IMG/VR virus record: IMGVR_UViG_3300032212_000038
Location: 1 to 42,312 of that record
Length of the DNA stretch: 42,312 bases
Source: a virus
Taxonomy: Duplodnaviria > Caudoviricetes
Direction: 5' to 3' (one strand)
Shown: positions 1 through 42,312 of the stretch, one piece after another
Position numbering within the stretch: the first letter of the stretch is position 1
Layout: each line of letters opens with the position of its first letter
The notes under the pieces: generated by a model
Seen by the model: only the letters and a program-made list of their open reading frames with translations
What the model was told of the DNA's origin: nothing
Database searches by the model: none
Position numbers and translations under genes: made by a program

Positions 1-231
1 CAGTATACACTATTGATTTAGAGGTATCTGATGCTGATGCGGAAGTATTACGTTCACAGGATATTACTGTCAAAACAGAAGACGGTAAGAATATGGTGAA
101 GTTTAAACGTAAGCAGTTCCGTGAAGGTGGGAATGAAAACCCTAAACCAAACGTAGTCGATGCTGATAATATGCCCTTCGATAAACTCATCGGTAATGGA
201 AGTAAGGTGAATGTCCAATACCGTACATATG
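1..231. repeat. Terminal direct repeat, copy 1 (circular assembly overlap with 42082-42312)
   Basis: 1-231 equals 42082-42312 except T128/C42209 and A132/G42213; it lies inside the SSB gene. Confidence 0.97.
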
Positions 232-404
232 AGTGGAGCTGGGGCGGTAAGCAAGGCACTGGTGCAGACCTTGTAGGTGTACAAGTGATTGATCATGTAG
301 CCTACGGCGGTAGTGAGTTTGCCCCTGTAGCAGAGCCTAATGATCAGCCAGTAGAGACTAGTAATAATAACTATAAAGGGGATTTACCTTTTGACGACGA
401 GTAA
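1..404 (+). CDS. ssb: Single-stranded DNA-binding protein (T7 gp2.5-like), 3' part; the gene starts at 42021 and crosses the circular junction (154 aa in total)
   Basis: In frame with ATG 42021; LIGNGSKVNV and LVGVQVIDHVAY OB-fold-like motifs; acidic tail ending DLPFDDE. Confidence 0.8.
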   Translation, partial: VYTIDLEVSDADAEVLRSQDITVKTEDGKNMVKFKRKQFREGGNENPKPNVVDADNMPFDKLIGNGSKVNVQYRTYEWSWGGKQGTGADLVGVQVIDHVAYGGSEFAPVAEPNDQPVETSNNNYKGDLPFDDE

Positions 405-639
405 TAATAAGAACTTGCATGAGACAAGTCAGTACGTAGTAACTATTGGTAGCCATGAGGATTTTAAACAGGATGTTTATTTAGTTCTTAATAAGGTTAC
501 AGGTGTAGTGGAATATCCTACAACTGTACTACCTCAGGCTATCTCTGCTGCCGATCAATTCCAAGAACATCTGGATGAGATTGATCAGGAGAACAGACCT
601 TCATTATCTGTAGTTAAAGATGAAGAAGTTACCCACTAG
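391..639 (+). CDS. Hypothetical protein
   Basis: 82 aa ORF tightly packed after SSB. Confidence 0.65.
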   Translation: MTTSNNKNLHETSQYVVTIGSHEDFKQDVYLVLNKVTGVVEYPTTVLPQAISAADQFQEHLDEIDQENRPSLSVVKDEEVTH

Positions 640-787
640 TCCTTGTATAGGAAAATGTCAACAAAATAGGAAAGGCTACTGTGTAGGCTGTAAAAGGTCT
701 ATGGAAGAAATCACACAATGGCTAGATTACTCTGACAAGGAGCGTCAGAGTATCCTTATTGGGTTGAGAGGAAGGCCGATTAAATGA
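620..787 (+). CDS. DUF1289/YdhL-like small Cys-rich (predicted Fe-S) protein, 55 aa; not in the ORF track
   Basis: Hand translation MKKLPTSPCIGKCQQNRKGYCVGCKRSMEEITQWLDYSDKERQSILIGLRGRPIK; SPC..C...GYC.GC.R...EI..W pattern; ATGA overlap with the next gene. Confidence 0.8.
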   Translation: MKKLPTSPCIGKCQQNRKGYCVGCKRSMEEITQWLDYSDKERQSILIGLRGRPIK

Positions 788-996
788 ATCAGAAGACACC
801 TGCCGACGCAGGATTAAAGACATTCAAAGTGCCGGTGGTCAAGATGATTAGTACTTATGCTTACATTAAGTGTAAGGACGCTGAGACTGCTAAGAAGATG
901 ATTGAAGATAAACCAGACGTAGTAATGATTAACGGTGACGTAGAGGAACAGGAAGGTTTTCGACTAGGAGACGTCGGGGATGATATGCCTTTATGA
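784..996 (+). CDS. Hypothetical protein
   Basis: 70 aa; GAGGAAGG RBS; ATGA overlaps at both ends. Confidence 0.7.
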   Translation: MNQKTPADAGLKTFKVPVVKMISTYAYIKCKDAETAKKMIEDKPDVVMINGDVEEQEGFRLGDVGDDMPL

Positions 997-1766
997 TGAA
1001 AGCATTGATTGATGGTGATGTATTGCGTTATCAGTGTGGGTTTCCTGCTGACGGAGAGCCAGTAGAGAATGCACTATATAACACTAAGAAATTAATTAAG
1101 GAGATACTGAGCGCCGTAGGAGCAGACGACTACCGTATCTATTTAACAGGTAAAGGGAATTTCCGGTATGATGTAGCTACTATTAAGCCTTATAAAGGTA
1201 CTCGTAGTGGGCATAAGCCTGAGCACTACAATGCTATCACTGACTATCTCATTAATGTATGGAAAGCGGAGATAGTGGAAGGGATGGAAGCCGACGATGC
1301 TATGAGTATAGAACAGTGTAAGCTCTTTGAAGATAAGGAAGAGGGTACATACGGTAGGTCGGTTATCTGTACAATCGATAAGGATCTGGATATGGTTCCC
1401 GGCAATCACTACAACTGGAACACTGATGATAGGTACTGGTGTGATAGCTACGGCGGCCTTGCCTTAGATGAGACTAAGAGTAAGCCAAAATGCGTAGGTG
1501 CAGGTATTATGTTCTTCTGGGCACAGATGCTTATGGGGGATACGGTAGATAATATACCCGGAGTGCCTAGAGTAGGGCCAGTTAAAGCTTATAATCTATT
1601 GAAGGATTGTCAGACAGAGGATGAATTATTCTGTATTGTAGGTCAACAGTACGCTTATAAGTATGATGATCCAGAGGCAGCTATGTTAGAGAATGGTCGC
1701 TTATTATGGATGTTACAGAAAGAAAATAAACACTGGGAGTTACCTATAAGTAATGAAACAATATGA
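993..1766 (+). CDS. 5'-3' exonuclease / RNase H-like (T7 gp6-like)
   Basis: LIDGD, YKGTR, EADD, IDKDL and GDTVDNIPGVPRVGPVKA motifs. Confidence 0.92.
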   Translation: MMKALIDGDVLRYQCGFPADGEPVENALYNTKKLIKEILSAVGADDYRIYLTGKGNFRYDVATIKPYKGTRSGHKPEHYNAITDYLINVWKAEIVEGMEADDAMSIEQCKLFEDKEEGTYGRSVICTIDKDLDMVPGNHYNWNTDDRYWCDSYGGLALDETKSKPKCVGAGIMFFWAQMLMGDTVDNIPGVPRVGPVKAYNLLKDCQTEDELFCIVGQQYAYKYDDPEAAMLENGRLLWMLQKENKHWELPISNETI

Positions 1767-2254
1767 GCGGTAAGGGGGAGGCACTATTAACACAGGATAG
1801 ACTTAAACAACTACTGTGGTATAATCCTTGTTCAGGTAACTTTAGATCGTGTAGAACATATAAAGTTGTTGGAACATTGAGGAAAGATGGTTATATTAAG
1901 ATTTCTGTTAATAATAGATCCTACCTAGCACACAGGCTTGCATGGCTTTATGTTAATGGTGAGTGGCCTACAGGTCAGATTGATCATATAAATCATGACA
2001 GGTCAGATAATAGAATTAGTAATCTAAGAGATGTTGATAATCGAGAAAACCATAAGAATGAAACACTGTCATCTAATAATACATCAGGTGTTATAGGTGT
2101 TTATTGGAAGAAGAGTACAGGTAAATGGTGGGCAGGTATAAAGGTGGATGGAAGAATGATACATTTAGGATACTACGAGTATAAGACAGATGCTATCTCT
2201 GCTAGGTTAGGCGCAGAGAGGCTTTATAAATTTCACAGTAACCATGGTAAGTGA
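1763..2254 (+). CDS. HNH homing endonuclease with C-terminal AP2-like domain
   Basis: AHRLAW, IDHINHDRSDNRISNLR, NNTSGVIGVYW...KWWAGI...HLGY. Confidence 0.92.
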   Translation: MSGKGEALLTQDRLKQLLWYNPCSGNFRSCRTYKVVGTLRKDGYIKISVNNRSYLAHRLAWLYVNGEWPTGQIDHINHDRSDNRISNLRDVDNRENHKNETLSSNNTSGVIGVYWKKSTGKWWAGIKVDGRMIHLGYYEYKTDAISARLGAERLYKFHSNHGK

Positions 2255-2666
2255 TATGGGGGGTAGGAAATCTCGTCAGAAAAGAATACAAGAAACAACT
2301 ATATTTGTAAAGCCCTTATCTGTCAACATGTGCTGGCAAGGACGTAGATATAAGACTCCTAACTATAAAGCTTATGAGAAGAAAGTACTCGAACTATTAC
2401 CAGAGGATTTATACTTACCTAAGAATGGTAAGCTGGTAGTCTATATTACTTTCGGGTTCAGTAGTAAGATGTCAGACTACGACAATGCTATTAAGCCGTT
2501 CCAAGACATACTGCAGAAGAAGTACGGGTTTGATGATAACCGGATATATGAAGCACATATATTTAAAGAGATTACGGAGAAAGGACATGAGTTCATCCGA
2601 GTTAGAATTGAGAAAATTAAGGAAACAACAAGAAGTAGAAAGGATAATGGAGGAGGTAGTGAATAA
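2244..2666 (+). CDS. rusA: RusA-like Holliday junction resolvase
   Basis: PLSVN, DYDNAIKPFQDIL and FDDNRI catalytic Asp motifs. Confidence 0.8.
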   Translation: MVSDMGGRKSRQKRIQETTIFVKPLSVNMCWQGRRYKTPNYKAYEKKVLELLPEDLYLPKNGKLVVYITFGFSSKMSDYDNAIKPFQDILQKKYGFDDNRIYEAHIFKEITEKGHEFIRVRIEKIKETTRSRKDNGGGSE

Positions 2667-2730
2667 AAAAGAAGTTAAAGGTTTCGACCCTTGGACTGAT
2701 CCTCAGAAGTTACGGGAGAAGAAGACATGA
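2587..2730 (+). CDS. Small hypothetical protein (probable start 2587 rather than 2485)
   Basis: GGAGAAAGGA RBS before ATG 2587; ATGA overlap with the next gene. Confidence 0.5.
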   Translation: MSSSELELRKLRKQQEVERIMEEVVNKKEVKGFDPWTDPQKLREKKT

Positions 2731-2915
2731 GCCACGGTTGTTACAGGTGTGGGGAGATTGATGGTGAGATTGAAGTATCTATTGATCAAAGTACTAAGTG
2801 CTGTAGTTGTGGCTCTATTGGTACTGTCATTAGTTTTCAGACCGCACTAGATATTATCAACGACTTCTACTTGAAAGGTGAGAAGGTAGCAACAGAGGAG
2901 TATGAGGATGGGTGA
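2727..2915 (+). CDS. Small zinc-ribbon protein
   Basis: CYRCG...CCSCG. Confidence 0.7.
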   Translation: MSHGCYRCGEIDGEIEVSIDQSTKCCSCGSIGTVISFQTALDIINDFYLKGEKVATEEYEDG

Positions 2916-3132
2916 GGAGATGAGAGCATTAGACTCTCAGATAGGTGGCGACCACTATAAGAGTATGAAGATACAACCTATGGAATACTCAATGGCTAAT
3001 AACTTAGACCCTTGTCAGCATACTATTATTAAGTATGTAAGTCGTTTCCGAAGTAAGAATGGATTAGAAGATTTAATTAAAGCTAAGCACTGTATTGACC
3101 TATTGATAGAATTGGAAGGCTATAATGAGTAA
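2902..3132 (+). CDS. DUF3310 protein (T7 gp1.7-like nucleotide kinase family)
   Basis: QIGGDHYK, KYVSRFRSKNGLEDLIKAKHCIDLLIE. Confidence 0.85.
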   Translation: MRMGEEMRALDSQIGGDHYKSMKIQPMEYSMANNLDPCQHTIIKYVSRFRSKNGLEDLIKAKHCIDLLIELEGYNE

Positions 3133-3907
3133 GAAGATACTAGTAATACCAGATGCACATGCACACCCTGACTATGATAATGAACGATTCTCTGCCCTAG
3201 GTCAGTTGATTGTAGACGAAAAACCGGACGTTATTGTATGTATTGGTGACTTTGCAGATATGCCTTCTTTGTCCTCTTACGATAGAGGTACACGAGGCTT
3301 CGAAGGTAGGCGCTACAGTAGAGATATAGCAGCAGCACAGGAAGCTATGAACCTATTAATGGCTCCTATGGTAGAGTATAATGCTAAGCGTAAGAAGGAT
3401 AAGAAGCGTCGCTACAGACCTAAGAAGGTTATGTGCCTAGGTAACCATGAGGCACGTATAGATAAGGCTACACAGAGCAGCTCAGAGCTGTATGGGACTA
3501 TATCTACTGATGACCTAGGCTATCAAGATCATGGTTGGGAAGTATATCCTTTCATGGAACGAGTATTTATAGAAGGTATAGCATTCTCTCACTACTTTGC
3601 ATCAGGTGTTATGAATCGTCCTATTGGTGGAGAGCATATTGGTAACTCACTACTGAGTAAGAACTATATGTCTAGCGTCCAAGGTCATTCACATTTATAT
3701 AACCATGCTATTCGTACCAGAGCTGATGGTCAGAAGATGCATGGTCTTGCTGTAGGCTGTTTCGTACACCCGGAGTACACAGAAGGTTGGTGTGCAGGAG
3801 CACGGCATCTATGGTGGGAAGGTGTACTCCTCCTTGATAATGTCTCCGAAGGAGATTTTAGCCTACGTGATATAACAACAGAACAATTAATGGAGATGTA
3901 TGGATAG
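3125..3907 (+). CDS. Calcineurin-like metallophosphoesterase
   Basis: IPDAH, IGDFAD, GNHE, FSH and QGHSH motifs. Confidence 0.9.
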   Translation: MSKKILVIPDAHAHPDYDNERFSALGQLIVDEKPDVIVCIGDFADMPSLSSYDRGTRGFEGRRYSRDIAAAQEAMNLLMAPMVEYNAKRKKDKKRRYRPKKVMCLGNHEARIDKATQSSSELYGTISTDDLGYQDHGWEVYPFMERVFIEGIAFSHYFASGVMNRPIGGEHIGNSLLSKNYMSSVQGHSHLYNHAIRTRADGQKMHGLAVGCFVHPEYTEGWCAGARHLWWEGVLLLDNVSEGDFSLRDITTEQLMEMYG

Positions 3908-4310
3908 TATATATTATGTATATAAACATATAGAGCCGGTCACTAATGAGGTACTATATATAGGTTCTGGATCTAAAGATAGAGCTTGGCATTATCGAGT
4001 CTCAATGTCTCGTAATTCTGAACACACAGAATATCTTAACGCCTTAACTGAAGATGGTTATATTCCTAGTGACTGGGTTGAGATAGTAGCTAAATGTTTA
4101 TCTAAAAAAGAAGCTGTGAAGTTAGAAAAAGAATTAATAATTGCCTATCAACCCCCGTTCAACATACATAAGGGCGAGGGGTCGATGATAGATAAAGATA
4201 TGTTAGAGGTTGCAAAAGTATTGAAAGGTAAAGGTATAGTAGGTAGAAAGGCAGCAGAAGAACTAGAGTGTTCTGTAATGACAGCGTGGAGGTATCAGTA
4301 TGTCTACTAA
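3900..4310 (+). CDS. GIY-YIG-like endonuclease with C-terminal HTH (probable homing endonuclease)
   Basis: YVY...YIGSG...R...E...N pattern; C-terminal RKAAEELECSVMTAWRY HTH. Confidence 0.7.
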   Translation: MDSIYYVYKHIEPVTNEVLYIGSGSKDRAWHYRVSMSRNSEHTEYLNALTEDGYIPSDWVEIVAKCLSKKEAVKLEKELIIAYQPPFNIHKGEGSMIDKDMLEVAKVLKGKGIVGRKAAEELECSVMTAWRYQYVY

Positions 4311-6234
4311 TATGACGCAATATATGGAGTACATACATAAGAGTCGGTACGCAAGATGGAAAGAGGATGAAGGTAGGCGAGAGACGTGGGATGAGACAGT
4401 TAGTCGTTACATTGATTATTTCTACGACAGAAATACAGAAAAGGATACAGAGTTCGGTATATGGAAAGAGCTGAGAGATTCTATTCTTGACTTAGAAGTA
4501 ATGCCCTCTATGCGAGCCTTAATGACAGCAGGGCCAGCATTAGATAGGGATAATGTAGCAGGCTTTAACTGTAGTTATGTAGCTGTAGATAGCCCCCGTG
4601 TATTTGATGAGATCATGTATGTCCTCATGTGCGGTACAGGTGTAGGTTTCTCAGTAGAGCGGCAGTTCGTATCTAAACTACCAGAGGTATCAGAAGATTT
4701 CCATGACACCGATACAGTCATTCATGTTGCAGATTCTAAGATTGGATGGGCAAAAGCTTACAGGGAACTCATATCTATGCTGTACGCAGGTCAAATCCCC
4801 CAATGGGATATGTCTAAGGTTCGTGCCGCAGGAGAGAAACTCAAGACCTTTGGTGGTCGTGCATCAGGCCCACAACCGCTTATCGACTTATTCAATTTCA
4901 CCGTTGAAGTCTTTAAGGGATCAGCAGGAAGAAAACTAACAAGTATAGAGTGTCATGACGTGGTATGTAAAGTTGCTGATATTGTGGTGGTTGGTGGTGT
5001 TCGTAGGAGTGCTCTCATCTCTCTTAGCAATCTCACGGATGAAAGGATGCGTAAAGCGAAATCAGGACAATGGTGGGAAGATAACGGACAAAGAGCACTA
5101 GCTAATAATAGTGTATGTTACACAGAGAAGCCTGATGTAGGCATCTTCATGAAAGAGTGGTTAAGTTTATATGAATCAAAATCAGGAGAGCGCGGTATCT
5201 TCTCTAGAGATGCTGCTCAAAAGCATGTTGAAAAGAACGGACGAAGAGATAGCGGATATGAATTTGGTACAAATCCTTGTTCAGAAATTATCCTCCGTCC
5301 CAAGCAATTCTGTAACTTATCAGAAGTCATCGTTAGATCTACAGATACCTTTGATGACCTCAAACGGAAAGTACGACTTGCAACTATCCTTGGAACTTTC
5401 CAAGCAAGCTTAACAGATTTTAGATATTTAAGTGCAGCTTGGAAGAATAATACAGTAGAGGAGGCTTTACTGGGCGTATCTCTGACAGGTATTATGGATC
5501 ATCCTGTGATGGCTGGAAGGTTTAATGACGTAGGTTTGTACGATGGGTTTGAAGAGTTTGAGAAACTAGAAGATGTGTTAGGGGCTCTTAAGGAGGTGGC
5601 AGTTGAAACAAATAAAGTATGGGCTGATAAACTCGGTATCAACCCTTCTACAGCGATTACGTGTGTTAAGCCAAGTGGTACTGTTAGTCAGCTCGTGGAT
5701 AGCAGTTCCGGTATTCATAGCCGTCACAGTGACTTTTACATTCGAACCGTAAGAGCCGATAAGAAAGACCCACTAGCTCAGATGATGGTAGATGCAGGTG
5801 TACCTGTAGAGGACGATGTTACTAAGCCTGACCATAACTATGTATTCTCATTCCCTGTTAAGAGTCCGGATAATGCTATCACACGGAATGATATGCCTGC
5901 CTTACAGCAACTAGATATATGGAAGGTGTATGCAGAGTATTGGTGTGAGCATAAACCGTCTGTAACCATCACTGTGCGTGATGATGAGGTTATGGAAGTA
6001 GGTGCATGGGTATGGGAGAACTTTGATATGTGTTCTGGTATCTCATTCTTACCACATACAGACCATGTATACGCTCAAGCTCCTTATCAGGAATGTACAG
6101 AGGAAGGGTATAATGAGCTGTATGCACTCATGCCGGACTTAGACTGGGAGAAATTAAGTGATTATGAAACTAGTGACAATGTTACTGTTGAGCATGAGCT
6201 TGCTTGTTCAGCCGGTAGCTGCGAAATCCTCTGA
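4300..6234 (+). CDS. nrdJ: Class II (adenosylcobalamin-dependent) ribonucleotide reductase, monomeric RTPR type
   Basis: PSMRALM, FNCS, VVVGGVRRSA, GTNPCSEI, TCVKPSGT, C-terminal CSAGSC; no beta subunit in the genome. Confidence 0.93.
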   Translation: MSTNMTQYMEYIHKSRYARWKEDEGRRETWDETVSRYIDYFYDRNTEKDTEFGIWKELRDSILDLEVMPSMRALMTAGPALDRDNVAGFNCSYVAVDSPRVFDEIMYVLMCGTGVGFSVERQFVSKLPEVSEDFHDTDTVIHVADSKIGWAKAYRELISMLYAGQIPQWDMSKVRAAGEKLKTFGGRASGPQPLIDLFNFTVEVFKGSAGRKLTSIECHDVVCKVADIVVVGGVRRSALISLSNLTDERMRKAKSGQWWEDNGQRALANNSVCYTEKPDVGIFMKEWLSLYESKSGERGIFSRDAAQKHVEKNGRRDSGYEFGTNPCSEIILRPKQFCNLSEVIVRSTDTFDDLKRKVRLATILGTFQASLTDFRYLSAAWKNNTVEEALLGVSLTGIMDHPVMAGRFNDVGLYDGFEEFEKLEDVLGALKEVAVETNKVWADKLGINPSTAITCVKPSGTVSQLVDSSSGIHSRHSDFYIRTVRADKKDPLAQMMVDAGVPVEDDVTKPDHNYVFSFPVKSPDNAITRNDMPALQQLDIWKVYAEYWCEHKPSVTITVRDDEVMEVGAWVWENFDMCSGISFLPHTDHVYAQAPYQECTEEGYNELYALMPDLDWEKLSDYETSDNVTVEHELACSAGSCEIL

Positions 6235-7045
6235 GGAAACAACCAGAGGGTTACGTAATAACAACCCGGGTAATATAATCCATACCCCTAAGAAGTGGGT
6301 CGGGGAGGTGGATTGCCCTGACCTTAAATTTAAATGTTTCGAGAGCCCCCTAGCGGGGCTTAAGGCTCTCATAAGGAACCTCGATGTATATCATTTAAAA
6401 TATAGATTAACAACAATAGAAAGGATAATAAGTAGATGGAGTCCAAAGAATGAAAATGATACTGGAAGACTTATCAAAGATATTACTAGGAGCCTTGATA
6501 GCATGGGCTACCATATGTACGATTATAGTAACGCTGATCATGTTGCAGCCCTTATTCGAGGGATTATCATCAGTGAAAACGGCACTTCTCCATTTAATCA
6601 GTCATATATAAAAGAGGTACTGTATGATACCAGTAGAGTTATTTACAATGGGGATGAGTACTGTACTAGGCGGAGTAATGAAGCTGTGGTCTCAATCAAT
6701 AGAGAGCAAAAAACAGCAGAATTTAGCCCAGTTAGCAGTTATGAAGCAGAGAGGGAAGTTGATACAAGAGGCAAGGAAAGACAAGAGCCTACAGTTCACA
6801 AGAAGGATCATAGCCTTATCTTCAGTAGCAGCTATAATCGTATTGCCGAAGCTAGCAGGACTCTTCGAAGTACCTGTAACCTATGGATGGACAGAGTGGC
6901 AGAGCGGGTTCTGGTTCTTCACGGAAGGAAAGGATATAGTGCAGTGGCACCAAGCGACGGGCGGGGGGATACTCCTGACTCCCCTAGACACCCATCTAGT
7001 CTCAGCTATTGTTGGACTTTATTTTGGAGGCAGCCTTACATCTAA
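6158..7045 (+). CDS. Putative secreted endolysin / lysozyme-like protein (RNNNPGNI family) with signal peptide; the C-terminal ~140 codons overlap the next gene
   Basis: N-terminal MKLVTMLLLSMSLLVQPVAA; RGLRNNNPGNI...F....G..A...TIERIISRWSP..ENDT motif; adjacent to a membrane protein. Confidence 0.65.
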   Translation: MIMKLVTMLLLSMSLLVQPVAAKSSEETTRGLRNNNPGNIIHTPKKWVGEVDCPDLKFKCFESPLAGLKALIRNLDVYHLKYRLTTIERIISRWSPKNENDTGRLIKDITRSLDSMGYHMYDYSNADHVAALIRGIIISENGTSPFNQSYIKEVLYDTSRVIYNGDEYCTRRSNEAVVSINREQKTAEFSPVSSYEAEREVDTRGKERQEPTVHKKDHSLIFSSSYNRIAEASRTLRSTCNLWMDRVAERVLVLHGRKGYSAVAPSDGRGDTPDSPRHPSSLSYCWTLFWRQPYI

Positions 7046-7052
7046 TCATTAA
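6624..7052 (+). CDS. Membrane protein, holin candidate
   Basis: GAGG RBS; hydrophobic segments IIALSSVAAIIVL and LVSAIVGLYFGG; last gene of the + arm, next to the putative lysin. Confidence 0.55.
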   Translation: MIPVELFTMGMSTVLGGVMKLWSQSIESKKQQNLAQLAVMKQRGKLIQEARKDKSLQFTRRIIALSSVAAIIVLPKLAGLFEVPVTYGWTEWQSGFWFFTEGKDIVQWHQATGGGILLTPLDTHLVSAIVGLYFGGSLTSNH

Positions 7053-7375
7053 ACTTTAATGTAAGTTAGTAGGAAAATCAAGGCATCCTTAGCTGCCGTA
7101 TTTAAATTACTTGCCTTTATATTAGATACGAGACTGTCTCTTAAGGCCCTACGTGCTATAGTTTCCTCATCAAAAACAATAGGGGTTGGTGGTTTTTCTC
7201 CTATATCAACGATACTTCCTCCTATGAGGGCCATAGTGTCTTGGCCGTCTAAGAGAATCATATACTCCCCATCAGAGATTTCTCCTGCAGTAGGAGGTAT
7301 ATTCTTATTTACGCCTTCCATATAGAAACCTATAGGTCTCCCGTCTGTATCTACTTCACAGTATCTTTTATTCAT
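7049..7375 (-). CDS. Tail fibre assembly/chaperone-like protein
   Basis: GFY...N..IP....EIS...Y..LL.GQ pattern; immediately downstream of the fibre gene. Confidence 0.6.
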   Translation of the reverse strand: MNKRYCEVDTDGRPIGFYMEGVNKNIPPTAGEISDGEYMILLDGQDTMALIGGSIVDIGEKPPTPIVFDEETIARRALRDSLVSNIKASNLNTAAKDALIFLLTYIKV

Positions 7376-7376
7376 A

Positions 7377-9299
7377 TTACGTAGTCTTACCTATTGCTAT
7401 CCATTGGAAAGTCTGTGTACCTGATTCACCATTAACTATACTAAAAGCCGTATTAGTTTTACTGTATACGTGAGATTCGTCTGTTAAACCGACACCAGAT
7501 TTCATTATCTCAGCCAATACAGAATATTCTGTATTGCCATATGCGGAAGGTAGAGTGATAGACTTAGTTGAATTACCAGCTACAGTAGTGTTTCCTGTCT
7601 GTATTGTCAGTCCATCTTCGGTAAAAGTATGCTGAGTCCCAGTGGTGGCAATCCCTGAAACCTTTCCATAACTTCTAACTACTCCGGAAGAAGTGTGCAG
7701 ATCTATAGGTCGCCTATTAGGAAAATAGATTACACTTCCTATCCGAGCACATACCAGAACCCAGTCCTTATCTATTAGCTGTTCTGACACGGCATCATAT
7801 ACTATCCTAAAATTAGCCTGAACAGAGGTCTTCGCTGACCCTATAGGTAGTTCGTACCATAAAGATTCTCCAACGGCTAGATTGACCCCTTCTGATGTTG
7901 CTGTGTCTGCAACAGTAGTCCCGTCTTCTTCGTATATAGACCCTGATACAGGACAGTCTATTTCAAAGATGCCAGAGTTATCAGAGGAGAAAATAGAGCT
8001 TTTAACTGCCCCCCATACCATGAAAGGTTCGTCCCAATATACCCGACTATTAGTTGTTTCAACAGTACCGCCACCGGCGATAGTGCCCTGCGACCTTAAT
8101 TGATCAATACCTACATCAGTAGTTTGAATATATTTAGAGGTAAGTAACGTACCGTCTTCGTAAATAGTTCTAGCATATAAGTTATCCCACTGAGTACCTG
8201 ACGCACCGAGATCATAAGTATTATTTGTTGCAGGTAGTTCATCACCCTCTATGCTTATACTGCCGCTTCCACTATTAGCCAGTACTAGGTCGCCACTTCC
8301 TGATTTACTTAGAGTTAAGTCTGTAGCGCTGGTATCAATTATAGAATTACCGCTTACGTCTAGGTTACCGCCTAATGTAGGAGACAGGTCCTCTACGATA
8401 TTTGATAGATAACTTCCGAAGTCTGATATTTGAGACTCAGTAATAGATATAGAGGCTTGTGTATAGTGTAAAGTTCCATCAGCTATATGATTATCAATAA
8501 CAGGGTGACTATTAGTACCTATATTACTTAAAGCTGTATGATCTGTAGTATTTGTATAGTTACCGGAGTGTATATTAGTAACACCTTGATCTATTGTCCA
8601 ATCTATATGCTCATTGGTTACAAAACCTAATAGGTTGTCATGGCTTACTATAGCTTCTATCTCTCCTGCAGTCTGATCTGCAGTTGCATTCAGTTCTATA
8701 CCATCCAACTTAGTACCATCAGCGGCTACATCCCTACCATCTACAGTTCCTGTTACTGTGATATTACCGGATACGCCTAAAGAGGTAATACCTGAGATAG
8801 TACCACCTGTAATAGAGACAGCATTACTATCTTGATAGGCCATCGTACCTACAGTAGCAGCACCTACGTCTGCCCATACAGCAGCGCCTGTGGAGACATC
8901 AGTTGCTCGATAGATATCACCCAGCGCTGAGTCAATCCACTCTGAACCTACAGAGTATCCTTCAGTCTCATCATTGTTCACTGTAGGAGCAACAGTGGCT
9001 GTATAATTATTCTTGATATATTCAGATACAGTCACACCTATATCTGCATCTTTAAGAATAGTAGCATCAGCAGGCTCTTTAGCATCTAGCTCTGCTTGTA
9101 GATCTGTCTGCTCAGATAGAGTACCAGTGAGCCTACCCCATATGGCAGACGTAGATAAGATGCCTATCTCTTGCAAGGAGCCTTCTACATTATCAGAAGC
9201 GAAGTAATTATTAGTATCTTCAATCGATACATTAATCGCTTTTGTAGTTACTGGTTCTCCAGCAATAGGGACGCCAGCTCCTCTAAAAGTCTTAGACAT
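7377..9299 (-). CDS. Tail fibre / receptor-binding protein
   Basis: T/G/S-rich mosaic (VDGRDVAADGTKLDGIE, DLSPTLGGNLD, NTYDLG); C-terminal GLTIQTG...ITLPSAY...WIAIG lectin-like domain. Confidence 0.85.
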   Translation of the reverse strand: MSKTFRGAGVPIAGEPVTTKAINVSIEDTNNYFASDNVEGSLQEIGILSTSAIWGRLTGTLSEQTDLQAELDAKEPADATILKDADIGVTVSEYIKNNYTATVAPTVNNDETEGYSVGSEWIDSALGDIYRATDVSTGAAVWADVGAATVGTMAYQDSNAVSITGGTISGITSLGVSGNITVTGTVDGRDVAADGTKLDGIELNATADQTAGEIEAIVSHDNLLGFVTNEHIDWTIDQGVTNIHSGNYTNTTDHTALSNIGTNSHPVIDNHIADGTLHYTQASISITESQISDFGSYLSNIVEDLSPTLGGNLDVSGNSIIDTSATDLTLSKSGSGDLVLANSGSGSISIEGDELPATNNTYDLGASGTQWDNLYARTIYEDGTLLTSKYIQTTDVGIDQLRSQGTIAGGGTVETTNSRVYWDEPFMVWGAVKSSIFSSDNSGIFEIDCPVSGSIYEEDGTTVADTATSEGVNLAVGESLWYELPIGSAKTSVQANFRIVYDAVSEQLIDKDWVLVCARIGSVIYFPNRRPIDLHTSSGVVRSYGKVSGIATTGTQHTFTEDGLTIQTGNTTVAGNSTKSITLPSAYGNTEYSVLAEIMKSGVGLTDESHVYSKTNTAFSIVNGESGTQTFQWIAIGKTT

Positions 9300-9301
9300 T
9301 A

Positions 9302-9508
9302 TTAACCTCCGAAGAAACTAATCAGTTTATGCACAGCAGTCCCACCAGCAGCACCGATACCCCCAGCGACTATAATAGCCCCCACAAGTACCCCTTTACC
9401 TCTGTCCATTTGAGACTCTAGGTGATCAACCTTCTCAGTAAGATTGTCCACTGCTTTAGCTAAAGTATCTACTGATGACATTAATTTACCAACTTCTATC
9501 TCGTCCAT
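9302..9508 (-). CDS. Small coiled-coil + C-terminal TM protein (XhlA/holin-like); probable start 9508
   Basis: GAAGGAAGGA RBS; MDEIEVGKL...coiled coil...RGKGVLVGAIIVAGGIG. Confidence 0.6.
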   Translation of the reverse strand: MDEIEVGKLMSSVDTLAKAVDNLTEKVDHLESQMDRGKGVLVGAIIVAGGIGAAGGTAVHKLISFFGG

Positions 9509-9530
9509 TATCCTTCCTTCTAATAAGAGG

Positions 9531-12356
9531 CTACTCATTATTCTCACCAAACATAGTCTTGAGTACCGTAAGGTATCCTCCAAGTGGTAAGGTTTCTGCT
9601 GTATCTGTTAATATGTCTATAGCTTGATCACTATCAGCGATACCGCTAGCTACTTTGTCTAAGCTCTTAAGAGGAGCACTTACAGGGGGAGTGATAACAT
9701 CCACTGCAGCGTCCCACACACCCTGCGCCCCCTTATCGCCGTACTTATCTACTACGTACTTAGAGGTACCTAGGTTACGATAAAGGTTAGCTATTACAAC
9801 ATCATCGAAATCCACGTCCTTACCACGTATCCAGTTCTTAACTTGGTCTACTCCAGCATTAGCCCCTGTAAACATTAGCCCAAAAGTGAGTAAGTTCTTA
9901 GTACCTTCTGTTACCTGACCCCTAGCTATCTTCTGAAAAGCCTCTCTACGCATCAAGTCAAACTGCTTAACGGTGAAAGTCTTAAGCATGTATAACATTC
10001 TACCTTTAGGATGCTCTAAGTACCACTTAGGCATTTGAGATAAGGCTATAGGTTGTGCCCTTGATAGATCATTCCAAAGTACGTATTTAGAGAGATCAGT
10101 AAGTTTACCACCTTTAAGATCCTCAATAACCTTACCTAGTTCAGCAGGAGTGAAAGCACCTCTATAGTCTCTTATAAACTTCTCTAAACCTTTAGGATTA
10201 TTAGGGCTTAGTATCTTACTATGTTTAGCTAAAGAGGCGTTAAGATGTACAGTCTTACCAAAACGATCCACTGCTTTAAACCCTGACCACTTAAGTACAC
10301 CGTCTAGTGCCCTTGCAGATGACAGGTTATCAGCAAACTCATGAGATATTAAATCTAATCCTATCTTATGAGGAGTAGCTACACTCTTACCTGTTAGTAT
10401 CTTAGTCGTAGCCTTGATAGTAGGGATTAGTCCATTCACTTGAGCCGATAAAGCTATATCCCCTACCTGAGTAAGTGCAGAAGTAGGATGGCCTAGTGTC
10501 CACATGTATAGTAAGTTCTTACCACGTTGCATCCACTTAGGGGCAAACTTCTCACCTTCTCCAAATCTTGCTTGAAGGAGCGGTTTGATCTTAGCGGCAT
10601 CAGTCATAGTCAACTTACCAGCTTTAATCTCTTTAGCTAATAGATCAGAGATACTTCCGCCTAATGCCTCAGGCCCCATATCACCCTTATGGTAATCAAA
10701 AGCAGTGTACTTACTCTTACTAGCGTCCTTGATACCGAGGAATCTATTCTTCTCTATACTTGAGATAGCCCTGTGCAGGTAAGTGTCTAGTTGCTCTGCA
10801 GCATCAGTATAGAAGGGTAGCATCTTTTCATCTACCTCATCGATAGTTCTTTGCTTGAAAGTAGTAGATGCCTTAATAGGTATCTCTCCGTGCATACGAA
10901 GATCGCCCTTGATAATACGTCCTAGTTCTTTCTCTGTGACACTGCGTCCTACCTTAGCTTCATAAGCCTTCACTTGTCTTTCAAGTACGCTCTCAGGTAC
11001 ATCTACTCCCATATGCTTAGCAAGACCTTTATAGTCTTTTACACTACGAGGGAAGAAAGTCTCTACTTTACCCACTTTATGACCTGTCGCTATAAGCTCG
11101 TCATGTATACTTCCAAGTCTACGAGCTACTGGGAGCCAAGAATTAAATAGCTTCTCGTTCCCCGGCTTAGACATAAAAGATCCTATCTCTTTTATCTTAC
11201 CATTAAATAGCATGACAGATAGGTGTCTTTGTTCAGCTTCAGGTAATTCTCTAAATGCTGTTTGGAAGTTACGAGCTAGGTCTTTACTCTCCAATAATTT
11301 AGTATGTAGGTTATGTTCATACCTGTTCATAACCATAGCCATACGAGGACTTACTTTATCTATAGCAGTAATCATGGTGCCGATAGTGTCTTCTACCATC
11401 TTAGCACCTGCTGTACCCCACTCATGTATTGTTTTTAGAGACTGGTGTTTGTCAGCTATAGCAGCTATCTTAGTCTTGATAGGCTGGGCTTGCTTAAGAT
11501 AAGCCTGTGCTGCGTCCTGCCCATAAACATTAGCATATTTATCAGCTCTCTTAGTAGCCCACTTAAGCTCAGAAGGTACAATACCTACATCTCTCATAGA
11601 CCTAGCTACAACTTCTTGGTGATCAGTTAAGCCTTGAGCTTTATATTTATTAGCAGCAATTTCAAACTTATTAACGATACCTGCAGCTTTCTTACCTGTA
11701 AAGTACTTACCAAGAGCCTTAGAGGCAGCAGGGATAGCAAGATCAAGAGACCCAGCTAAACCAGACTGAAGAGCAGCATTCGTTACATCCACTTCTACAT
11801 CTGCTGTAATATCACGAAAGGCACTAGAAAGTCCTGCACCGGTAGCTACACCTGTAGCCCTAGCAAGGATACTCCCGGCCTTAATAGTAGTCGCTACGCC
11901 CCCACCAAGAGCCATGAGAGGTATCTCAGTACCTAACTCTACGCCTACATCTTTGATATCCTGCATAGAGATACCAGCTTTATTAATTGGGTACTTATTA
12001 CCTTCCCATTCAACATAAGCTACATCCGTATCTTTATCATAATCTACTACTTGGATAGTAGGATCAATACCTTGTAGGGCTTTAAGTTTATCTATCTCTT
12101 GACGAGGTTGCAATAAAGCATCCTGCATATCATAATATTTAGTAAGCTCTTGACGCTCATCCTCTGTACCATGAAAACCACCGAATTCAAAGGCACCGAT
12201 ACGGTTTCCTGCATTAGGGAAACGCTCTAGTCTCTTAGTATTAATAGCTTCTAGAAGCTCTACCTCTTCCTCTTTTACAGGAGCAGGGGCAGCTTGCATA
12301 GACTCTAGTTCTAGGAGTTCCAGATACTCTAACTCTTCTTGTTCAGATAGTGCCAT
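9531..12356 (-). CDS. Large internal virion / DNA ejection protein
   Basis: 941 aa, helical; third of three genes after the tail genes, as in podoviruses. Confidence 0.7.
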   Translation of the reverse strand: MALSEQEELEYLELLELESMQAAPAPVKEEEVELLEAINTKRLERFPNAGNRIGAFEFGGFHGTEDERQELTKYYDMQDALLQPRQEIDKLKALQGIDPTIQVVDYDKDTDVAYVEWEGNKYPINKAGISMQDIKDVGVELGTEIPLMALGGGVATTIKAGSILARATGVATGAGLSSAFRDITADVEVDVTNAALQSGLAGSLDLAIPAASKALGKYFTGKKAAGIVNKFEIAANKYKAQGLTDHQEVVARSMRDVGIVPSELKWATKRADKYANVYGQDAAQAYLKQAQPIKTKIAAIADKHQSLKTIHEWGTAGAKMVEDTIGTMITAIDKVSPRMAMVMNRYEHNLHTKLLESKDLARNFQTAFRELPEAEQRHLSVMLFNGKIKEIGSFMSKPGNEKLFNSWLPVARRLGSIHDELIATGHKVGKVETFFPRSVKDYKGLAKHMGVDVPESVLERQVKAYEAKVGRSVTEKELGRIIKGDLRMHGEIPIKASTTFKQRTIDEVDEKMLPFYTDAAEQLDTYLHRAISSIEKNRFLGIKDASKSKYTAFDYHKGDMGPEALGGSISDLLAKEIKAGKLTMTDAAKIKPLLQARFGEGEKFAPKWMQRGKNLLYMWTLGHPTSALTQVGDIALSAQVNGLIPTIKATTKILTGKSVATPHKIGLDLISHEFADNLSSARALDGVLKWSGFKAVDRFGKTVHLNASLAKHSKILSPNNPKGLEKFIRDYRGAFTPAELGKVIEDLKGGKLTDLSKYVLWNDLSRAQPIALSQMPKWYLEHPKGRMLYMLKTFTVKQFDLMRREAFQKIARGQVTEGTKNLLTFGLMFTGANAGVDQVKNWIRGKDVDFDDVVIANLYRNLGTSKYVVDKYGDKGAQGVWDAAVDVITPPVSAPLKSLDKVASGIADSDQAIDILTDTAETLPLGGYLTVLKTMFGENNE

Positions 12357-13306
12357 TATTTCTTCTGCTTAGCTCTTAGTTCTTCCAGTCGTTTCTTCTG
12401 TTCAGGAGTAAGACCGCCACCGGCCACAGAGCCTGTGATGCCGAAGAACTGATCCATTTTAGACTGATCCATAACAGGTTCCTTGAACCCTAAGAGGTTC
12501 GTGTCTGTCTTAATAACCTCAGCCTTTCTAGCGTCTTTTAACACTTGGCGTGTAAGCTTGATACGATTAGCTGGAGTAAGATCCATTCTCTTATCTTCAG
12601 CTCTTTTATTTACTTCACCAGCTACTAGGTTTAAGAAAGGGTCATGTGTTTCTGCATCATATTCATCAGCAAAATCCATATCCTTATAGAGGTTTTTAGC
12701 CTGAGTAAGTGCAAACTCTACGTCTGTCTTACTAACCTTAGTGTCTCTAGGAGCAGGAGGTTTAGGAGGCTTAGCCTCACCTTCCTCTCTAGTCCACAGT
12801 ACTTTACCGGACTGAGGATCAACTGCTGTTTGGACAACAGTAGGTTTATTATTACGCATTACTGTGCTCTTGGTAATCGTAGGCTTATCACCTCTATCCA
12901 CCTTAGTCTTAGCTGCTTCAATAGTAGAGAGTTGTGCAAACTTCTTAAGAGCATCTTGAGCAGCTACCATATCCCCCTCCTCCATAAATACTTTCATAGC
13001 ATTAGAGTAGAATTGAGACGTTGTAGGATCAGAACCTTCCTCCGCAGAGAGACGATCAATAATATGTTGCCTTGTCTGAGCACGTAATACTTCAGGGTTC
13101 TTCTCTACTTCCGGAGACTGAGCTACTAACGCTGCTCCTGCTGCTCGACCTAGTTCAGCTAACCGTCCAGCTAGTCCAGCCCCACCTCCAGTACCTAACC
13201 TTTGTAGTAAGGCACCTTGCTGTTTACTAAAGTCCCCCATGATGCGAGTTTTGATCTCCTCAGGAGTCTCAAAACCAAACAGCGTATTTCTAGATTCATT
13301 TGCCAT
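12356..13306 (-). CDS. Internal virion / ejection protein
   Basis: 316 aa; position; TAATG coupling to the 941 aa gene. Confidence 0.6.
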   Translation of the reverse strand: MANESRNTLFGFETPEEIKTRIMGDFSKQQGALLQRLGTGGGAGLAGRLAELGRAAGAALVAQSPEVEKNPEVLRAQTRQHIIDRLSAEEGSDPTTSQFYSNAMKVFMEEGDMVAAQDALKKFAQLSTIEAAKTKVDRGDKPTITKSTVMRNNKPTVVQTAVDPQSGKVLWTREEGEAKPPKPPAPRDTKVSKTDVEFALTQAKNLYKDMDFADEYDAETHDPFLNLVAGEVNKRAEDKRMDLTPANRIKLTRQVLKDARKAEVIKTDTNLLGFKEPVMDQSKMDQFFGITGSVAGGGLTPEQKKRLEELRAKQKK

Positions 13307-13307
13307 C

Positions 13308-13970
13308 TTATTTAAACCCGCCTGCAGCCCACCCAGTTAATGCTCCGGTACCTAAGCCTGCTAGTAAGGAAGGCATTTGCTGACTTGCCGCTATCTGATT
13401 CTGGATATTAAACATCTGTGCCTGTTGAGCGCCTTGTCCTGCCTGTAAGCCTAAAGCTAATTGAGACTGGCCTATACCTTGTAAGCCTATACCTGCTTGT
13501 AATTCTGCTAGACCTCTACCAAACATACCCTGTTGTACTTGTTGTGCAGTACCGAAGGCTTGGTTAAGTTGTCGTGCTCTCTCAGCCTCTATAGTAGACT
13601 CTAAGCCCTGAAACTCAAAAGCACCACCAGTACTACCTAGTCGGCCTTGTGATAAGAGACGGCTCTCTAGTCCTTGCCTCTGCCTCTCACGACCACCTGC
13701 TAAGATCTGATCCATCCTACCGAATAAGGTCTCTGCTGCAGCGTAAGGATCATACCCGCCTGCTGCTGCAATACCTTCCCTACCACCACCTAGTAATTGT
13801 TCATAAGTAGCTTGTAGTTCAGGAGATAATTGGAATGTACCAACGCCTTCATCAAAGGTAGCTGTCCCTGCACCTGATGTAATATCCATTGGAGTGAACT
13901 CAGCAGTAGGTATATCATTTGGATCAGTGGTTAGACCTATAGCATTTGTAACGTCACTAAATAAACTCAT
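13308..13970 (-). CDS. Internal virion / DNA transfer protein (G/Q/A-rich)
   Basis: ESRLLSQGRLGSTGG motif; G/Q/A-rich composition; position. Confidence 0.65.
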   Translation of the reverse strand: MSLFSDVTNAIGLTTDPNDIPTAEFTPMDITSGAGTATFDEGVGTFQLSPELQATYEQLLGGGREGIAAAGGYDPYAAAETLFGRMDQILAGGRERQRQGLESRLLSQGRLGSTGGAFEFQGLESTIEAERARQLNQAFGTAQQVQQGMFGRGLAELQAGIGLQGIGQSQLALGLQAGQGAQQAQMFNIQNQIAASQQMPSLLAGLGTGALTGWAAGGFK

Positions 13971-13990
13971 CTTATTCTAAACCTCTACTG

Positions 13991-14773
13991 TTAAACAGTT
14001 CCAAATACTATGACTCTATAATCAAGAGTTTGTGTACTAGTTGCTGGATTATATAAATACAGGTCTAGTGTTCCCGCAGCTACTGATACAAGTGAAGGGG
14101 TGCCTGTGCCTCCCCAATAACCATCATCTGAAACAACAGCCCAAGTAATAGTACTAGTAAAAGTAGTACTATGCTTGGCCATAACCGCTACACCATAGAC
14201 AGTATCTATATTAGTAAGTGTCAGTGTTCTTCTTGACGACCAAGATGATGCACCTACGCCTGTAATAGACCCAGAGAACATATCGACTGGCATATTAGCA
14301 GTAGGGACTAGAGCACTAGCATCTAACTGTACCACGTTACTAGCACTATTAGGACTGTTTACTATAGTCAGATCACCGGTAACACCGTCTAGTTCATTCA
14401 GCTCATCTACTGTGACTGTAGCACCGTCTAAGATATTAAGCTCACCTACGGTAGCAGTAATACCATCTAGTGTATTAAGTTCACCTGTGGTAGCAGTAAT
14501 ACCGTCTAGTGTATTAAGTTCCGCAGCAGTAGCAGTTACTTCCCCGCCAGTACCAGAGAAGAAGAAACCTGAATCTGTTAAGTCACCGGATGCAGATAAG
14601 CCTGCCATATTACCAGTGGTAGCAGGCAGTTTCTTATTGCTCTTAGTGGCAATAGCAGTAGCTATGTTATTGTATTCGTCATCATGCTCTGTTCCAGAGA
14701 CAACCTTATTAGGGTCTCCGGTAGTCAGGCCGTCTTTAACACCGAAGTCAGTAGTCTTAGAATAATCACTCAT
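13991..14773 (-). CDS. Short tail fibre / tail needle-like protein
   Basis: N-terminus YSKTTDF..KD.L..GDPNKVV.GTE.DDE.NNI.TAIATK; internal ELNxLDG repeats. Confidence 0.7.
   Translation of the reverse strand: MSDYSKTTDFGVKDGLTTGDPNKVVSGTEHDDEYNNIATAIATKSNKKLPATTGNMAGLSASGDLTDSGFFFSGTGGEVTATAAELNTLDGITATTGELNTLDGITATVGELNILDGATVTVDELNELDGVTGDLTIVNSPNSASNVVQLDASALVPTANMPVDMFSGSITGVGASSWSSRRTLTLTNIDTVYGVAVMAKHSTTFTSTITWAVVSDDGYWGGTGTPSLVSVAAGTLDLYLYNPATSTQTLDYRVIVFGTV
14373..14540 (-). repeat. 39-nt (13 aa) coding tandem repeat, about 4 copies (TAT..ELN.LDG.)
   Basis: 14412-14450, 14451-14489 and 14490-14528 are near-copies, e.g. gtagcagtaatacc.tctagtgtattaagttc. Confidence 0.85.
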
Positions 14774-16464
14774 AGTACCATCTTACCTAATTTTAATTGT
14801 GTTGTTAGTCTCTGGAAAGCTACGAACCTTCCGTTACATACAGTCTCAATCCCGACTTTCATTATACGACCAGTGCCTATTATAGATCTCTGCAGTCTAG
14901 TGAAATCTAATCCACCTGAGAACTCACTTATACCATACTCACCTATACCATACTCATCTACACTACCAAGCGTAGCGCTTATGGTAGCAGATTTAAAGGA
15001 TAAAGAGTAATCAAATGCCCACTTAAATAAGAAATCCTGACCGATACCACCATAGGCAGTAATAGACATCCTCTTAGGGAGCTTAAGCATACTAGACACC
15101 TCACCGCCAAAGTCTGTCCAACCTGACTCGAATACTATGTCATACGGAGTACCGCCAGAAGCATCACTAGTTACTCCATCTAAATAGTCAGAGTATGTAT
15201 TTATATAACCCGCACTACCTATATACAGCGTACCACTAATAGCAGACATGAAGGCGGTGAATGTGCCTTCCCATTCAGTAACTTTAATCGATCCATCTTC
15301 CATAGGTTGCCTAATATCGAAACAGAAGATAGTGTTGTTAGCCGGTAATGATAGTAGGTACATACCCTCTTTAGCATGATATACTGATTTAATCTCCGCA
15401 GAGGTCTCCTCGAAAGCGCTGTCAAGTAGATACTGTCGAATATTCTTACTAATGTCTCTCACAGGCATACTCTTCTCTTGGATAGTACGACCTAATGAAC
15501 GTACTCCAGAGTTAGATAGGAATAGAATATCAGTACCAATATCTTGTACTGTATCCCTACCTAAGCAACCTACACCGTCTATGTTCTCTACCAGTGACAT
15601 ACTAGTTACATCATCGTAGTTCTGATAGACAGTTATTGTCTTCTTACCTAATATACACAAGTGGCCATTGAACTCCGCCAAGGCTACGCCTACATCCATA
15701 CCATTACGCCATACAAGCTTAAGATCGAACTGATTGATTGTATTAGTAGTATCCCAAGTCTGAGGGATTAAAGTCTGACTGTAGCTTAACTGGGTACCGT
15801 TTATAACCCATAGTCTACCACCGGCAGCTATAGCAGCATTACCCTCTGGAATCTTATGCGTAGTCCAAGTAACTGTACCGTCAGAAGTGGTTTGCCCCTC
15901 GGAAGTATTCCAAGCAGGCTCAGTTCCTGCAGACGTACCCGAGGTACTACAGTAAAGATAGTAGTCTGTAGCAGTAGTAGGGATAACAATATCACCTTCT
16001 AGGTAAGCAGTAGATCCAGCCCAATCAGTATGCTCCTCTATAAGAGGTGTAAATGTACCTGAACCTTTATAGATGATAGGGTCGTGTGCATCTTGGAAGC
16101 CTATCACATTACCGTTAAAGTTTACAAACTGCCAATGGTCAGCAGTGATTGTTAATGTACCTGTAATATCTGTAAGTGAATCCCCGTCCACATAAAATAA
16201 ACTGTTATTAGCAGTTACAATAATAGTGCTATTACCTGAAATATCAATATATTCGTGGATCGTATTAACATCAGCAGAGCCAGTAATAGGAGTAGCATTA
16301 ACTTGAGCAGTCCCCTTCCTAGCAGCTAACCTACCTACGTTATCGAATACAAGATTCTTAGCAACAGTAACCCAACCAGTAGGTAGTATATCCCCTGAAT
16401 TCTGCTTATTTAAACCTAAGAACCCCGGAGCTTGTATTGAGTAGTCTAGTAGTGAACTAGGCAT
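14770..16464 (-). CDS. Tail tubular B / nozzle (packaged-DNA stabilisation) protein
   Basis: 564 aa beta-rich; APGFLGLN, GRLAARKG and GCLGRDTVQDIGTDILFLS.SGVRSL; follows the adaptor gene. Confidence 0.75.
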   Translation of the reverse strand: MPSSLLDYSIQAPGFLGLNKQNSGDILPTGWVTVAKNLVFDNVGRLAARKGTAQVNATPITGSADVNTIHEYIDISGNSTIIVTANNSLFYVDGDSLTDITGTLTITADHWQFVNFNGNVIGFQDAHDPIIYKGSGTFTPLIEEHTDWAGSTAYLEGDIVIPTTATDYYLYCSTSGTSAGTEPAWNTSEGQTTSDGTVTWTTHKIPEGNAAIAAGGRLWVINGTQLSYSQTLIPQTWDTTNTINQFDLKLVWRNGMDVGVALAEFNGHLCILGKKTITVYQNYDDVTSMSLVENIDGVGCLGRDTVQDIGTDILFLSNSGVRSLGRTIQEKSMPVRDISKNIRQYLLDSAFEETSAEIKSVYHAKEGMYLLSLPANNTIFCFDIRQPMEDGSIKVTEWEGTFTAFMSAISGTLYIGSAGYINTYSDYLDGVTSDASGGTPYDIVFESGWTDFGGEVSSMLKLPKRMSITAYGGIGQDFLFKWAFDYSLSFKSATISATLGSVDEYGIGEYGISEFSGGLDFTRLQRSIIGTGRIMKVGIETVCNGRFVAFQRLTTQLKLGKMVL

Positions 16465-17105
16465 TATCTAATTTCCCAAACCATCTCATCTGGAGTATCA
16501 GACGAGCCTAACATAATAGCAGTACCTAGTGCTTTTTGATAAGCCATCTGAGCTGCAGCATAAGAAGTTGTACCTTCCTCGCCTCGTTCAGATAAAGCCC
16601 TAGCATAAGTTCCTAGTATTACAGGCCAGCTATTAATAGTGATAATATCACCCTCATCAGATAAGTCAGCCTGAGGTATGATCATGTTATAATTAATGAC
16701 ATGTACTCCATCAGGTATAGGATATAGATCTACATCAGGGTCACCGTCAGTAGAGCCGTTTATATCATAATAAGTAGGAGTTCCTGTATCAGTATTATAT
16801 AACAGTGCCTCGTTCATAAATTTATAAGGTGCTTTGTAGATAGGACTCTCGTTAGTATAGTCCATCACCTGTAAAATCTTATACCTTGTACCTGCCCCTG
16901 ATAACGTGTAACGGAATGTATCAGCAGCAGTAGTAATCTGTATAGTGGTACGTAGTTGAACCCAATCGAAAGAGTCCTCTACTTCCCGTTTCATCTCATT
17001 AACGAATTCACCTATCATAGCAGAATATGTAGTGTCGTTAATAGTAGTCACTTCATCTTCTCTAAGACGTTTCAGTACAGCGTTAACTATCTCAATGTAT
17101 GTCAT
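16464..17105 (-). CDS. Head-tail adaptor / tail tubular A protein
   Basis: MTYIEIVNAVLKRLRE start; LYPIPDG; directly after the capsid gene. Confidence 0.75.
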   Translation of the reverse strand: MTYIEIVNAVLKRLREDEVTTINDTTYSAMIGEFVNEMKREVEDSFDWVQLRTTIQITTAADTFRYTLSGAGTRYKILQVMDYTNESPIYKAPYKFMNEALLYNTDTGTPTYYDINGSTDGDPDVDLYPIPDGVHVINYNMIIPQADLSDEGDIITINSWPVILGTYARALSERGEEGTTSYAAAQMAYQKALGTAIMLGSSDTPDEMVWEIR

Positions 17106-17121
17106 GTTAAACCTATATTTA

Positions 17122-17150
17122 GAAAAGTAGAAGTGGGGCGTCCTTGCCCC
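17122..17150 (-). terminator. Intrinsic terminator-like hairpin after the major capsid gene
   Basis: Minus strand GGGGC-AAGGAC-GCCCC followed by ACTTCTACTTTTC, 12 nt after the capsid stop. Confidence 0.6.
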
Positions 17151-17162
17151 TATATTATCCTA

Positions 17163-18101
17163 TTACGCAGGTACTAAGAAAGCAACACCAGCGTCGTCAC
17201 GTAGCTCAGCCACGCCATAGATCATATCAGAAGTGAATAGATCACCCAGATACTCTTGGACGTAAGATGATTGTGTACGAACACCCATCTGCTCTGCAAG
17301 TACGAAAGCGTCCTTATGGAACATCATACCAACACGATAGTTAGTAGTAGTGTCATCAGCAGCTACGGTCGGGCAGTTTGTAGAAACATACACTTCCATA
17401 CCATAGATGTCACCAATCTTACCATTCCGGATCGAGTTAGCACCGCCTATTTCACCAACATATGCTTGCTCAGTAAAACGTGGCAGACCCATAAGAGTCT
17501 TCTTCTCAACAGGGGGGATTACCAGTACACGATTCTGCATTGGGACATTAGCATCGTCGAGGGTTTGGATCATCTCACGGATACCGTCATCAGTCAGAGT
17601 CGTACCATTACCAGTATTAGTAGAAGCAGAGCCGTCCCACACAGTAGAACCGTCGCCACCGATTACCGCAGTTGAATAAGCAGTACCGCCTTGTAACCCA
17701 CCGGCTAAGCCCCAGATGTCGTCATCGACTTGTGAAGCCAGTGCATAACCAGCATCATCAGTCTGGAACCGACGTAATGAGTCTAACGCCTGAATAGCGA
17801 TAATATCTTCAATTACGAATGAATATTCATAATGTTTATCTAATAGAACTGTTAGTTCACTAGAGTTGTTCTGATTCAAAGTAACTTGTGAACCAACAAC
17901 CTTAGCGTTAGCAGCACCACGGGTAGGCTTAGGAATGTGAATAGTATCACCTTTCTTACCTTTGTGATTAATCTTACTTACAAGATTAGCTAGAACTAAG
18001 TTCTGTTTGTATGCAGCGATGATATCGTCTGACCAAAGTTCAGGGATAAACTCTTGAACAGAAGCAGCGGTATTCGCTAGATGGTTAGTACCTAAAGCCA
18101 T
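17163..18101 (-). CDS. Major capsid protein
   Basis: FIPELWS, KKGDTIHIPKP, AGYALA..VD, G.IG.IYG..VYVS, D..YGV.ELR; follows the scaffold gene. Confidence 0.9.
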   Translation of the reverse strand: MALGTNHLANTAASVQEFIPELWSDDIIAAYKQNLVLANLVSKINHKGKKGDTIHIPKPTRGAANAKVVGSQVTLNQNNSSELTVLLDKHYEYSFVIEDIIAIQALDSLRRFQTDDAGYALASQVDDDIWGLAGGLQGGTAYSTAVIGGDGSTVWDGSASTNTGNGTTLTDDGIREMIQTLDDANVPMQNRVLVIPPVEKKTLMGLPRFTEQAYVGEIGGANSIRNGKIGDIYGMEVYVSTNCPTVAADDTTTNYRVGMMFHKDAFVLAEQMGVRTQSSYVQEYLGDLFTSDMIYGVAELRDDAGVAFLVPA

Positions 18102-18126
18102 TTTATTTATTACCTATATTATATAA

Positions 18127-18951
18127 TTAACGGACTCTACCTTCAGCATAAGCTTGGTAGATTTCATCTGACATAGCGTCATAGCGAGAAGGGTCACGTA
18201 AGCGTAATTCCATAAGTTGTTTACGGCTGTAAACTTTCTTAGTCTTAGCGCCCGTACTTGTGCCTTTCTCAGTAGCAGCGTCCTTTATAACCTTCTTAAC
18301 ATTCTTCTCTTTAGTCTCTTGTGCTTCCTTAACTACAGTACCTTGAATGTCTTTATACAAGGTCAAAAGCTCATCAGCAATATCATACTTGTAGTTAGTA
18401 TTCGCATCTTTAAACATCTGAGTACGAATAGGACTACCAGTAACCCATTCAGCAAAAGAGTCTGAGGATACTACATCCTGCCAATCAGAATGCTTACTCT
18501 CAAATACATCTTTAGCTTCTTTAATTGCATTAGCTTTTAGATTTTCTTGTACCTCTTTAATAAGAGGGTTATTAGCCACAGCATCAGATATAACTCTGTC
18601 TGGGTCATCTAATAGAGTGTCTACATCTACCTTCTGGGCCTCAAGCTTTTCAGAAGTAGTGCTCTTCTCTTCGAGTTTAAGTTCCAATAATTGATCAATA
18701 AGCTTACGCTGCTCGCCTAGCTCATTGTTTTTACGTCCAAACTCTTTCTCTAAATTACTGTAACTCTCAACAATATCCTCAACACTCTTACCTTTAAACT
18801 TATCTGGGATAGCAGAGGCATCTTCCTCTACTTCTTTAATAAGATCTTTAGGTGTGTCTTGGACTTCATCTACTGTTACTTCATCTAGATTAACAAGTCC
18901 TTCTTCATTTTCAATTATTGTTTCCTGCTCGACTACGATATTATCAGTCAT
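18127..18951 (-). CDS. Capsid scaffolding protein
   Basis: Acidic coiled coil; IPDKFKGKS..DIV.SY.NLEK..G; C-terminus EIYQAYAEGRVR. Confidence 0.85.
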   Translation of the reverse strand: MTDNIVVEQETIIENEEGLVNLDEVTVDEVQDTPKDLIKEVEEDASAIPDKFKGKSVEDIVESYSNLEKEFGRKNNELGEQRKLIDQLLELKLEEKSTTSEKLEAQKVDVDTLLDDPDRVISDAVANNPLIKEVQENLKANAIKEAKDVFESKHSDWQDVVSSDSFAEWVTGSPIRTQMFKDANTNYKYDIADELLTLYKDIQGTVVKEAQETKEKNVKKVIKDAATEKGTSTGAKTKKVYSRKQLMELRLRDPSRYDAMSDEIYQAYAEGRVR

Positions 18952-18976
18952 TGTTTCCGCCTTATAGGTTTGGGAA

Positions 18977-19264
18977 TTAGTCTTCTAAGATATTTCCCGA
19001 GGTAACCCCGGTATCTTCGTTCATCTCTTTCAGTTGGTTCTCGACCATATATTCATAGCTATATGCATAGCGTAGAGCGTCGATATAACCACGTCTATAT
19101 TGCCATTCATCATTGGTCTTACACTCGTCAGAAGCGTTACCAATCTTATGATTAAGCTGACTTTCTAGATCCTTAAGGATTACCTTCCAGCCACTGTGAG
19201 AAAATAAATCAACAAGGTTTTCTAACTCTTGTTGTAACTGCTCTTTAGAGATCTTCTGATCCAT
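18977..19264 (-). CDS. Small head-module protein
   Basis: LF...GWK and YRRG motifs; lies between portal and scaffold. Confidence 0.7.
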   Translation of the reverse strand: MDQKISKEQLQQELENLVDLFSHSGWKVILKDLESQLNHKIGNASDECKTNDEWQYRRGYIDALRYAYSYEYMVENQLKEMNEDTGVTSGNILED

Positions 19265-21254
19265 TTAGTTTTTCGCCTGTAGTTGATTGAGCTTCCGTCT
19301 GGAGAGCGTCAACATGTTTTTGATAAGCATCTAGTTGAATACCTATCTCTTCTGATTCCGTTTTAGCTAGGTTAAGAAGTGCTTCAGTTTCGAGTTTAAC
19401 TCTCTGATCAGCCACTTTTTCTTGTTCTATCATTACGCGGGCCATTTCAGTCTTAGCTCTCATCAATTCAATCTGACGGCTTTCCTGCTTATCTTGAACA
19501 AGGACTTGTAGCTCTTGCTGTTTAAGCTGAACCATCGGATCTGGTTGTGGTTGTAAAGACTGTTGTAGCATCTGGTCAACAAGTTGTAACATTTGCTCTT
19601 TATTAGCTATGCTAGAGTTGTCATAGATACTACGGATAAGCATCCAGTATGCTGGACTGTCTGGCGGAACAGTATTAAGCAAGCTCGTCAGTTGCTGCTG
19701 TTCTACCTCCCTAGCCATAATACCAAGAGTGCTATACGCTTTGAACTTAATATCCATAGTAGGATACCGTTCTGAGTCTAACTGCATATAACGCCATGCA
19801 GTCTTCTGTAACATAGGATTAATGAAAGTACGCTCTATATTAGATAGAGTTCTCTTACTTCTCTTAATACTACCTGATAGCATCATACTCATACCAGATG
19901 CAGTATTGTTACGTGCATTGACTGATACAGGTGCTGCGCTATCCATACTACCAGTAGCCATCTGAACCATACGTTCTAGGTCACCTGACTGATGGAAAGT
20001 ATTACTGCTTACCTGCCCGAAGTTAAACGGACGTAAGACTGTATTCGGATCACCGTTTGTATAAACATTACGGCCCGGCTCTACTGCAAACGTACCGCCT
20101 CTAGGGATACGAGTAGCATCTACTCCCATCATAGGGTGTACTGTCAACGCCATAGCGTCTATACGGGCTCTTAATTCAGCGTCTAAAGCTTTCTGAGGGT
20201 TATACCCTTTCTCAGCTACGCCTCGGCCCCAGAATCGATTAGGGACTGTGTCGTGCTGGTATGCAATAAACCCACGATCACTCATAAGGTGTGGATTCTT
20301 AACTGCCTTCAACAGTATGTCATCATTAGCAATAGTGATAATAGCTTCTACAAAGTCAATAGTGTCCGCTTCATAATCATCTTCATCACCAAAGAGATCT
20401 ACATATTCCTCATCATCCTCTACTTCTAGAGGTAGTAGGTTAGAAGGGATAAGTCCGTGATACTCTACTATCTTAGTACTGTCCAGAGAGAGAGGGTTCT
20501 TAGACTCACCTTTAGGATTAAGATCCATATCATCAGTGAAGGTACCAATATCACCACTCAGGTAAATACCTTCTTGTTGTTTCTTAATAACAGAGTGCTT
20601 AGGGACTACAGTGATATGAGCACACCCTAACGCCTCATCGATAGTTCTTGCAGTTGCATCAATTGCAAACTCATCAGGAGCTACAGGTACTACGCTTACT
20701 TGGATTCGAGTATTTTCTTCTATACTAGCCTCTCTAATACCTGCACCTAAGTCGATAGAGGTTAAGCTTTTACGAGGAACTTCCTCTACTATGATCTTAC
20801 CTATACCTGTTCCATATAAGGCACCGTTAAGGAATACTTCTGACAAAGCAGCTTTAACACCAGCCTCTTCTAGGTCTTCCTGTAGGACGTTACGATAGTG
20901 TAATATCTCTTGGTTGTTCTGATCAAGTAGGTCATCTTCTAAATCAAACCATTTACCCTTACCAAAAACAGCCTCTTCTTCTTCTGCAACAGCACTTTCA
21001 ATGGCCTGTTGCAGTGCCGGGACTATAAGCTTACTACGTTCTGATTTACGACTTTTATCTTGTTCGTTGTAGATCCCGCGCCAGAGACGATAGTATTCAT
21101 CCCACCTCTCTTTAAAATTAGAATCTCTGTACTCAATCCAAGGCTGTACCGTAGATAGTACCCAAGAAACTAGTCGATCTTCTCTAGTACCAATATACTT
21201 AGAGTTATCGTCTCGTTCCTCTCCTTCACTATTTATAACTATATTATCAGTCAT
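19245..21254 (-). CDS. Portal protein
   Basis: 669 aa; YYRLWRGI, LYGTGIGKI, FWGRGVAEKGYNPQKALD; Q-rich C-terminal barrel; follows TerL. Confidence 0.9.
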   Translation of the reverse strand: MTDNIVINSEGEERDDNSKYIGTREDRLVSWVLSTVQPWIEYRDSNFKERWDEYYRLWRGIYNEQDKSRKSERSKLIVPALQQAIESAVAEEEEAVFGKGKWFDLEDDLLDQNNQEILHYRNVLQEDLEEAGVKAALSEVFLNGALYGTGIGKIIVEEVPRKSLTSIDLGAGIREASIEENTRIQVSVVPVAPDEFAIDATARTIDEALGCAHITVVPKHSVIKKQQEGIYLSGDIGTFTDDMDLNPKGESKNPLSLDSTKIVEYHGLIPSNLLPLEVEDDEEYVDLFGDEDDYEADTIDFVEAIITIANDDILLKAVKNPHLMSDRGFIAYQHDTVPNRFWGRGVAEKGYNPQKALDAELRARIDAMALTVHPMMGVDATRIPRGGTFAVEPGRNVYTNGDPNTVLRPFNFGQVSSNTFHQSGDLERMVQMATGSMDSAAPVSVNARNNTASGMSMMLSGSIKRSKRTLSNIERTFINPMLQKTAWRYMQLDSERYPTMDIKFKAYSTLGIMAREVEQQQLTSLLNTVPPDSPAYWMLIRSIYDNSSIANKEQMLQLVDQMLQQSLQPQPDPMVQLKQQELQVLVQDKQESRQIELMRAKTEMARVMIEQEKVADQRVKLETEALLNLAKTESEEIGIQLDAYQKHVDALQTEAQSTTGEKLNGSEDL

Positions 21255-22531
21255 TAAATGCCCGCTATACTATCCAGTGGTTGCCATGTATCTTCTTCAA
21301 ACTCATCCATATATATCACCGAGGAGAGTTGATCTATGTACGCTAGTGCGTCCGGTAAGTCGTCATGAGACATAGGATTAGGGAAATCTAGTAATTGATC
21401 TGTAAGATTCTTAATCCAAGGCTCTCCCTCTTTGAAGAAGATCCTGCCGTGTTCAAAACGGCCTTGCAGTGCCCATGTAATTCTTTCTACTTTCTTCTTA
21501 CCGCCGTGAGTAAGTGTCTCAATGTGGAAGAAAACTCCCAACCTCCGCATTTGATCATGCAGGTAATCATTCATAGCATTCTTGAGAGACCCGCCTTCAA
21601 TACCTACGGCCCTAGGTCTGTACTTCTGAGCAGCTCTTACTATCTGTAAGCTTGCTTCCCGTGTACCCCATCTACCATGTATGATATCGTGTACAAACCA
21701 ACCAGAAGGGGACACTTCTACTACGGCTATGGCCATCTCATCTAGTCTAGATACGGCAGATTTAACCATCCCTGTACCAGCTCCGAACCCTGCGGGGTCA
21801 ACAGCTATATATATCTCTCCGGGTTCCGGGCTCTCAGCACACTCTTGGAACATAGAAGCTTTAAAGCTACCACCGCCTCCAGAGGAGAAAGAGGCCTCAA
21901 ACTCTTGTCTAAAGGCGTCTGCTGACATACGTGATCTTGCCTTCTCAATCTCTTTAGTGGAAATCATGGGATTATCCATACTGTTAAAAGAGAAAGACTC
22001 CCATTCTTCTGTATTATGGCCTTGTAACCATAGCTCATAGAAGTGGTTCTTACCGTCAGGGGTTCCTATAAACAGAGCATCCCCCTCTACGTCAGCTAAG
22101 GTAGGACTTATAATAAGATCCCATACCTCAGGCTTCATGAATGCATATTCGTCCATCACTACATAAGAGATAGCCACACCTCGTAAGGTATCAGGCCTAT
22201 CAGATCCCTTAATCTGGATCGTTCTGCCATTAATTAGTGTTAATGTTGCAGTGTTCTCATGCGCTTTCTTTATTACTTTCTGCCCTATATCCTTGAGCAG
22301 GTTCCACATAATGTCCTTACCTTGTTGGAAAGTAGGAGCTACGTACCAGACCTCTTTACCTTTAAGAGGGTACCCAAAACGATTCTCATTCTCTAGACCT
22401 TTTAGGAGTAGTGTTACTGCAGAGAGGTAACTCTTACCTCCTCGTCTCCCTGCTGCACATACTTTAAATCTAGCTTTTGAATTTAGAATCTCTAGTTGCT
22501 TCTCATGGAGGCTAAAGTCTAAATGTGACAT
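21254..22531 (-). CDS. terL: Terminase large subunit
   Basis: AGRRGGKS Walker A, VVMDE Walker B, FIGTP, FRQEFEASF, AVDPAG, HDDLPDAL. Confidence 0.95.
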   Translation of the reverse strand: MSHLDFSLHEKQLEILNSKARFKVCAAGRRGGKSYLSAVTLLLKGLENENRFGYPLKGKEVWYVAPTFQQGKDIMWNLLKDIGQKVIKKAHENTATLTLINGRTIQIKGSDRPDTLRGVAISYVVMDEYAFMKPEVWDLIISPTLADVEGDALFIGTPDGKNHFYELWLQGHNTEEWESFSFNSMDNPMISTKEIEKARSRMSADAFRQEFEASFSSGGGGSFKASMFQECAESPEPGEIYIAVDPAGFGAGTGMVKSAVSRLDEMAIAVVEVSPSGWFVHDIIHGRWGTREASLQIVRAAQKYRPRAVGIEGGSLKNAMNDYLHDQMRRLGVFFHIETLTHGGKKKVERITWALQGRFEHGRIFFKEGEPWIKNLTDQLLDFPNPMSHDDLPDALAYIDQLSSVIYMDEFEEDTWQPLDSIAGI

Positions 22532-22540
22532 CGTGTACCC

Positions 22541-22705
22541 TTATTGAACCTTACCTGTACTAGAGCCTGTTATCCTAGCAGCCATACCGTCACGGGCTTT
22601 ACCCTTCTCGATAGTGCATACCTTAGGAGGGGCTTGCTTAGAGGGCTTAGCCCCTATCTGTACCATTTTAGAGGCCTTCTGCCCCTTTGAGCTAATATCT
22701 GCCAT
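22541..22705 (-). CDS. Small basic hypothetical protein (probable start 22705)
   Basis: MADISSKGQKASK..., K-rich; starts right after the 424 aa gene stop. Confidence 0.5.
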   Translation of the reverse strand: MADISSKGQKASKMVQIGAKPSKQAPPKVCTIEKGKARDGMAARITGSSTGKVQ

Positions 22706-22706
22706 C

Positions 22707-23981
22707 TTAATGCCTTGTATTAAACTTATGATTAGGTGTGATATATCCGATCTGCTTAGTCTTATTCTTATCAAACCATGATAATCCAGTAGATGCAGCT
22801 ACCTGATAAGTAACCGTCCAAGACGCGGATCTAACGCCTGTAGCTGCCCTGATAACCTGACATTCAACCGTCTGATCCACTACTGGCATTGAGTCAAGTA
22901 TCCACTCAGAGTCAGCATTAGTTGTGAATGTAATAGCACTAGGCGTTGTTGCGTCAGGATATTCAAGCTGGTCTGTCGTTACAGGTGCTGGCGTACCTTC
23001 ATAGCCATAGGCTAAGTATTCATCGCCGCTGTACACGGGAGAGACTAAATCAATATAGCTTCGACCACTCTCAGGGGTAAATGGCACGTTAGCGCTAGTG
23101 TCGCTGCTGGCATCATCTGCCGTTACCGTGAAGCCATAACCTGTTGCGTCATACTGTAAATTAGTTCCGCTCGTAACCGTCACATCAATACTGGTGTCAG
23201 ACCAGCTTACAATAGTACAAGCCTCTGTACTAAAATCAACGCCGCCAGTACCCTGAGAAGCACCGAATCCCGTACCTGTGATTGTAACAGTCTCACCACG
23301 CGCTACGGTTGCGGGCACTGTTGAAATACTTGCACCAGAAGTCGCCTCTGCAATCTCGAAGGCTAGACCGTACACCTGGCGATACCCGAATGAAGCGCTT
23401 TCAAGTGTCTGCGTTGTATCTTCTGACGCTTGGTAGAAACCAGCTAAACTGAAAGTAGGGCTTGCATCTTCCACTAATGAATCAAGTATTAACGTGTAAC
23501 CGGCTGGCGTAGTGAATGAACCTGTATTAAAAACCATACCGCCAAAATTCAATGCCATGTTTGTAGCACTAGCAAAAGCAGACATCGTTGTAAATGCGGC
23601 GGGTGAGCTTGGGTTATTTATGTTGATTGCTTGAGTTTGTACAAATACTGTATCGACTGTGCTGGCCGTAGATGCACCAGCTAACTGCATGACATTGGCT
23701 TGCCATGTCTGGGAGGCTGCATAATTAACAGTGACCTGACCAGAGCCGGGACTTGCACCTACACGCCATGCGTAAACATGAAGCACACCAGATTCGGCAA
23801 TCTTTGTGAAAGTGGGCGAGCCTGACCAGCTGCCTGTAACACTTGACGGGTCTGTTACTGATGCAGATAGGATAGAGACAACAATTACATCGTTTTCAGC
23901 AGGGGTAAAAGCATCGCCCATCGCCGCCGATGTAGAATAACTGGCATCGCCTGAGCCGCGTTCTGTTACAGTGAATGCCAT
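22707..23981 (-). CDS. Virion-associated beta-rich protein with an IPT/TIG (Ig-like) domain
   Basis: GETVTITGTGFGASQGTG.V......IVSWSDTSI.VTV IPT/TIG signature; S/T/A-rich. Confidence 0.75.
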   Translation of the reverse strand: MAFTVTERGSGDASYSTSAAMGDAFTPAENDVIVVSILSASVTDPSSVTGSWSGSPTFTKIAESGVLHVYAWRVGASPGSGQVTVNYAASQTWQANVMQLAGASTASTVDTVFVQTQAININNPSSPAAFTTMSAFASATNMALNFGGMVFNTGSFTTPAGYTLILDSLVEDASPTFSLAGFYQASEDTTQTLESASFGYRQVYGLAFEIAEATSGASISTVPATVARGETVTITGTGFGASQGTGGVDFSTEACTIVSWSDTSIDVTVTSGTNLQYDATGYGFTVTADDASSDTSANVPFTPESGRSYIDLVSPVYSGDEYLAYGYEGTPAPVTTDQLEYPDATTPSAITFTTNADSEWILDSMPVVDQTVECQVIRAATGVRSASWTVTYQVAASTGLSWFDKNKTKQIGYITPNHKFNTRH

Positions 23982-24484
23982 AAGGCATCATCCTCTTGGT
24001 AATATTCTTTCAAATCATTATAACGATAATCGTTAGTAGGTAAATGTGTAAAACTGTTAGCCCAAGGTAATCTGCCCGGATTATGTTTAGACCAGTTCTC
24101 TCTCACACTTTCTGGCGTGAACTTATAAACATGAGTGTATATATGATCACCGTCTAATTTAACTTGATCGCTTTGTGGTAGCCAGTGTCTAGCCTCTGGA
24201 TGGTCATCATTAGTCAAAATAAAATCCACGAAAGACTCATAATCATCTGGAATCTCTTTAGAATTAGCATTATTCCTGCCTTCTACCTTCAACCAGTGAT
24301 ACATAGAGTAAGCTGATACAACCCGCTCACTCCATTCACGTATCCATAACACCCTTACAGGTACATCAATGATCTGTTCGGAGGTGTAAATATCACCATT
24401 ACGAATAGCATTTCTGAATGAAGTTGATCCGACCTTCGGTAGACAGCTTGTTGCAAATGTTCGTTCTTTATTACAAGTCCACAT
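23966..24484 (-). CDS. Sulfotransferase (Sulfotransfer_2 / carbohydrate sulfotransferase-like)
   Basis: LPKVGSTSF (5'-PSB loop), IREWSERVVSAY (3'-PB motif), F.DFI and HWLPQ. Confidence 0.75.
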   Translation of the reverse strand: MWTCNKERTFATSCLPKVGSTSFRNAIRNGDIYTSEQIIDVPVRVLWIREWSERVVSAYSMYHWLKVEGRNNANSKEIPDDYESFVDFILTNDDHPEARHWLPQSDQVKLDGDHIYTHVYKFTPESVRENWSKHNPGRLPWANSFTHLPTNDYRYNDLKEYYQEDDALWHSL

Positions 24485-26034
24485 TATGCACCGGCCGAAT
24501 ACGAACCTGTCAGCCCGATAACTTCCGAGCCTGTTTCATACGGCCCTGCATCAGTTGCACCGCCAGGCATTAAATTAATTGCCGCCGAACCTGTTTTATT
24601 TGTCCATGTTGTTCCGGGAGTGTCGAATAAATCAGCTAATGCATCAGTGACAGAGTTTGTGTCAGGGTTATCAACCTGCAATGATACGGTACTAGAGCCT
24701 GCAATAGTCTCAGCCTGCCATGCTGCGAGATTTGCGATGTTATCCTCTGTTGTATCGAATATGTCAAGGTTTACAAAATAAGTGCCGCTGTTTATTTGCA
24801 GCACATTGTAATCAGACTCAGTAAGCTGACCTACAACACCCGCTTGATAGACATTGTAATCACCTTCAATACTTAGAAAACTATTACAGTTAGCTGCAAT
24901 GTTTCCGTAGACTTCAATATCGTTCATAGCGGCTGCATGAATTGCGGTTGATACCGTACCCGCACCAGCGCCATATAAAACATTGTGCTCAATGCGTAGT
25001 CGAGTACCTTGATTGTTGCCTTCTCGCAACTCAGGACATGCTATGCAGCTATCGAGGCCATCGCCGCCTCCGACACTTCGAGTTGTTTGTAATACATTAT
25101 GGTGAATGTATTGTAATCCAGAATTAGGTGTGCCGATTGTCTGTGTTTGCATAAAGAATGGAATACCCGCTGTAATATCACAGTGGCGAACTTCCCAGCC
25201 ATCAACCACGCTTGACCCGTCAGTGTCATACCAAAAAGATTTCTGGAATAATCCCCCTGTATGTGCAGACAACTCGCTGTTTTCTAACAGGCAATTAGAT
25301 GATCCATAAGTCTGTATTGCATGTACGTCTGTCACCGAACCAACAACCTTGACATCTTTTACGATAGTATCTTCTACACCAAATAAACGAAGTGCTGCCG
25401 TGTTCTCACCGGGCGTTCGTATTGTAGGTGTGTCGAAGTAGCAATTTTCAATCCTTATACCCACAGATTTTGATGTTATATCTATTTGATGGCTTGCGCT
25501 ATCAGGTGCATTGATGTGACCCTGCTCTGCATTTGTAAAGCGCAGCCCGTAAAACTGCCAATAGTCTTGAAAGTTTAAATCAAAGTTACCGTAAGTACCT
25601 GCCGAATCAATAGTCACACTACCCTCATCACCAGACAAGGTTCTGAATGTGATAGGCTCAGCCAAAGTGCCAGAAGTACCGGCCTGCAAGTTTGCAAAAC
25701 CAGAATCATTCATTACATTTGCACCATTAACTGTATATGTCGTACCAGTACCAACGGAATCGACAAGGTTAATAGTATCGCCCGCCGTCACTGTATCAAT
25801 GGCTTTTTGTGGCGTTAAAAACGCGCCGCCTGCGCTATTAGTCGTGCCTGCATTACCATCATTACCGTCTGCCCTAACATAATACTGTGTGCCAGAGCCA
25901 ACACTAAAGGCAGGCGTAGCGCCAAACCATGTAAAACCAGCAGGACTGAACACGCCGAGCGGATCAAGACCACGCACCTTACCGTCAGTGTTATTGGCTG
26001 TGTAAGTTGACAAATCTACTGTGAAGTTAGGCAT
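24484..26034 (-). CDS. Right-handed beta-helix (pectin lyase-like) protein, putative depolymerase/adhesin
   Basis: YYV..DGNDGNAGT....FLTPQKAID....GDTI start; repeated IENC/IHHN/IEHN/VYGN rungs; SDYN. Confidence 0.8.
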   Translation of the reverse strand: MPNFTVDLSTYTANNTDGKVRGLDPLGVFSPAGFTWFGATPAFSVGSGTQYYVRADGNDGNAGTTNSAGGAFLTPQKAIDTVTAGDTINLVDSVGTGTTYTVNGANVMNDSGFANLQAGTSGTLAEPITFRTLSGDEGSVTIDSAGTYGNFDLNFQDYWQFYGLRFTNAEQGHINAPDSASHQIDITSKSVGIRIENCYFDTPTIRTPGENTAALRLFGVEDTIVKDVKVVGSVTDVHAIQTYGSSNCLLENSELSAHTGGLFQKSFWYDTDGSSVVDGWEVRHCDITAGIPFFMQTQTIGTPNSGLQYIHHNVLQTTRSVGGGDGLDSCIACPELREGNNQGTRLRIEHNVLYGAGAGTVSTAIHAAAMNDIEVYGNIAANCNSFLSIEGDYNVYQAGVVGQLTESDYNVLQINSGTYFVNLDIFDTTEDNIANLAAWQAETIAGSSTVSLQVDNPDTNSVTDALADLFDTPGTTWTNKTGSAAINLMPGGATDAGPYETGSEVIGLTGSYSAGA

Positions 26035-26045
26035 CTATAGTAGTC

Positions 26046-26375
26046 TTATTTATAGAAAGTTGCAGTTACAATACAGTTTGCTGTAGCTGATACTACAGAG
26101 ATAGTAGCTACGCCCTTAATATTACGTGCTGTAGGGTTCATCTCAGAAGCTGTACCGTCAGTGACATCTGCACTAGGGACAGCAGCAGTGCCTGTGTATC
26201 GAGCATAGAAGTCATTATCCGCTGAGAATACTACAAAATTAGCTCCTGCGGGGACTGTGAAAGATTCTGCTGTACCACCTGTACCTAGGATACGTGTATA
26301 CACTGAGTCATCTGGGGAAGGGAGGTGTAGGCTATGTTGACCGTTCTTATCTGATTCAAATATTAGACTTTTCAT
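26046..26375 (-). CDS. Small beta-rich hypothetical (possible virion) protein
   Basis: 109 aa, T/A/V-rich; TAATG coupling to the upstream gene. Confidence 0.65.
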   Translation of the reverse strand: MKSLIFESDKNGQHSLHLPSPDDSVYTRILGTGGTAESFTVPAGANFVVFSADNDFYARYTGTAAVPSADVTDGTASEMNPTARNIKGVATISVVSATANCIVTATFYK

Positions 26376-26719
26376 TAATCTTCTACCGTATAGTCGCCAT
26401 CCACTACTTCTTCATCTCTATCTGATAAGTGTGGGTTAGCTGTTAGTTTGGCTATATTGATAGTGATACCACCATCACCTAGTTTATCTGTATTAAACTC
26501 TACTGCTTTAGTGACAGGGATGAGCCTATCTAGAACCATCTTAGCTGCAGTGAGATCTCCCTCAATTGCCTTATCTATAACTGTCTGAGCTATAGCATTA
26601 AGGTTATCTAGCATGAGGTTAGTAGTCTTCTCACGCATTGCATCCTGCAATAAAGTCTTCTTATTCTTAGACCCTACTGGACGACCTCTTTTCTTCTTGG
26701 TAGTAGGGAGGTCAGACAC
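26375..26719 (-). CDS. terS: Probable terminase small subunit
   Basis: KKKRGRPVGSKNK AT-hook-like motif; VIDKAIEGDLTAAKMVLDRLIP; near the start of the structural arm. Confidence 0.65.
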   Translation of the reverse strand: MSDLPTTKKKRGRPVGSKNKKTLLQDAMREKTTNLMLDNLNAIAQTVIDKAIEGDLTAAKMVLDRLIPVTKAVEFNTDKLGDGGITINIAKLTANPHLSDRDEEVVDGDYTVED

Positions 26720-26867
26720 TACTTAAGATACCTTCAGCTTCTTTCTTAAATGAAGCATAGTCACCGTCTGCTACTCTAGCGTACTCTAGTTTTTTACCAG
26801 ATGAGTAGGTATAGGCAACATAGACGTCACCATAGCCTTCTCTATCTTCAATGCAGAATTCTATCAT
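26712..26867 (-). CDS. Hypothetical protein, 51 aa; not in the ORF track
   Basis: Hand translation MIEFCIEDREGYGDVYVAYTYSSGKKLEYARVADGDYASFKKEAEGILSSV; overlaps both neighbours. Confidence 0.65.
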   Translation of the reverse strand: MIEFCIEDREGYGDVYVAYTYSSGKKLEYARVADGDYASFKKEAEGILSSV

Positions 26868-26989
26868 TTAATACCTGATTTACGCATAGCGTCCTTAATC
26901 TTCTGTTTACGGCCCTTAAGCTTCTTACCAGCCTTAGCTGCCATTCCTGTACCTAGAGAAGAGACAGGTAAACGTCCTACTTTTTTCAT
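26864..26989 (-). CDS. Very basic 41 aa peptide, first gene of the structural arm; not in the ORF track
   Basis: MKKVGRLPVSSLGTGMAAKAGKKLKGRKQKIKDAMRKSGIK; GAGGTGG RBS; ATGA overlap. Confidence 0.65.
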   Translation of the reverse strand: MKKVGRLPVSSLGTGMAAKAGKKLKGRKQKIKDAMRKSGIK

Positions 26990-27125
26990 ACACCACCTCG
27001 TATATTATTTATATCTACCTATACTAGGCAGGTTCTATTATATTCTTTTTAATATTATTTATATTATAATAACCCCTACTTCCCTACCTACTCCAAATCT
27101 CTATAAAAATAAATAATATACTCTC

Positions 27126-27173
27126 TTAGACAACAAAAAAAGCAAAAAGTTCAATTTATTTTTAAATTATTTT
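27126..27173 (-). promoter_or_regulatory. sigmaE/AlgU-type promoter P1 with UP element, facing the structural arm
   Basis: Minus strand AAAATAATTTAAAAATAAATT-GAACTT-N16-TCTAA. Confidence 0.75.
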
Positions 27174-27300
27174 GCTTCACCTACGGTTAAGACTACCAGA
27201 AGGAACAGAAGGACAGTAGGTAAGAGGGTTTGGATGGGTAGGAATAACAGATTTCTTTAAGCATTAAATAATAACAGAGATCTTTCAAGATTATCAATGA

Positions 27301-27313
27301 AATCAATAAGTTA
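27301..27313 (+). promoter_or_regulatory. IHF consensus site
   Basis: AATCAATAAGTTA matches WATCAANNNNTTR. Confidence 0.6.
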
Positions 27314-27457
27314 CCTACCCTATCTATATAGTCTATATAGTCTTATTTAATACTATTTATTCCTATCCCCCTCCTTTTTATATTCCAAAATCACGTTTTT
27401 TGTGGCTGAGGGTCATAATCAATAAAATCAAAGAAATCCTAGGCCCTCCCCCCTATC

Positions 27458-27476
27458 GATAATGATTCTCATTCGC
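27458..27476. promoter_or_regulatory. Fur box-like site
   Basis: GATAATGATTCTCATTCGC; 15/19 identity to GATAATGATAATCATTATC. Confidence 0.6.
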
Positions 27477-27491
27477 ATTTATCGCAGAATA

Positions 27492-27507
27492 TGGCACAAT
27501 ACTTGCA
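27492..27507 (+). promoter_or_regulatory. sigma54 -24/-12 element
   Basis: TGGCAC-AATAC-TTGCA, a perfect consensus match. Confidence 0.7.
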
Positions 27508-27513
27508 TAATAT

Positions 27514-27529
27514 AGCAAAAACCATGCCA
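27514..27529 (-). promoter_or_regulatory. sigma54 -24/-12 element (leftward)
   Basis: Minus strand TGGCAT-GGTTT-TTGCT. Confidence 0.65.
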
Positions 27530-27599
27530 GAGAGAGTGTGATTGTCACCATCAATGATACCCCAGACTATAATAGATTCTCTCAATCAATACCCCTGAG

Positions 27600-27615
27600 T
27601 GGCATATACATTGCA
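27600..27615 (+). promoter_or_regulatory. sigma54 -24/-12 element
   Basis: TGGCAT-ATACA-TTGCA. Confidence 0.65.
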
Positions 27616-27621
27616 TAAAGT

Positions 27622-27804
27622 GTCAGATTCTTTTACACCTCAAACCCTGATTCCCTCTATATATCGCTTGAATCGATAGTAATAAACGTCAGGTTATTTT
27701 ACACAATGAACGGTACTAAAACACTGACGGGTGGCTTAAGTTATTGATTCTATTGTAAGACATACGTCTGACTAGGCGATTCTAGGTGTCAGAATACTTT
27801 ACAC
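27622..27804. repeat. Three copies of GTCAG-N6-TTACAC (27622-27638, 27688-27704, 27788-27804), candidate enhancer (UAS) sites
   Basis: GTCAGattcttTTACAC, GTCAGgttattTTACAC, GTCAGaatactTTACAC. Confidence 0.7.
27737..27749 (-). promoter_or_regulatory. IHF consensus site
   Basis: Minus strand AATCAATAACTTA. Confidence 0.6.
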
Positions 27805-27867
27805 TATTGGCTTATTTCTCCCTCTGGCATGGTATTATCAGGCTCTCTGAATAAATAATTCTATATA

Positions 27868-27903
27868 AATCAATGACTTACAAAAACTGGCACGGCGAAT
27901 GCA
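27868..27903 (+). promoter_or_regulatory. IHF site plus sigma54 promoter, predicted start about 27914, facing the early arm
   Basis: AATCAATGACTTA (27868-27880) then TGGCAC-GGCGA-ATGCA (27888-27903). Confidence 0.7.
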
Positions 27904-27911
27904 TTATCTTT

Positions 27912-28395
27912 CGGCAAGACCAGCGGGTTTGTCGTGGCTTTCATAGCTGCCCCTATGCGCTGGCTAGGTTATGGGCTTTTAGTACCTTCTATGGGTATTA
28001 TTAACCACGTGTGACATACGGCTCTATTTACGGGTGTATGGTGTAGCGTGGAGGTGCCAGCATAACTGAAACGGGTAGCGGGTACAGTGGCGCACCTGTA
28101 AGCTAATCTGGCTTAGCGGAACTGATAGGCATAACATAAGTCCTAGGGCAGCCATGCTGTCAGGTGTATTGTTCAATACATCTCTCAATAATTACATACC
28201 ACTAGCAGAGAAGGGATATAGGTTTATCTTAATAGGCGATTATCCGAACACAGCGAATATAACGGCTTACGTGTTCCGATTACCTATTGTTTATTACTAT
28301 TCGCTTATATCCTTATGTGACAGGTAGGGTTTTCCCTTTTCTGTGAATGTGATAACTAGTAGGTATTCAATAGGGAGTATCTACCAATTATCACA
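27912..28395 (+). ncRNA. Candidate large structured RNA or structured early leader
   Basis: No convincing ORF; many nested helices with G-U pairs (see findings); begins at the predicted sigma54 start site. Confidence 0.6.
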
Positions 28396-28417
28396 AACAA
28401 AAAGTGAGGTATTAATC

Positions 28418-28897
28418 ATGCAACAAACAACTACTAAAAACTTCAAATCTCAACTGAATGGTATTATCAAATCAGCTAAGACTCAACGGGATAACGTGCA
28501 AGCTATCATTGTATTCGGCCTGAATCACTATAAAGATCACGGTGACGCAAGTTATCTATCACAGGTTTTAAGTGCCGCAATCGGTGTCAAAAGCCTTCCT
28601 ACGGTAACCTTGAAGGAATACATTAAGGCTCATGCGAATCTGTTATGGAAGAAAGGTAAGGATGGTAAATTCCAGTTTAAGAAAGACGGCACTGACGTCA
28701 AGGTTACTATGCCAACTGTTTCATGGTATGAGTGGGACGGTGGTAAGCATAACAAGGTAACCGTTGATATGGATGTTATGGCGCAAACTAAGGCGCTGCT
28801 TAAGCGTATCCAATCTGGCCTTAAGGATCATAAGGTTAAGGATGAACAAGCGGCTAAGAACGTAGAAGCGGCACTCAAGGTAGTACTGGAGGCTTAA
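28418..28897 (+). CDS. First early protein, hypothetical (probable start 28418, MQQTTTK)
   Basis: GTGAGG RBS before ATG 28418; the upstream in-frame part lies in a long hairpin. Confidence 0.8.
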   Translation: MQQTTTKNFKSQLNGIIKSAKTQRDNVQAIIVFGLNHYKDHGDASYLSQVLSAAIGVKSLPTVTLKEYIKAHANLLWKKGKDGKFQFKKDGTDVKVTMPTVSWYEWDGGKHNKVTVDMDVMAQTKALLKRIQSGLKDHKVKDEQAAKNVEAALKVVLEA

Positions 28898-29130
28898 TGT
28901 CTTCCTTAAAGGCAGGCGATAGGGTAGTTGCTATAGGTGGAACTGTCGCGGATATATTCTATCTGGAGAGTAAAGAGGAGGCTAAACGTCTCCGTTACCT
29001 CTATCCAGACGACTGTCATGTATCTCGTGGCCCTGACCATATTGGTAAGCACGGTCATAAGCTGGTACGTTCTCGTCTACAGCCTAAAGGTACTATGAAT
29101 AGTAGTAGCGAGGTGACAAGTCATGGGTAA
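28897..29130 (+). CDS. Early hypothetical protein
   Basis: GGAGG RBS; TAATG coupling. Confidence 0.65.
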   Translation: MSSLKAGDRVVAIGGTVADIFYLESKEEAKRLRYLYPDDCHVSRGPDHIGKHGHKLVRSRLQPKGTMNSSSEVTSHG

Positions 29131-29230
29131 GTTAAGCTTTACAGACTTCTCAAAAGTAGTAATCGGTACTATTGTATTTACTATAGTAGTAGTTTACCTA
29201 ACAGCCCTAATCATGGGCTATCCTATCTAG
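29123..29230 (+). CDS. 35 aa single-TM peptide; not in the ORF track
   Basis: MGKLSFTDFSKVVIGTIVFTIVVVYLTALIMGYPI; GAGGTG RBS; fills the gap. Confidence 0.6.
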   Translation: MGKLSFTDFSKVVIGTIVFTIVVVYLTALIMGYPI

Positions 29231-29239
29231 GAGAATAAA

Positions 29240-29446
29240 ATGGGTACTCTATACCAGACACATGTCAAAGGTACAGATGATTATGGTAATACCTTTACTT
29301 ATACGAAAGGTTCTCTTACTAGTAGTCGTACAACGGCTGTTAATCGTCTTAAAAATAATAGACTTAAGGGGTATGTTCAGGATATTAACTCGAAAAAGGT
29401 AATATTCCAGAACATGCGTAATGATCTACAAGCGGTGGGGTTATAG
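29240..29446 (+). CDS. Early hypothetical protein
   Basis: AGGAG RBS; 68 aa. Confidence 0.7.
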   Translation: MGTLYQTHVKGTDDYGNTFTYTKGSLTSSRTTAVNRLKNNRLKGYVQDINSKKVIFQNMRNDLQAVGL

Positions 29447-29448
29447 TT

Positions 29449-29574
29449 ATGGTTGAAGAACTGAAAGCAATACTCTCCTTATTAGGAGATATGTCAGAGA
29501 TAGGCGGTTGGGTACTTGCAGGGTTTATACTCTTCAAGGTAACCTTGGAGCAGCTTTTCTTAAGGCTGCTGTAG
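29449..29574 (+). CDS. 41 aa hydrophobic peptide; not in the ORF track
   Basis: MVEELKAILSLLGDMSEIGGWVLAGFILFKVTLEQLFLRLL; fills the gap. Confidence 0.55.
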   Translation: MVEELKAILSLLGDMSEIGGWVLAGFILFKVTLEQLFLRLL

Positions 29575-29608
29575 AAGAAAAAATTGAAAGAGAGAGGGGT
29601 TATTAATT

Positions 29609-29821
29609 ATGAGAGGCTTCAAAGCAAAAACATTACGTCGGTTTGCACGTAGTCGTACAGTGGGTAAAAAGGACGTAGAGTACCGTGAGAAGATCACCCC
29701 TAAGACGGTTACAATGTTTAACACAGACGGCACTACCCGTCAGACAGTCGTGCATAAAAGCACTCGTTATATGGTTCACGACTGTACCCGTAAATATTAC
29801 AAACTGTTAAAAGCTTTATAG
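29609..29821 (+). CDS. Basic early hypothetical protein
   Basis: GAGGGG RBS; K/R-rich, 70 aa. Confidence 0.7.
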   Translation: MRGFKAKTLRRFARSRTVGKKDVEYREKITPKTVTMFNTDGTTRQTVVHKSTRYMVHDCTRKYYKLLKAL

Positions 29822-29831
29822 GAGAGCGATC

Positions 29832-30614
29832 ATGGGAGTAAAGTATGATATTGTAAGTACTGGAGCAGGCGGTACAGAGCATGTACTGCCGAGAGCAGGT
29901 GTCTGTTTTTCCTACCTTAAGTACCAATATGGTAGTGAGCTTGACCAGTTACAGATGAGTTTTAAAGAGATCAGGATGCACTTTATCCGTAACCTTAAAC
30001 GGCCTGAGATTAAAACTATCATGTTAAGGGTGTTAGAGGCGTTCGGTATGGATGAATTTGTTACCTTCAACGAGGAAGGACTAGCAGTAGTATCTGACCG
30101 TCGGCCTAAGGTTGTATTTAAGACTTTATCGATGATGCGTGTATTTGATGTCTACCAATGCGACAGGCTCTTGGTTGTTGAGAGATTGGAAGGTATGGGT
30201 TTTGATACTAAGGTTGCATTCCTCCTAGCTCATTATTTACGTATTAAGAAGGACGCCACACTCGATCGTTCTTTTGACCTCAGTACTTGCGGAGAACATG
30301 GGTGGATAGCTGACGCAAGAGACATGACTATTGCAGGTATACTAGGTGTCGCTTTACATGCTAAGGATGTTTTAACGAAGACAGACCCATGTAGTACTAT
30401 GTCTTTTTCCTATATAGGGGTCGAATCCCTATTCAGAGCGTTTAATGGTACGGGGCGTAAACTACACTGTATTTTAGCGGAGGCTTCCGTCCAATCTCAC
30501 GATGATTGGGGGCCTAGGTATGTTAAAGATAAGGATCTATTCCCTATCCTTTACTCTGTGCAAGAGAAGTATGACGAAGAGGTTAAGCGCCTTAAGGGGG
30601 TAGCCGGTGAGTAA
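29832..30614 (+). CDS. Hypothetical protein
   Basis: AGGAG RBS; 260 aa; precedes the amidoligase cluster. Confidence 0.75.
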   Translation: MGVKYDIVSTGAGGTEHVLPRAGVCFSYLKYQYGSELDQLQMSFKEIRMHFIRNLKRPEIKTIMLRVLEAFGMDEFVTFNEEGLAVVSDRRPKVVFKTLSMMRVFDVYQCDRLLVVERLEGMGFDTKVAFLLAHYLRIKKDATLDRSFDLSTCGEHGWIADARDMTIAGILGVALHAKDVLTKTDPCSTMSFSYIGVESLFRAFNGTGRKLHCILAEASVQSHDDWGPRYVKDKDLFPILYSVQEKYDEEVKRLKGVAGE

Positions 30615-31284
30615 GAGAGACTATACGTTCTTAGTACTTGGAGGTAACCCATACTACCAGCCTTTCTTAGAGTTAGGGTCTGTGGTAGGAGGTTACCCTA
30701 ATATGACTAAGGCTGACTGTATTGTATTCACAGGGGGTAGCGATGTTGACCCTTCTCTATATGGTGAGAGTAAGACAACTAAGGTCTTAGTCACAGATTT
30801 AGACAGAGATCATAAAGAGATGGCTGTTTTTAAATACGCAGTCTCTCATGGTATCCCTATGATTGGTATCTGTCGAGGCGCTCAGTTCTTAAACGTGATG
30901 AACGGTGGTAAGTTAGTACAACATGCTAACGGTCATAGCGTTGACCATAAGATCAGGATACCTACCAGTGTAGATTACCCTGTTAAGGAGTTCGTGGTAA
31001 CATCTACGCATCATCAACTGATAGTGCCTAATATAGAGCGTGGTCATCAACTCTTAGGATATACAGAGGGCATCGCTACTCATTTAGAGGGTGTCCCTTT
31101 CAAGGAGTATACTAAATACAGTAAGAAATACAGTGCTGGTGAGACTATAGCTAAGGAGGCAGAAGTTCTGTGGTATGAGACTACAGGTTCTTTATGTGTC
31201 CAGTATCACCCCGAACAGATGAAGAAGGGTGAGGACGGCTATCAGTACTTTAAACACCTAGTAGAGGAGTATGTAATGTTATGA
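30607..31284 (+). CDS. Class I glutamine amidotransferase-like / peptidase C26 (gamma-glutamyl hydrolase, PuuD-like)
   Basis: FTGGSDVDPSLYG, GICRGAQFLNV (catalytic Cys), STHHQ, VQYHPE. Confidence 0.9.
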   Translation: MSKRDYTFLVLGGNPYYQPFLELGSVVGGYPNMTKADCIVFTGGSDVDPSLYGESKTTKVLVTDLDRDHKEMAVFKYAVSHGIPMIGICRGAQFLNVMNGGKLVQHANGHSVDHKIRIPTSVDYPVKEFVVTSTHHQLIVPNIERGHQLLGYTEGIATHLEGVPFKEYTKYSKKYSAGETIAKEAEVLWYETTGSLCVQYHPEQMKKGEDGYQYFKHLVEEYVML

Positions 31285-31466
31285 AATCTACATATATAGT
31301 ATGCTCTTTCTTAGCGCAGTTTACACTATTAGTACTGGCTGTATTCAGTCCTATATATATCACACCCGGTTGGTATGTATGGACTGTTATATCTTTAATA
31401 CTATTAGCTCTCTCCGGCGGTTCATTGAACTATCAGGTGAGCTTATGGGAACTTGACGAGGAGTAA
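31281..31466 (+). CDS. Small two-TM membrane protein
   Basis: Two hydrophobic segments; ATGA overlap; GAGGAG RBS. Confidence 0.65.
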   Translation: MKSTYIVCSFLAQFTLLVLAVFSPIYITPGWYVWTVISLILLALSGGSLNYQVSLWELDEE

Positions 31467-32247
31467 CTTTATGCTTGGTACAGATACAGAGGTATTTTTA
31501 AAGAATAAAGCAGGGGACTATATCTCCTCTATTGGTCTTATTGGTGGCTCTAAGGATAAGCCTTTAGAGGTTGAGTGTGGTAACTTACAAGAGGATAATG
31601 TATTAGCTGAGTTTGCCATACCTCCTGCTAGTAATAAGGAAGAGTTTATAGGATATATTAATAAGACTTTCGGCATCCTTGAGGCTAAGGTTAAGGAGTA
31701 CGATCTTGAGATTGAAATTAAACCTTCTGCCGTATTCCCTTATGATCAGCTTGAGCACCCTTTGGCTCAGGAGTTTGGATGTGACCCTGACTATAATGCC
31801 TACACTTTAGATGTGAATGAGTCGCCTAAGCATGAGAATGTAGGCGCCCTACGTTCTTGTGGAGGCCACGTACATGTATCCTCCGAGGCTATCGCTAAGG
31901 ATGAGAATAGTCGAGCAGAGTTCGTACGTATCCTTGACTTAGTACTAGGTGTACCATCTGTGGTCATGGACACAGATAAAGAACGTCGTAAGTTATACGG
32001 TAAGGCAGGTGCATATCGTAATAAAGATTACGGTATCGAGTATCGTACCTTATCTAACTTCTGGATTCAAACACAAGAGCATATGTCTTGGTTGTGGGAT
32101 CAAGTCAAGAAAGCTGAGAAGATGTTTGATGAAGGGTTCCGTATTAACTTTGACATAGGCAGTCGTGTTATCGAGTGTATTAATAACGGAGACACTGATA
32201 CCGCTGATGCATTGATACATGAATTTAATCTGGAGGTAGTGTCATGA
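31453..32247 (+). CDS. phiEco32-like COOH-NH2 ligase type 2
   Basis: LGTDTEVFL, QEDNVLAEF, FGCDPDYNAY, GGHVH, RRKLYGKAG, YGIEYRTLSNFW. Confidence 0.88.
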   Translation: MTRSNFMLGTDTEVFLKNKAGDYISSIGLIGGSKDKPLEVECGNLQEDNVLAEFAIPPASNKEEFIGYINKTFGILEAKVKEYDLEIEIKPSAVFPYDQLEHPLAQEFGCDPDYNAYTLDVNESPKHENVGALRSCGGHVHVSSEAIAKDENSRAEFVRILDLVLGVPSVVMDTDKERRKLYGKAGAYRNKDYGIEYRTLSNFWIQTQEHMSWLWDQVKKAEKMFDEGFRINFDIGSRVIECINNGDTDTADALIHEFNLEVVS

Positions 32248-32903
32248 ATTATGGGGAGTATACTATTGACGACCTTAATAGGTACTTACGTAACGGTTTT
32301 GCATTCCTAGATAATGAGCCTGTACTTATACGGAGGGTACGTCAGGGTAGAGACAGTAGAGATAAGGTGGTACCTAAAGTAGGTTACCATATGAAGATGA
32401 GTACTAGTGACGATTGGAACACGGACGACGAACACTCTATACCGCTGGACGACTTGAATATATGTAGTGCTGACATAGGCTGCTACAACTATAAAGGTGG
32501 CGTGGTTTATGTTTCACGTGGAGCTGAGAGACAGTGGAACTTTGCGATAAATAACTCATCCTATTCTGTTACTCAATGTAATAGAGACAACCACCGATCC
32601 CGACTAAACCCTCATATGAGTAGCCCGTCCCTACTTAAGGCTATTATCTCTCCAGAATACTTCGGTATTGATACTGCTATTAATAAGTTAAGAACAGGCA
32701 GCCGTATGACTGTGGCACTTGATAAGGACTTCTGGATTGGTGTAGACCGCTACTCAGAGGATATTATCCTTGGTTATCAGTCAGGTAGAGTCATAGGTTA
32801 TATTAATAGTGATGACATTGTTACAGTCTTTACAGGTTTCGAGTTCCTAAGTGAAAAAGTAGCTAAACTAACACCTATAGGGGGTTTTGAAGATGCAGCT
32901 TAA
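32244..32903 (+). CDS. Hypothetical protein within the amidoligase cluster
   Basis: GGAGG RBS; ATGA overlap; 219 aa. Confidence 0.75.
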   Translation: MNYGEYTIDDLNRYLRNGFAFLDNEPVLIRRVRQGRDSRDKVVPKVGYHMKMSTSDDWNTDDEHSIPLDDLNICSADIGCYNYKGGVVYVSRGAERQWNFAINNSSYSVTQCNRDNHRSRLNPHMSSPSLLKAIISPEYFGIDTAINKLRTGSRMTVALDKDFWIGVDRYSEDIILGYQSGRVIGYINSDDIVTVFTGFEFLSEKVAKLTPIGGFEDAA

Positions 32904-34044
32904 TAAAATAACTGGTATCTCTCCAGATAACAGAACATTCCTACCACACTCTTGTTTTGTATTACCTTATACATTAATAGGTGTAGAGGTAGAGACAGAG
33001 GGTGTGTACTATGACCGCCTAAGTAATCCTACTTACTGGGATGTTAAAGAGGACGGATCATTACGTAGTGGTGCTGAGTTCGTACTAGCTAATCCGCTAG
33101 TGGGTAAAGACTTACACGATTCTCTTGAAATACTGGACGCTTTCTGTTCCAATAACCCTGAGATACACTATACTGTTCGTACCTCAGTCCATGTACATTT
33201 AGATGTTCGTGACTTAGAAGCAGAGCAACTGATGAACCTTCTCGGACTGTACTTGCTCTTTGAGAAAGCTATCTATCGTTATCATAACCATAAGTACAAC
33301 AGAGAGAATAATATCTATTGCTTACCTTTCTTCAATACCAGTAGGCATATTAATGACCTTTCTGTGCTGTCTTATCTAGGAGACCCGTCGATTAGCCAAC
33401 GTGATTTATCTACTACTCTCCGCCACTCACTGTCTCGATTAAATAAATATTATGGCCTGAACGTAGCCTCTTTGTTCCGCTTCGGCTCTTTAGAGTTTAG
33501 ACACATGGAGGGTACTCATAATAAAAATGAGATTATTGAGTGGGTTAATATTATTATGTCTCTTAAGAAGTATGCTTGTTCCTTACAAGGCAACCCTTAC
33601 GAGATGCTACTAGGTGTAAGTAATTCTGGTTACACAACACTTCTCTCTAAGGTATTCTCCGCTGACCTGATAAGTAAGCTGTTCGATTACGGGGATGCAG
33701 AAGAGGACATATATGCTGGTATGCAGCTTTTCCAAGATATTATCCACGGAAATAAGCTCACTACTAGTGCAAGTGTATGGCGCGGAAGGGTAGATCAGAA
33801 GAACCCTGAGTATAAAGAGTCTTCATTATTCAAGAAGAGTGCTAAAGGTAATAAGAAGACTGTAGGTAAGAGTAGAGTTAAGAAGGCTATCAGACGTCGC
33901 CGCCGACTAGATACGCTTAACCCTCCAGAGGATACAGCAGTACCTAGTCCTACTGCTGTTGCTTGGGAAGGCACAGCAGTAGGTACTGATTCAGCTTATA
34001 CAGATCTACAACGAGTACTTAACAATATAACAGGAGAAGATTAA
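32887..34044 (+). CDS. Putative amidoligase (glutamine synthetase/GCS-like fold)
   Basis: IGVEVETE, DGSLR...EFV, SVHVHLD, YGLN...GSLEFRHMEGT. Confidence 0.85.
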   Translation: MKMQLNKITGISPDNRTFLPHSCFVLPYTLIGVEVETEGVYYDRLSNPTYWDVKEDGSLRSGAEFVLANPLVGKDLHDSLEILDAFCSNNPEIHYTVRTSVHVHLDVRDLEAEQLMNLLGLYLLFEKAIYRYHNHKYNRENNIYCLPFFNTSRHINDLSVLSYLGDPSISQRDLSTTLRHSLSRLNKYYGLNVASLFRFGSLEFRHMEGTHNKNEIIEWVNIIMSLKKYACSLQGNPYEMLLGVSNSGYTTLLSKVFSADLISKLFDYGDAEEDIYAGMQLFQDIIHGNKLTTSASVWRGRVDQKNPEYKESSLFKKSAKGNKKTVGKSRVKKAIRRRRRLDTLNPPEDTAVPSPTAVAWEGTAVGTDSAYTDLQRVLNNITGED

Positions 34045-34045
34045 A

Positions 34046-35542
34046 ATGTGTGGAATCGTAGGAGTTATCAGTGACAGTGCAGGTATACAGTCACAGGATA
34101 AAAAGAAGTTTTTAATACAGGCATTACAGGTGGATTCTTTACGAGGAGAGGACTCTACTGGCCTCTTCACAGTTAATGATAAGGGCCACTGTGATATGTT
34201 TAAATCTAACATGACTGGCTGGGATTTTGTACAACATGCGAAAACTCAGAAGATCTTATCCTATGTATACGATAAGCGAGTAATGATCGGTCATAATCGA
34301 TGGGCTACACGTGGGGCTATCAACGCTACCAATGCCCACCCTTTCCATCACGGTAAGATTGTCGGGGTACATAACGGATCTCTTAACAATCATAGAAACT
34401 TACTACCTGACGGTGAGATGTTCGATGTAGATAGTGATGCGGTATTCCATTCGATTAATGAGATCGGTGTCGAGGAGACTGTGACCAAAATGAATGGGGC
34501 TTATGCTATTATCTATTTTGATACAGAAGCTAAGACCCTTAATCTGTTTCGTAATGAAGAACGTCCACTCTTTACAGCTATTGTAACTCATGCAAACAAG
34601 AACGACAACACTATGCTAGTAGCTAGTGAGGCTGGTATGATTGAGTGGTTAGCGGAACGGAACGGACTAACTATCGACACACCTGTATTATTAAAACCTC
34701 ATACATTACTAAGTATTAGTACGGATAAACTTACTGACTTTACTGTATCTGATCTAGGTAAGTATGAGCCTCCTAAGAGTGAGAAAAGTACTGTACGGAA
34801 TTTTGGTGACTACCGTAATACGGACTCTCATGAAACACCTAGTCGTAATAAGAGGGTATCTAAACGCTCAAAAAAGATACTAAACAAGGTAGGTCTAAAG
34901 ATCGGAGACACGTTAGAACTCTATAATACTGGTGCAGCGACCTATAATCATAAAGATTCATTCGGTTATATCGAAGGATCTATGACAGTAGATCCTTGGT
35001 GTGACATCGTAGTTCATAATGTACCTAGGAGTATCATTGAGACAGTTGTTAGAGAAGACATGCCTCTTATCTTCGGTAAGATTAAGATTGCAGTAGACCG
35101 GTCGAACTACCCTATCATCCACTTAGATCCTAAAACTCTTAGCTATAACCTTGATGGAAAGAACATACCACTTAGTGAGCCAAGTAGTAAAGAGGAAGTC
35201 AAGAAAGAGACTAAGAAAGTACTGACTACGGAGGACGTAAGAAGTGCGGTAAAGGATGTACTTCGTGATGTCAATAAGAAGAAGGACAGCACGGAGGGAA
35301 CCCCAGAAAAAAAGCCCATACTGTGTCTCCCGGCTGGGAAGAACAATTCAAATTCCTGCAAAGGCCCGAGAGGCTTCATTAGTCTATACGATTTTCAGAA
35401 GTATGTTCAAGGTGGGTGTGATAACTGCGGTGCTAATATTGACCATAATGATCATGATAATATACGTTGGACTAATAACGGCTTACCTCTTTGCCCTTCT
35501 TGTTCAGAAGAGTTACAAGACTGGGGTTGCGCAGGCTGTTAA
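34046..35542 (+). CDS. Class II (Ntn) glutamine amidotransferase with C-terminal Zn ribbon
   Basis: MCGIVG start, RG.DSTG, GHNRWATRG, NAHPF, HNG, DVDSD; C-terminal CDNC...CPSC. Confidence 0.9.
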   Translation: MCGIVGVISDSAGIQSQDKKKFLIQALQVDSLRGEDSTGLFTVNDKGHCDMFKSNMTGWDFVQHAKTQKILSYVYDKRVMIGHNRWATRGAINATNAHPFHHGKIVGVHNGSLNNHRNLLPDGEMFDVDSDAVFHSINEIGVEETVTKMNGAYAIIYFDTEAKTLNLFRNEERPLFTAIVTHANKNDNTMLVASEAGMIEWLAERNGLTIDTPVLLKPHTLLSISTDKLTDFTVSDLGKYEPPKSEKSTVRNFGDYRNTDSHETPSRNKRVSKRSKKILNKVGLKIGDTLELYNTGAATYNHKDSFGYIEGSMTVDPWCDIVVHNVPRSIIETVVREDMPLIFGKIKIAVDRSNYPIIHLDPKTLSYNLDGKNIPLSEPSSKEEVKKETKKVLTTEDVRSAVKDVLRDVNKKKDSTEGTPEKKPILCLPAGKNNSNSCKGPRGFISLYDFQKYVQGGCDNCGANIDHNDHDNIRWTNNGLPLCPSCSEELQDWGCAGC

Positions 35543-35560
35543 TAAATAGGAGAAGGCAAT

Positions 35561-36331
35561 ATGAAGTTTAAGATATACCCTTATAAGATAGGGAGTGCTA
35601 GTGCGAAAAGTCTAGCAGACGGACTAGACGCTAAGAGAGTACGTGTTGATGGTCAGTACGTACCCTACCGTAACCATGTAGTAATTAACTGGGGTAGTGG
35701 TAAAGAGCCTGAATGGCTACACCGAAATACTACCCAGTACAGGTACCTCAACCGTCATGAAGAAGTTCTACGTGTTGGTAATAAACTCTTATGTTTTAAG
35801 GACTTACAGAGGTGGGGGGTATCTATTCCCCGCTTCACAGAGAGTAAGGAAGAGGCTTCAAGCTGGGGTGTCCCTATAGTCATACGTCATAAGCTACGAG
35901 GACATAGTGGTGATGGTGCTGTTTATACAGAAGATGTAGCTAACCTACCTGACGCTCCTCTATATGTAGAGTATAAGAAGAAGGTAAGAGAATTTCGAGT
36001 CCATGTATTCCGAGAACGTGTTATAGATGTACAGGAGAAGAAGAAACGAAGAGAGGTAGGGAATGATGAAGTTGATTATAAAATACGTAATAAGTATACC
36101 GGTTGGGTTTATTGTAGGGACATTGATGCTCCTCCTCCAAGTATCAGCGATGATTCCATACTTGCTGTATCATGTTGTGGATTGGATTTCGGAGCAGTTG
36201 ATGTCATATGGAATAATCACGAGCAGAAGTCATATATTCTGGAGATCAATACCGCACCGGGACTTGAAGGACAGACACTAACTAATTATGTAGAAGCTTT
36301 TAAGCAGTATGCAGTAGGAGATGAGTTATGA
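35561..36331 (+). CDS. ATP-grasp peptide ligase (RimK/glutathione synthetase-like)
   Basis: INWG, NKL, REFRVHVF, LDFGAVDVIW, LEINTAPGL. Confidence 0.88.
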   Translation: MKFKIYPYKIGSASAKSLADGLDAKRVRVDGQYVPYRNHVVINWGSGKEPEWLHRNTTQYRYLNRHEEVLRVGNKLLCFKDLQRWGVSIPRFTESKEEASSWGVPIVIRHKLRGHSGDGAVYTEDVANLPDAPLYVEYKKKVREFRVHVFRERVIDVQEKKKRREVGNDEVDYKIRNKYTGWVYCRDIDAPPPSISDDSILAVSCCGLDFGAVDVIWNNHEQKSYILEINTAPGLEGQTLTNYVEAFKQYAVGDEL

Positions 36332-36831
36332 GCTATACGGTTAAGACTATCAGAGTTAAAGAAGGACATAAGGCATGGCCGGTTACAGTAGGTCTTACTA
36401 TTCGTACTACTGGCCATTGTTGTGGTATGTCGGAGGCGTCAAATCTCCGTACTGATAATATTAAGAAGGTTGATAGGAAAGGTTTTGTTACGAGTGAAGG
36501 CTATGTTGAAATAGATGAATCTACTAGGGATAGACTTTATAGTAGAGTAGGGCAGATGATATTAGAACATCTTTATCTTTCTAATACAGGGATACTTCTA
36601 TTTTCTGACGCCGTAGGCTTGGGATGGTCAGGTGCTGGAGGTGGTGGTAATCGTAATGGAGGTATCAGCTTCGCTGGGTTTGCTAAAACCTACGGTATCA
36701 GAACGTCTTCAAAGACTAAAAGCCCTAAGACCGGCCACGTTATAGCTCTTTATTCGGTCACCGAGGATGCTCTTAAAGAGAAGCATAAAGAGTTTTGTAA
36801 GTCTTTGAAAGAAAAGAAGAAAGTAAAATAA
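36328..36831 (+). CDS. Hypothetical protein
   Basis: AGGAG RBS; ATGA-type overlap; HCCG motif. Confidence 0.7.
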   Translation: MSYTVKTIRVKEGHKAWPVTVGLTIRTTGHCCGMSEASNLRTDNIKKVDRKGFVTSEGYVEIDESTRDRLYSRVGQMILEHLYLSNTGILLFSDAVGLGWSGAGGGGNRNGGISFAGFAKTYGIRTSSKTKSPKTGHVIALYSVTEDALKEKHKEFCKSLKEKKKVK

Positions 36832-36872
36832 TTTTAAAATAGGTGGAACTTATGGAAAATAATATTGTCCAA
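36825..36872 (+). promoter_or_regulatory. sigmaE/AlgU-type promoter P2 with UP element, upstream of the primase/polymerase module
   Basis: AAAATAATTTTAAAATAGGTG-GAACTT-N16-TCCAA. Confidence 0.72.
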
Positions 36873-37229
36873 GAAACTAAAAAACATGAAGAAGTTAGCC
36901 AGAAAGTATTTGTATATGGTACTTTAAAGAAAGGGTACCCTAACTCCTACTTACTTGAGAACAGTAAACTATTAGGTTCTTTTAAAACCAAGCCGGTGTT
37001 TACTATGTATTCTTTAGGGGCTTTCCCTGCCATCTCTTTAGTAGGTGAGACGTCTATCTCTGGTGAGGTTTACTCCGTGGATGAGGATACGTTCAGTAGG
37101 CTTGACCGACTGGAAGGGTATCCCTCTTTCTATAACCGTGCTAAGATTGATACGGAGTTTGGGGAGGCTTGGGTATACTTCTTAGAGGATCGAGAAGGAG
37201 TAACTAAGGTTGAATCAGGGGAATGGTAA
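36843..37229 (+). CDS. Gamma-glutamyl cyclotransferase (AIG2-like); start may be ATG 36852
   Basis: VFVYGTLK, GEVY.V, LDRLEGYP..Y.R, AWVY. Confidence 0.9.
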   Translation: MELMENNIVQETKKHEEVSQKVFVYGTLKKGYPNSYLLENSKLLGSFKTKPVFTMYSLGAFPAISLVGETSISGEVYSVDEDTFSRLDRLEGYPSFYNRAKIDTEFGEAWVYFLEDREGVTKVESGEW

Positions 37230-37280
37230 TATGAACATAGGAATAGCAGACTTAGGTGAACGCACTTGTAAAGGTGATGT

Positions 37281-37436
37281 ATGATATACTACTTAATAAC
37301 TATCCCTTTATTTATGTACGCTACAGCGTATGCAGCAGTCTCCTTAAACGATGATTGTTTTATCCCTGATGACGGTAATCTGTTTGATAGGGTATGCATT
37401 GTATATGATTATACTGAGGAGTATGATGATGAGTGA
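37281..37436 (+). CDS. 51 aa putative secreted peptide; not in the ORF track
   Basis: MIYYLITIPLFMYATAYA/AVSLNDDCFIPDDGNLFDRVCIVYDYTEEYDDE; AAGGTG RBS; AYA cleavage motif; two Cys. Confidence 0.55.
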   Translation: MIYYLITIPLFMYATAYAAVSLNDDCFIPDDGNLFDRVCIVYDYTEEYDDE

Positions 37437-37632
37437 TGAACAACAGATTGAGATGATACATTGTGAGTACTGTCAAGAGTATGTACCTGTAGATATATCT
37501 ACTAATGAGTGTACTACTGGCTGTAATAACTCTCTATGCCCTTATGATATATATGAGGATAAGAATAGAGAGAAGCCATTAGATTTTAATAGTGAAGAAG
37601 TACGTGAGTATGAGCCTGAGGAGGGTTGCTAA
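37429..37632 (+). CDS. Small acidic Zn-finger-like protein (probable start 37426/37429 rather than 37351)
   Basis: GAGGAG RBS; CEYC...C...C....C. Confidence 0.6.
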   Translation: MSDEQQIEMIHCEYCQEYVPVDISTNECTTGCNNSLCPYDIYEDKNREKPLDFNSEEVREYEPEEGC

Positions 37633-39335
37633 TATTGGGTGTACTTATCGAACATATACCTTGCACTAACTGTCCATCCTCTGACGGACTAGCTGTCTAT
37701 GAAGAAGAGGACGGCACTCATAACGGATACTGTTGGGTATGTAAAGAGTATGAAAGTAATCCGTATAAAGATAATCATAAGGAGCAAGAGCGATTGACAC
37801 AAGTTAAAAGTAAAATGTCACCAGAAGAGGTTAAGTCTGAGATTGAACGTATCTCTGACCTACCCTCCTTAGCTATTCCACACAGGAGCATCTCTAAAGA
37901 TGCTACTGAGAAGTATGGAGTTAAGGTAGAGATTGATAGTAGTAGTGGAGATGTTAAGTACTGGTACTACCCTACCTATACTCAAGGTAAACATACAGGT
38001 TATAAGAAGAAGTATCGTACAGAGAAGGGTGAGAAGAAAAAGTTCTTACATATAGGCTCCGGTAAGGATAAGGACTTCTTTGGTGCTAATGTGTGTGGTA
38101 ATAACGGTAAGATGTTAGTTATTACAGAGGGTGAAGATGATGCCCTTGCTGCTTGGGATATGTTTAAGACTAAAGGTAAGAACTACCGAGTCTGTTCTAT
38201 ACCTGATGGTGCCAATATCGAAGCTGTTAAGAGTAGGATTGAGTGGTTAGAGAGGTTCGATACTATAGTCTTAGCTATCGATCAGGATGAACCCGGTCAG
38301 AAGTTTGTAGAAGATGTTAAGAACTTACTAACTCCCGGCTCAGTTAAGGTTATGTCCTTCTCTGAGAAAGACGCTAACGATATGCTAATGGCAGGCAAGA
38401 CAGACGAGTGGTATTCTTCATTGAATAACTCTACTATTGTTAGACCTGATGGTATTATAAGCGGTGCTGATACTTGGGATAAGATTAATAATAGGGAAGT
38501 GGTTGAGAGTCTACCGTACCCTGATGGCTGGGATACCATTAACAAACAAACATATGGATTACGATTAGGGGAGTTAGATACATGGACTTCTGGCAGCGGT
38601 ATGGGTAAGACTCAGGTACTACGAGAGCTACAATACCATATCCTTAATACTACCGATAGGGGTATAGGTGTTATCGCCTTAGAGGAGCCACTAGAGGACT
38701 CTGTAGAGGCAATGATGAGCCTATATCTTAATAAGCGATACCACTTACCTGATGTCAGAGATACAGTGACAGAGGAGGAGAAGTATGAGGCGTGGTTGGC
38801 AACATCTGGTACTAACCGGCTACATTATTATGACCACTTTGGTTCCGTTGATGACGATTCCCTTGTTTCCAAGATTAAGTTTATGGCTAGGGGTTTGGGC
38901 GTTAAGTACATCTTTCTTGACCATCTGTCTATTGTGGTTTCTGAGTTCGCAGATCAAGGAGGAGAACGAGAACGAATAGATAGTATCATGACTAAGCTTA
39001 AGAAGTTGACTCAAGAGTTAGGTATTTGGATAGGCTTAGTAGTTCACTTACGAAAAGTAGGAGGAGGTGTTAGTTTTGAAGAAGGTGCTATACCGTGCCT
39101 TGATGATCTTCGTGGGTCTGGTAGTATTAAGCAGTTATCTAACTCTGTTTACGCACTTAGCAGAAATCAACAAGCCACAAGTGAAGAAGAAAGAAACACC
39201 TCCCAGTTGCATGTGCTTAAATGTAGATTCACTGGAAGAACAGGAGCGTCCGACTATCTTAAATTCGATGATGAGACTGGACGTATGACTAAGACAGATT
39301 TTGTACCAGCAGAGGAGGAACGTAATGAGTTCTAA
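37626..39335 (+). CDS. Primase-helicase (T7 gp4-like)
   Basis: N-terminal CxxC..CxxC Zn finger; TOPRIM ITEGEDDAL and DQDEPG; Walker A SGSGMGKT; LDHL; LRGSGSIKQLS; LKCRFTG. Confidence 0.95.
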   Translation: MLILGVLIEHIPCTNCPSSDGLAVYEEEDGTHNGYCWVCKEYESNPYKDNHKEQERLTQVKSKMSPEEVKSEIERISDLPSLAIPHRSISKDATEKYGVKVEIDSSSGDVKYWYYPTYTQGKHTGYKKKYRTEKGEKKKFLHIGSGKDKDFFGANVCGNNGKMLVITEGEDDALAAWDMFKTKGKNYRVCSIPDGANIEAVKSRIEWLERFDTIVLAIDQDEPGQKFVEDVKNLLTPGSVKVMSFSEKDANDMLMAGKTDEWYSSLNNSTIVRPDGIISGADTWDKINNREVVESLPYPDGWDTINKQTYGLRLGELDTWTSGSGMGKTQVLRELQYHILNTTDRGIGVIALEEPLEDSVEAMMSLYLNKRYHLPDVRDTVTEEEKYEAWLATSGTNRLHYYDHFGSVDDDSLVSKIKFMARGLGVKYIFLDHLSIVVSEFADQGGERERIDSIMTKLKKLTQELGIWIGLVVHLRKVGGGVSFEEGAIPCLDDLRGSGSIKQLSNSVYALSRNQQATSEEERNTSQLHVLKCRFTGRTGASDYLKFDDETGRMTKTDFVPAEEERNEF

Positions 39336-39834
39336 GATATACTTCATAAGTGATCTACACTTAGGACATAAAAGGATTCTTGAGTTTGGGCAACGTAACC
39401 ACTCTGATATTGAAAATATGCACATCAAGATGGTAGAAGAGTGGAACGAAAAGGTAAGGAAGCAGAAAGATATTGTGTGGGTGTTAGGGGATGTAGCAAT
39501 GGAACCCAAAGCATTAGAGTGGTTAGATTACATGAATGGTCAGAAGAGGTTAATCTTAGGCAACCACGATACTATGGATCTAGGGTTATATAAGAAGTAT
39601 TTCAAGGAGGTTCATGCTTTCAGTAAAGGGTATAAAGGTATGGTGCTTACACACATACCTATCCATCCTAATGAGCTAGATACTAGGTTTAATTGGAATT
39701 GGAACATACATGGACATATACATCATCCAGAAAGGAACAACTTAGGTGATAGGTATTTCAACGTCAATGTAGATATTCTAGGGTATCAACCTATTTGTTT
39801 AGAGGAGTTAAGAGAGAAGCTTCCGGATGTCTAA
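39325..39834 (+). CDS. Calcineurin-like phosphoesterase (probable start 39325)
   Basis: SDLHLGH, LGDV, GNHD, LTHIP, HGHIH; GAGGAGG RBS. Confidence 0.9.
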   Translation: MSSKIYFISDLHLGHKRILEFGQRNHSDIENMHIKMVEEWNEKVRKQKDIVWVLGDVAMEPKALEWLDYMNGQKRLILGNHDTMDLGLYKKYFKEVHAFSKGYKGMVLTHIPIHPNELDTRFNWNWNIHGHIHHPERNNLGDRYFNVNVDILGYQPICLEELREKLPDV

Positions 39835-40294
39835 GCTGGTCTTTGATATAGAAGCAGATGGTTTATATCAAGAAGCTACACGTATCTGGTGCATCGTAAC
39901 AAAAGAACTGGCTACGCCAGAGAATAACTACCAGAGTGAGGTTAAACAATATTATGGAGAGAGTATTGCTGATGGTGTGGATGCTCTTCTTACTACTGAT
40001 ACTATTATCGGTCATAATATTATCAATTACGATATACCATTACTACGTAAACTCGGACATGTATCGTTGGATCATAGGTTTGATACAGTAGATACCTTTA
40101 CCTTATCATCATTACTTAATCCAGATAGAGTAGGAGGCCACGGATTAGATGCATGGGGTCGTAGATTTAAGAGATATAAACCAGCACACGAGGATTGGTC
40201 TCAGTTCTCAGACGCTATGTTACATAGATGTACGGAGGACGTAGGGATTAATTATTTAGTTTATTTAGAGTTGTTAAAAGAACAGGAGGGATAG
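39827..40294 (+). CDS. DNA polymerase A 3'-5' exonuclease domain, encoded as a separate gene
   Basis: ExoI FDIEAD, ExoII GHNIINYD, HGLDAWG, ExoIII RCTEDV; ends in TAG. Confidence 0.9.
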   Translation: MSKLVFDIEADGLYQEATRIWCIVTKELATPENNYQSEVKQYYGESIADGVDALLTTDTIIGHNIINYDIPLLRKLGHVSLDHRFDTVDTFTLSSLLNPDRVGGHGLDAWGRRFKRYKPAHEDWSQFSDAMLHRCTEDVGINYLVYLELLKEQEG

Positions 40295-40295
40295 A

Positions 40296-40460
40296 ATGGG
40301 GAAGGTCTATATTATTACAGACGTGGTAGATGATTTTTCAAGGGCAACTGATACTATGGAGAAAGCAGAAAAGATAAAAGATGAGATGTTTGAAGAGCTC
40401 TTACAGTATGGTTTTAAGAATGAAGGACGTGTATACATAACAACTCTTGAAGTAGAATAG
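40296..40460 (+). CDS. 54 aa hypothetical protein between the two polymerase parts; not in the ORF track
   Basis: MGKVYIITDVVDDFSRATDTMEKAEKIKDEMFEELLQYGFKNEGRVYITTLEVE; AGGAGG RBS; stop overlaps the GTG of the polymerase. Confidence 0.7.
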   Translation: MGKVYIITDVVDDFSRATDTMEKAEKIKDEMFEELLQYGFKNEGRVYITTLEVE

Positions 40461-41803
40461 TGGATTGGTCTCAGGCTATAAAATGTGAGACAGAAGTAGC
40501 GAGGATTATAACCCAACAGGGTATTAATGGTGTCTTATTTGATCTAGAGGGTGCTCACCAATTGATTAATACGATCAGGAGGGAGTCAGAAGAGATCTAC
40601 GATTACGTAAGACCGTACCTACCTTATGTTAAGGACACTAAGAAACGAACCTGTATGAGGCCTTTCAATGTGAAAACTGGAGGGTATTCTAAGAAGGTTG
40701 AGAAGCTCCTAGGTGATGATGAATTACCAATATCAGGAGCCTTCACTTATATAGCTCCTAGCTTAGGTAGTAGGGAGTATCTGGTTAATGTACTGATTGA
40801 TCTAGGGTGGAAACCTGACCAATTCACAGAGACAGGTAGGCCTAAACTTACTCATCAGGGAGCGCCTGTTGAGTCCTTATCCACGTTTGACAATGATCTA
40901 GGGCAACGTATAGGTAGATGGTATATCATCAACCATAGAAGGAGCCAAGTCCAAGGGTGGATAAATAAACTACGTCCAGATGGAAGACTGTCCGCACTGG
41001 CTGTACCTATCGGCACTAATACTAATAGGATGAGACACTCCATCGTAGTCAATGTACCTAAAGCTGCAGACCATGTACCCTATGGTCATGAGATGAGAGC
41101 ATTATTTATAGTTCCAGAAGGTTATCGGATGATCGGTCATGATGCCTCTGGCTTAGAACTAAGGATGCTCGCTCACTACCTCAATGATCCAGAGTATACA
41201 AGAGTTGTAACAGAAGGTGATCCTCATTCTCTCCATCAAGAGATGGCAGGGCTACCTACTAGGGATGACGCTAAGACGTTTATATATGCCTTCTTATATG
41301 GAGCAGGTGATACTAAACTGGGATCTATTATAGCTCCACTGGCATCACAACAAGAACAGGCAGCTCACGGTGCAAGACTAAGAGCTACCTTCCTTAACGC
41401 TAATCCTAAACTTAAGGAACTAGTTGATCGTGTTAAGAAAGCCTCTCGTACTGGCTACTTAATAGGGTTAGATGGCCGTAAGATATGGATGCGTAAGGAT
41501 AAGAGAGGGCGTATCATGGAGCATAAGGCTCTTAATACACTACTTCAATCGGCAGGAGCCGTAGTCATGAAATACTCTATGATATTCTTAGACAAATGGG
41601 TACGTAAGGAAGGCTTAGATGTTAAGAAGGTTATAGATATGCACGATGAAGCACAAGCAGAGGTGAAAAATAATGAAAAAATAATTGAACTTTATTGTCA
41701 TCTTGCTGTCCAATCTATAAGACAAGCAGAATTATTCTTAGAACTGAACTGCCCCCTTGATGCTGAGGCTAAGGTAGGTCATAATTGGAGTGAAACACAT
41801 TAA
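40460..41803 (+). CDS. polA: Family A DNA polymerase, polymerase domain (T7 gp5-like, Tyr762 type)
   Basis: Motif A DASGLELRMLAHY, motif B RDDAKTFIYAFLYGAG, LNTLLQSAGA, motif C MHDE. Confidence 0.95.
   Translation: MDWSQAIKCETEVARIITQQGINGVLFDLEGAHQLINTIRRESEEIYDYVRPYLPYVKDTKKRTCMRPFNVKTGGYSKKVEKLLGDDELPISGAFTYIAPSLGSREYLVNVLIDLGWKPDQFTETGRPKLTHQGAPVESLSTFDNDLGQRIGRWYIINHRRSQVQGWINKLRPDGRLSALAVPIGTNTNRMRHSIVVNVPKAADHVPYGHEMRALFIVPEGYRMIGHDASGLELRMLAHYLNDPEYTRVVTEGDPHSLHQEMAGLPTRDDAKTFIYAFLYGAGDTKLGSIIAPLASQQEQAAHGARLRATFLNANPKLKELVDRVKKASRTGYLIGLDGRKIWMRKDKRGRIMEHKALNTLLQSAGAVVMKYSMIFLDKWVRKEGLDVKKVIDMHDEAQAEVKNNEKIIELYCHLAVQSIRQAELFLELNCPLDAEAKVGHNWSETH
41666..41713 (+). promoter_or_regulatory. 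sigmaE/AlgU-type promoter P3 with UP element, inside the polymerase 3' end, upstream of the SSB-to-RNR module
   Basis: AAAAATAATGAAAAAATAATT-GAACTT-N16-TCCAA. Confidence 0.72.
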
Positions 41804-42021
41804 TGTTTAGTATTAATAGTAGGCTTGATAAAGTACTATCAACCTTTACTAATACTATCTCTGATCTTAATAAGCTTAAAGCGGAGATAGATGATAAGGT
41901 TGATAGTAATCAGGTAAAGATAGTTAAGCTAGAAGAAGAGTCAGAAGACTTATTAGTTCAGAAAGACAGAGCTAATAACGCGGTAACATATTTAGGTAGA
42001 ATAGTAGGAGGTAATGTTTAA
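41803..42021 (+). CDS. Small coiled-coil hypothetical protein
   Basis: 72 aa; TAATG coupling at both ends. Confidence 0.75.
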   Translation: MFSINSRLDKVLSTFTNTISDLNKLKAEIDDKVDSNQVKIVKLEEESEDLLVQKDRANNAVTYLGRIVGGNV

Positions 42022-42312
42022 TGGTAGTAACAGGTATAGCATCATGGGCTTCAGTACAGGCCCCGAACACTACATATGAGCCAGTATACACTATTGATTT
42101 AGAGGTATCTGATGCTGATGCGGAAGTATTACGTTCACAGGATATTACTGTCAAAACAGAAGACGGTAAGAATATGGTGAAGTTTAAACGTAAGCAGTTC
42201 CGTGAAGGCGGGGATGAAAACCCTAAACCAAACGTAGTCGATGCTGATAATATGCCCTTCGATAAACTCATCGGTAATGGAAGTAAGGTGAATGTCCAAT
42301 ACCGTACATATG
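42021..42312 (+). CDS. ssb: SSB, 5' part (continues through the junction to 404)
   Basis: AGGAGG RBS; MVVTGIASWASVQAPNTTYEPVYTIDL... is in frame with ORF 93..404. Confidence 0.8.
   Translation, partial: MVVTGIASWASVQAPNTTYEPVYTIDLEVSDADAEVLRSQDITVKTEDGKNMVKFKRKQFREGGDENPKPNVVDADNMPFDKLIGNGSKVNVQYRTY
42082..42312. repeat. Terminal direct repeat, copy 2
   Basis: Matches 1-231 with two substitutions. Confidence 0.97.

Follow-up and report, generated by a model that had tools for sequence, protein, structure and literature searches.

The window, the whole 42,312-nucleotide stretch of viral DNA analysed here, holds a complete podophage genome of 42,081 bp, the ends of the window overlapping by 231 bases. 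Particle genes form a late arm on the minus strand, and an early arm and two replication blocks lie on the plus strand; because the ends overlap, the second block resumes at positions 1–7052. Three promoter-like sites, P1, P2 and P3, are distributed over this layout as follows.

7049..26989, minus strand: late arm behind P1, starting with two small ORFs, a putative terS, accessory genes and terL, and continuing with portal, scaffold, capsid, adaptor, nozzle, putative ejection proteins and fibre
9531..12356, minus strand: putative ejection protein of 941 aa
27126..27173, minus strand: P1, sigmaE-type promoter at the head of the late (particle) arm; A/T UP tracts 27173-27153, -35 GAACTT 27152-27147, -10 GTCTAA 27131-27126, predicted start 27120-27119
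27492..27903: four sigma54-type -24/-12 sites, at 27492 (plus), 27529 (minus), 27600 (plus) and 27888 (plus)
28343..37229, plus strand: early arm upstream of P2, containing a gamma-glutamyl module (amidotransferases, COOH-NH2 ligase, amidoligase, ATP-grasp, cyclotransferase)
36825..36872, plus strand: P2, sigmaE-type promoter upstream of primase/helicase; -35 at 36846-36851, after the ribosome-binding site of the gamma-glutamyl cyclotransferase gene and before its ATG, -10 at 36867-36872, in codons 6-7 of that gene, predicted start 36878-36879
37281..41803, plus strand: first replication block behind P2, with two small ORFs, primase/helicase, metallophosphoesterase and a split family A DNA polymerase
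41666..41713, plus strand: P3, sigmaE-type promoter within the DNA polymerase 3' end; -35 at 41687-41692 (codons Glu-Leu), -10 at 41708-41713 (codons Val-Gln), predicted start 41719-41720
41803..42312, plus strand: opening part of the second replication block, downstream of P3, with a 72-aa ORF and a gp2.5-like SSB

P1, P2 and P3 are conserved sigmaE-type promoter sequences. Each reads GAACTT-N15-GTCYAA where the initial annotation had placed it, and each is directed into a functional module as proposed there, P1 into the particle genes and P2 and P3 into the replication blocks. P3 would serve SSB, exonuclease, resolvase, RNR, lysin and putative holin genes across the circular junction. The annotation had also described P2 and P3 as kept inside coding sequence, which holds for P3, inside the DNA polymerase, and only in part for P2. 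Since the -10 box of P2 lies inside the cyclotransferase gene, its transcript would begin within that gene and serve the genes downstream.

According to PMC1312014, E. coli sigmaE promoters combine consensus boxes with a 16-nt spacer and A/T upstream elements, and the phage sites fit this pattern, as claimed. They share with the E. coli regulon a GGAACTTTT-like -35, a GGTCAAAA-like -10, the 16 nt from GGAACTT to TCAAA and A/T tracts at the subsites of the RNA polymerase alpha subunits (parts of PMC1312014 and PMC3326320); they differ in being predicted promoters of a lytic phage, ahead of replication and particle genes, with GTCYAA as the -10. All three sites have GAACTT, preceded by the leading G of GGAACTT in P2 only and by T in P1 and P3, and all three have 16 nt between GAACTT and TCYAA. 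The -10 boxes (GTCTAA in P1, GTCCAA in P2 and P3) are each one base off GTCAAA. An A sits 6 nt past the -10 in every case, and a sigmaE transcript would be expected to begin at a purine 5-6 nt past this box. Alpha subsites are centred at -43 and -53 (PMC3326320, in part), and across 58 phage sites A peaks at -54 to -51 and at -43 to -40. By A/T-tract counts, the tracts upstream of P1–P3 are among the highest 0.3% genome-wide. Of the common upstream tract described initially, the A/T richness is found at all three sites, and the AAAATAAT tract of P3 is displaced by one base.

Scored with a matrix whose training set was 49 sites of other genomes, the three sites come out highest in the genome, as expected from the initial annotation (P1 43.0, P2 33.9 and P3 33.1 bits; next site 8.0), and the highest score in 100 Markov-simulated genomes was 20.6 bits; the core score is partly circular, because the training sites were gathered with a pattern derived from P1–P3. 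The same matrix finds no sigmaE-type site ahead of the early arm. A looser pattern, GAACTT N14-17 TCYRA, matches the window four times where 0.37 matches would be expected, and 1 of 100 shuffles also reached four. The fourth match (16588-16612, minus strand, spacer 14, within the adaptor gene) looks like chance. Across IMG/VR stretches the N15 spacing occurs 73 times, against 22, 19, 18 and 11 for N16 to N19, and it is found in 71 of 83 sites from 23 fetched genomes, most survey genomes having been found with the pattern built from P1–P3. The -10 is GTCTAA in 45 of the 58 phage sites, against GTCAAA in E. coli.

All three positions recur in distant phages, namely upstream of the late operon, upstream of primase and within the 3' end of the DNA polymerase gene, so the motif conservation anticipated in relatives was found. 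P1 is the longest invariant block in a three-way alignment with genomes G003 and G004, and the G004 counterpart of P2 overlaps the cyclotransferase ATG in the same way. In-frame boxes occur in 5 of 27 distinct polymerases (window included), in the helix after motif C; the four other genomes had been brought into the survey by other matches. In all five the valine of the -10 is encoded by GTC, a rare codon (7-13% of Val codons). Cultured phages QDWS535 and Slicky01 also carry the site. In QDWS535 (OK172329) it spans 48815-48841, the first late gene follows after 53 bases, and no sigma was detected; in Slicky01 (OQ508958) it spans 18193-18219, and that phage encodes an ECF sigma of its own. Single sites in two further genomes were set aside: that of G001 lies inside primase and scores 14.9 bits, and that of G008, which has a sporulation-type sigma, is likely chance. 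A BLAST search with P1 against cultured phages gave weak AT-rich matches only, and the two followed up, Colwellia 9A and a Vibrio phage, contain no exact site.

This conservation bears on whether the motif might be something other than a sigmaE-type promoter. Read in reverse, P1 gives TAGACA-N17-TTCAAT and could be a sigma70 promoter of the opposite strand, but the reversed -10 has no A in its second position and varies between the sites, P2 having TTCCAC. A packaging signal would suit P1, whose non-coding stretch probably also holds the physical genome ends, but not P2 and P3, which are internal. A by-product of protein sequence is suggested by Val-Gln at the same helix position in three motif-less polymerases (L015, L018, L019); against this, the rare codons at the boxes do not vary (for each genome, joint synonymous probability 0.003-0.012) and homologous sites in relatives are mostly intergenic. 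We regard these explanations, taken together, as very improbable. Equally improbable is the proposal that the sites are decoys that bind sigmaE holoenzyme and blunt the envelope-stress response, the genes being expressed by read-through or from sigma70 promoters. A near-perfect consensus would bind tightly, and some relatives carry antisense copies, but the genome has just three copies, each directed into an operon, the 58 sites that could be scored divide into 50 sense and 8 antisense (crude ORF calls), and sigma70-like matches are no commoner than in shuffles (7 vs 10.2; 25 vs 32.0). The promoter reading is supported by consensus match, by positional and codon-level conservation and by orientation.

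The site class is neither obligatory nor uniform in its use. G007, a complete relative with a terminase 65% identical, has no exact site and no detected sigma, which shows that the class is dispensable in the lineage. G003 and G004 carry an additional site antisense to early genes, and most of the sites in G017, G023 and G034 are on the other arm from the particle genes, close to where it starts; the class is therefore not always middle or late.

The initial annotation had recognised no phage sigma factor or RNA polymerase, and this held in Pfam, PHROGs, NCBIfam and whole-genome family searches. A TIGR02937 search of the window returned nothing at E<=1; as a control, it recovered the known sigmas of PA11, CW02, CVT22 and phiEco32, and that of RIO-1 weakly. 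Among the 16 motif-bearing records at least 90% complete, a sigma went undetected in 12 (the window and 11 others). The slots of the sigma gene in relatives are filled here by the phosphoesterase and the 72-aa ORF. Some motif-bearing phages encode their own RpoE-like sigma, either free or within an ejection protein. The stand-alone sigma of G031 is 42% identical to a bacterial RpoE, and two relatives of G031, G016 (complete) and G046 (81% complete), have no sigma and keep the same two sites. Over its C-terminal 600 residues the 941-aa protein has larger homologues in G023, G017 and G014; these contain an embedded RpoE-like sigma, and the window protein does not; a sigma domain was found in none of 17 scanned homologues (of 18). 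A motif in the 941-aa protein resembling sigma region 4 aligns with a non-sigma part of the G023 protein and was discarded.

Relatives that encode ECF sigmas also raise the prospect that the promoters are real and read by an unrecognised, highly divergent phage sigma or sigma-like factor. Our own phage-sigma profile, built with RIO-1 left out, did not place the RIO-1 sigma among the top matches listed, so searches of this kind can overlook a phage sigma that has diverged very far, and several early ORFs (260, 184 and 167 aa) have no assigned function. Yet the four libraries gave no match, the 260- and 184-aa genes are unmatched in G004 (99% complete, three sites), the 167-aa gene has a match in G004 only, and no uncharacterised window protein is common to more than 3 of 22 other genomes. 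It is also unlikely that a sigma so far diverged would preserve every base of the cellular consensus, and phiEco32 gp36 recognises another motif, tAATGTATAtA (PMC4281155, in part), which P1–P3 themselves lack. We consider such a reader improbable. Of the candidates for a divergent sigma, the 167-aa ORF gave a low-confidence single-sequence fold (pLDDT 34), and its homologue search returned only itself; for the 260-aa ORF, sigma-like neighbours were absent in Atlas (best feature score 0.78). The sites being kept in distant relatives and in a phage with no detected sigma, the phage likely borrows a host stress sigma.

Which host sigma would be borrowed depends on how specific the consensus is. 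An acidobacterial bin contains six exact matches; the four examined all lie just upstream of genes, those behind the motif are of envelope type and include TonB-C-like and ExbD-like ones (read from sequence), and a motif variant precedes an ECF gene. The consensus therefore does not single out proteobacterial RpoE, and together with the preference of phage sites for GTCTAA this leaves a small chance that the reader is a different host ECF sigma sharing this consensus, perhaps in a host that is not a proteobacterium, rather than RpoE/AlgU. Against it, the cultured carriers infect Alcaligenes and Pseudoalteromonas, the gamma-glutamyl module matches mainly gammaproteobacterial phages, and the RpoE model is the best match of three of five captured phage sigmas (second or fourth in the others). 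Capsid relatives in archaeal, acidobacterial and Methylophaga bins gave no guide to the host, as they are probably mis-binned phage contigs; the fetched stretches of these bins lack the motif.

A different set of sites, absent from the initial annotation, lies between P1 and the early genes. The sigma54 consensus is TGGCAC-N5-TTGC with GG-N10-GC spacing, and both features are present in the four early-region sites, which we take to be sigma54-type. The pattern is found four times against 0.11 expected and nowhere else in the genome; in 167 kb upstream of sigmaE-type sites it occurs 29 times, against 0 for the reversed pattern. The site at 27888 (plus strand) is directed into the early genes, directly downstream of a presumed IHF-type site (27868-27880). 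The IHF pattern shows no genome-wide enrichment (4 vs 2.16 expected) and is clustered, with three of four matches in 27301-27880. A 19-nt repeat occurs three times (27620, 27686 and 27786) and, by eye, is absent from the G003 and G004 intergenic text. No sigma54 activator was identified, and a single Fur-like box was dismissed, as 17 of 100 shuffles also contain one.

We infer from these comparisons, with a probability of roughly 0.7, that transcription of the middle and late genes relies on a host sigma of the RpoE type; that the reader is a host sigma, that it is RpoE rather than another ECF sigma, and that timing is middle to late are all part of this inference. Host core RNA polymerase carrying the envelope-stress sigma would read the sites for the replication blocks and particle genes. 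Sigma region 4 would bind GAACTT and region 2 would open GTCYAA, RNA beginning 5-6 bases beyond, and the A-tracts near -53 and -43 may act as UP elements for the alpha subunits. UP elements and near-consensus cores could make the promoters strong enough at low sigmaE levels. The early arm would be transcribed from other host promoters, possibly sigma54, and infection may raise free sigmaE, which would thereby act as a timer. No trigger gene for such a rise was found: an aromatic-X-Phe C-terminus, as in a trigger peptide, ends none of the window proteins and, across 23 genomes, a single one of 1,338 crudely called ORFs. An extension that we think unlikely is that the whole programme runs on host alternative sigmas, sigma54 early and then sigmaE, timed by envelope damage from injection or from early gamma-glutamyl enzymes, in a broad podophage guild based on the sigmaE promoter, some lineages of which took up the reader themselves, either in the form of a free rpoE-like gene or as a domain of an injected virion protein. 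SigmaE would there cover replication, particle and lysis genes.

Among the closest known systems, phiEco32/SU10, PA11, CW02, CVT22 and RIO-1 are likewise podophages with a gamma-glutamyl module and no RNA polymerase. Their sigma is phage-encoded in phiEco32, PA11, CW02, CVT22 and RIO-1, whereas the window phage has sites and no detected sigma; the exact GAACTT-N15-GTCHAA site occurs in none of these five. In phiEco32 the ECF sigma acts at six promoters, three of them middle and three late (PMC4281155, in part), and by analogy a host sigma likely takes the role of gp36 here. Pseudomonas phage YuA is also a lytic phage relying on a host alternative sigma, but with a single sigma54-like promoter plus a phage-specific motif (PMC10914365, whose main text mentions neither AlgU nor RpoE). 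LUZ24-like phages, examined through Clew-1, have similar gene order, a gamma-glutamyl module and no detected sigma; LUZ24 promoters are described as sigma70-like, unlike the sites here, and Clew-1 has no exact site (at most 4.2 bits). Our literature search, mostly outside subscription papers, found no published case in which host sigmaE/AlgU drives genes of a lytic phage.

A phage that encodes no RNA polymerase must have some switch by which expression passes from early to later genes. If the main reading is true, the host stress sigma would provide that switch at no gene cost and tie phage output to envelope state, and rseA, degS or mucA genotype would be predicted to alter burst size. QDWS535 and Slicky01, being in culture, make the question of the host sigma directly testable. 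The same promoter class, found with no sigma, with a captured rpoE-like gene or with an ejection-protein sigma, would form a series for sigma acquisition.

The window holds a whole, circularly permuted phage genome whose first 231 bases are repeated at its end with two differences (unit length 42,081 bp; G+C 41.5%). Its genes lie in two arms, and three sites with sigmaE (RpoE)-type promoter boxes, GAACTT-N15-GTCYAA, are placed among them at the 48-mer coordinates of the initial annotation, which proved correct in the sequence.

Arms and sigmaE-type sites of the window
28343 round to 7052, plus strand: arm with early genes, gamma-glutamyl module, primase/helicase, split family A polymerase, SSB, exonuclease, RNR and lysis genes
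26989 to 7049, minus strand: arm with terminase, portal, capsid, tail and putative ejection genes
27173-27126, minus strand: P1, heading the late (particle) arm
36825-36872, plus strand: P2, ahead of primase/helicase
41666-41713, plus strand: P3, inside the DNA polymerase 3' end

The phage has no close cultured relative. Among cultured phages, the best portal matches reach only 22–27%, and no relatives of the 941-aa putative ejection protein were found; the gamma-glutamyl module is common to LUZ24-like phages, phiEco32-like phages and Zobellviridae (~40% identity). Between the putative terS and terL, four genes (109, 516, 172 and 424 aa; 22707-26375, minus) form an insert missing from G003 and G004, relatives whose terminases are 88–89% identical to the window's; of these, the 424-aa product carries an IPT/TIG domain, and the one of 516 aa resembles a fibre or spike rich in repeats. 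A 295-aa lysin-like ORF and a 142-aa membrane protein, encoded in different frames, share ~420 bases at the P3 arm's end, outside the late arm (6158-7052, plus); both are kept in G004.

A matrix built on 49 sites in other genomes, with four close relatives left out, returned P1, P2 and P3 as the top matches anticipated for them, at 43.0, 33.9 and 33.1 bits, with the next window site at 8.0 and the best score over 100 simulated genomes at 20.6; because the training sites were collected using a pattern derived from the window's own, these scores show the absence of a fourth site more than they prove the three. A matrix built from any two of the sites recovers the remaining one at 24–39 bits, with unrelated sites at no more than 11.

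For E. coli sigmaE promoters, Rhodius and colleagues describe a -35 element of GGAACTTTT, a -10 element of (T/C)GGTCAAAA, a 16-nt spacer, a discriminator of 5/6 nt and A/T-rich upstream elements (PMC1312014); a later paper on UP elements places the alpha subsites at -43 and -53 and lists 18 promoters as active at basal sigmaE (PMC3326320). With a 6-nt discriminator assumed, the 58 distinct phage sites taken from other genomes show peaks of A at -54..-51 and -43..-40, the proximal one partly forced by the search pattern and the distal one not, and a T follows the -35 box in 47 of them. The upstream tracts of P1, P2 and P3 are within the top 0.3% of the window's 23-mers. The predicted promoters P1–P3 belong to a real, conserved class.

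The motif is kept in relatives, a check suggested from the single sequence. In the intergenic alignment with G003 and G004, no invariant block is longer than P1; P2 is kept in G004, where an ATG also directly follows GAACTT; and G005 has a site ~4 kb upstream of terS. Across IMG/VR, 73 stretches carry the N15 pattern, a number that includes repeats of the same contig, versus 22, 19, 18 and 11 at four wrong spacings (70 in total, by our own count), so that about a quarter of the N15 matches are chance. Sites occur within a few genes before primase or helicase in ten of 22 fetched genomes (G004, G012, G016, G024, G029, G031, G038, G039, G043 and G046), ahead of a terminase gene or where the opposite arm begins in ten (G003, G004, G005, G016, G017, G024, G029, G031, G038 and G039), and inside the polymerase 3' end in five (G005, G021, G024, G029 and G043). 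In the window, G043, G005, G021 and G029, the polymerase boxes are in frame, in the helix that follows motif C, and read GAA CTT and GTC CAA or GTC AAA; GTC makes up 7–13% of Val codons there, and the joint synonymous probability of the boxes is 0.003–0.012 per genome. The remaining 22 of 27 distinct polymerases have no boxes at that helix. Selection on the DNA sequence is best supported by these in-frame rare-codon boxes. G003 (L134, 5611 plus) and G004 (L193, 11032 plus) have an extra, antisense sigmaE-type site, absent from the window, between two early genes; such a site could silence early genes later in infection.

No sigma factor or RNA polymerase had been recognisable from the sequence alone, and database searches agree: none was found among the 58 window ORFs in PHROGs or Pfam or among eight candidates in NCBIfam, and six-frame window searches with PF04542, TIGR02937 and PF08281 found no sigma. 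TIGR02937 did detect ECF genes in 7 of 13 GenBank phages, including phiEco32 and RIO-1 (E 0.002). The sigma gene lies between primase/helicase and polymerase in PA11, CW02, CVT22 and RIO-1 and after the polymerase in G001 and G002; the corresponding window slots are filled by a metallophosphoesterase and a 72-aa ORF. Our own profile of 14 phage sigmas, searched unfiltered, gave a window maximum of 5.6 bits; of three left-out controls, Slicky01 (20.9) and phiEco32 (13.8) were recovered, and RIO-1 was not among the matches listed. Among the 16 motif-bearing records with a completeness of 90% or more, 12 gave no PF04542 match. A single phage-encoded reader of the motif is unlikely, since some motif-bearing genomes have one gene in common with the window (G016, G017, G023 and G046, for example) or none (G034 and G036), and no uncharacterised window protein is present in more than three of the 22 fetched genomes.

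Several motif-bearing phages have captured an RpoE-like sigma. G031 encodes a stand-alone 187-aa sigma in its early arm (L174, 1198-1758 minus). RpoE is the NCBIfam model that this protein matches best (E 3e-56, under the curated cut-off), and its identity to the RpoE of a Methylophaga bin is 42%. G016 (complete) and G046 (81% complete), with 17–18 genes in common with G031, lack this sigma, yet keep the same two exact sites. In G014 (L181), G017 (L180), G023 (L177) and G034 (L179), a full sigma (region 2 and region 4) is embedded in a 1,371–1,790-aa ORF, flanked by glycine-rich hydrophobic segments of a putative ejection protein; the C-terminal halves of the first three are homologues of the window's 941-aa protein (for G023, 25% and E 1e-48). 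Each of G017, G023 and G034 has five to seven sites scoring over 13 bits, mostly on the arm opposite the particle genes. The G014 protein also has a PcfJ-like domain, and G052 (L202, L336) is a further case of an embedded sigma. By co-occurrence, use of the motif in phages with a captured sigma ties it to the RpoE-like class, and its retention in sigma-less kin points to the host copy as reader.

We consider it likely that a host RpoE-type sigma reads the promoters. Against this stand a complete terminase relative, G007, with neither an exact site nor a detected sigma, and an acidobacterial bin with the same motif (G050; L342-L345, L348), where exact GAACTT-N15-GTCTAA sites directly precede envelope-type genes and a variant precedes an ECF sigma and anti-sigma-like pair. 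A search for a trigger peptide among the window proteins found none. The gamma-glutamyl enzymes, which may alter the cell wall, occur in only about half of motif-bearing genomes and also in phages without the motif.

Three of the 13 GenBank phage records contain one exact site each. In Alcaligenes phage QDWS535, where the TIGR02937 search found no sigma, it lies 53 bases before the gene opening the late arm; in Pseudoalteromonas phage Slicky01, which has its own ECF gene, the upstream tract is nearly identical to that of P1; the third is Klebsiella phage Asterion. No exact site was found in PA11, CW02, CVT22, RIO-1, VpV262, phiEco32 or Clew-1.

The window scan found no sigmaE-type site ahead of the early arm, and sigma70-like matches in the early region are at chance level (7 versus 10.2 expected). 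Four sigma54-type -24/-12 matches occur, all within 27492-27903, with 0.11 expected; the sigma54, IHF and Fur labels are given by resemblance to the general consensus sequences.

Other candidate sites between P1 and the early genes
27301; 27737 (minus); 27868: three IHF-type sites
27458-27473: Fur-like box

The same intergenic stretch has five sigma54-type matches in G004 and seven in G021, and G003, G018, G029, L125 and L126 have one or two near P1, facing away from the late promoter. The 2 kb upstream of 95 sigmaE-type sites contain 29 such matches, in 16 of the 95 stretches and with two loci counted twice, versus 0 in the reversed control. Because orientation is mixed in the window, G004 and G021, some may be binding sites rather than promoters. 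The intergenic cluster would suit a proteobacterial host without proving one. Ahead of the last sigma54-type site, a 19-nt imperfect dyad repeat occurs three times (27620-27804), with distances of 66 and 100 bases from copy to copy; these may be activator sites. An imperfect hairpin of 21 bp at 28348-28395 immediately precedes the first long early gene and may be a site of RNA processing.

There are known precedents both for a lytic phage that draws on an alternative host sigma and for ECF sigmas encoded by phages. Lytic Pseudomonas phage YuA employs host sigma54 (PMC10914365), whereas the window's motif is sigmaE-type, and phiEco32 encodes its ECF sigma (PMC4281155), whereas the window has sites and no sigma was found. 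Our literature search found no publication on host sigmaE driving lytic phage genes. What is new is the three-position promoter architecture with codon-level support, the comparison of G031 with G016 and G046 (sigma present versus absent, same sites), the sigma54-type site cluster, and two cultured test systems, QDWS535 and Slicky01.

Follow-up and report, generated by a model that had tools for sequence, protein, structure and literature searches.

What starts early transcription in a phage in which no RNA polymerase gene is recognisable? The question is raised by the intergenic region of a viral genome of 42,312 nt (IMG/VR record IMGVR_UViG_3300032212_000038; the whole stretch analysed is referred to below as the window), for which a sequence-only reading had proposed that early transcription is under the control of a host sigma54 activator. 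The comparisons below support this proposal and suggest a candidate: the repeat upstream of the promoter is identifiable, by its sequence, as the 17-nt PEP-CTERM box, the predicted binding site of the host sigma54 activator PrsR.

Divergent arms and the motifs between them

The window is a complete 42-kb podophage genome, with a 231-nt end overlap at 99% (circular) and a CheckV completeness of 100%. Its minus-strand virion genes (7049-26867) diverge from the plus-strand early/replication genes, which run from 28418 and wrap past the genome end, and the gap between the two arms, the 1.55-kb intergenic region 26868-28417, holds the motifs of interest here (Table 1). By analogy with RIO-1 (terminal repeat at 1-121, gene 1 at 1159), this gap likely contains the genome end. 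Members of the Zobellviridae, among them RIO-1, HP1, ICP2 and phages of marine Vibrio, also carry the first early gene, gene 1; only 23 records matched in a search with it, all eight of those examined being Zobellviridae, and the best primase match likewise belongs to this family. Portal and terminase searches gave no close named match, and no DNA-level relatives were found among named phages. From gene comparison, with the shared gene set and layout and the lack of a detectable RNA polymerase, the window is a candidate member of the Zobellviridae.

PHROG and Pfam scans found no RNA polymerase in the genome, and six-frame searches detected neither the sigma54 activator domain PF00158, nor the ECF sigma factor family TIGR02937 (positive control: phage O4), nor the PEP-CTERM domain TIGR02595 (positive control: 13 matches). 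The earlier statement that no activator is recognisable thus stands, and for a circularly complete genome. We considered and rejected a hidden phage sigma factor or activator: ORF 36328 gave no usable Atlas match, and TIGR02937 and PF00158 were negative. The 516-aa beta-helix protein encoded early in the virion arm is likely, on its modelled fold, a polysaccharide-digesting tailspike depolymerase; a single full-length homologue was detected for it (29% identity). Family searches left several large virion proteins without a match. The host was named neither by tail fibre, tailspike and DUF1289 searches nor by a 19.9-kb BLAST against 301 genomes.

Several further features of the gene content deserve mention. 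The beta-helix protein is a candidate depolymerase for a PEP-CTERM-type coat. The plus strand carries a gamma-glutamyl/amidoligase/ATP-grasp operon (30607-37229), as is typical of RIO-1, PA11 and phiEco32-like phages, a DNA polymerase (39827-41803) split into an exonuclease ORF and a polymerase ORF with a 54-aa ORF between them, and, in the replication arm, a small DUF1289 gene (620-787).

Table 1. Predicted and annotated features of the window; positions relative to the transcription start refer to the predicted +1 at 27914.
Feature	Position	Strand	Remarks
Beta-helix protein, 516 aa	24484-26034	-	Pel9A-like fold; Atlas model pTM 0.83, TM 0.59-0.69
SigmaE-type site, GAACTT-N16-TCTAA	27126-27152	-	towards virion arm; general consensus; conserved in L017, G410, G001 and G409
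Third IHF consensus	27301-27313	+	outside the 27492-27914 span; near inferred genome end
Fur-box-like palindrome	27458-27476		general consensus
Upstream sigma54 -24/-12 site, full consensus	27492-27507	+	motif match
Leftward sigma54 -24/-12 site	27514-27529	-	head to head with 27492; box 1 about 100 nt upstream on the minus strand
Upstream sigma54 -24/-12 site	27600-27615	+	no IHF at -20, no upstream box; equivalent in L017
PEP-CTERM box 1, predicted PrsR site	27621-27637	+	centre -285; overlaps predicted start of the 27600 site
PEP-CTERM box 2, predicted PrsR site	27687-27703	+	centre -219
Second IHF consensus	27737-27749	-	between boxes 2 and 3
PEP-CTERM box 3, TGTCAG-N5-TTTACA, predicted PrsR site	27787-27803	+	centre -119; spacer 84 nt
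TGGCAT half site overlapping extended -10 (TGGTATTAT)	27825-27838	+	only sigma70-type candidate towards early arm
IHF consensus	27868-27880	+	first base (W) 20 nt before T of TGGCAC (-46)
Distal sigma54 -24/-12 site, TGGCAC-N5-ATGCA	27888-27903	+	predicted +1 at 27914; kept in closest relative L017
Predicted structured leader, about 500 nt	27914-28417	+	z -3.4; no convincing gene
First early gene (gene 1)	28418-28897	+	homologue of RIO-1 gp1 / ICP2 gp27

The motifs had been reported before, and all of them are where they were claimed to be: four -24/-12 elements matching TGGCAY-N5-WTGCW (27492, 27600 and 27888 on the plus strand, 27514-27529 on the minus strand), two IHF sites within the span (27737-27749 and 27868-27880) and three copies of GTCAG-N6-TTACAC (27622, 27688 and 27788), the last of which lies 110-126 nt before the predicted +1. 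The sigma54, IHF, sigmaE and Fur sites are called as matches to general consensus strings. The -24(GG)/-12(GC) rule is also given in PMC1569441, and GG-N10-GC is found here in a TGGCAC/TTGC context.

Strict -24/-12 matches occur at these four places and nowhere else in the genome, as compared to one match of the reversed pattern, and the 40,762 nt outside 26868-28417 contain no sigma54 match, no box and a single IHF match. Out of 5000 dinucleotide shuffles of the intergenic region, none reached four sigma54 sites (mean 0.005) or three boxes (mean 0.0002), and two reached the three IHF sites observed (mean 0.14), so that the motif density, the point on which a shuffled control had been proposed, is not matched by shuffled sequence. 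The shuffle test is circular for the box, because the pattern was derived from the copies themselves, and independent support for it comes from the bacterial scan described below. The motifs are real and far beyond chance.

Candidates for a sigma70 promoter are scarce. Within the 1150 nt before gene 1 we detected no sigma70-type site of at least 9/12 towards the early arm, and only the extended -10 at 27830, which has no -35 and is not kept at the same place in the closest relative, L017; it could give sigma54-independent starts. The corresponding sigma70-type sites before gene 1 score 11-12/12 in RIO-1, HP1 and KZY1 and 10/12 in ICP2. The repeat itself was considered as a sigma70 -35 (TTTACA) and rejected, as no -10 lies at usable spacing.

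Towards the virion arm, the sigmaE-type site that had been noted is confirmed and recurs in L017, G001, G409 and G410. Further sigmaE-type sites are located at 36846-36872 and 41687-41713 (both plus strand), the former overlapping a gene start and thus possibly reflecting coding sequence. The flanks of the late sigmaE-type site are nearly identical in L017 and G410; G409 has six near-perfect sigmaE-type sites and G001 has three sigmaE-type sites, with no sigma factor gene found in these phages.

A search of 26800-29900 gave no Rfam match at E<=1 and no tRNA, which rules out the leader as a structured RNA family of that collection or a tRNA. A long hairpin directly before gene 1 (28348-28395), possibly an RNase III site, is almost invariant in L017, where the remaining leader has diverged.

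The repeat and the bacterial PEP-CTERM box

The window's repeat, combined with a -24/-12 site 70-100 nt further on, served as the search pattern for a scan of 185,579 prokaryote genomes. At least 120 bacterial loci match (about 150 by estimate), mostly in Gammaproteobacteria, with Colwellia, Glaciecola, Haliea and Photobacterium among the loci listed. Downstream ORFs were called for the first 80 of the at least 120 loci (full flanks), 72 of which gave an ORF: a strict VPEP-type tail is present in 41/72 and a broader PEP-CTERM tail in 55/72, with 17/72 having neither. PrsR scored above the cut-off in all five tested genomes with the pattern and in none of the 14 control genomes.

The text of Haft 2006 (PMC1569441) describes a 17-nt motif that ends in TTTACA, is sometimes repeated, lies in non-coding DNA and precedes a sigma54 site at a distance of 62.8 +/- 10.6 nt (range 32-92); PrsR, the partner of the kinase PrsK, is assigned to it there by phylogenetic profile, that is, as a predicted site. 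The three YGTCAG-N5-TTTACA copies in the window match the profile of 121 bacterial matches (the comparison with the Haft 2006 motif is by text description), are likewise 17-nt motifs ending in TTTACA in non-coding DNA, and the last of them is located 84 nt before the -24/-12 site, inside the published range. While a PEP-CTERM gene follows the motif in bacteria, none does so in the window, where the genome has no TIGR02595 match: the region would work like a PEP-CTERM promoter but is not a PEP-CTERM gene unit. Most bacterial loci have a single box (67/80), as compared to three in the window.

As for the biology behind the box, the available text of PMC9850573 reports RpoN dependence of a PEP-CTERM gene in Aquincola, and PMC9012009 summarises that floc formation in Zoogloea depends on PrsK/PrsR, prsK or prsR mutants being planktonic and shedding polysaccharide in soluble form.

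The same promoter type was recovered blind, by BLAST of positions 22400-42300 of the window (19.9 kb) against 301 Glaciecola-family genomes. Four genomes matched, and the best match covers 27852-27909, the 58-nt IHF and -24/-12 stretch, with 84% identity (E 3e-8) to a bacterial PEP-CTERM promoter whose PEP-CTERM gene adjoins a prsT-like gene. A 119-nt promoter query gave partial weak matches only. PspF was tried as the activator and rejected, the upstream sites of pspA being unlike the window's repeat.

The spacing of the elements is also that of bacterial promoters. The pattern lengths of the listed bacterial matches cluster at 103-108, 115-119 and 123-132, peaks about 11 nt apart with 1/121 falling between them, and the window's length of 116 corresponds to the second peak; the 70-100-nt gap range of the scan left out Haft's main peak near 63 nt. 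With one mismatch allowed, IHF-like matches in the 120 listed bacterial promoters lie 19 to 21 nt upstream of TGGCA in 32/61 cases, with a mode at -20. We presume, from the IHF-DNA structure, that the first consensus base (W) is the bend centre. The offset is -20 in the window, -20 in L017 with the site inverted, and -19 in E. coli pspA. While the enhancer-IHF-sigma54 layout, which had been called complete, is indeed so at 27888, with IHF between enhancer and promoter at the fixed offset, the other three -24/-12 sites lack this host-typical arrangement and have no IHF site within 60 nt. Such extra upstream -24/-12 sites are found in 1/80 bacterial loci. The 27888 site is likely to be the working early promoter.

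The layout in other phages and the relatives that lack the box

A viral scan for the box and a sigma54 site matched 21 contigs, 14 of them in non-coding DNA (longest stop-free frame of 109 aa or less) and seven in longer frames; the reversed-box control gave two matches, both coding. The 14 non-coding matches collapse to 11 distinct records, and a survey of phage genomes, which had been proposed as a check, thus finds the layout in the non-coding control regions of 11 distinct records besides the window. These 11 hold 23 boxes against one for the control, 21 of the 23 at the control region (3/3 in the window). Neither PF00158 nor the PEP-CTERM domain (positive control: 13 matches) is present in the 11 records, six of which are at least 90% complete. 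Independent origins number fewer than 11, because replication genes are common to the window and some of these phages, and L278, L279 and L285 have DNA in common.

In G409, G410 (primase 56% identical to that of the window) and G416 the promoter is directed towards the primase/polymerase strand; G409 and G410 also resemble the window in having a sigmaE-type site directed at the virion arm. L266 and L360, whose terminases are 45% and 41% identical to the window's, respectively, carry two boxes, and their promoter is directed away from the terminase. The exception is G413, the PEP-CTERM-box promoter of which faces packaging genes. IHF sites between boxes are also found in L270, L273 and L280, and extra -24/-12 clusters in G410, G416, L273 and L362. 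A viral scan with shorter gaps (run without a matched control) gave eight more matches: four non-coding with extra boxes, three coding or unclear, and one before a PEP-CTERM-like cargo gene. Phage L358 carries a PEP-CTERM-like gene behind a box. In G412 the PEP-CTERM-box promoter is divergent from an anti-restriction (ArdC-like) gene (L283:1524-2375).

IHF-plus-sigma54 modules are common in viral non-coding DNA generally, with at least 121 matches, many of them coding. Such a module and arrays of four to seven -24/-12 sites are found in non-coding DNA of many unrelated contigs (L070, L088, L107, L120, L133 and others).

In the closest relative, L017, gene 1 is 82% identical, and the sigmaE site, the IHF offset and two -24/-12 sites on the plus strand are retained. 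L017 and G001 both keep the sigma54 site and have no PEP-CTERM box, so the box is not a family-wide need. In L017 three tandem GTGACA-N4-YGTMA palindromes (3050-3104; TGACA-N4-TGTCA type), flanked by Fur-like boxes, replace the boxes, and G001 has yet another triple repeat in their place. Among 401 Gammaproteobacteria genomes, a search for the L017-type repeat matched two, once before an flgB-like gene (flagellar, by eye); its 45 matches in viral contigs are mostly coding. L017-like repeats precede sigma54 sites in L293, L298, L307, L326 and L333. In L001, three copies of TATCCAC-N-ATGGGATA (4795-4885), DnaA-box-like and pseudo-palindromic, lie just upstream of a single sigma54 site and are possibly another enhancer.

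Four other relatives, three of them Vibrio phages and the fourth from an oyster virome, carry no box, and their -24/-12 site stands alone, 690-1050 nt upstream of gene 1; the three Vibrio phages also have CRP-like sites and 9/12 sigma70-type sites there. Lone loose -24/-12 matches are no commoner in the relatives than the reversed control, and RIO-1, HP1 and ICP2 have no -24/-12 site before gene 1. The phage ends in these relatives gather Fur, CRP, LexA and DnaA-like boxes, which a decoy role would also explain. At the left ends of Zobellviridae (L002-L005, L009 and L021), upstream of gene 1, the host-factor boxes differ by phage: by match to general consensus strings, they are CRP-like in the Vibrio phages and ICP2, LexA-like in L004, Fur-like over TTGACA in ICP2 and PdhR-like in L021.

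Alternatives, proposed mechanism and meaning for the phage

From its sequence the region reads as a host-type PEP-CTERM promoter (three boxes, IHF sites and the -24/-12 site at 27888) placed before the first genes, and 27888 is probably a sigma54-dependent early promoter activated by host PrsR with IHF. We weighed this reading against four others. An unlikely one is that the region is a landing pad or decoy, with sites that bind sigma54 holoenzyme, PrsR, IHF and Fur on the first-entering DNA and so titrate factors, shield the end or help pull the DNA in, early RNA being read from the extended -10 at 27830. The presence of four -24/-12 sites that face both ways, with one pair head to head, would suit such a role, as would the host-factor boxes at the relatives' ends, the probable location near the genome end (by analogy with RIO-1) and the extra sites, common in the phage matches and rare in bacterial loci. 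A decoy, however, requires neither helical phasing nor an IHF offset, and box 3 and IHF sit on the bacterial optima; L017 holds the IHF offset despite its flipped site, the extended -10 is neither equipped with a -35 nor kept in L017, and the phased promoter faces replication genes in G409, G410 and G416.

It is quite unlikely that 27888 is a real sigma54 promoter under a different activator, either a host enhancer-binding protein reading a TGT-N11-ACA-like site or an unrecognised phage protein delivered with the virion. Binding of PrsR to the box is a prediction from phylogenetic profiling, L017 combines the same core with a different triple repeat, and several of the large virion proteins lack a family match; set against this are the PEP-CTERM tails in 55 of the 72 ORFs called behind the pattern, the presence of PrsR in 5/5 tested genomes and the negative PF00158 searches in the window and the 11 look-alike phages. 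We consider it very unlikely that a captured host promoter now lies idle as the relic of a lost PEP-CTERM cargo gene: while the 58-nt core resembles a bacterial PEP-CTERM promoter and L358 has a PEP-CTERM-like gene behind its box, the three boxes are intact, neither a PEP-CTERM remnant nor another good early-arm promoter is present, and phages with little DNA in common have the same layout at their control junctions. Chance occurrence in an AT-rich intergenic region, for which the control-level rate of lone loose sigma54 matches in relatives and the many viral IHF-plus-sigma54 matches inside long ORFs could be cited, is already refuted by the shuffles (0/5000 with four strict sites), by phasing and IHF offset as in bacteria, and by the two coding matches of the reversed box as against 14 non-coding ones.

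Activation by PrsR would proceed as follows. Upon DNA entry, host sigma54-RNA polymerase would form a closed complex at 27888, phosphorylated PrsR dimers would occupy the three boxes, IHF at -165 (the 27737-27749 site) would bend boxes 2 and 3 towards each other, and the IHF site at -46 would loop the activator onto the polymerase. The transcript would start near 27914, cross the structured leader and continue into gene 1 and the genes of the replication arm; the sites at 27152 (virion arm) and 41687 would be read next, by host sigmaE. The three -24/-12 sites further upstream would be a phage-specific addition, most likely holding spare sigma54 holoenzyme near the entering end, and the leftward one (27514-27529) could be a minor promoter.

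The start of infection likely depends on host PrsR, because the phage carries a PEP-CTERM-type switch and no polymerase or activator of its own. Infection may plausibly be gated by host state. Tentatively, in a lytic-type phage that attacks a polysaccharide coat, the first transcript is tied to the PrsK/PrsR system by which the host anchors this coat, and the virion genes then to host sigmaE, so that two host envelope regulons would time the cycle. In such a two-regulon scheme it is conceivable, if short of probable, that the genome, with no phage polymerase, sigma factor or activator, stalls in planktonic cells in which PrsR is off. Perhaps, too, relatives swap the enhancer cassette (PEP-CTERM boxes; the other triple palindromes of L017 and G001; sigma70 in RIO-1 and HP1), and would therefore tune which host state licenses infection; that several lineages adopted the PrsR cassette is a suggestion we make with similar reserve. 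Gating on host state, itself a guarded proposal, depends on PrsK ever being off in adsorbable cells. Should the tailspike act on the cell-bound coat that depends on PrsR, the phage may instead simply have taken over a promoter that is always active in every cell it can enter.

How does this compare with known systems? The bacterial PEP-CTERM cis-region (PMC1569441) has the same motif, spacing (84 nt in the window) and non-coding position as far as its description there extends. The window differs from that cis-region in having a phage leader of about 500 nt and early genes in place of a PEP-CTERM gene about 70 nt away, three boxes, three extra -24/-12 sites and no prsKR in cis. E. coli pspA (PspF, IHF, sigma54) has an IHF-like site 19 nt before TGGCAC and the same TATAAATCAA context, but its upstream sites are not the window's repeat. 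The Zobellviridae RIO-1, HP1, ICP2 and O4 share the gene 1 homologue, the gamma-glutamyl/amidoligase operon, the divergent arms and the absence of a detectable RNA polymerase; RIO-1, HP1 and ICP2 differ in that gene 1 is preceded by sigma70-type sites and by no -24/-12 site, and O4 by encoding its own ECF-type sigma factor, which the window does not.

Control of phage promoters by host factors is in itself not new, CtrA-controlled promoters and a sigma54-like promoter in YuA having been reported. YuA (promoter P015; Putzeys et al. 2024, PMC10914365) is a virulent Pseudomonas phage with no RNA polymerase of its own; its one sigma54-like promoter is found among mainly sigma70-like and phage-specific ones, and the available part of that paper names no activator or enhancer. 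'Lytic deferment' by CtrA (Mascolo et al. 2022, PMC9437464) similarly involves sites for one host regulator that are packed densely into a large intergenic region, in phages of several lineages, and the sites are proposed, in the available text, to report a host state linked to the receptor. There, CtrA, a cell-cycle regulator of Alphaproteobacteria, acts in pili- and flagellotropic phages and both binding and regulation were shown, whereas in the window the regulator would be a sigma54 enhancer-binding protein and thus indispensable for initiation, the host surface linked to it is likely the polysaccharide coat, and PrsR binding and activation are predicted from sequence. The window is not a member of the CtrA-monitoring phages and is alike in logic only. 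Prior knowledge covers the bacterial box with its logic, the sigma54-like promoter of YuA and, for CtrA, the monitoring of a host regulator. A literature search (titles and abstract starts; few subscription journals) brought up no description of phage early genes under a PrsR box or under a named host enhancer-binding protein.

Since a sigma54 promoter is silent unless its activator is present, a phage whose only good early promoter is of the PEP-CTERM-box type would cede the decision to start to the floc and biofilm regulator of its host. If this is true, the window would represent a testable case, beyond the CtrA example, of a lytic-type phage that reads host lifestyle at the very first step, and PrsR gating may account for the failure of some phages on planktonic laboratory cultures. 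The box signature offers a DNA-based assignment of uncultured phages to PEP-CTERM hosts, and the three-box phage promoter would be a ready reporter for the long-predicted interaction of PrsR with its box and for the signal sensed by PrsK.

What the first reader, a model, noticed from the sequence alone, without database searches (positions are those of the whole stretch)
27912..28395. About 500-nt highly structured RNA starting at the predicted sigma54 start site
Seen helices: 5' hairpin 27912-27934; long-range stem CATAGCTGCCC (27942-27952)/GGGCAGCCATG (28146-28156), enclosing hairpins TAGTACC/GGTATTA, CCACG/CGTGG with CATAC/GTATG, TACAG/CTGTA and GCTAA/TTAGC. A second domain is closed by CTGTCA (28157-28162)/TGACAG (28318-28323) and contains the 28162-28183 hairpin and a long nested arm (28212-28222/28304-28314, 28231-28241/28278-28288, 28246-28251/28271-28276). 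Then come AGGG/CCCT and a ~21 bp hairpin 28348-28395. Mismatches are mostly G-U on the + strand, which points to RNA-level structure. I cannot match it to tRNA, tmRNA, intron or riboswitch cores. Inference: a novel ncRNA (sponge, anti-defence decoy or antiterminator) or an RNase III-processed leader, and probably the first transcript made.
Basis: partly seen in the sequence, partly recalled or inferred. Interest (0 to 1): 0.82.

Follow-up and report, generated by a model that had tools for sequence, protein, structure and literature searches.

The report
Cut-off leader RNA of podophage
This is a 500-base gene-free, partly folded stretch between a phage's predicted early promoter and its first early gene, ending in a hairpin that is likely cut by the host enzyme RNase III, and one related phage carries a predicted self-cutting ribozyme in the same slot; the rest changes too fast between relatives to count as a conserved large RNA family.

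Summary
The window is a Zobellviridae-like podophage. 27914-28417 is the untranslated leader between a sigma54-type promoter (with an IHF-like site and three upstream repeats) and gene 1. No Rfam match. Relatives also have long gene-free leaders, but the body barely aligns even with a phage whose gene 1 is 82% identical. The last hairpin is the conserved part: a two-stem hairpin with a U-G pair at the RNase III distal-box position in 6 of 12 lineages. One relative (L062) has a type III hammerhead there instead. One 12-nt-loop stem-loop covaries in three phages. Best reading: a T7-like, RNase III-severed early leader whose body is a fast-turnover structured spacer; a trans-acting decoy RNA is possible but unshown. 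No RNA data. The scan noted similar leaders before on other phage DNA.

The parts
27621..27637 (+). Upstream repeat 1, TGT-N11-ACA spacing; likely enhancer site for a host sigma54 activator
   Evidence: this spacing is named as a PilR-site hallmark in PMC6058289 (passage); activator identity inferred
27687..27703 (+). Upstream repeat 2 (one mismatch)
27787..27803 (+). Upstream repeat 3
27492..27507 (+). Further sigma54-type motif; possible upstream early promoter
27600..27615 (+). Further sigma54-type motif; possible upstream early promoter
27867..27880 (.). IHF-like site between the repeats and the promoter
   Evidence: in 6 of 7 sigma54-type leaders (window included) within 320 nt, 5 of 7 within 60 nt; consensus recalled
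27888..27903 (+). Sigma54-type -24/-12 promoter; predicted +1 about 27914
   Evidence: same motif at the matching place in L056 and ahead of the leader in L001, L057, L062, L077, L078, L180; consensus recalled
27914..28417 (+). Untranslated early leader, about 504 nt
   Evidence: no ORF of 60 aa or more other than an in-frame upstream extension of gene 1; short ORFs of 21-57 aa overlap it; fold
27912..27934 (+). 5' hairpin at the predicted start
27942..28156 (+). Domain 1, multibranch, no better than shuffles
   Evidence: z -1.2
27980..28000 (+). Hairpin shared with L056, one U-A to C-G compensatory change
   Evidence: alignment read by eye; pair probability 0.97
28126..28145 (+). Stem-loop with a conserved 12-nt loop, shared with L056 and L077; covarying 4-bp stem
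   Evidence: 12 of 12 cells paired, 2 of 4 pairs compensatory; three sequences only
28157..28323 (+). Domain 2, long irregular duplex arm plus a 9-bp hairpin
   Evidence: z -4.3; not found in relatives
28314..28326 (+). 13-nt block shared with the L077 leader
28326..28337 (+). 4-bp mini-hairpin followed by a short U run; not called as a terminator
28348..28395 (+). Two-stem hairpin (8 bp, 3x3 loop, 10 bp); predicted RNase III site, cut predicted near 28387/28388
   Evidence: determinants from PMC1540722 (passages); cut position inferred
28406..28409 (+). Shine-Dalgarno-like GAGG of gene 1
28418..28897 (+). Gene 1, 159 aa, conserved phage protein of unknown function (RIO-1 gp1 and ICP2 gp27 family)
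   Evidence: 398 clusters at E up to 0.001; confident model, no fold match

Best explanation
The stretch is a gene-free, partly folded leader between a predicted host sigma54 promoter and gene 1, and its last hairpin is likely a host RNase III site that would cut the leader off the early message. Likely sequence of events: after the genome end enters the cell, a host enhancer-binding protein on the three upstream repeats, looped by IHF, would open the promoter at about 27914 (motifs shown, activity inferred). The polymerase would run through about 500 untranslated bases whose folding likely shields them from Rho and decay (inferred). RNase III would then cut the 3' side of the internal loop near 28387, giving gene 1 mRNA a fixed 5' end about 30 nt before its start codon and releasing a leader of about 475 nt with a hairpin at each end (inferred by analogy with T7). 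The body turns over quickly between phages (shown), so it likely acts mainly as a structured spacer, with one small conserved stem-loop as a likely protein-binding site.
For: Same layout in relatives: gene-free stretch, then a strong hairpin 12-47 nt before gene 1 in most. U-G as the 8th pair above the internal loop in 6 of 12 lineages with a long enough stem, against 6 of 131 at other positions (binomial 7e-6). A U-G at distal-box position 2 is a stringent E. coli RNase III determinant (PMC1540722). In the window the distal box is the canonical U-A/U-G, proximal position 2 is U-A and position 4 is an A-C mismatch, so neither G-C antideterminant is present. The upper stems covary in the Vibrio and Melvirus groups. 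L062 has a type III hammerhead at 2354-2412, ending 15 nt before gene 1: 1 of 19 leaders, 0 of 2000 shuffles, Rfam Hammerhead_3 E 4e-4. This suggests the slot is a cutting site. T7 early RNA is processed this way (PMC3867540, PMC8708148, passages). The body aligns poorly: window against L056 scores 191 against 163+-10 for shuffles while gene 1 is 78% identical in DNA; window against L077 is at shuffle level.
Against: No RNA evidence: cutting, start site and transcript are all predicted. Proximal-box positions 1 and 3 are not canonical in the window (A-U and G-C). Six of 12 lineages lack U-G at the 8th pair, and 2 of 12 strong hairpins from coding controls also had it. The position was first noticed in the data and lineages are related, so the P value is optimistic. 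PMC3867540 states that the distal box has no conserved sequence across substrates. The hammerhead score (27.2 bits) is below Rfam's gathering score (48.5) and was missed in the 23-kb scan. A plain spacer does not explain the conserved 12-nt loop or why leaders stay 420-770 nt long, when 18 of 32 other phage IHF-plus-sigma54 sites lead to an ORF within 60 nt.
Confidence: 0.58

Rival explanations
1. The released leader is the product: a stable trans-acting RNA, made at the start of infection, that soaks up a host defence nuclease, toxin or RNA-binding protein. Fast turnover would reflect an arms race, and each lineage would carry its own payload module.
For: A hairpin at each end would stabilise it. 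Lineages keep a cutter by two unrelated means. Lineage-specific conserved blocks exist: the 12-nt loop in three phages and a 19-nt block in Melvirus. In L056 and L077 that loop can also pair with a segment 3-4 nt downstream, a compact H-type pseudoknot (read by eye), a topology I recall from type III antitoxin RNAs. Domain 2 is a long duplex arm.
Against: The pseudoknot partner is absent in the window. No repeats of the module, no Rfam hit, no further members of model R1 at E below 0.01 in 33 sources. The body is only modestly structured family-wide: z at or below -2 in 6 of 17 leaders.
Confidence: 0.2
2. The leader is a cis-acting antiterminator (put-like or nut/boxA-like) that makes host polymerase processive through the roughly 21-kb early-middle gene block of a phage without its own RNA polymerase.
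For: No RNA polymerase among 52 proteins scanned. Right position. BoxA-like sequences occur in the leaders of ICP2 and Vibrio phages 172P1 and 1.208.B (consensus recalled). A short stem with a conserved loop resembles a boxB-type protein site.
Against: No boxA-like core in the window's leader. Only one terminator-like site on the + strand of 26700-29900, at chance level. No known RNA-binding fold found for gene 1 (inconclusive).
Confidence: 0.14
3. Apart from the last hairpin the folding is incidental: the stretch is a DNA spacer near the genome end, and the palindromes are chance or DNA-level sites.
For: Domain 1 z -1.2; no strand preference for the body; several named helices disfavoured; body not alignable.
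Against: Domain 2 z -4.3; 15 of 17 leader bodies fold better than their shuffle mean; compensatory changes in two modules; 8 G-U against 2 A-C.
Confidence: 0.08

Closest known systems
Bacteriophage T7 early leader and its RNase III sites (R1.1 as the model substrate)
   Same: Host-polymerase early transcript from the genome end; gene-free leader; two-stem hairpin with an internal loop shortly before a ribosome-binding site; U-A/U-G distal box in the matching register.
   Different: Sigma54-type promoter with IHF-like site and upstream repeats rather than sigma70 promoters; no phage RNA polymerase; the leader is about 500 nt and partly folded; proximal-box positions 1 and 3 differ. T7's leader layout is recalled; R1.1 determinants were read in passages.
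Type III hammerhead ribozyme (Rfam RF00008)
   Same: Found in relative L062 in the slot of the last hairpin.
   Different: Absent from the window: no core on either strand of the whole window.
5'UTR-derived phage ncRNA candidates of Pseudomonas phages (PMC10914365)
   Same: Untranslated RNAs from phage leaders; YuA in that study also has a sigma54-like promoter.
   Different: Those are under 250 nt and ascribed mostly to premature termination; the two LUZ24 candidates lie ahead of gp14 and gp62, not gene 1. No terminator was called here.
Large ornate RNAs of phages and bacteria (ROOL, GOLLD, OLE, HEARO)
   Same: Similar length; gene-free phage location.
   Different: No Rfam match at E up to 10, none in 21 related loci at E up to 1, and no end-to-end conservation among relatives.

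Membership tests
T7-type RNase III processing site | About two helical turns with an internal loop at the cut | tested here: met
   8 bp + 3x3 loop + 10 bp, pair probability 0.94-1.0
T7-type RNase III processing site | Distal box U-A then U-G | tested here: met
   pairs 9 and 8 above the loop; register derived from the numbering in PMC1540722 passages, figure not seen
T7-type RNase III processing site | No G-C antideterminant at proximal positions 2 and 4 | tested here: met
   U-A and an A-C mismatch
T7-type RNase III processing site | Preferred G-C at proximal position 1 and A-U at position 3 | tested here: not met
   A-U and G-C in the window; these are E. coli preferences and the host is unknown
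T7-type RNase III processing site | Cleavage by RNase III | not testable with these tools
   no RNA run holds the stretch
Sigma54 promoter | GG-N10-GC -24/-12 motif | tested here: met
   conserved in place in L056
Sigma54 promoter | Upstream activator sites and IHF site | tested here: met
   (the repeat pattern was taken from the repeats themselves)
Sigma54 promoter | Activator-dependent start near +1 | not testable with these tools
   needs start-site mapping
Any Rfam 15 family (ROOL, GOLLD, OLE, HEARO, riboswitches, introns, tmRNA) | Covariance-model match | tested here: not met
Hammerhead ribozyme (window) | Conserved core with three helices | tested here: not met
   L062 served as a positive case
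HDV-like / theta ribozyme | Nested double pseudoknot | tested here: inconclusive
   own descriptor found none in 22 leaders but had no positive control
boxA-type antiterminator leader | boxA core | tested here: not met
   absent in the window, present in L003, L004, L010, L011; consensus recalled
Conserved large ncRNA family | End-to-end alignability with covariation among relatives | tested here: not met
   blastn shows only short blocks
Zobellviridae | Podovirus structural block opposite a T7-like replication block, no RNA polymerase, gene-free zone between | tested here: met
   all seven gene 1 records opened, plus three, are classed Zobellviridae; no phylogeny was run

The most novel reading that the evidence does not exclude
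Zobellviridae-like phages fire a host sigma54 promoter at entry to make a 400-770 nt folded RNA, cut it free with RNase III or a hammerhead, and use it as a rapidly re-tooled decoy against host defences. The leader slot would be an unrecognised RNA payload bay, with the 12-nt-loop (pseudoknot-capable) module as this clade's bait.
Probability: 0.17. Interest if true: 0.78.

Novelty: new variant of a known kind. Interest (0 to 1): 0.42.

Why it matters
If right, a whole podophage family severs a long folded leader from its first message, using RNase III in most members and a hammerhead in at least one. That swap suggests a concrete job for hammerheads in phage DNA, whose role I recall as unclear. 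It also shows a lytic phage apparently driving early genes from a host sigma54 promoter and late genes from a sigmaE-type promoter. It is directly testable in the cultured, non-pathogen pair RIO-1 and Pseudoalteromonas marina. It is not evidence for a new ROOL-like RNA class.

Tried and rejected
Rfam and ARAGORN: nothing in the window; only tRNAs and chance hits in 21 related loci. A HEARO-like look of the Melvirus leaders, recalled by eye, got no Rfam support. A 17-nt pattern shared with L001 gave 41 viral loci; by eye all but L001's own contig were chance. The 6-mer AGCGGG occurs in 7 of 15 leaders against 1.8 expected, but 9 of 100 shuffle sets give some GC-rich 6-mer as often, so I do not count it. 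A long-range helix 27964/28146 that seemed to covary was no better than shuffles (325, 237 and 52 of 500) and was dropped. No antisense match of the leader within its own genome better than E 1. blastn of the window, L056 and L077 leaders against cultured phages found no RNA homologue. Twelve loci fetched through the COOH-NH2 ligase held no gene 1 homologue. Of 80 terminase loci only L077 held one; L078 has a different first gene. The genome-contig scan found none. The Melvirus 19-mer gave RIO-1 itself and one chance hit. Expression: no RNA holder listed; the one DNA run may be the source and showed no variants and no clear terminus. Gene 1 structure: pLDDT 95.7 but no Foldseek match at E 0.001 and only helical-hairpin matches at Z under 7. 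Literature: ten searches found no description of this leader. The RIO-1 genome paper (recalled) did not appear and was not read. In PMC10690425, 3 of 6 listed supplementary files were not searched and three more were too large, so the module could be in that catalogue.

Full report
Context. The window is a complete 42.3-kb virus record. PHROGs place portal, terminase, capsid and tail genes on the minus strand (7049-26719) and an amidoligase cluster, primase/helicase, DNA polymerase and ribonucleotide reductase on the plus strand; none of 52 proteins scanned is an RNA polymerase. The first plus-strand gene after the gap (28418-28897) has homologues in 23 phage records, including RIO-1, HP1, ICP2 and marine Vibrio phages; the ten records opened are classed Zobellviridae. 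In RIO-1 this gene is gene 1, 1.16 kb from the left terminal repeat, so the finding likely lies near the genome end (inference).

The observation. The signal is uneven: domain 1 z -1.2, domain 2 z -4.3, body without the last hairpin z -2.1. No tRNA, tmRNA or Rfam family matches.

The promoter. Three sigma54-type motifs lie in the gap, against 0.06 expected in the whole window. The one at 27888-27903 has an IHF-like site 20 nt upstream and three 17-bp repeats 100-270 nt upstream. The repeats have TGT-N11-ACA spacing, which PMC6058289 (passage; printed there as TGTN11AGA) calls a hallmark of PilR sites; a PilR-type host activator is my inference. Six of 7 sigma54-type leaders have an IHF-like site. 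The predicted +1, about 27914, coincides with the 5' hairpin. The cultured Melvirus, Vibrio and ICP2 relatives have sigma70-type motifs at the head of the leader instead (read by eye; annotated for ICP2). The sigma54, IHF, sigmaE and boxA consensus motifs are recalled.

Relatives. I assembled leaders from gene 1 homologues, terminase loci (L077, L078) and a promoter pattern (L180, gene 1 confirmed). Leader starts were set from promoter motifs; those of L058 and L064 were arbitrary, and L010 and L011 ran 40 nt into the next gene. Lengths are 420-770 nt. Whole-leader z values run from about -0.5 to -5 (part's output was cut). Bodies alone are better than the shuffle mean in 15 of 17 but reach -2 in only 6 of 17, with no clear strand preference. 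The closest relative, L056 (same assembly as the window's record; gene 1 82% identical in protein, 78% in DNA), aligns over the body at 191 against 163+-10 for shuffles; L077 aligns at shuffle level. This is not one conserved large RNA. Shared modules are few: a hairpin at 27980-28000 (with L056, one compensatory change), a stem-loop at 28126-28145 with a 12-nt loop (with L056 and L077; 12 of 12 cells paired, 2 of 4 pairs compensatory, 23 of 500 shuffles as good) and a 13-nt block (with L077). A model of the stem-loop found no fourth member at E below 0.01 in 33 sources.

The last hairpin. Most leaders end in a strong hairpin 12-47 nt before gene 1, usually two stems around an internal loop. 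PMC1540722 (passages) defines an 11-bp helix with a distal box U-A/U-G, the U-G being stringent, and G-C antideterminants at proximal positions 2 and 4. From its numbering, the U-G is the 8th pair above a mismatched proximal position 4. The window has exactly U-G at 8 and U-A at 9, U-A at proximal 2 and an A-C mismatch at proximal 4; proximal 1 and 3 are not the preferred pairs. Of 15 lineages examined, 2 gave no stem of 7 bp under the procedure (L060, L064) and 1 had only 7 pairs; of the other 12, 6 have U-G at 8, against 6 of 131 elsewhere. Against this: 2 of 12 strong coding hairpins (from 50 control windows) also had it, the position was noticed in the data first, and reviews say RNase III sites lack a strong consensus (PMC3867540, PMC8708148, passages). 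The upper stems covary within the Vibrio and Melvirus groups. L062, left out of that count, has a type III hammerhead in the slot: 1 of 19 leaders, 0 of 2000 shuffles, Rfam E 4e-4 on a 191-nt stretch but below the gathering score. Two unrelated cutters in one slot is the strongest sign that the slot is for severing the leader.

Mechanism. Shown: motifs, gene-free leader, folding statistics, rapid divergence, hairpin conservation, hammerhead match. Inferred: transcription from 27914, RNase III cleavage near 28387, release of a leader of about 475 nt with hairpins at both ends (single-strand cuts leave protective 3' hairpins, PMC1540722), and a spacer role for the body. I put this at 0.58, a trans-acting decoy at 0.2, a cis antiterminator at 0.14 and incidental folding at 0.08. 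There are no RNA data, and gene 1's confident model has no informative fold match.

Novelty. RNase III-processed early leaders are textbook for T7. What I did not find in print (ten searches, listed under Tried and rejected; the RIO-1 paper unread; most of the PMC10690425 catalogue unsearchable) is the family-wide long folded leader in Zobellviridae-like phages, its sigma54 layout, the RNase III/hammerhead swap and the 12-nt-loop module. Papers seen: passages of PMC1540722, PMC3867540, PMC8708148, PMC9960094, PMC6058289 and PMC10914365 (plus supplement searches and part 14); supplement list and a partial search of PMC10690425. Verdict: new variant of a known kind, interest 0.42.

Noticed in passing
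window 27126-27152, minus strand: A sigmaE/AlgU-type promoter motif (GAACTT-N16-TCTAA, consensus recalled) heads the late structural block; 1 match against 0.08 expected. It is also in relatives L001, L056, L077, L078, L081 and in L162, L165, L187. The phage may use sigma54 for early and sigmaE for late genes.
   Followed up: partly
L062 2354-2412, + strand: Type III hammerhead ribozyme ending 15 nt before gene 1.
   Followed up: yes
L056 2257-2288 and L077 7835-7866 (minus strand): The conserved 12-nt loop can pair with a segment 3-4 nt downstream, forming a compact H-type pseudoknot; the partner is missing in the window.
   Followed up: partly
L003 2786-2830, L010 1600-1660, L011 1620-1660: BoxA-like sequences near the 5' end of the leaders of Vibrio phage 172P1 and ICP2; possible rrn-type antitermination.
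   Followed up: no
L007 870-935, L008 2250-2312, L009: Melvirus leaders keep two conserved blocks, one of 19 nt, while the flanks diverge: a clade-specific RNA core.
   Followed up: partly
window 27385-27475: Blocks shared by eye with L077 and L078 (a C-rich run followed by a conserved A/T-rich segment), about where the genome end would fall by analogy with RIO-1; possible packaging signal.
   Followed up: no
window 27514-27529, minus strand: A sigma54-type motif facing the 27492 motif, and part of a 19-nt inverted repeat with 27818-27836.
   Followed up: no
L001 leader 2228-2250 against L069, L070, L074 (L070 9069-9091): A 23-nt segment matches, antisense and with one mismatch, a gene of another phage group (E 0.004); borderline after multiple testing.
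   Followed up: no
L168 and L162, downstream of the pattern match: Gene-free folded stretches after an IHF-plus-sigma54 site in records without a detected gene 1 homologue; L168 has a T-loop-like hairpin near its 3' end.
   Followed up: partly
window 39827-41803: DNA polymerase is in two ORFs (155 aa and 447 aa) separated by about 165 nt.
   Followed up: no
window 11112-11351, minus strand: The most strongly folding 240-nt window of the genome (z -5.6, 10 shuffles) lies inside the 941-aa ORF.
   Followed up: no
window 30607-37229: Amidoligase / glutamine amidotransferase / ATP-grasp / gamma-glutamyl cyclotransferase cluster, shared with many podophages.
   Followed up: no
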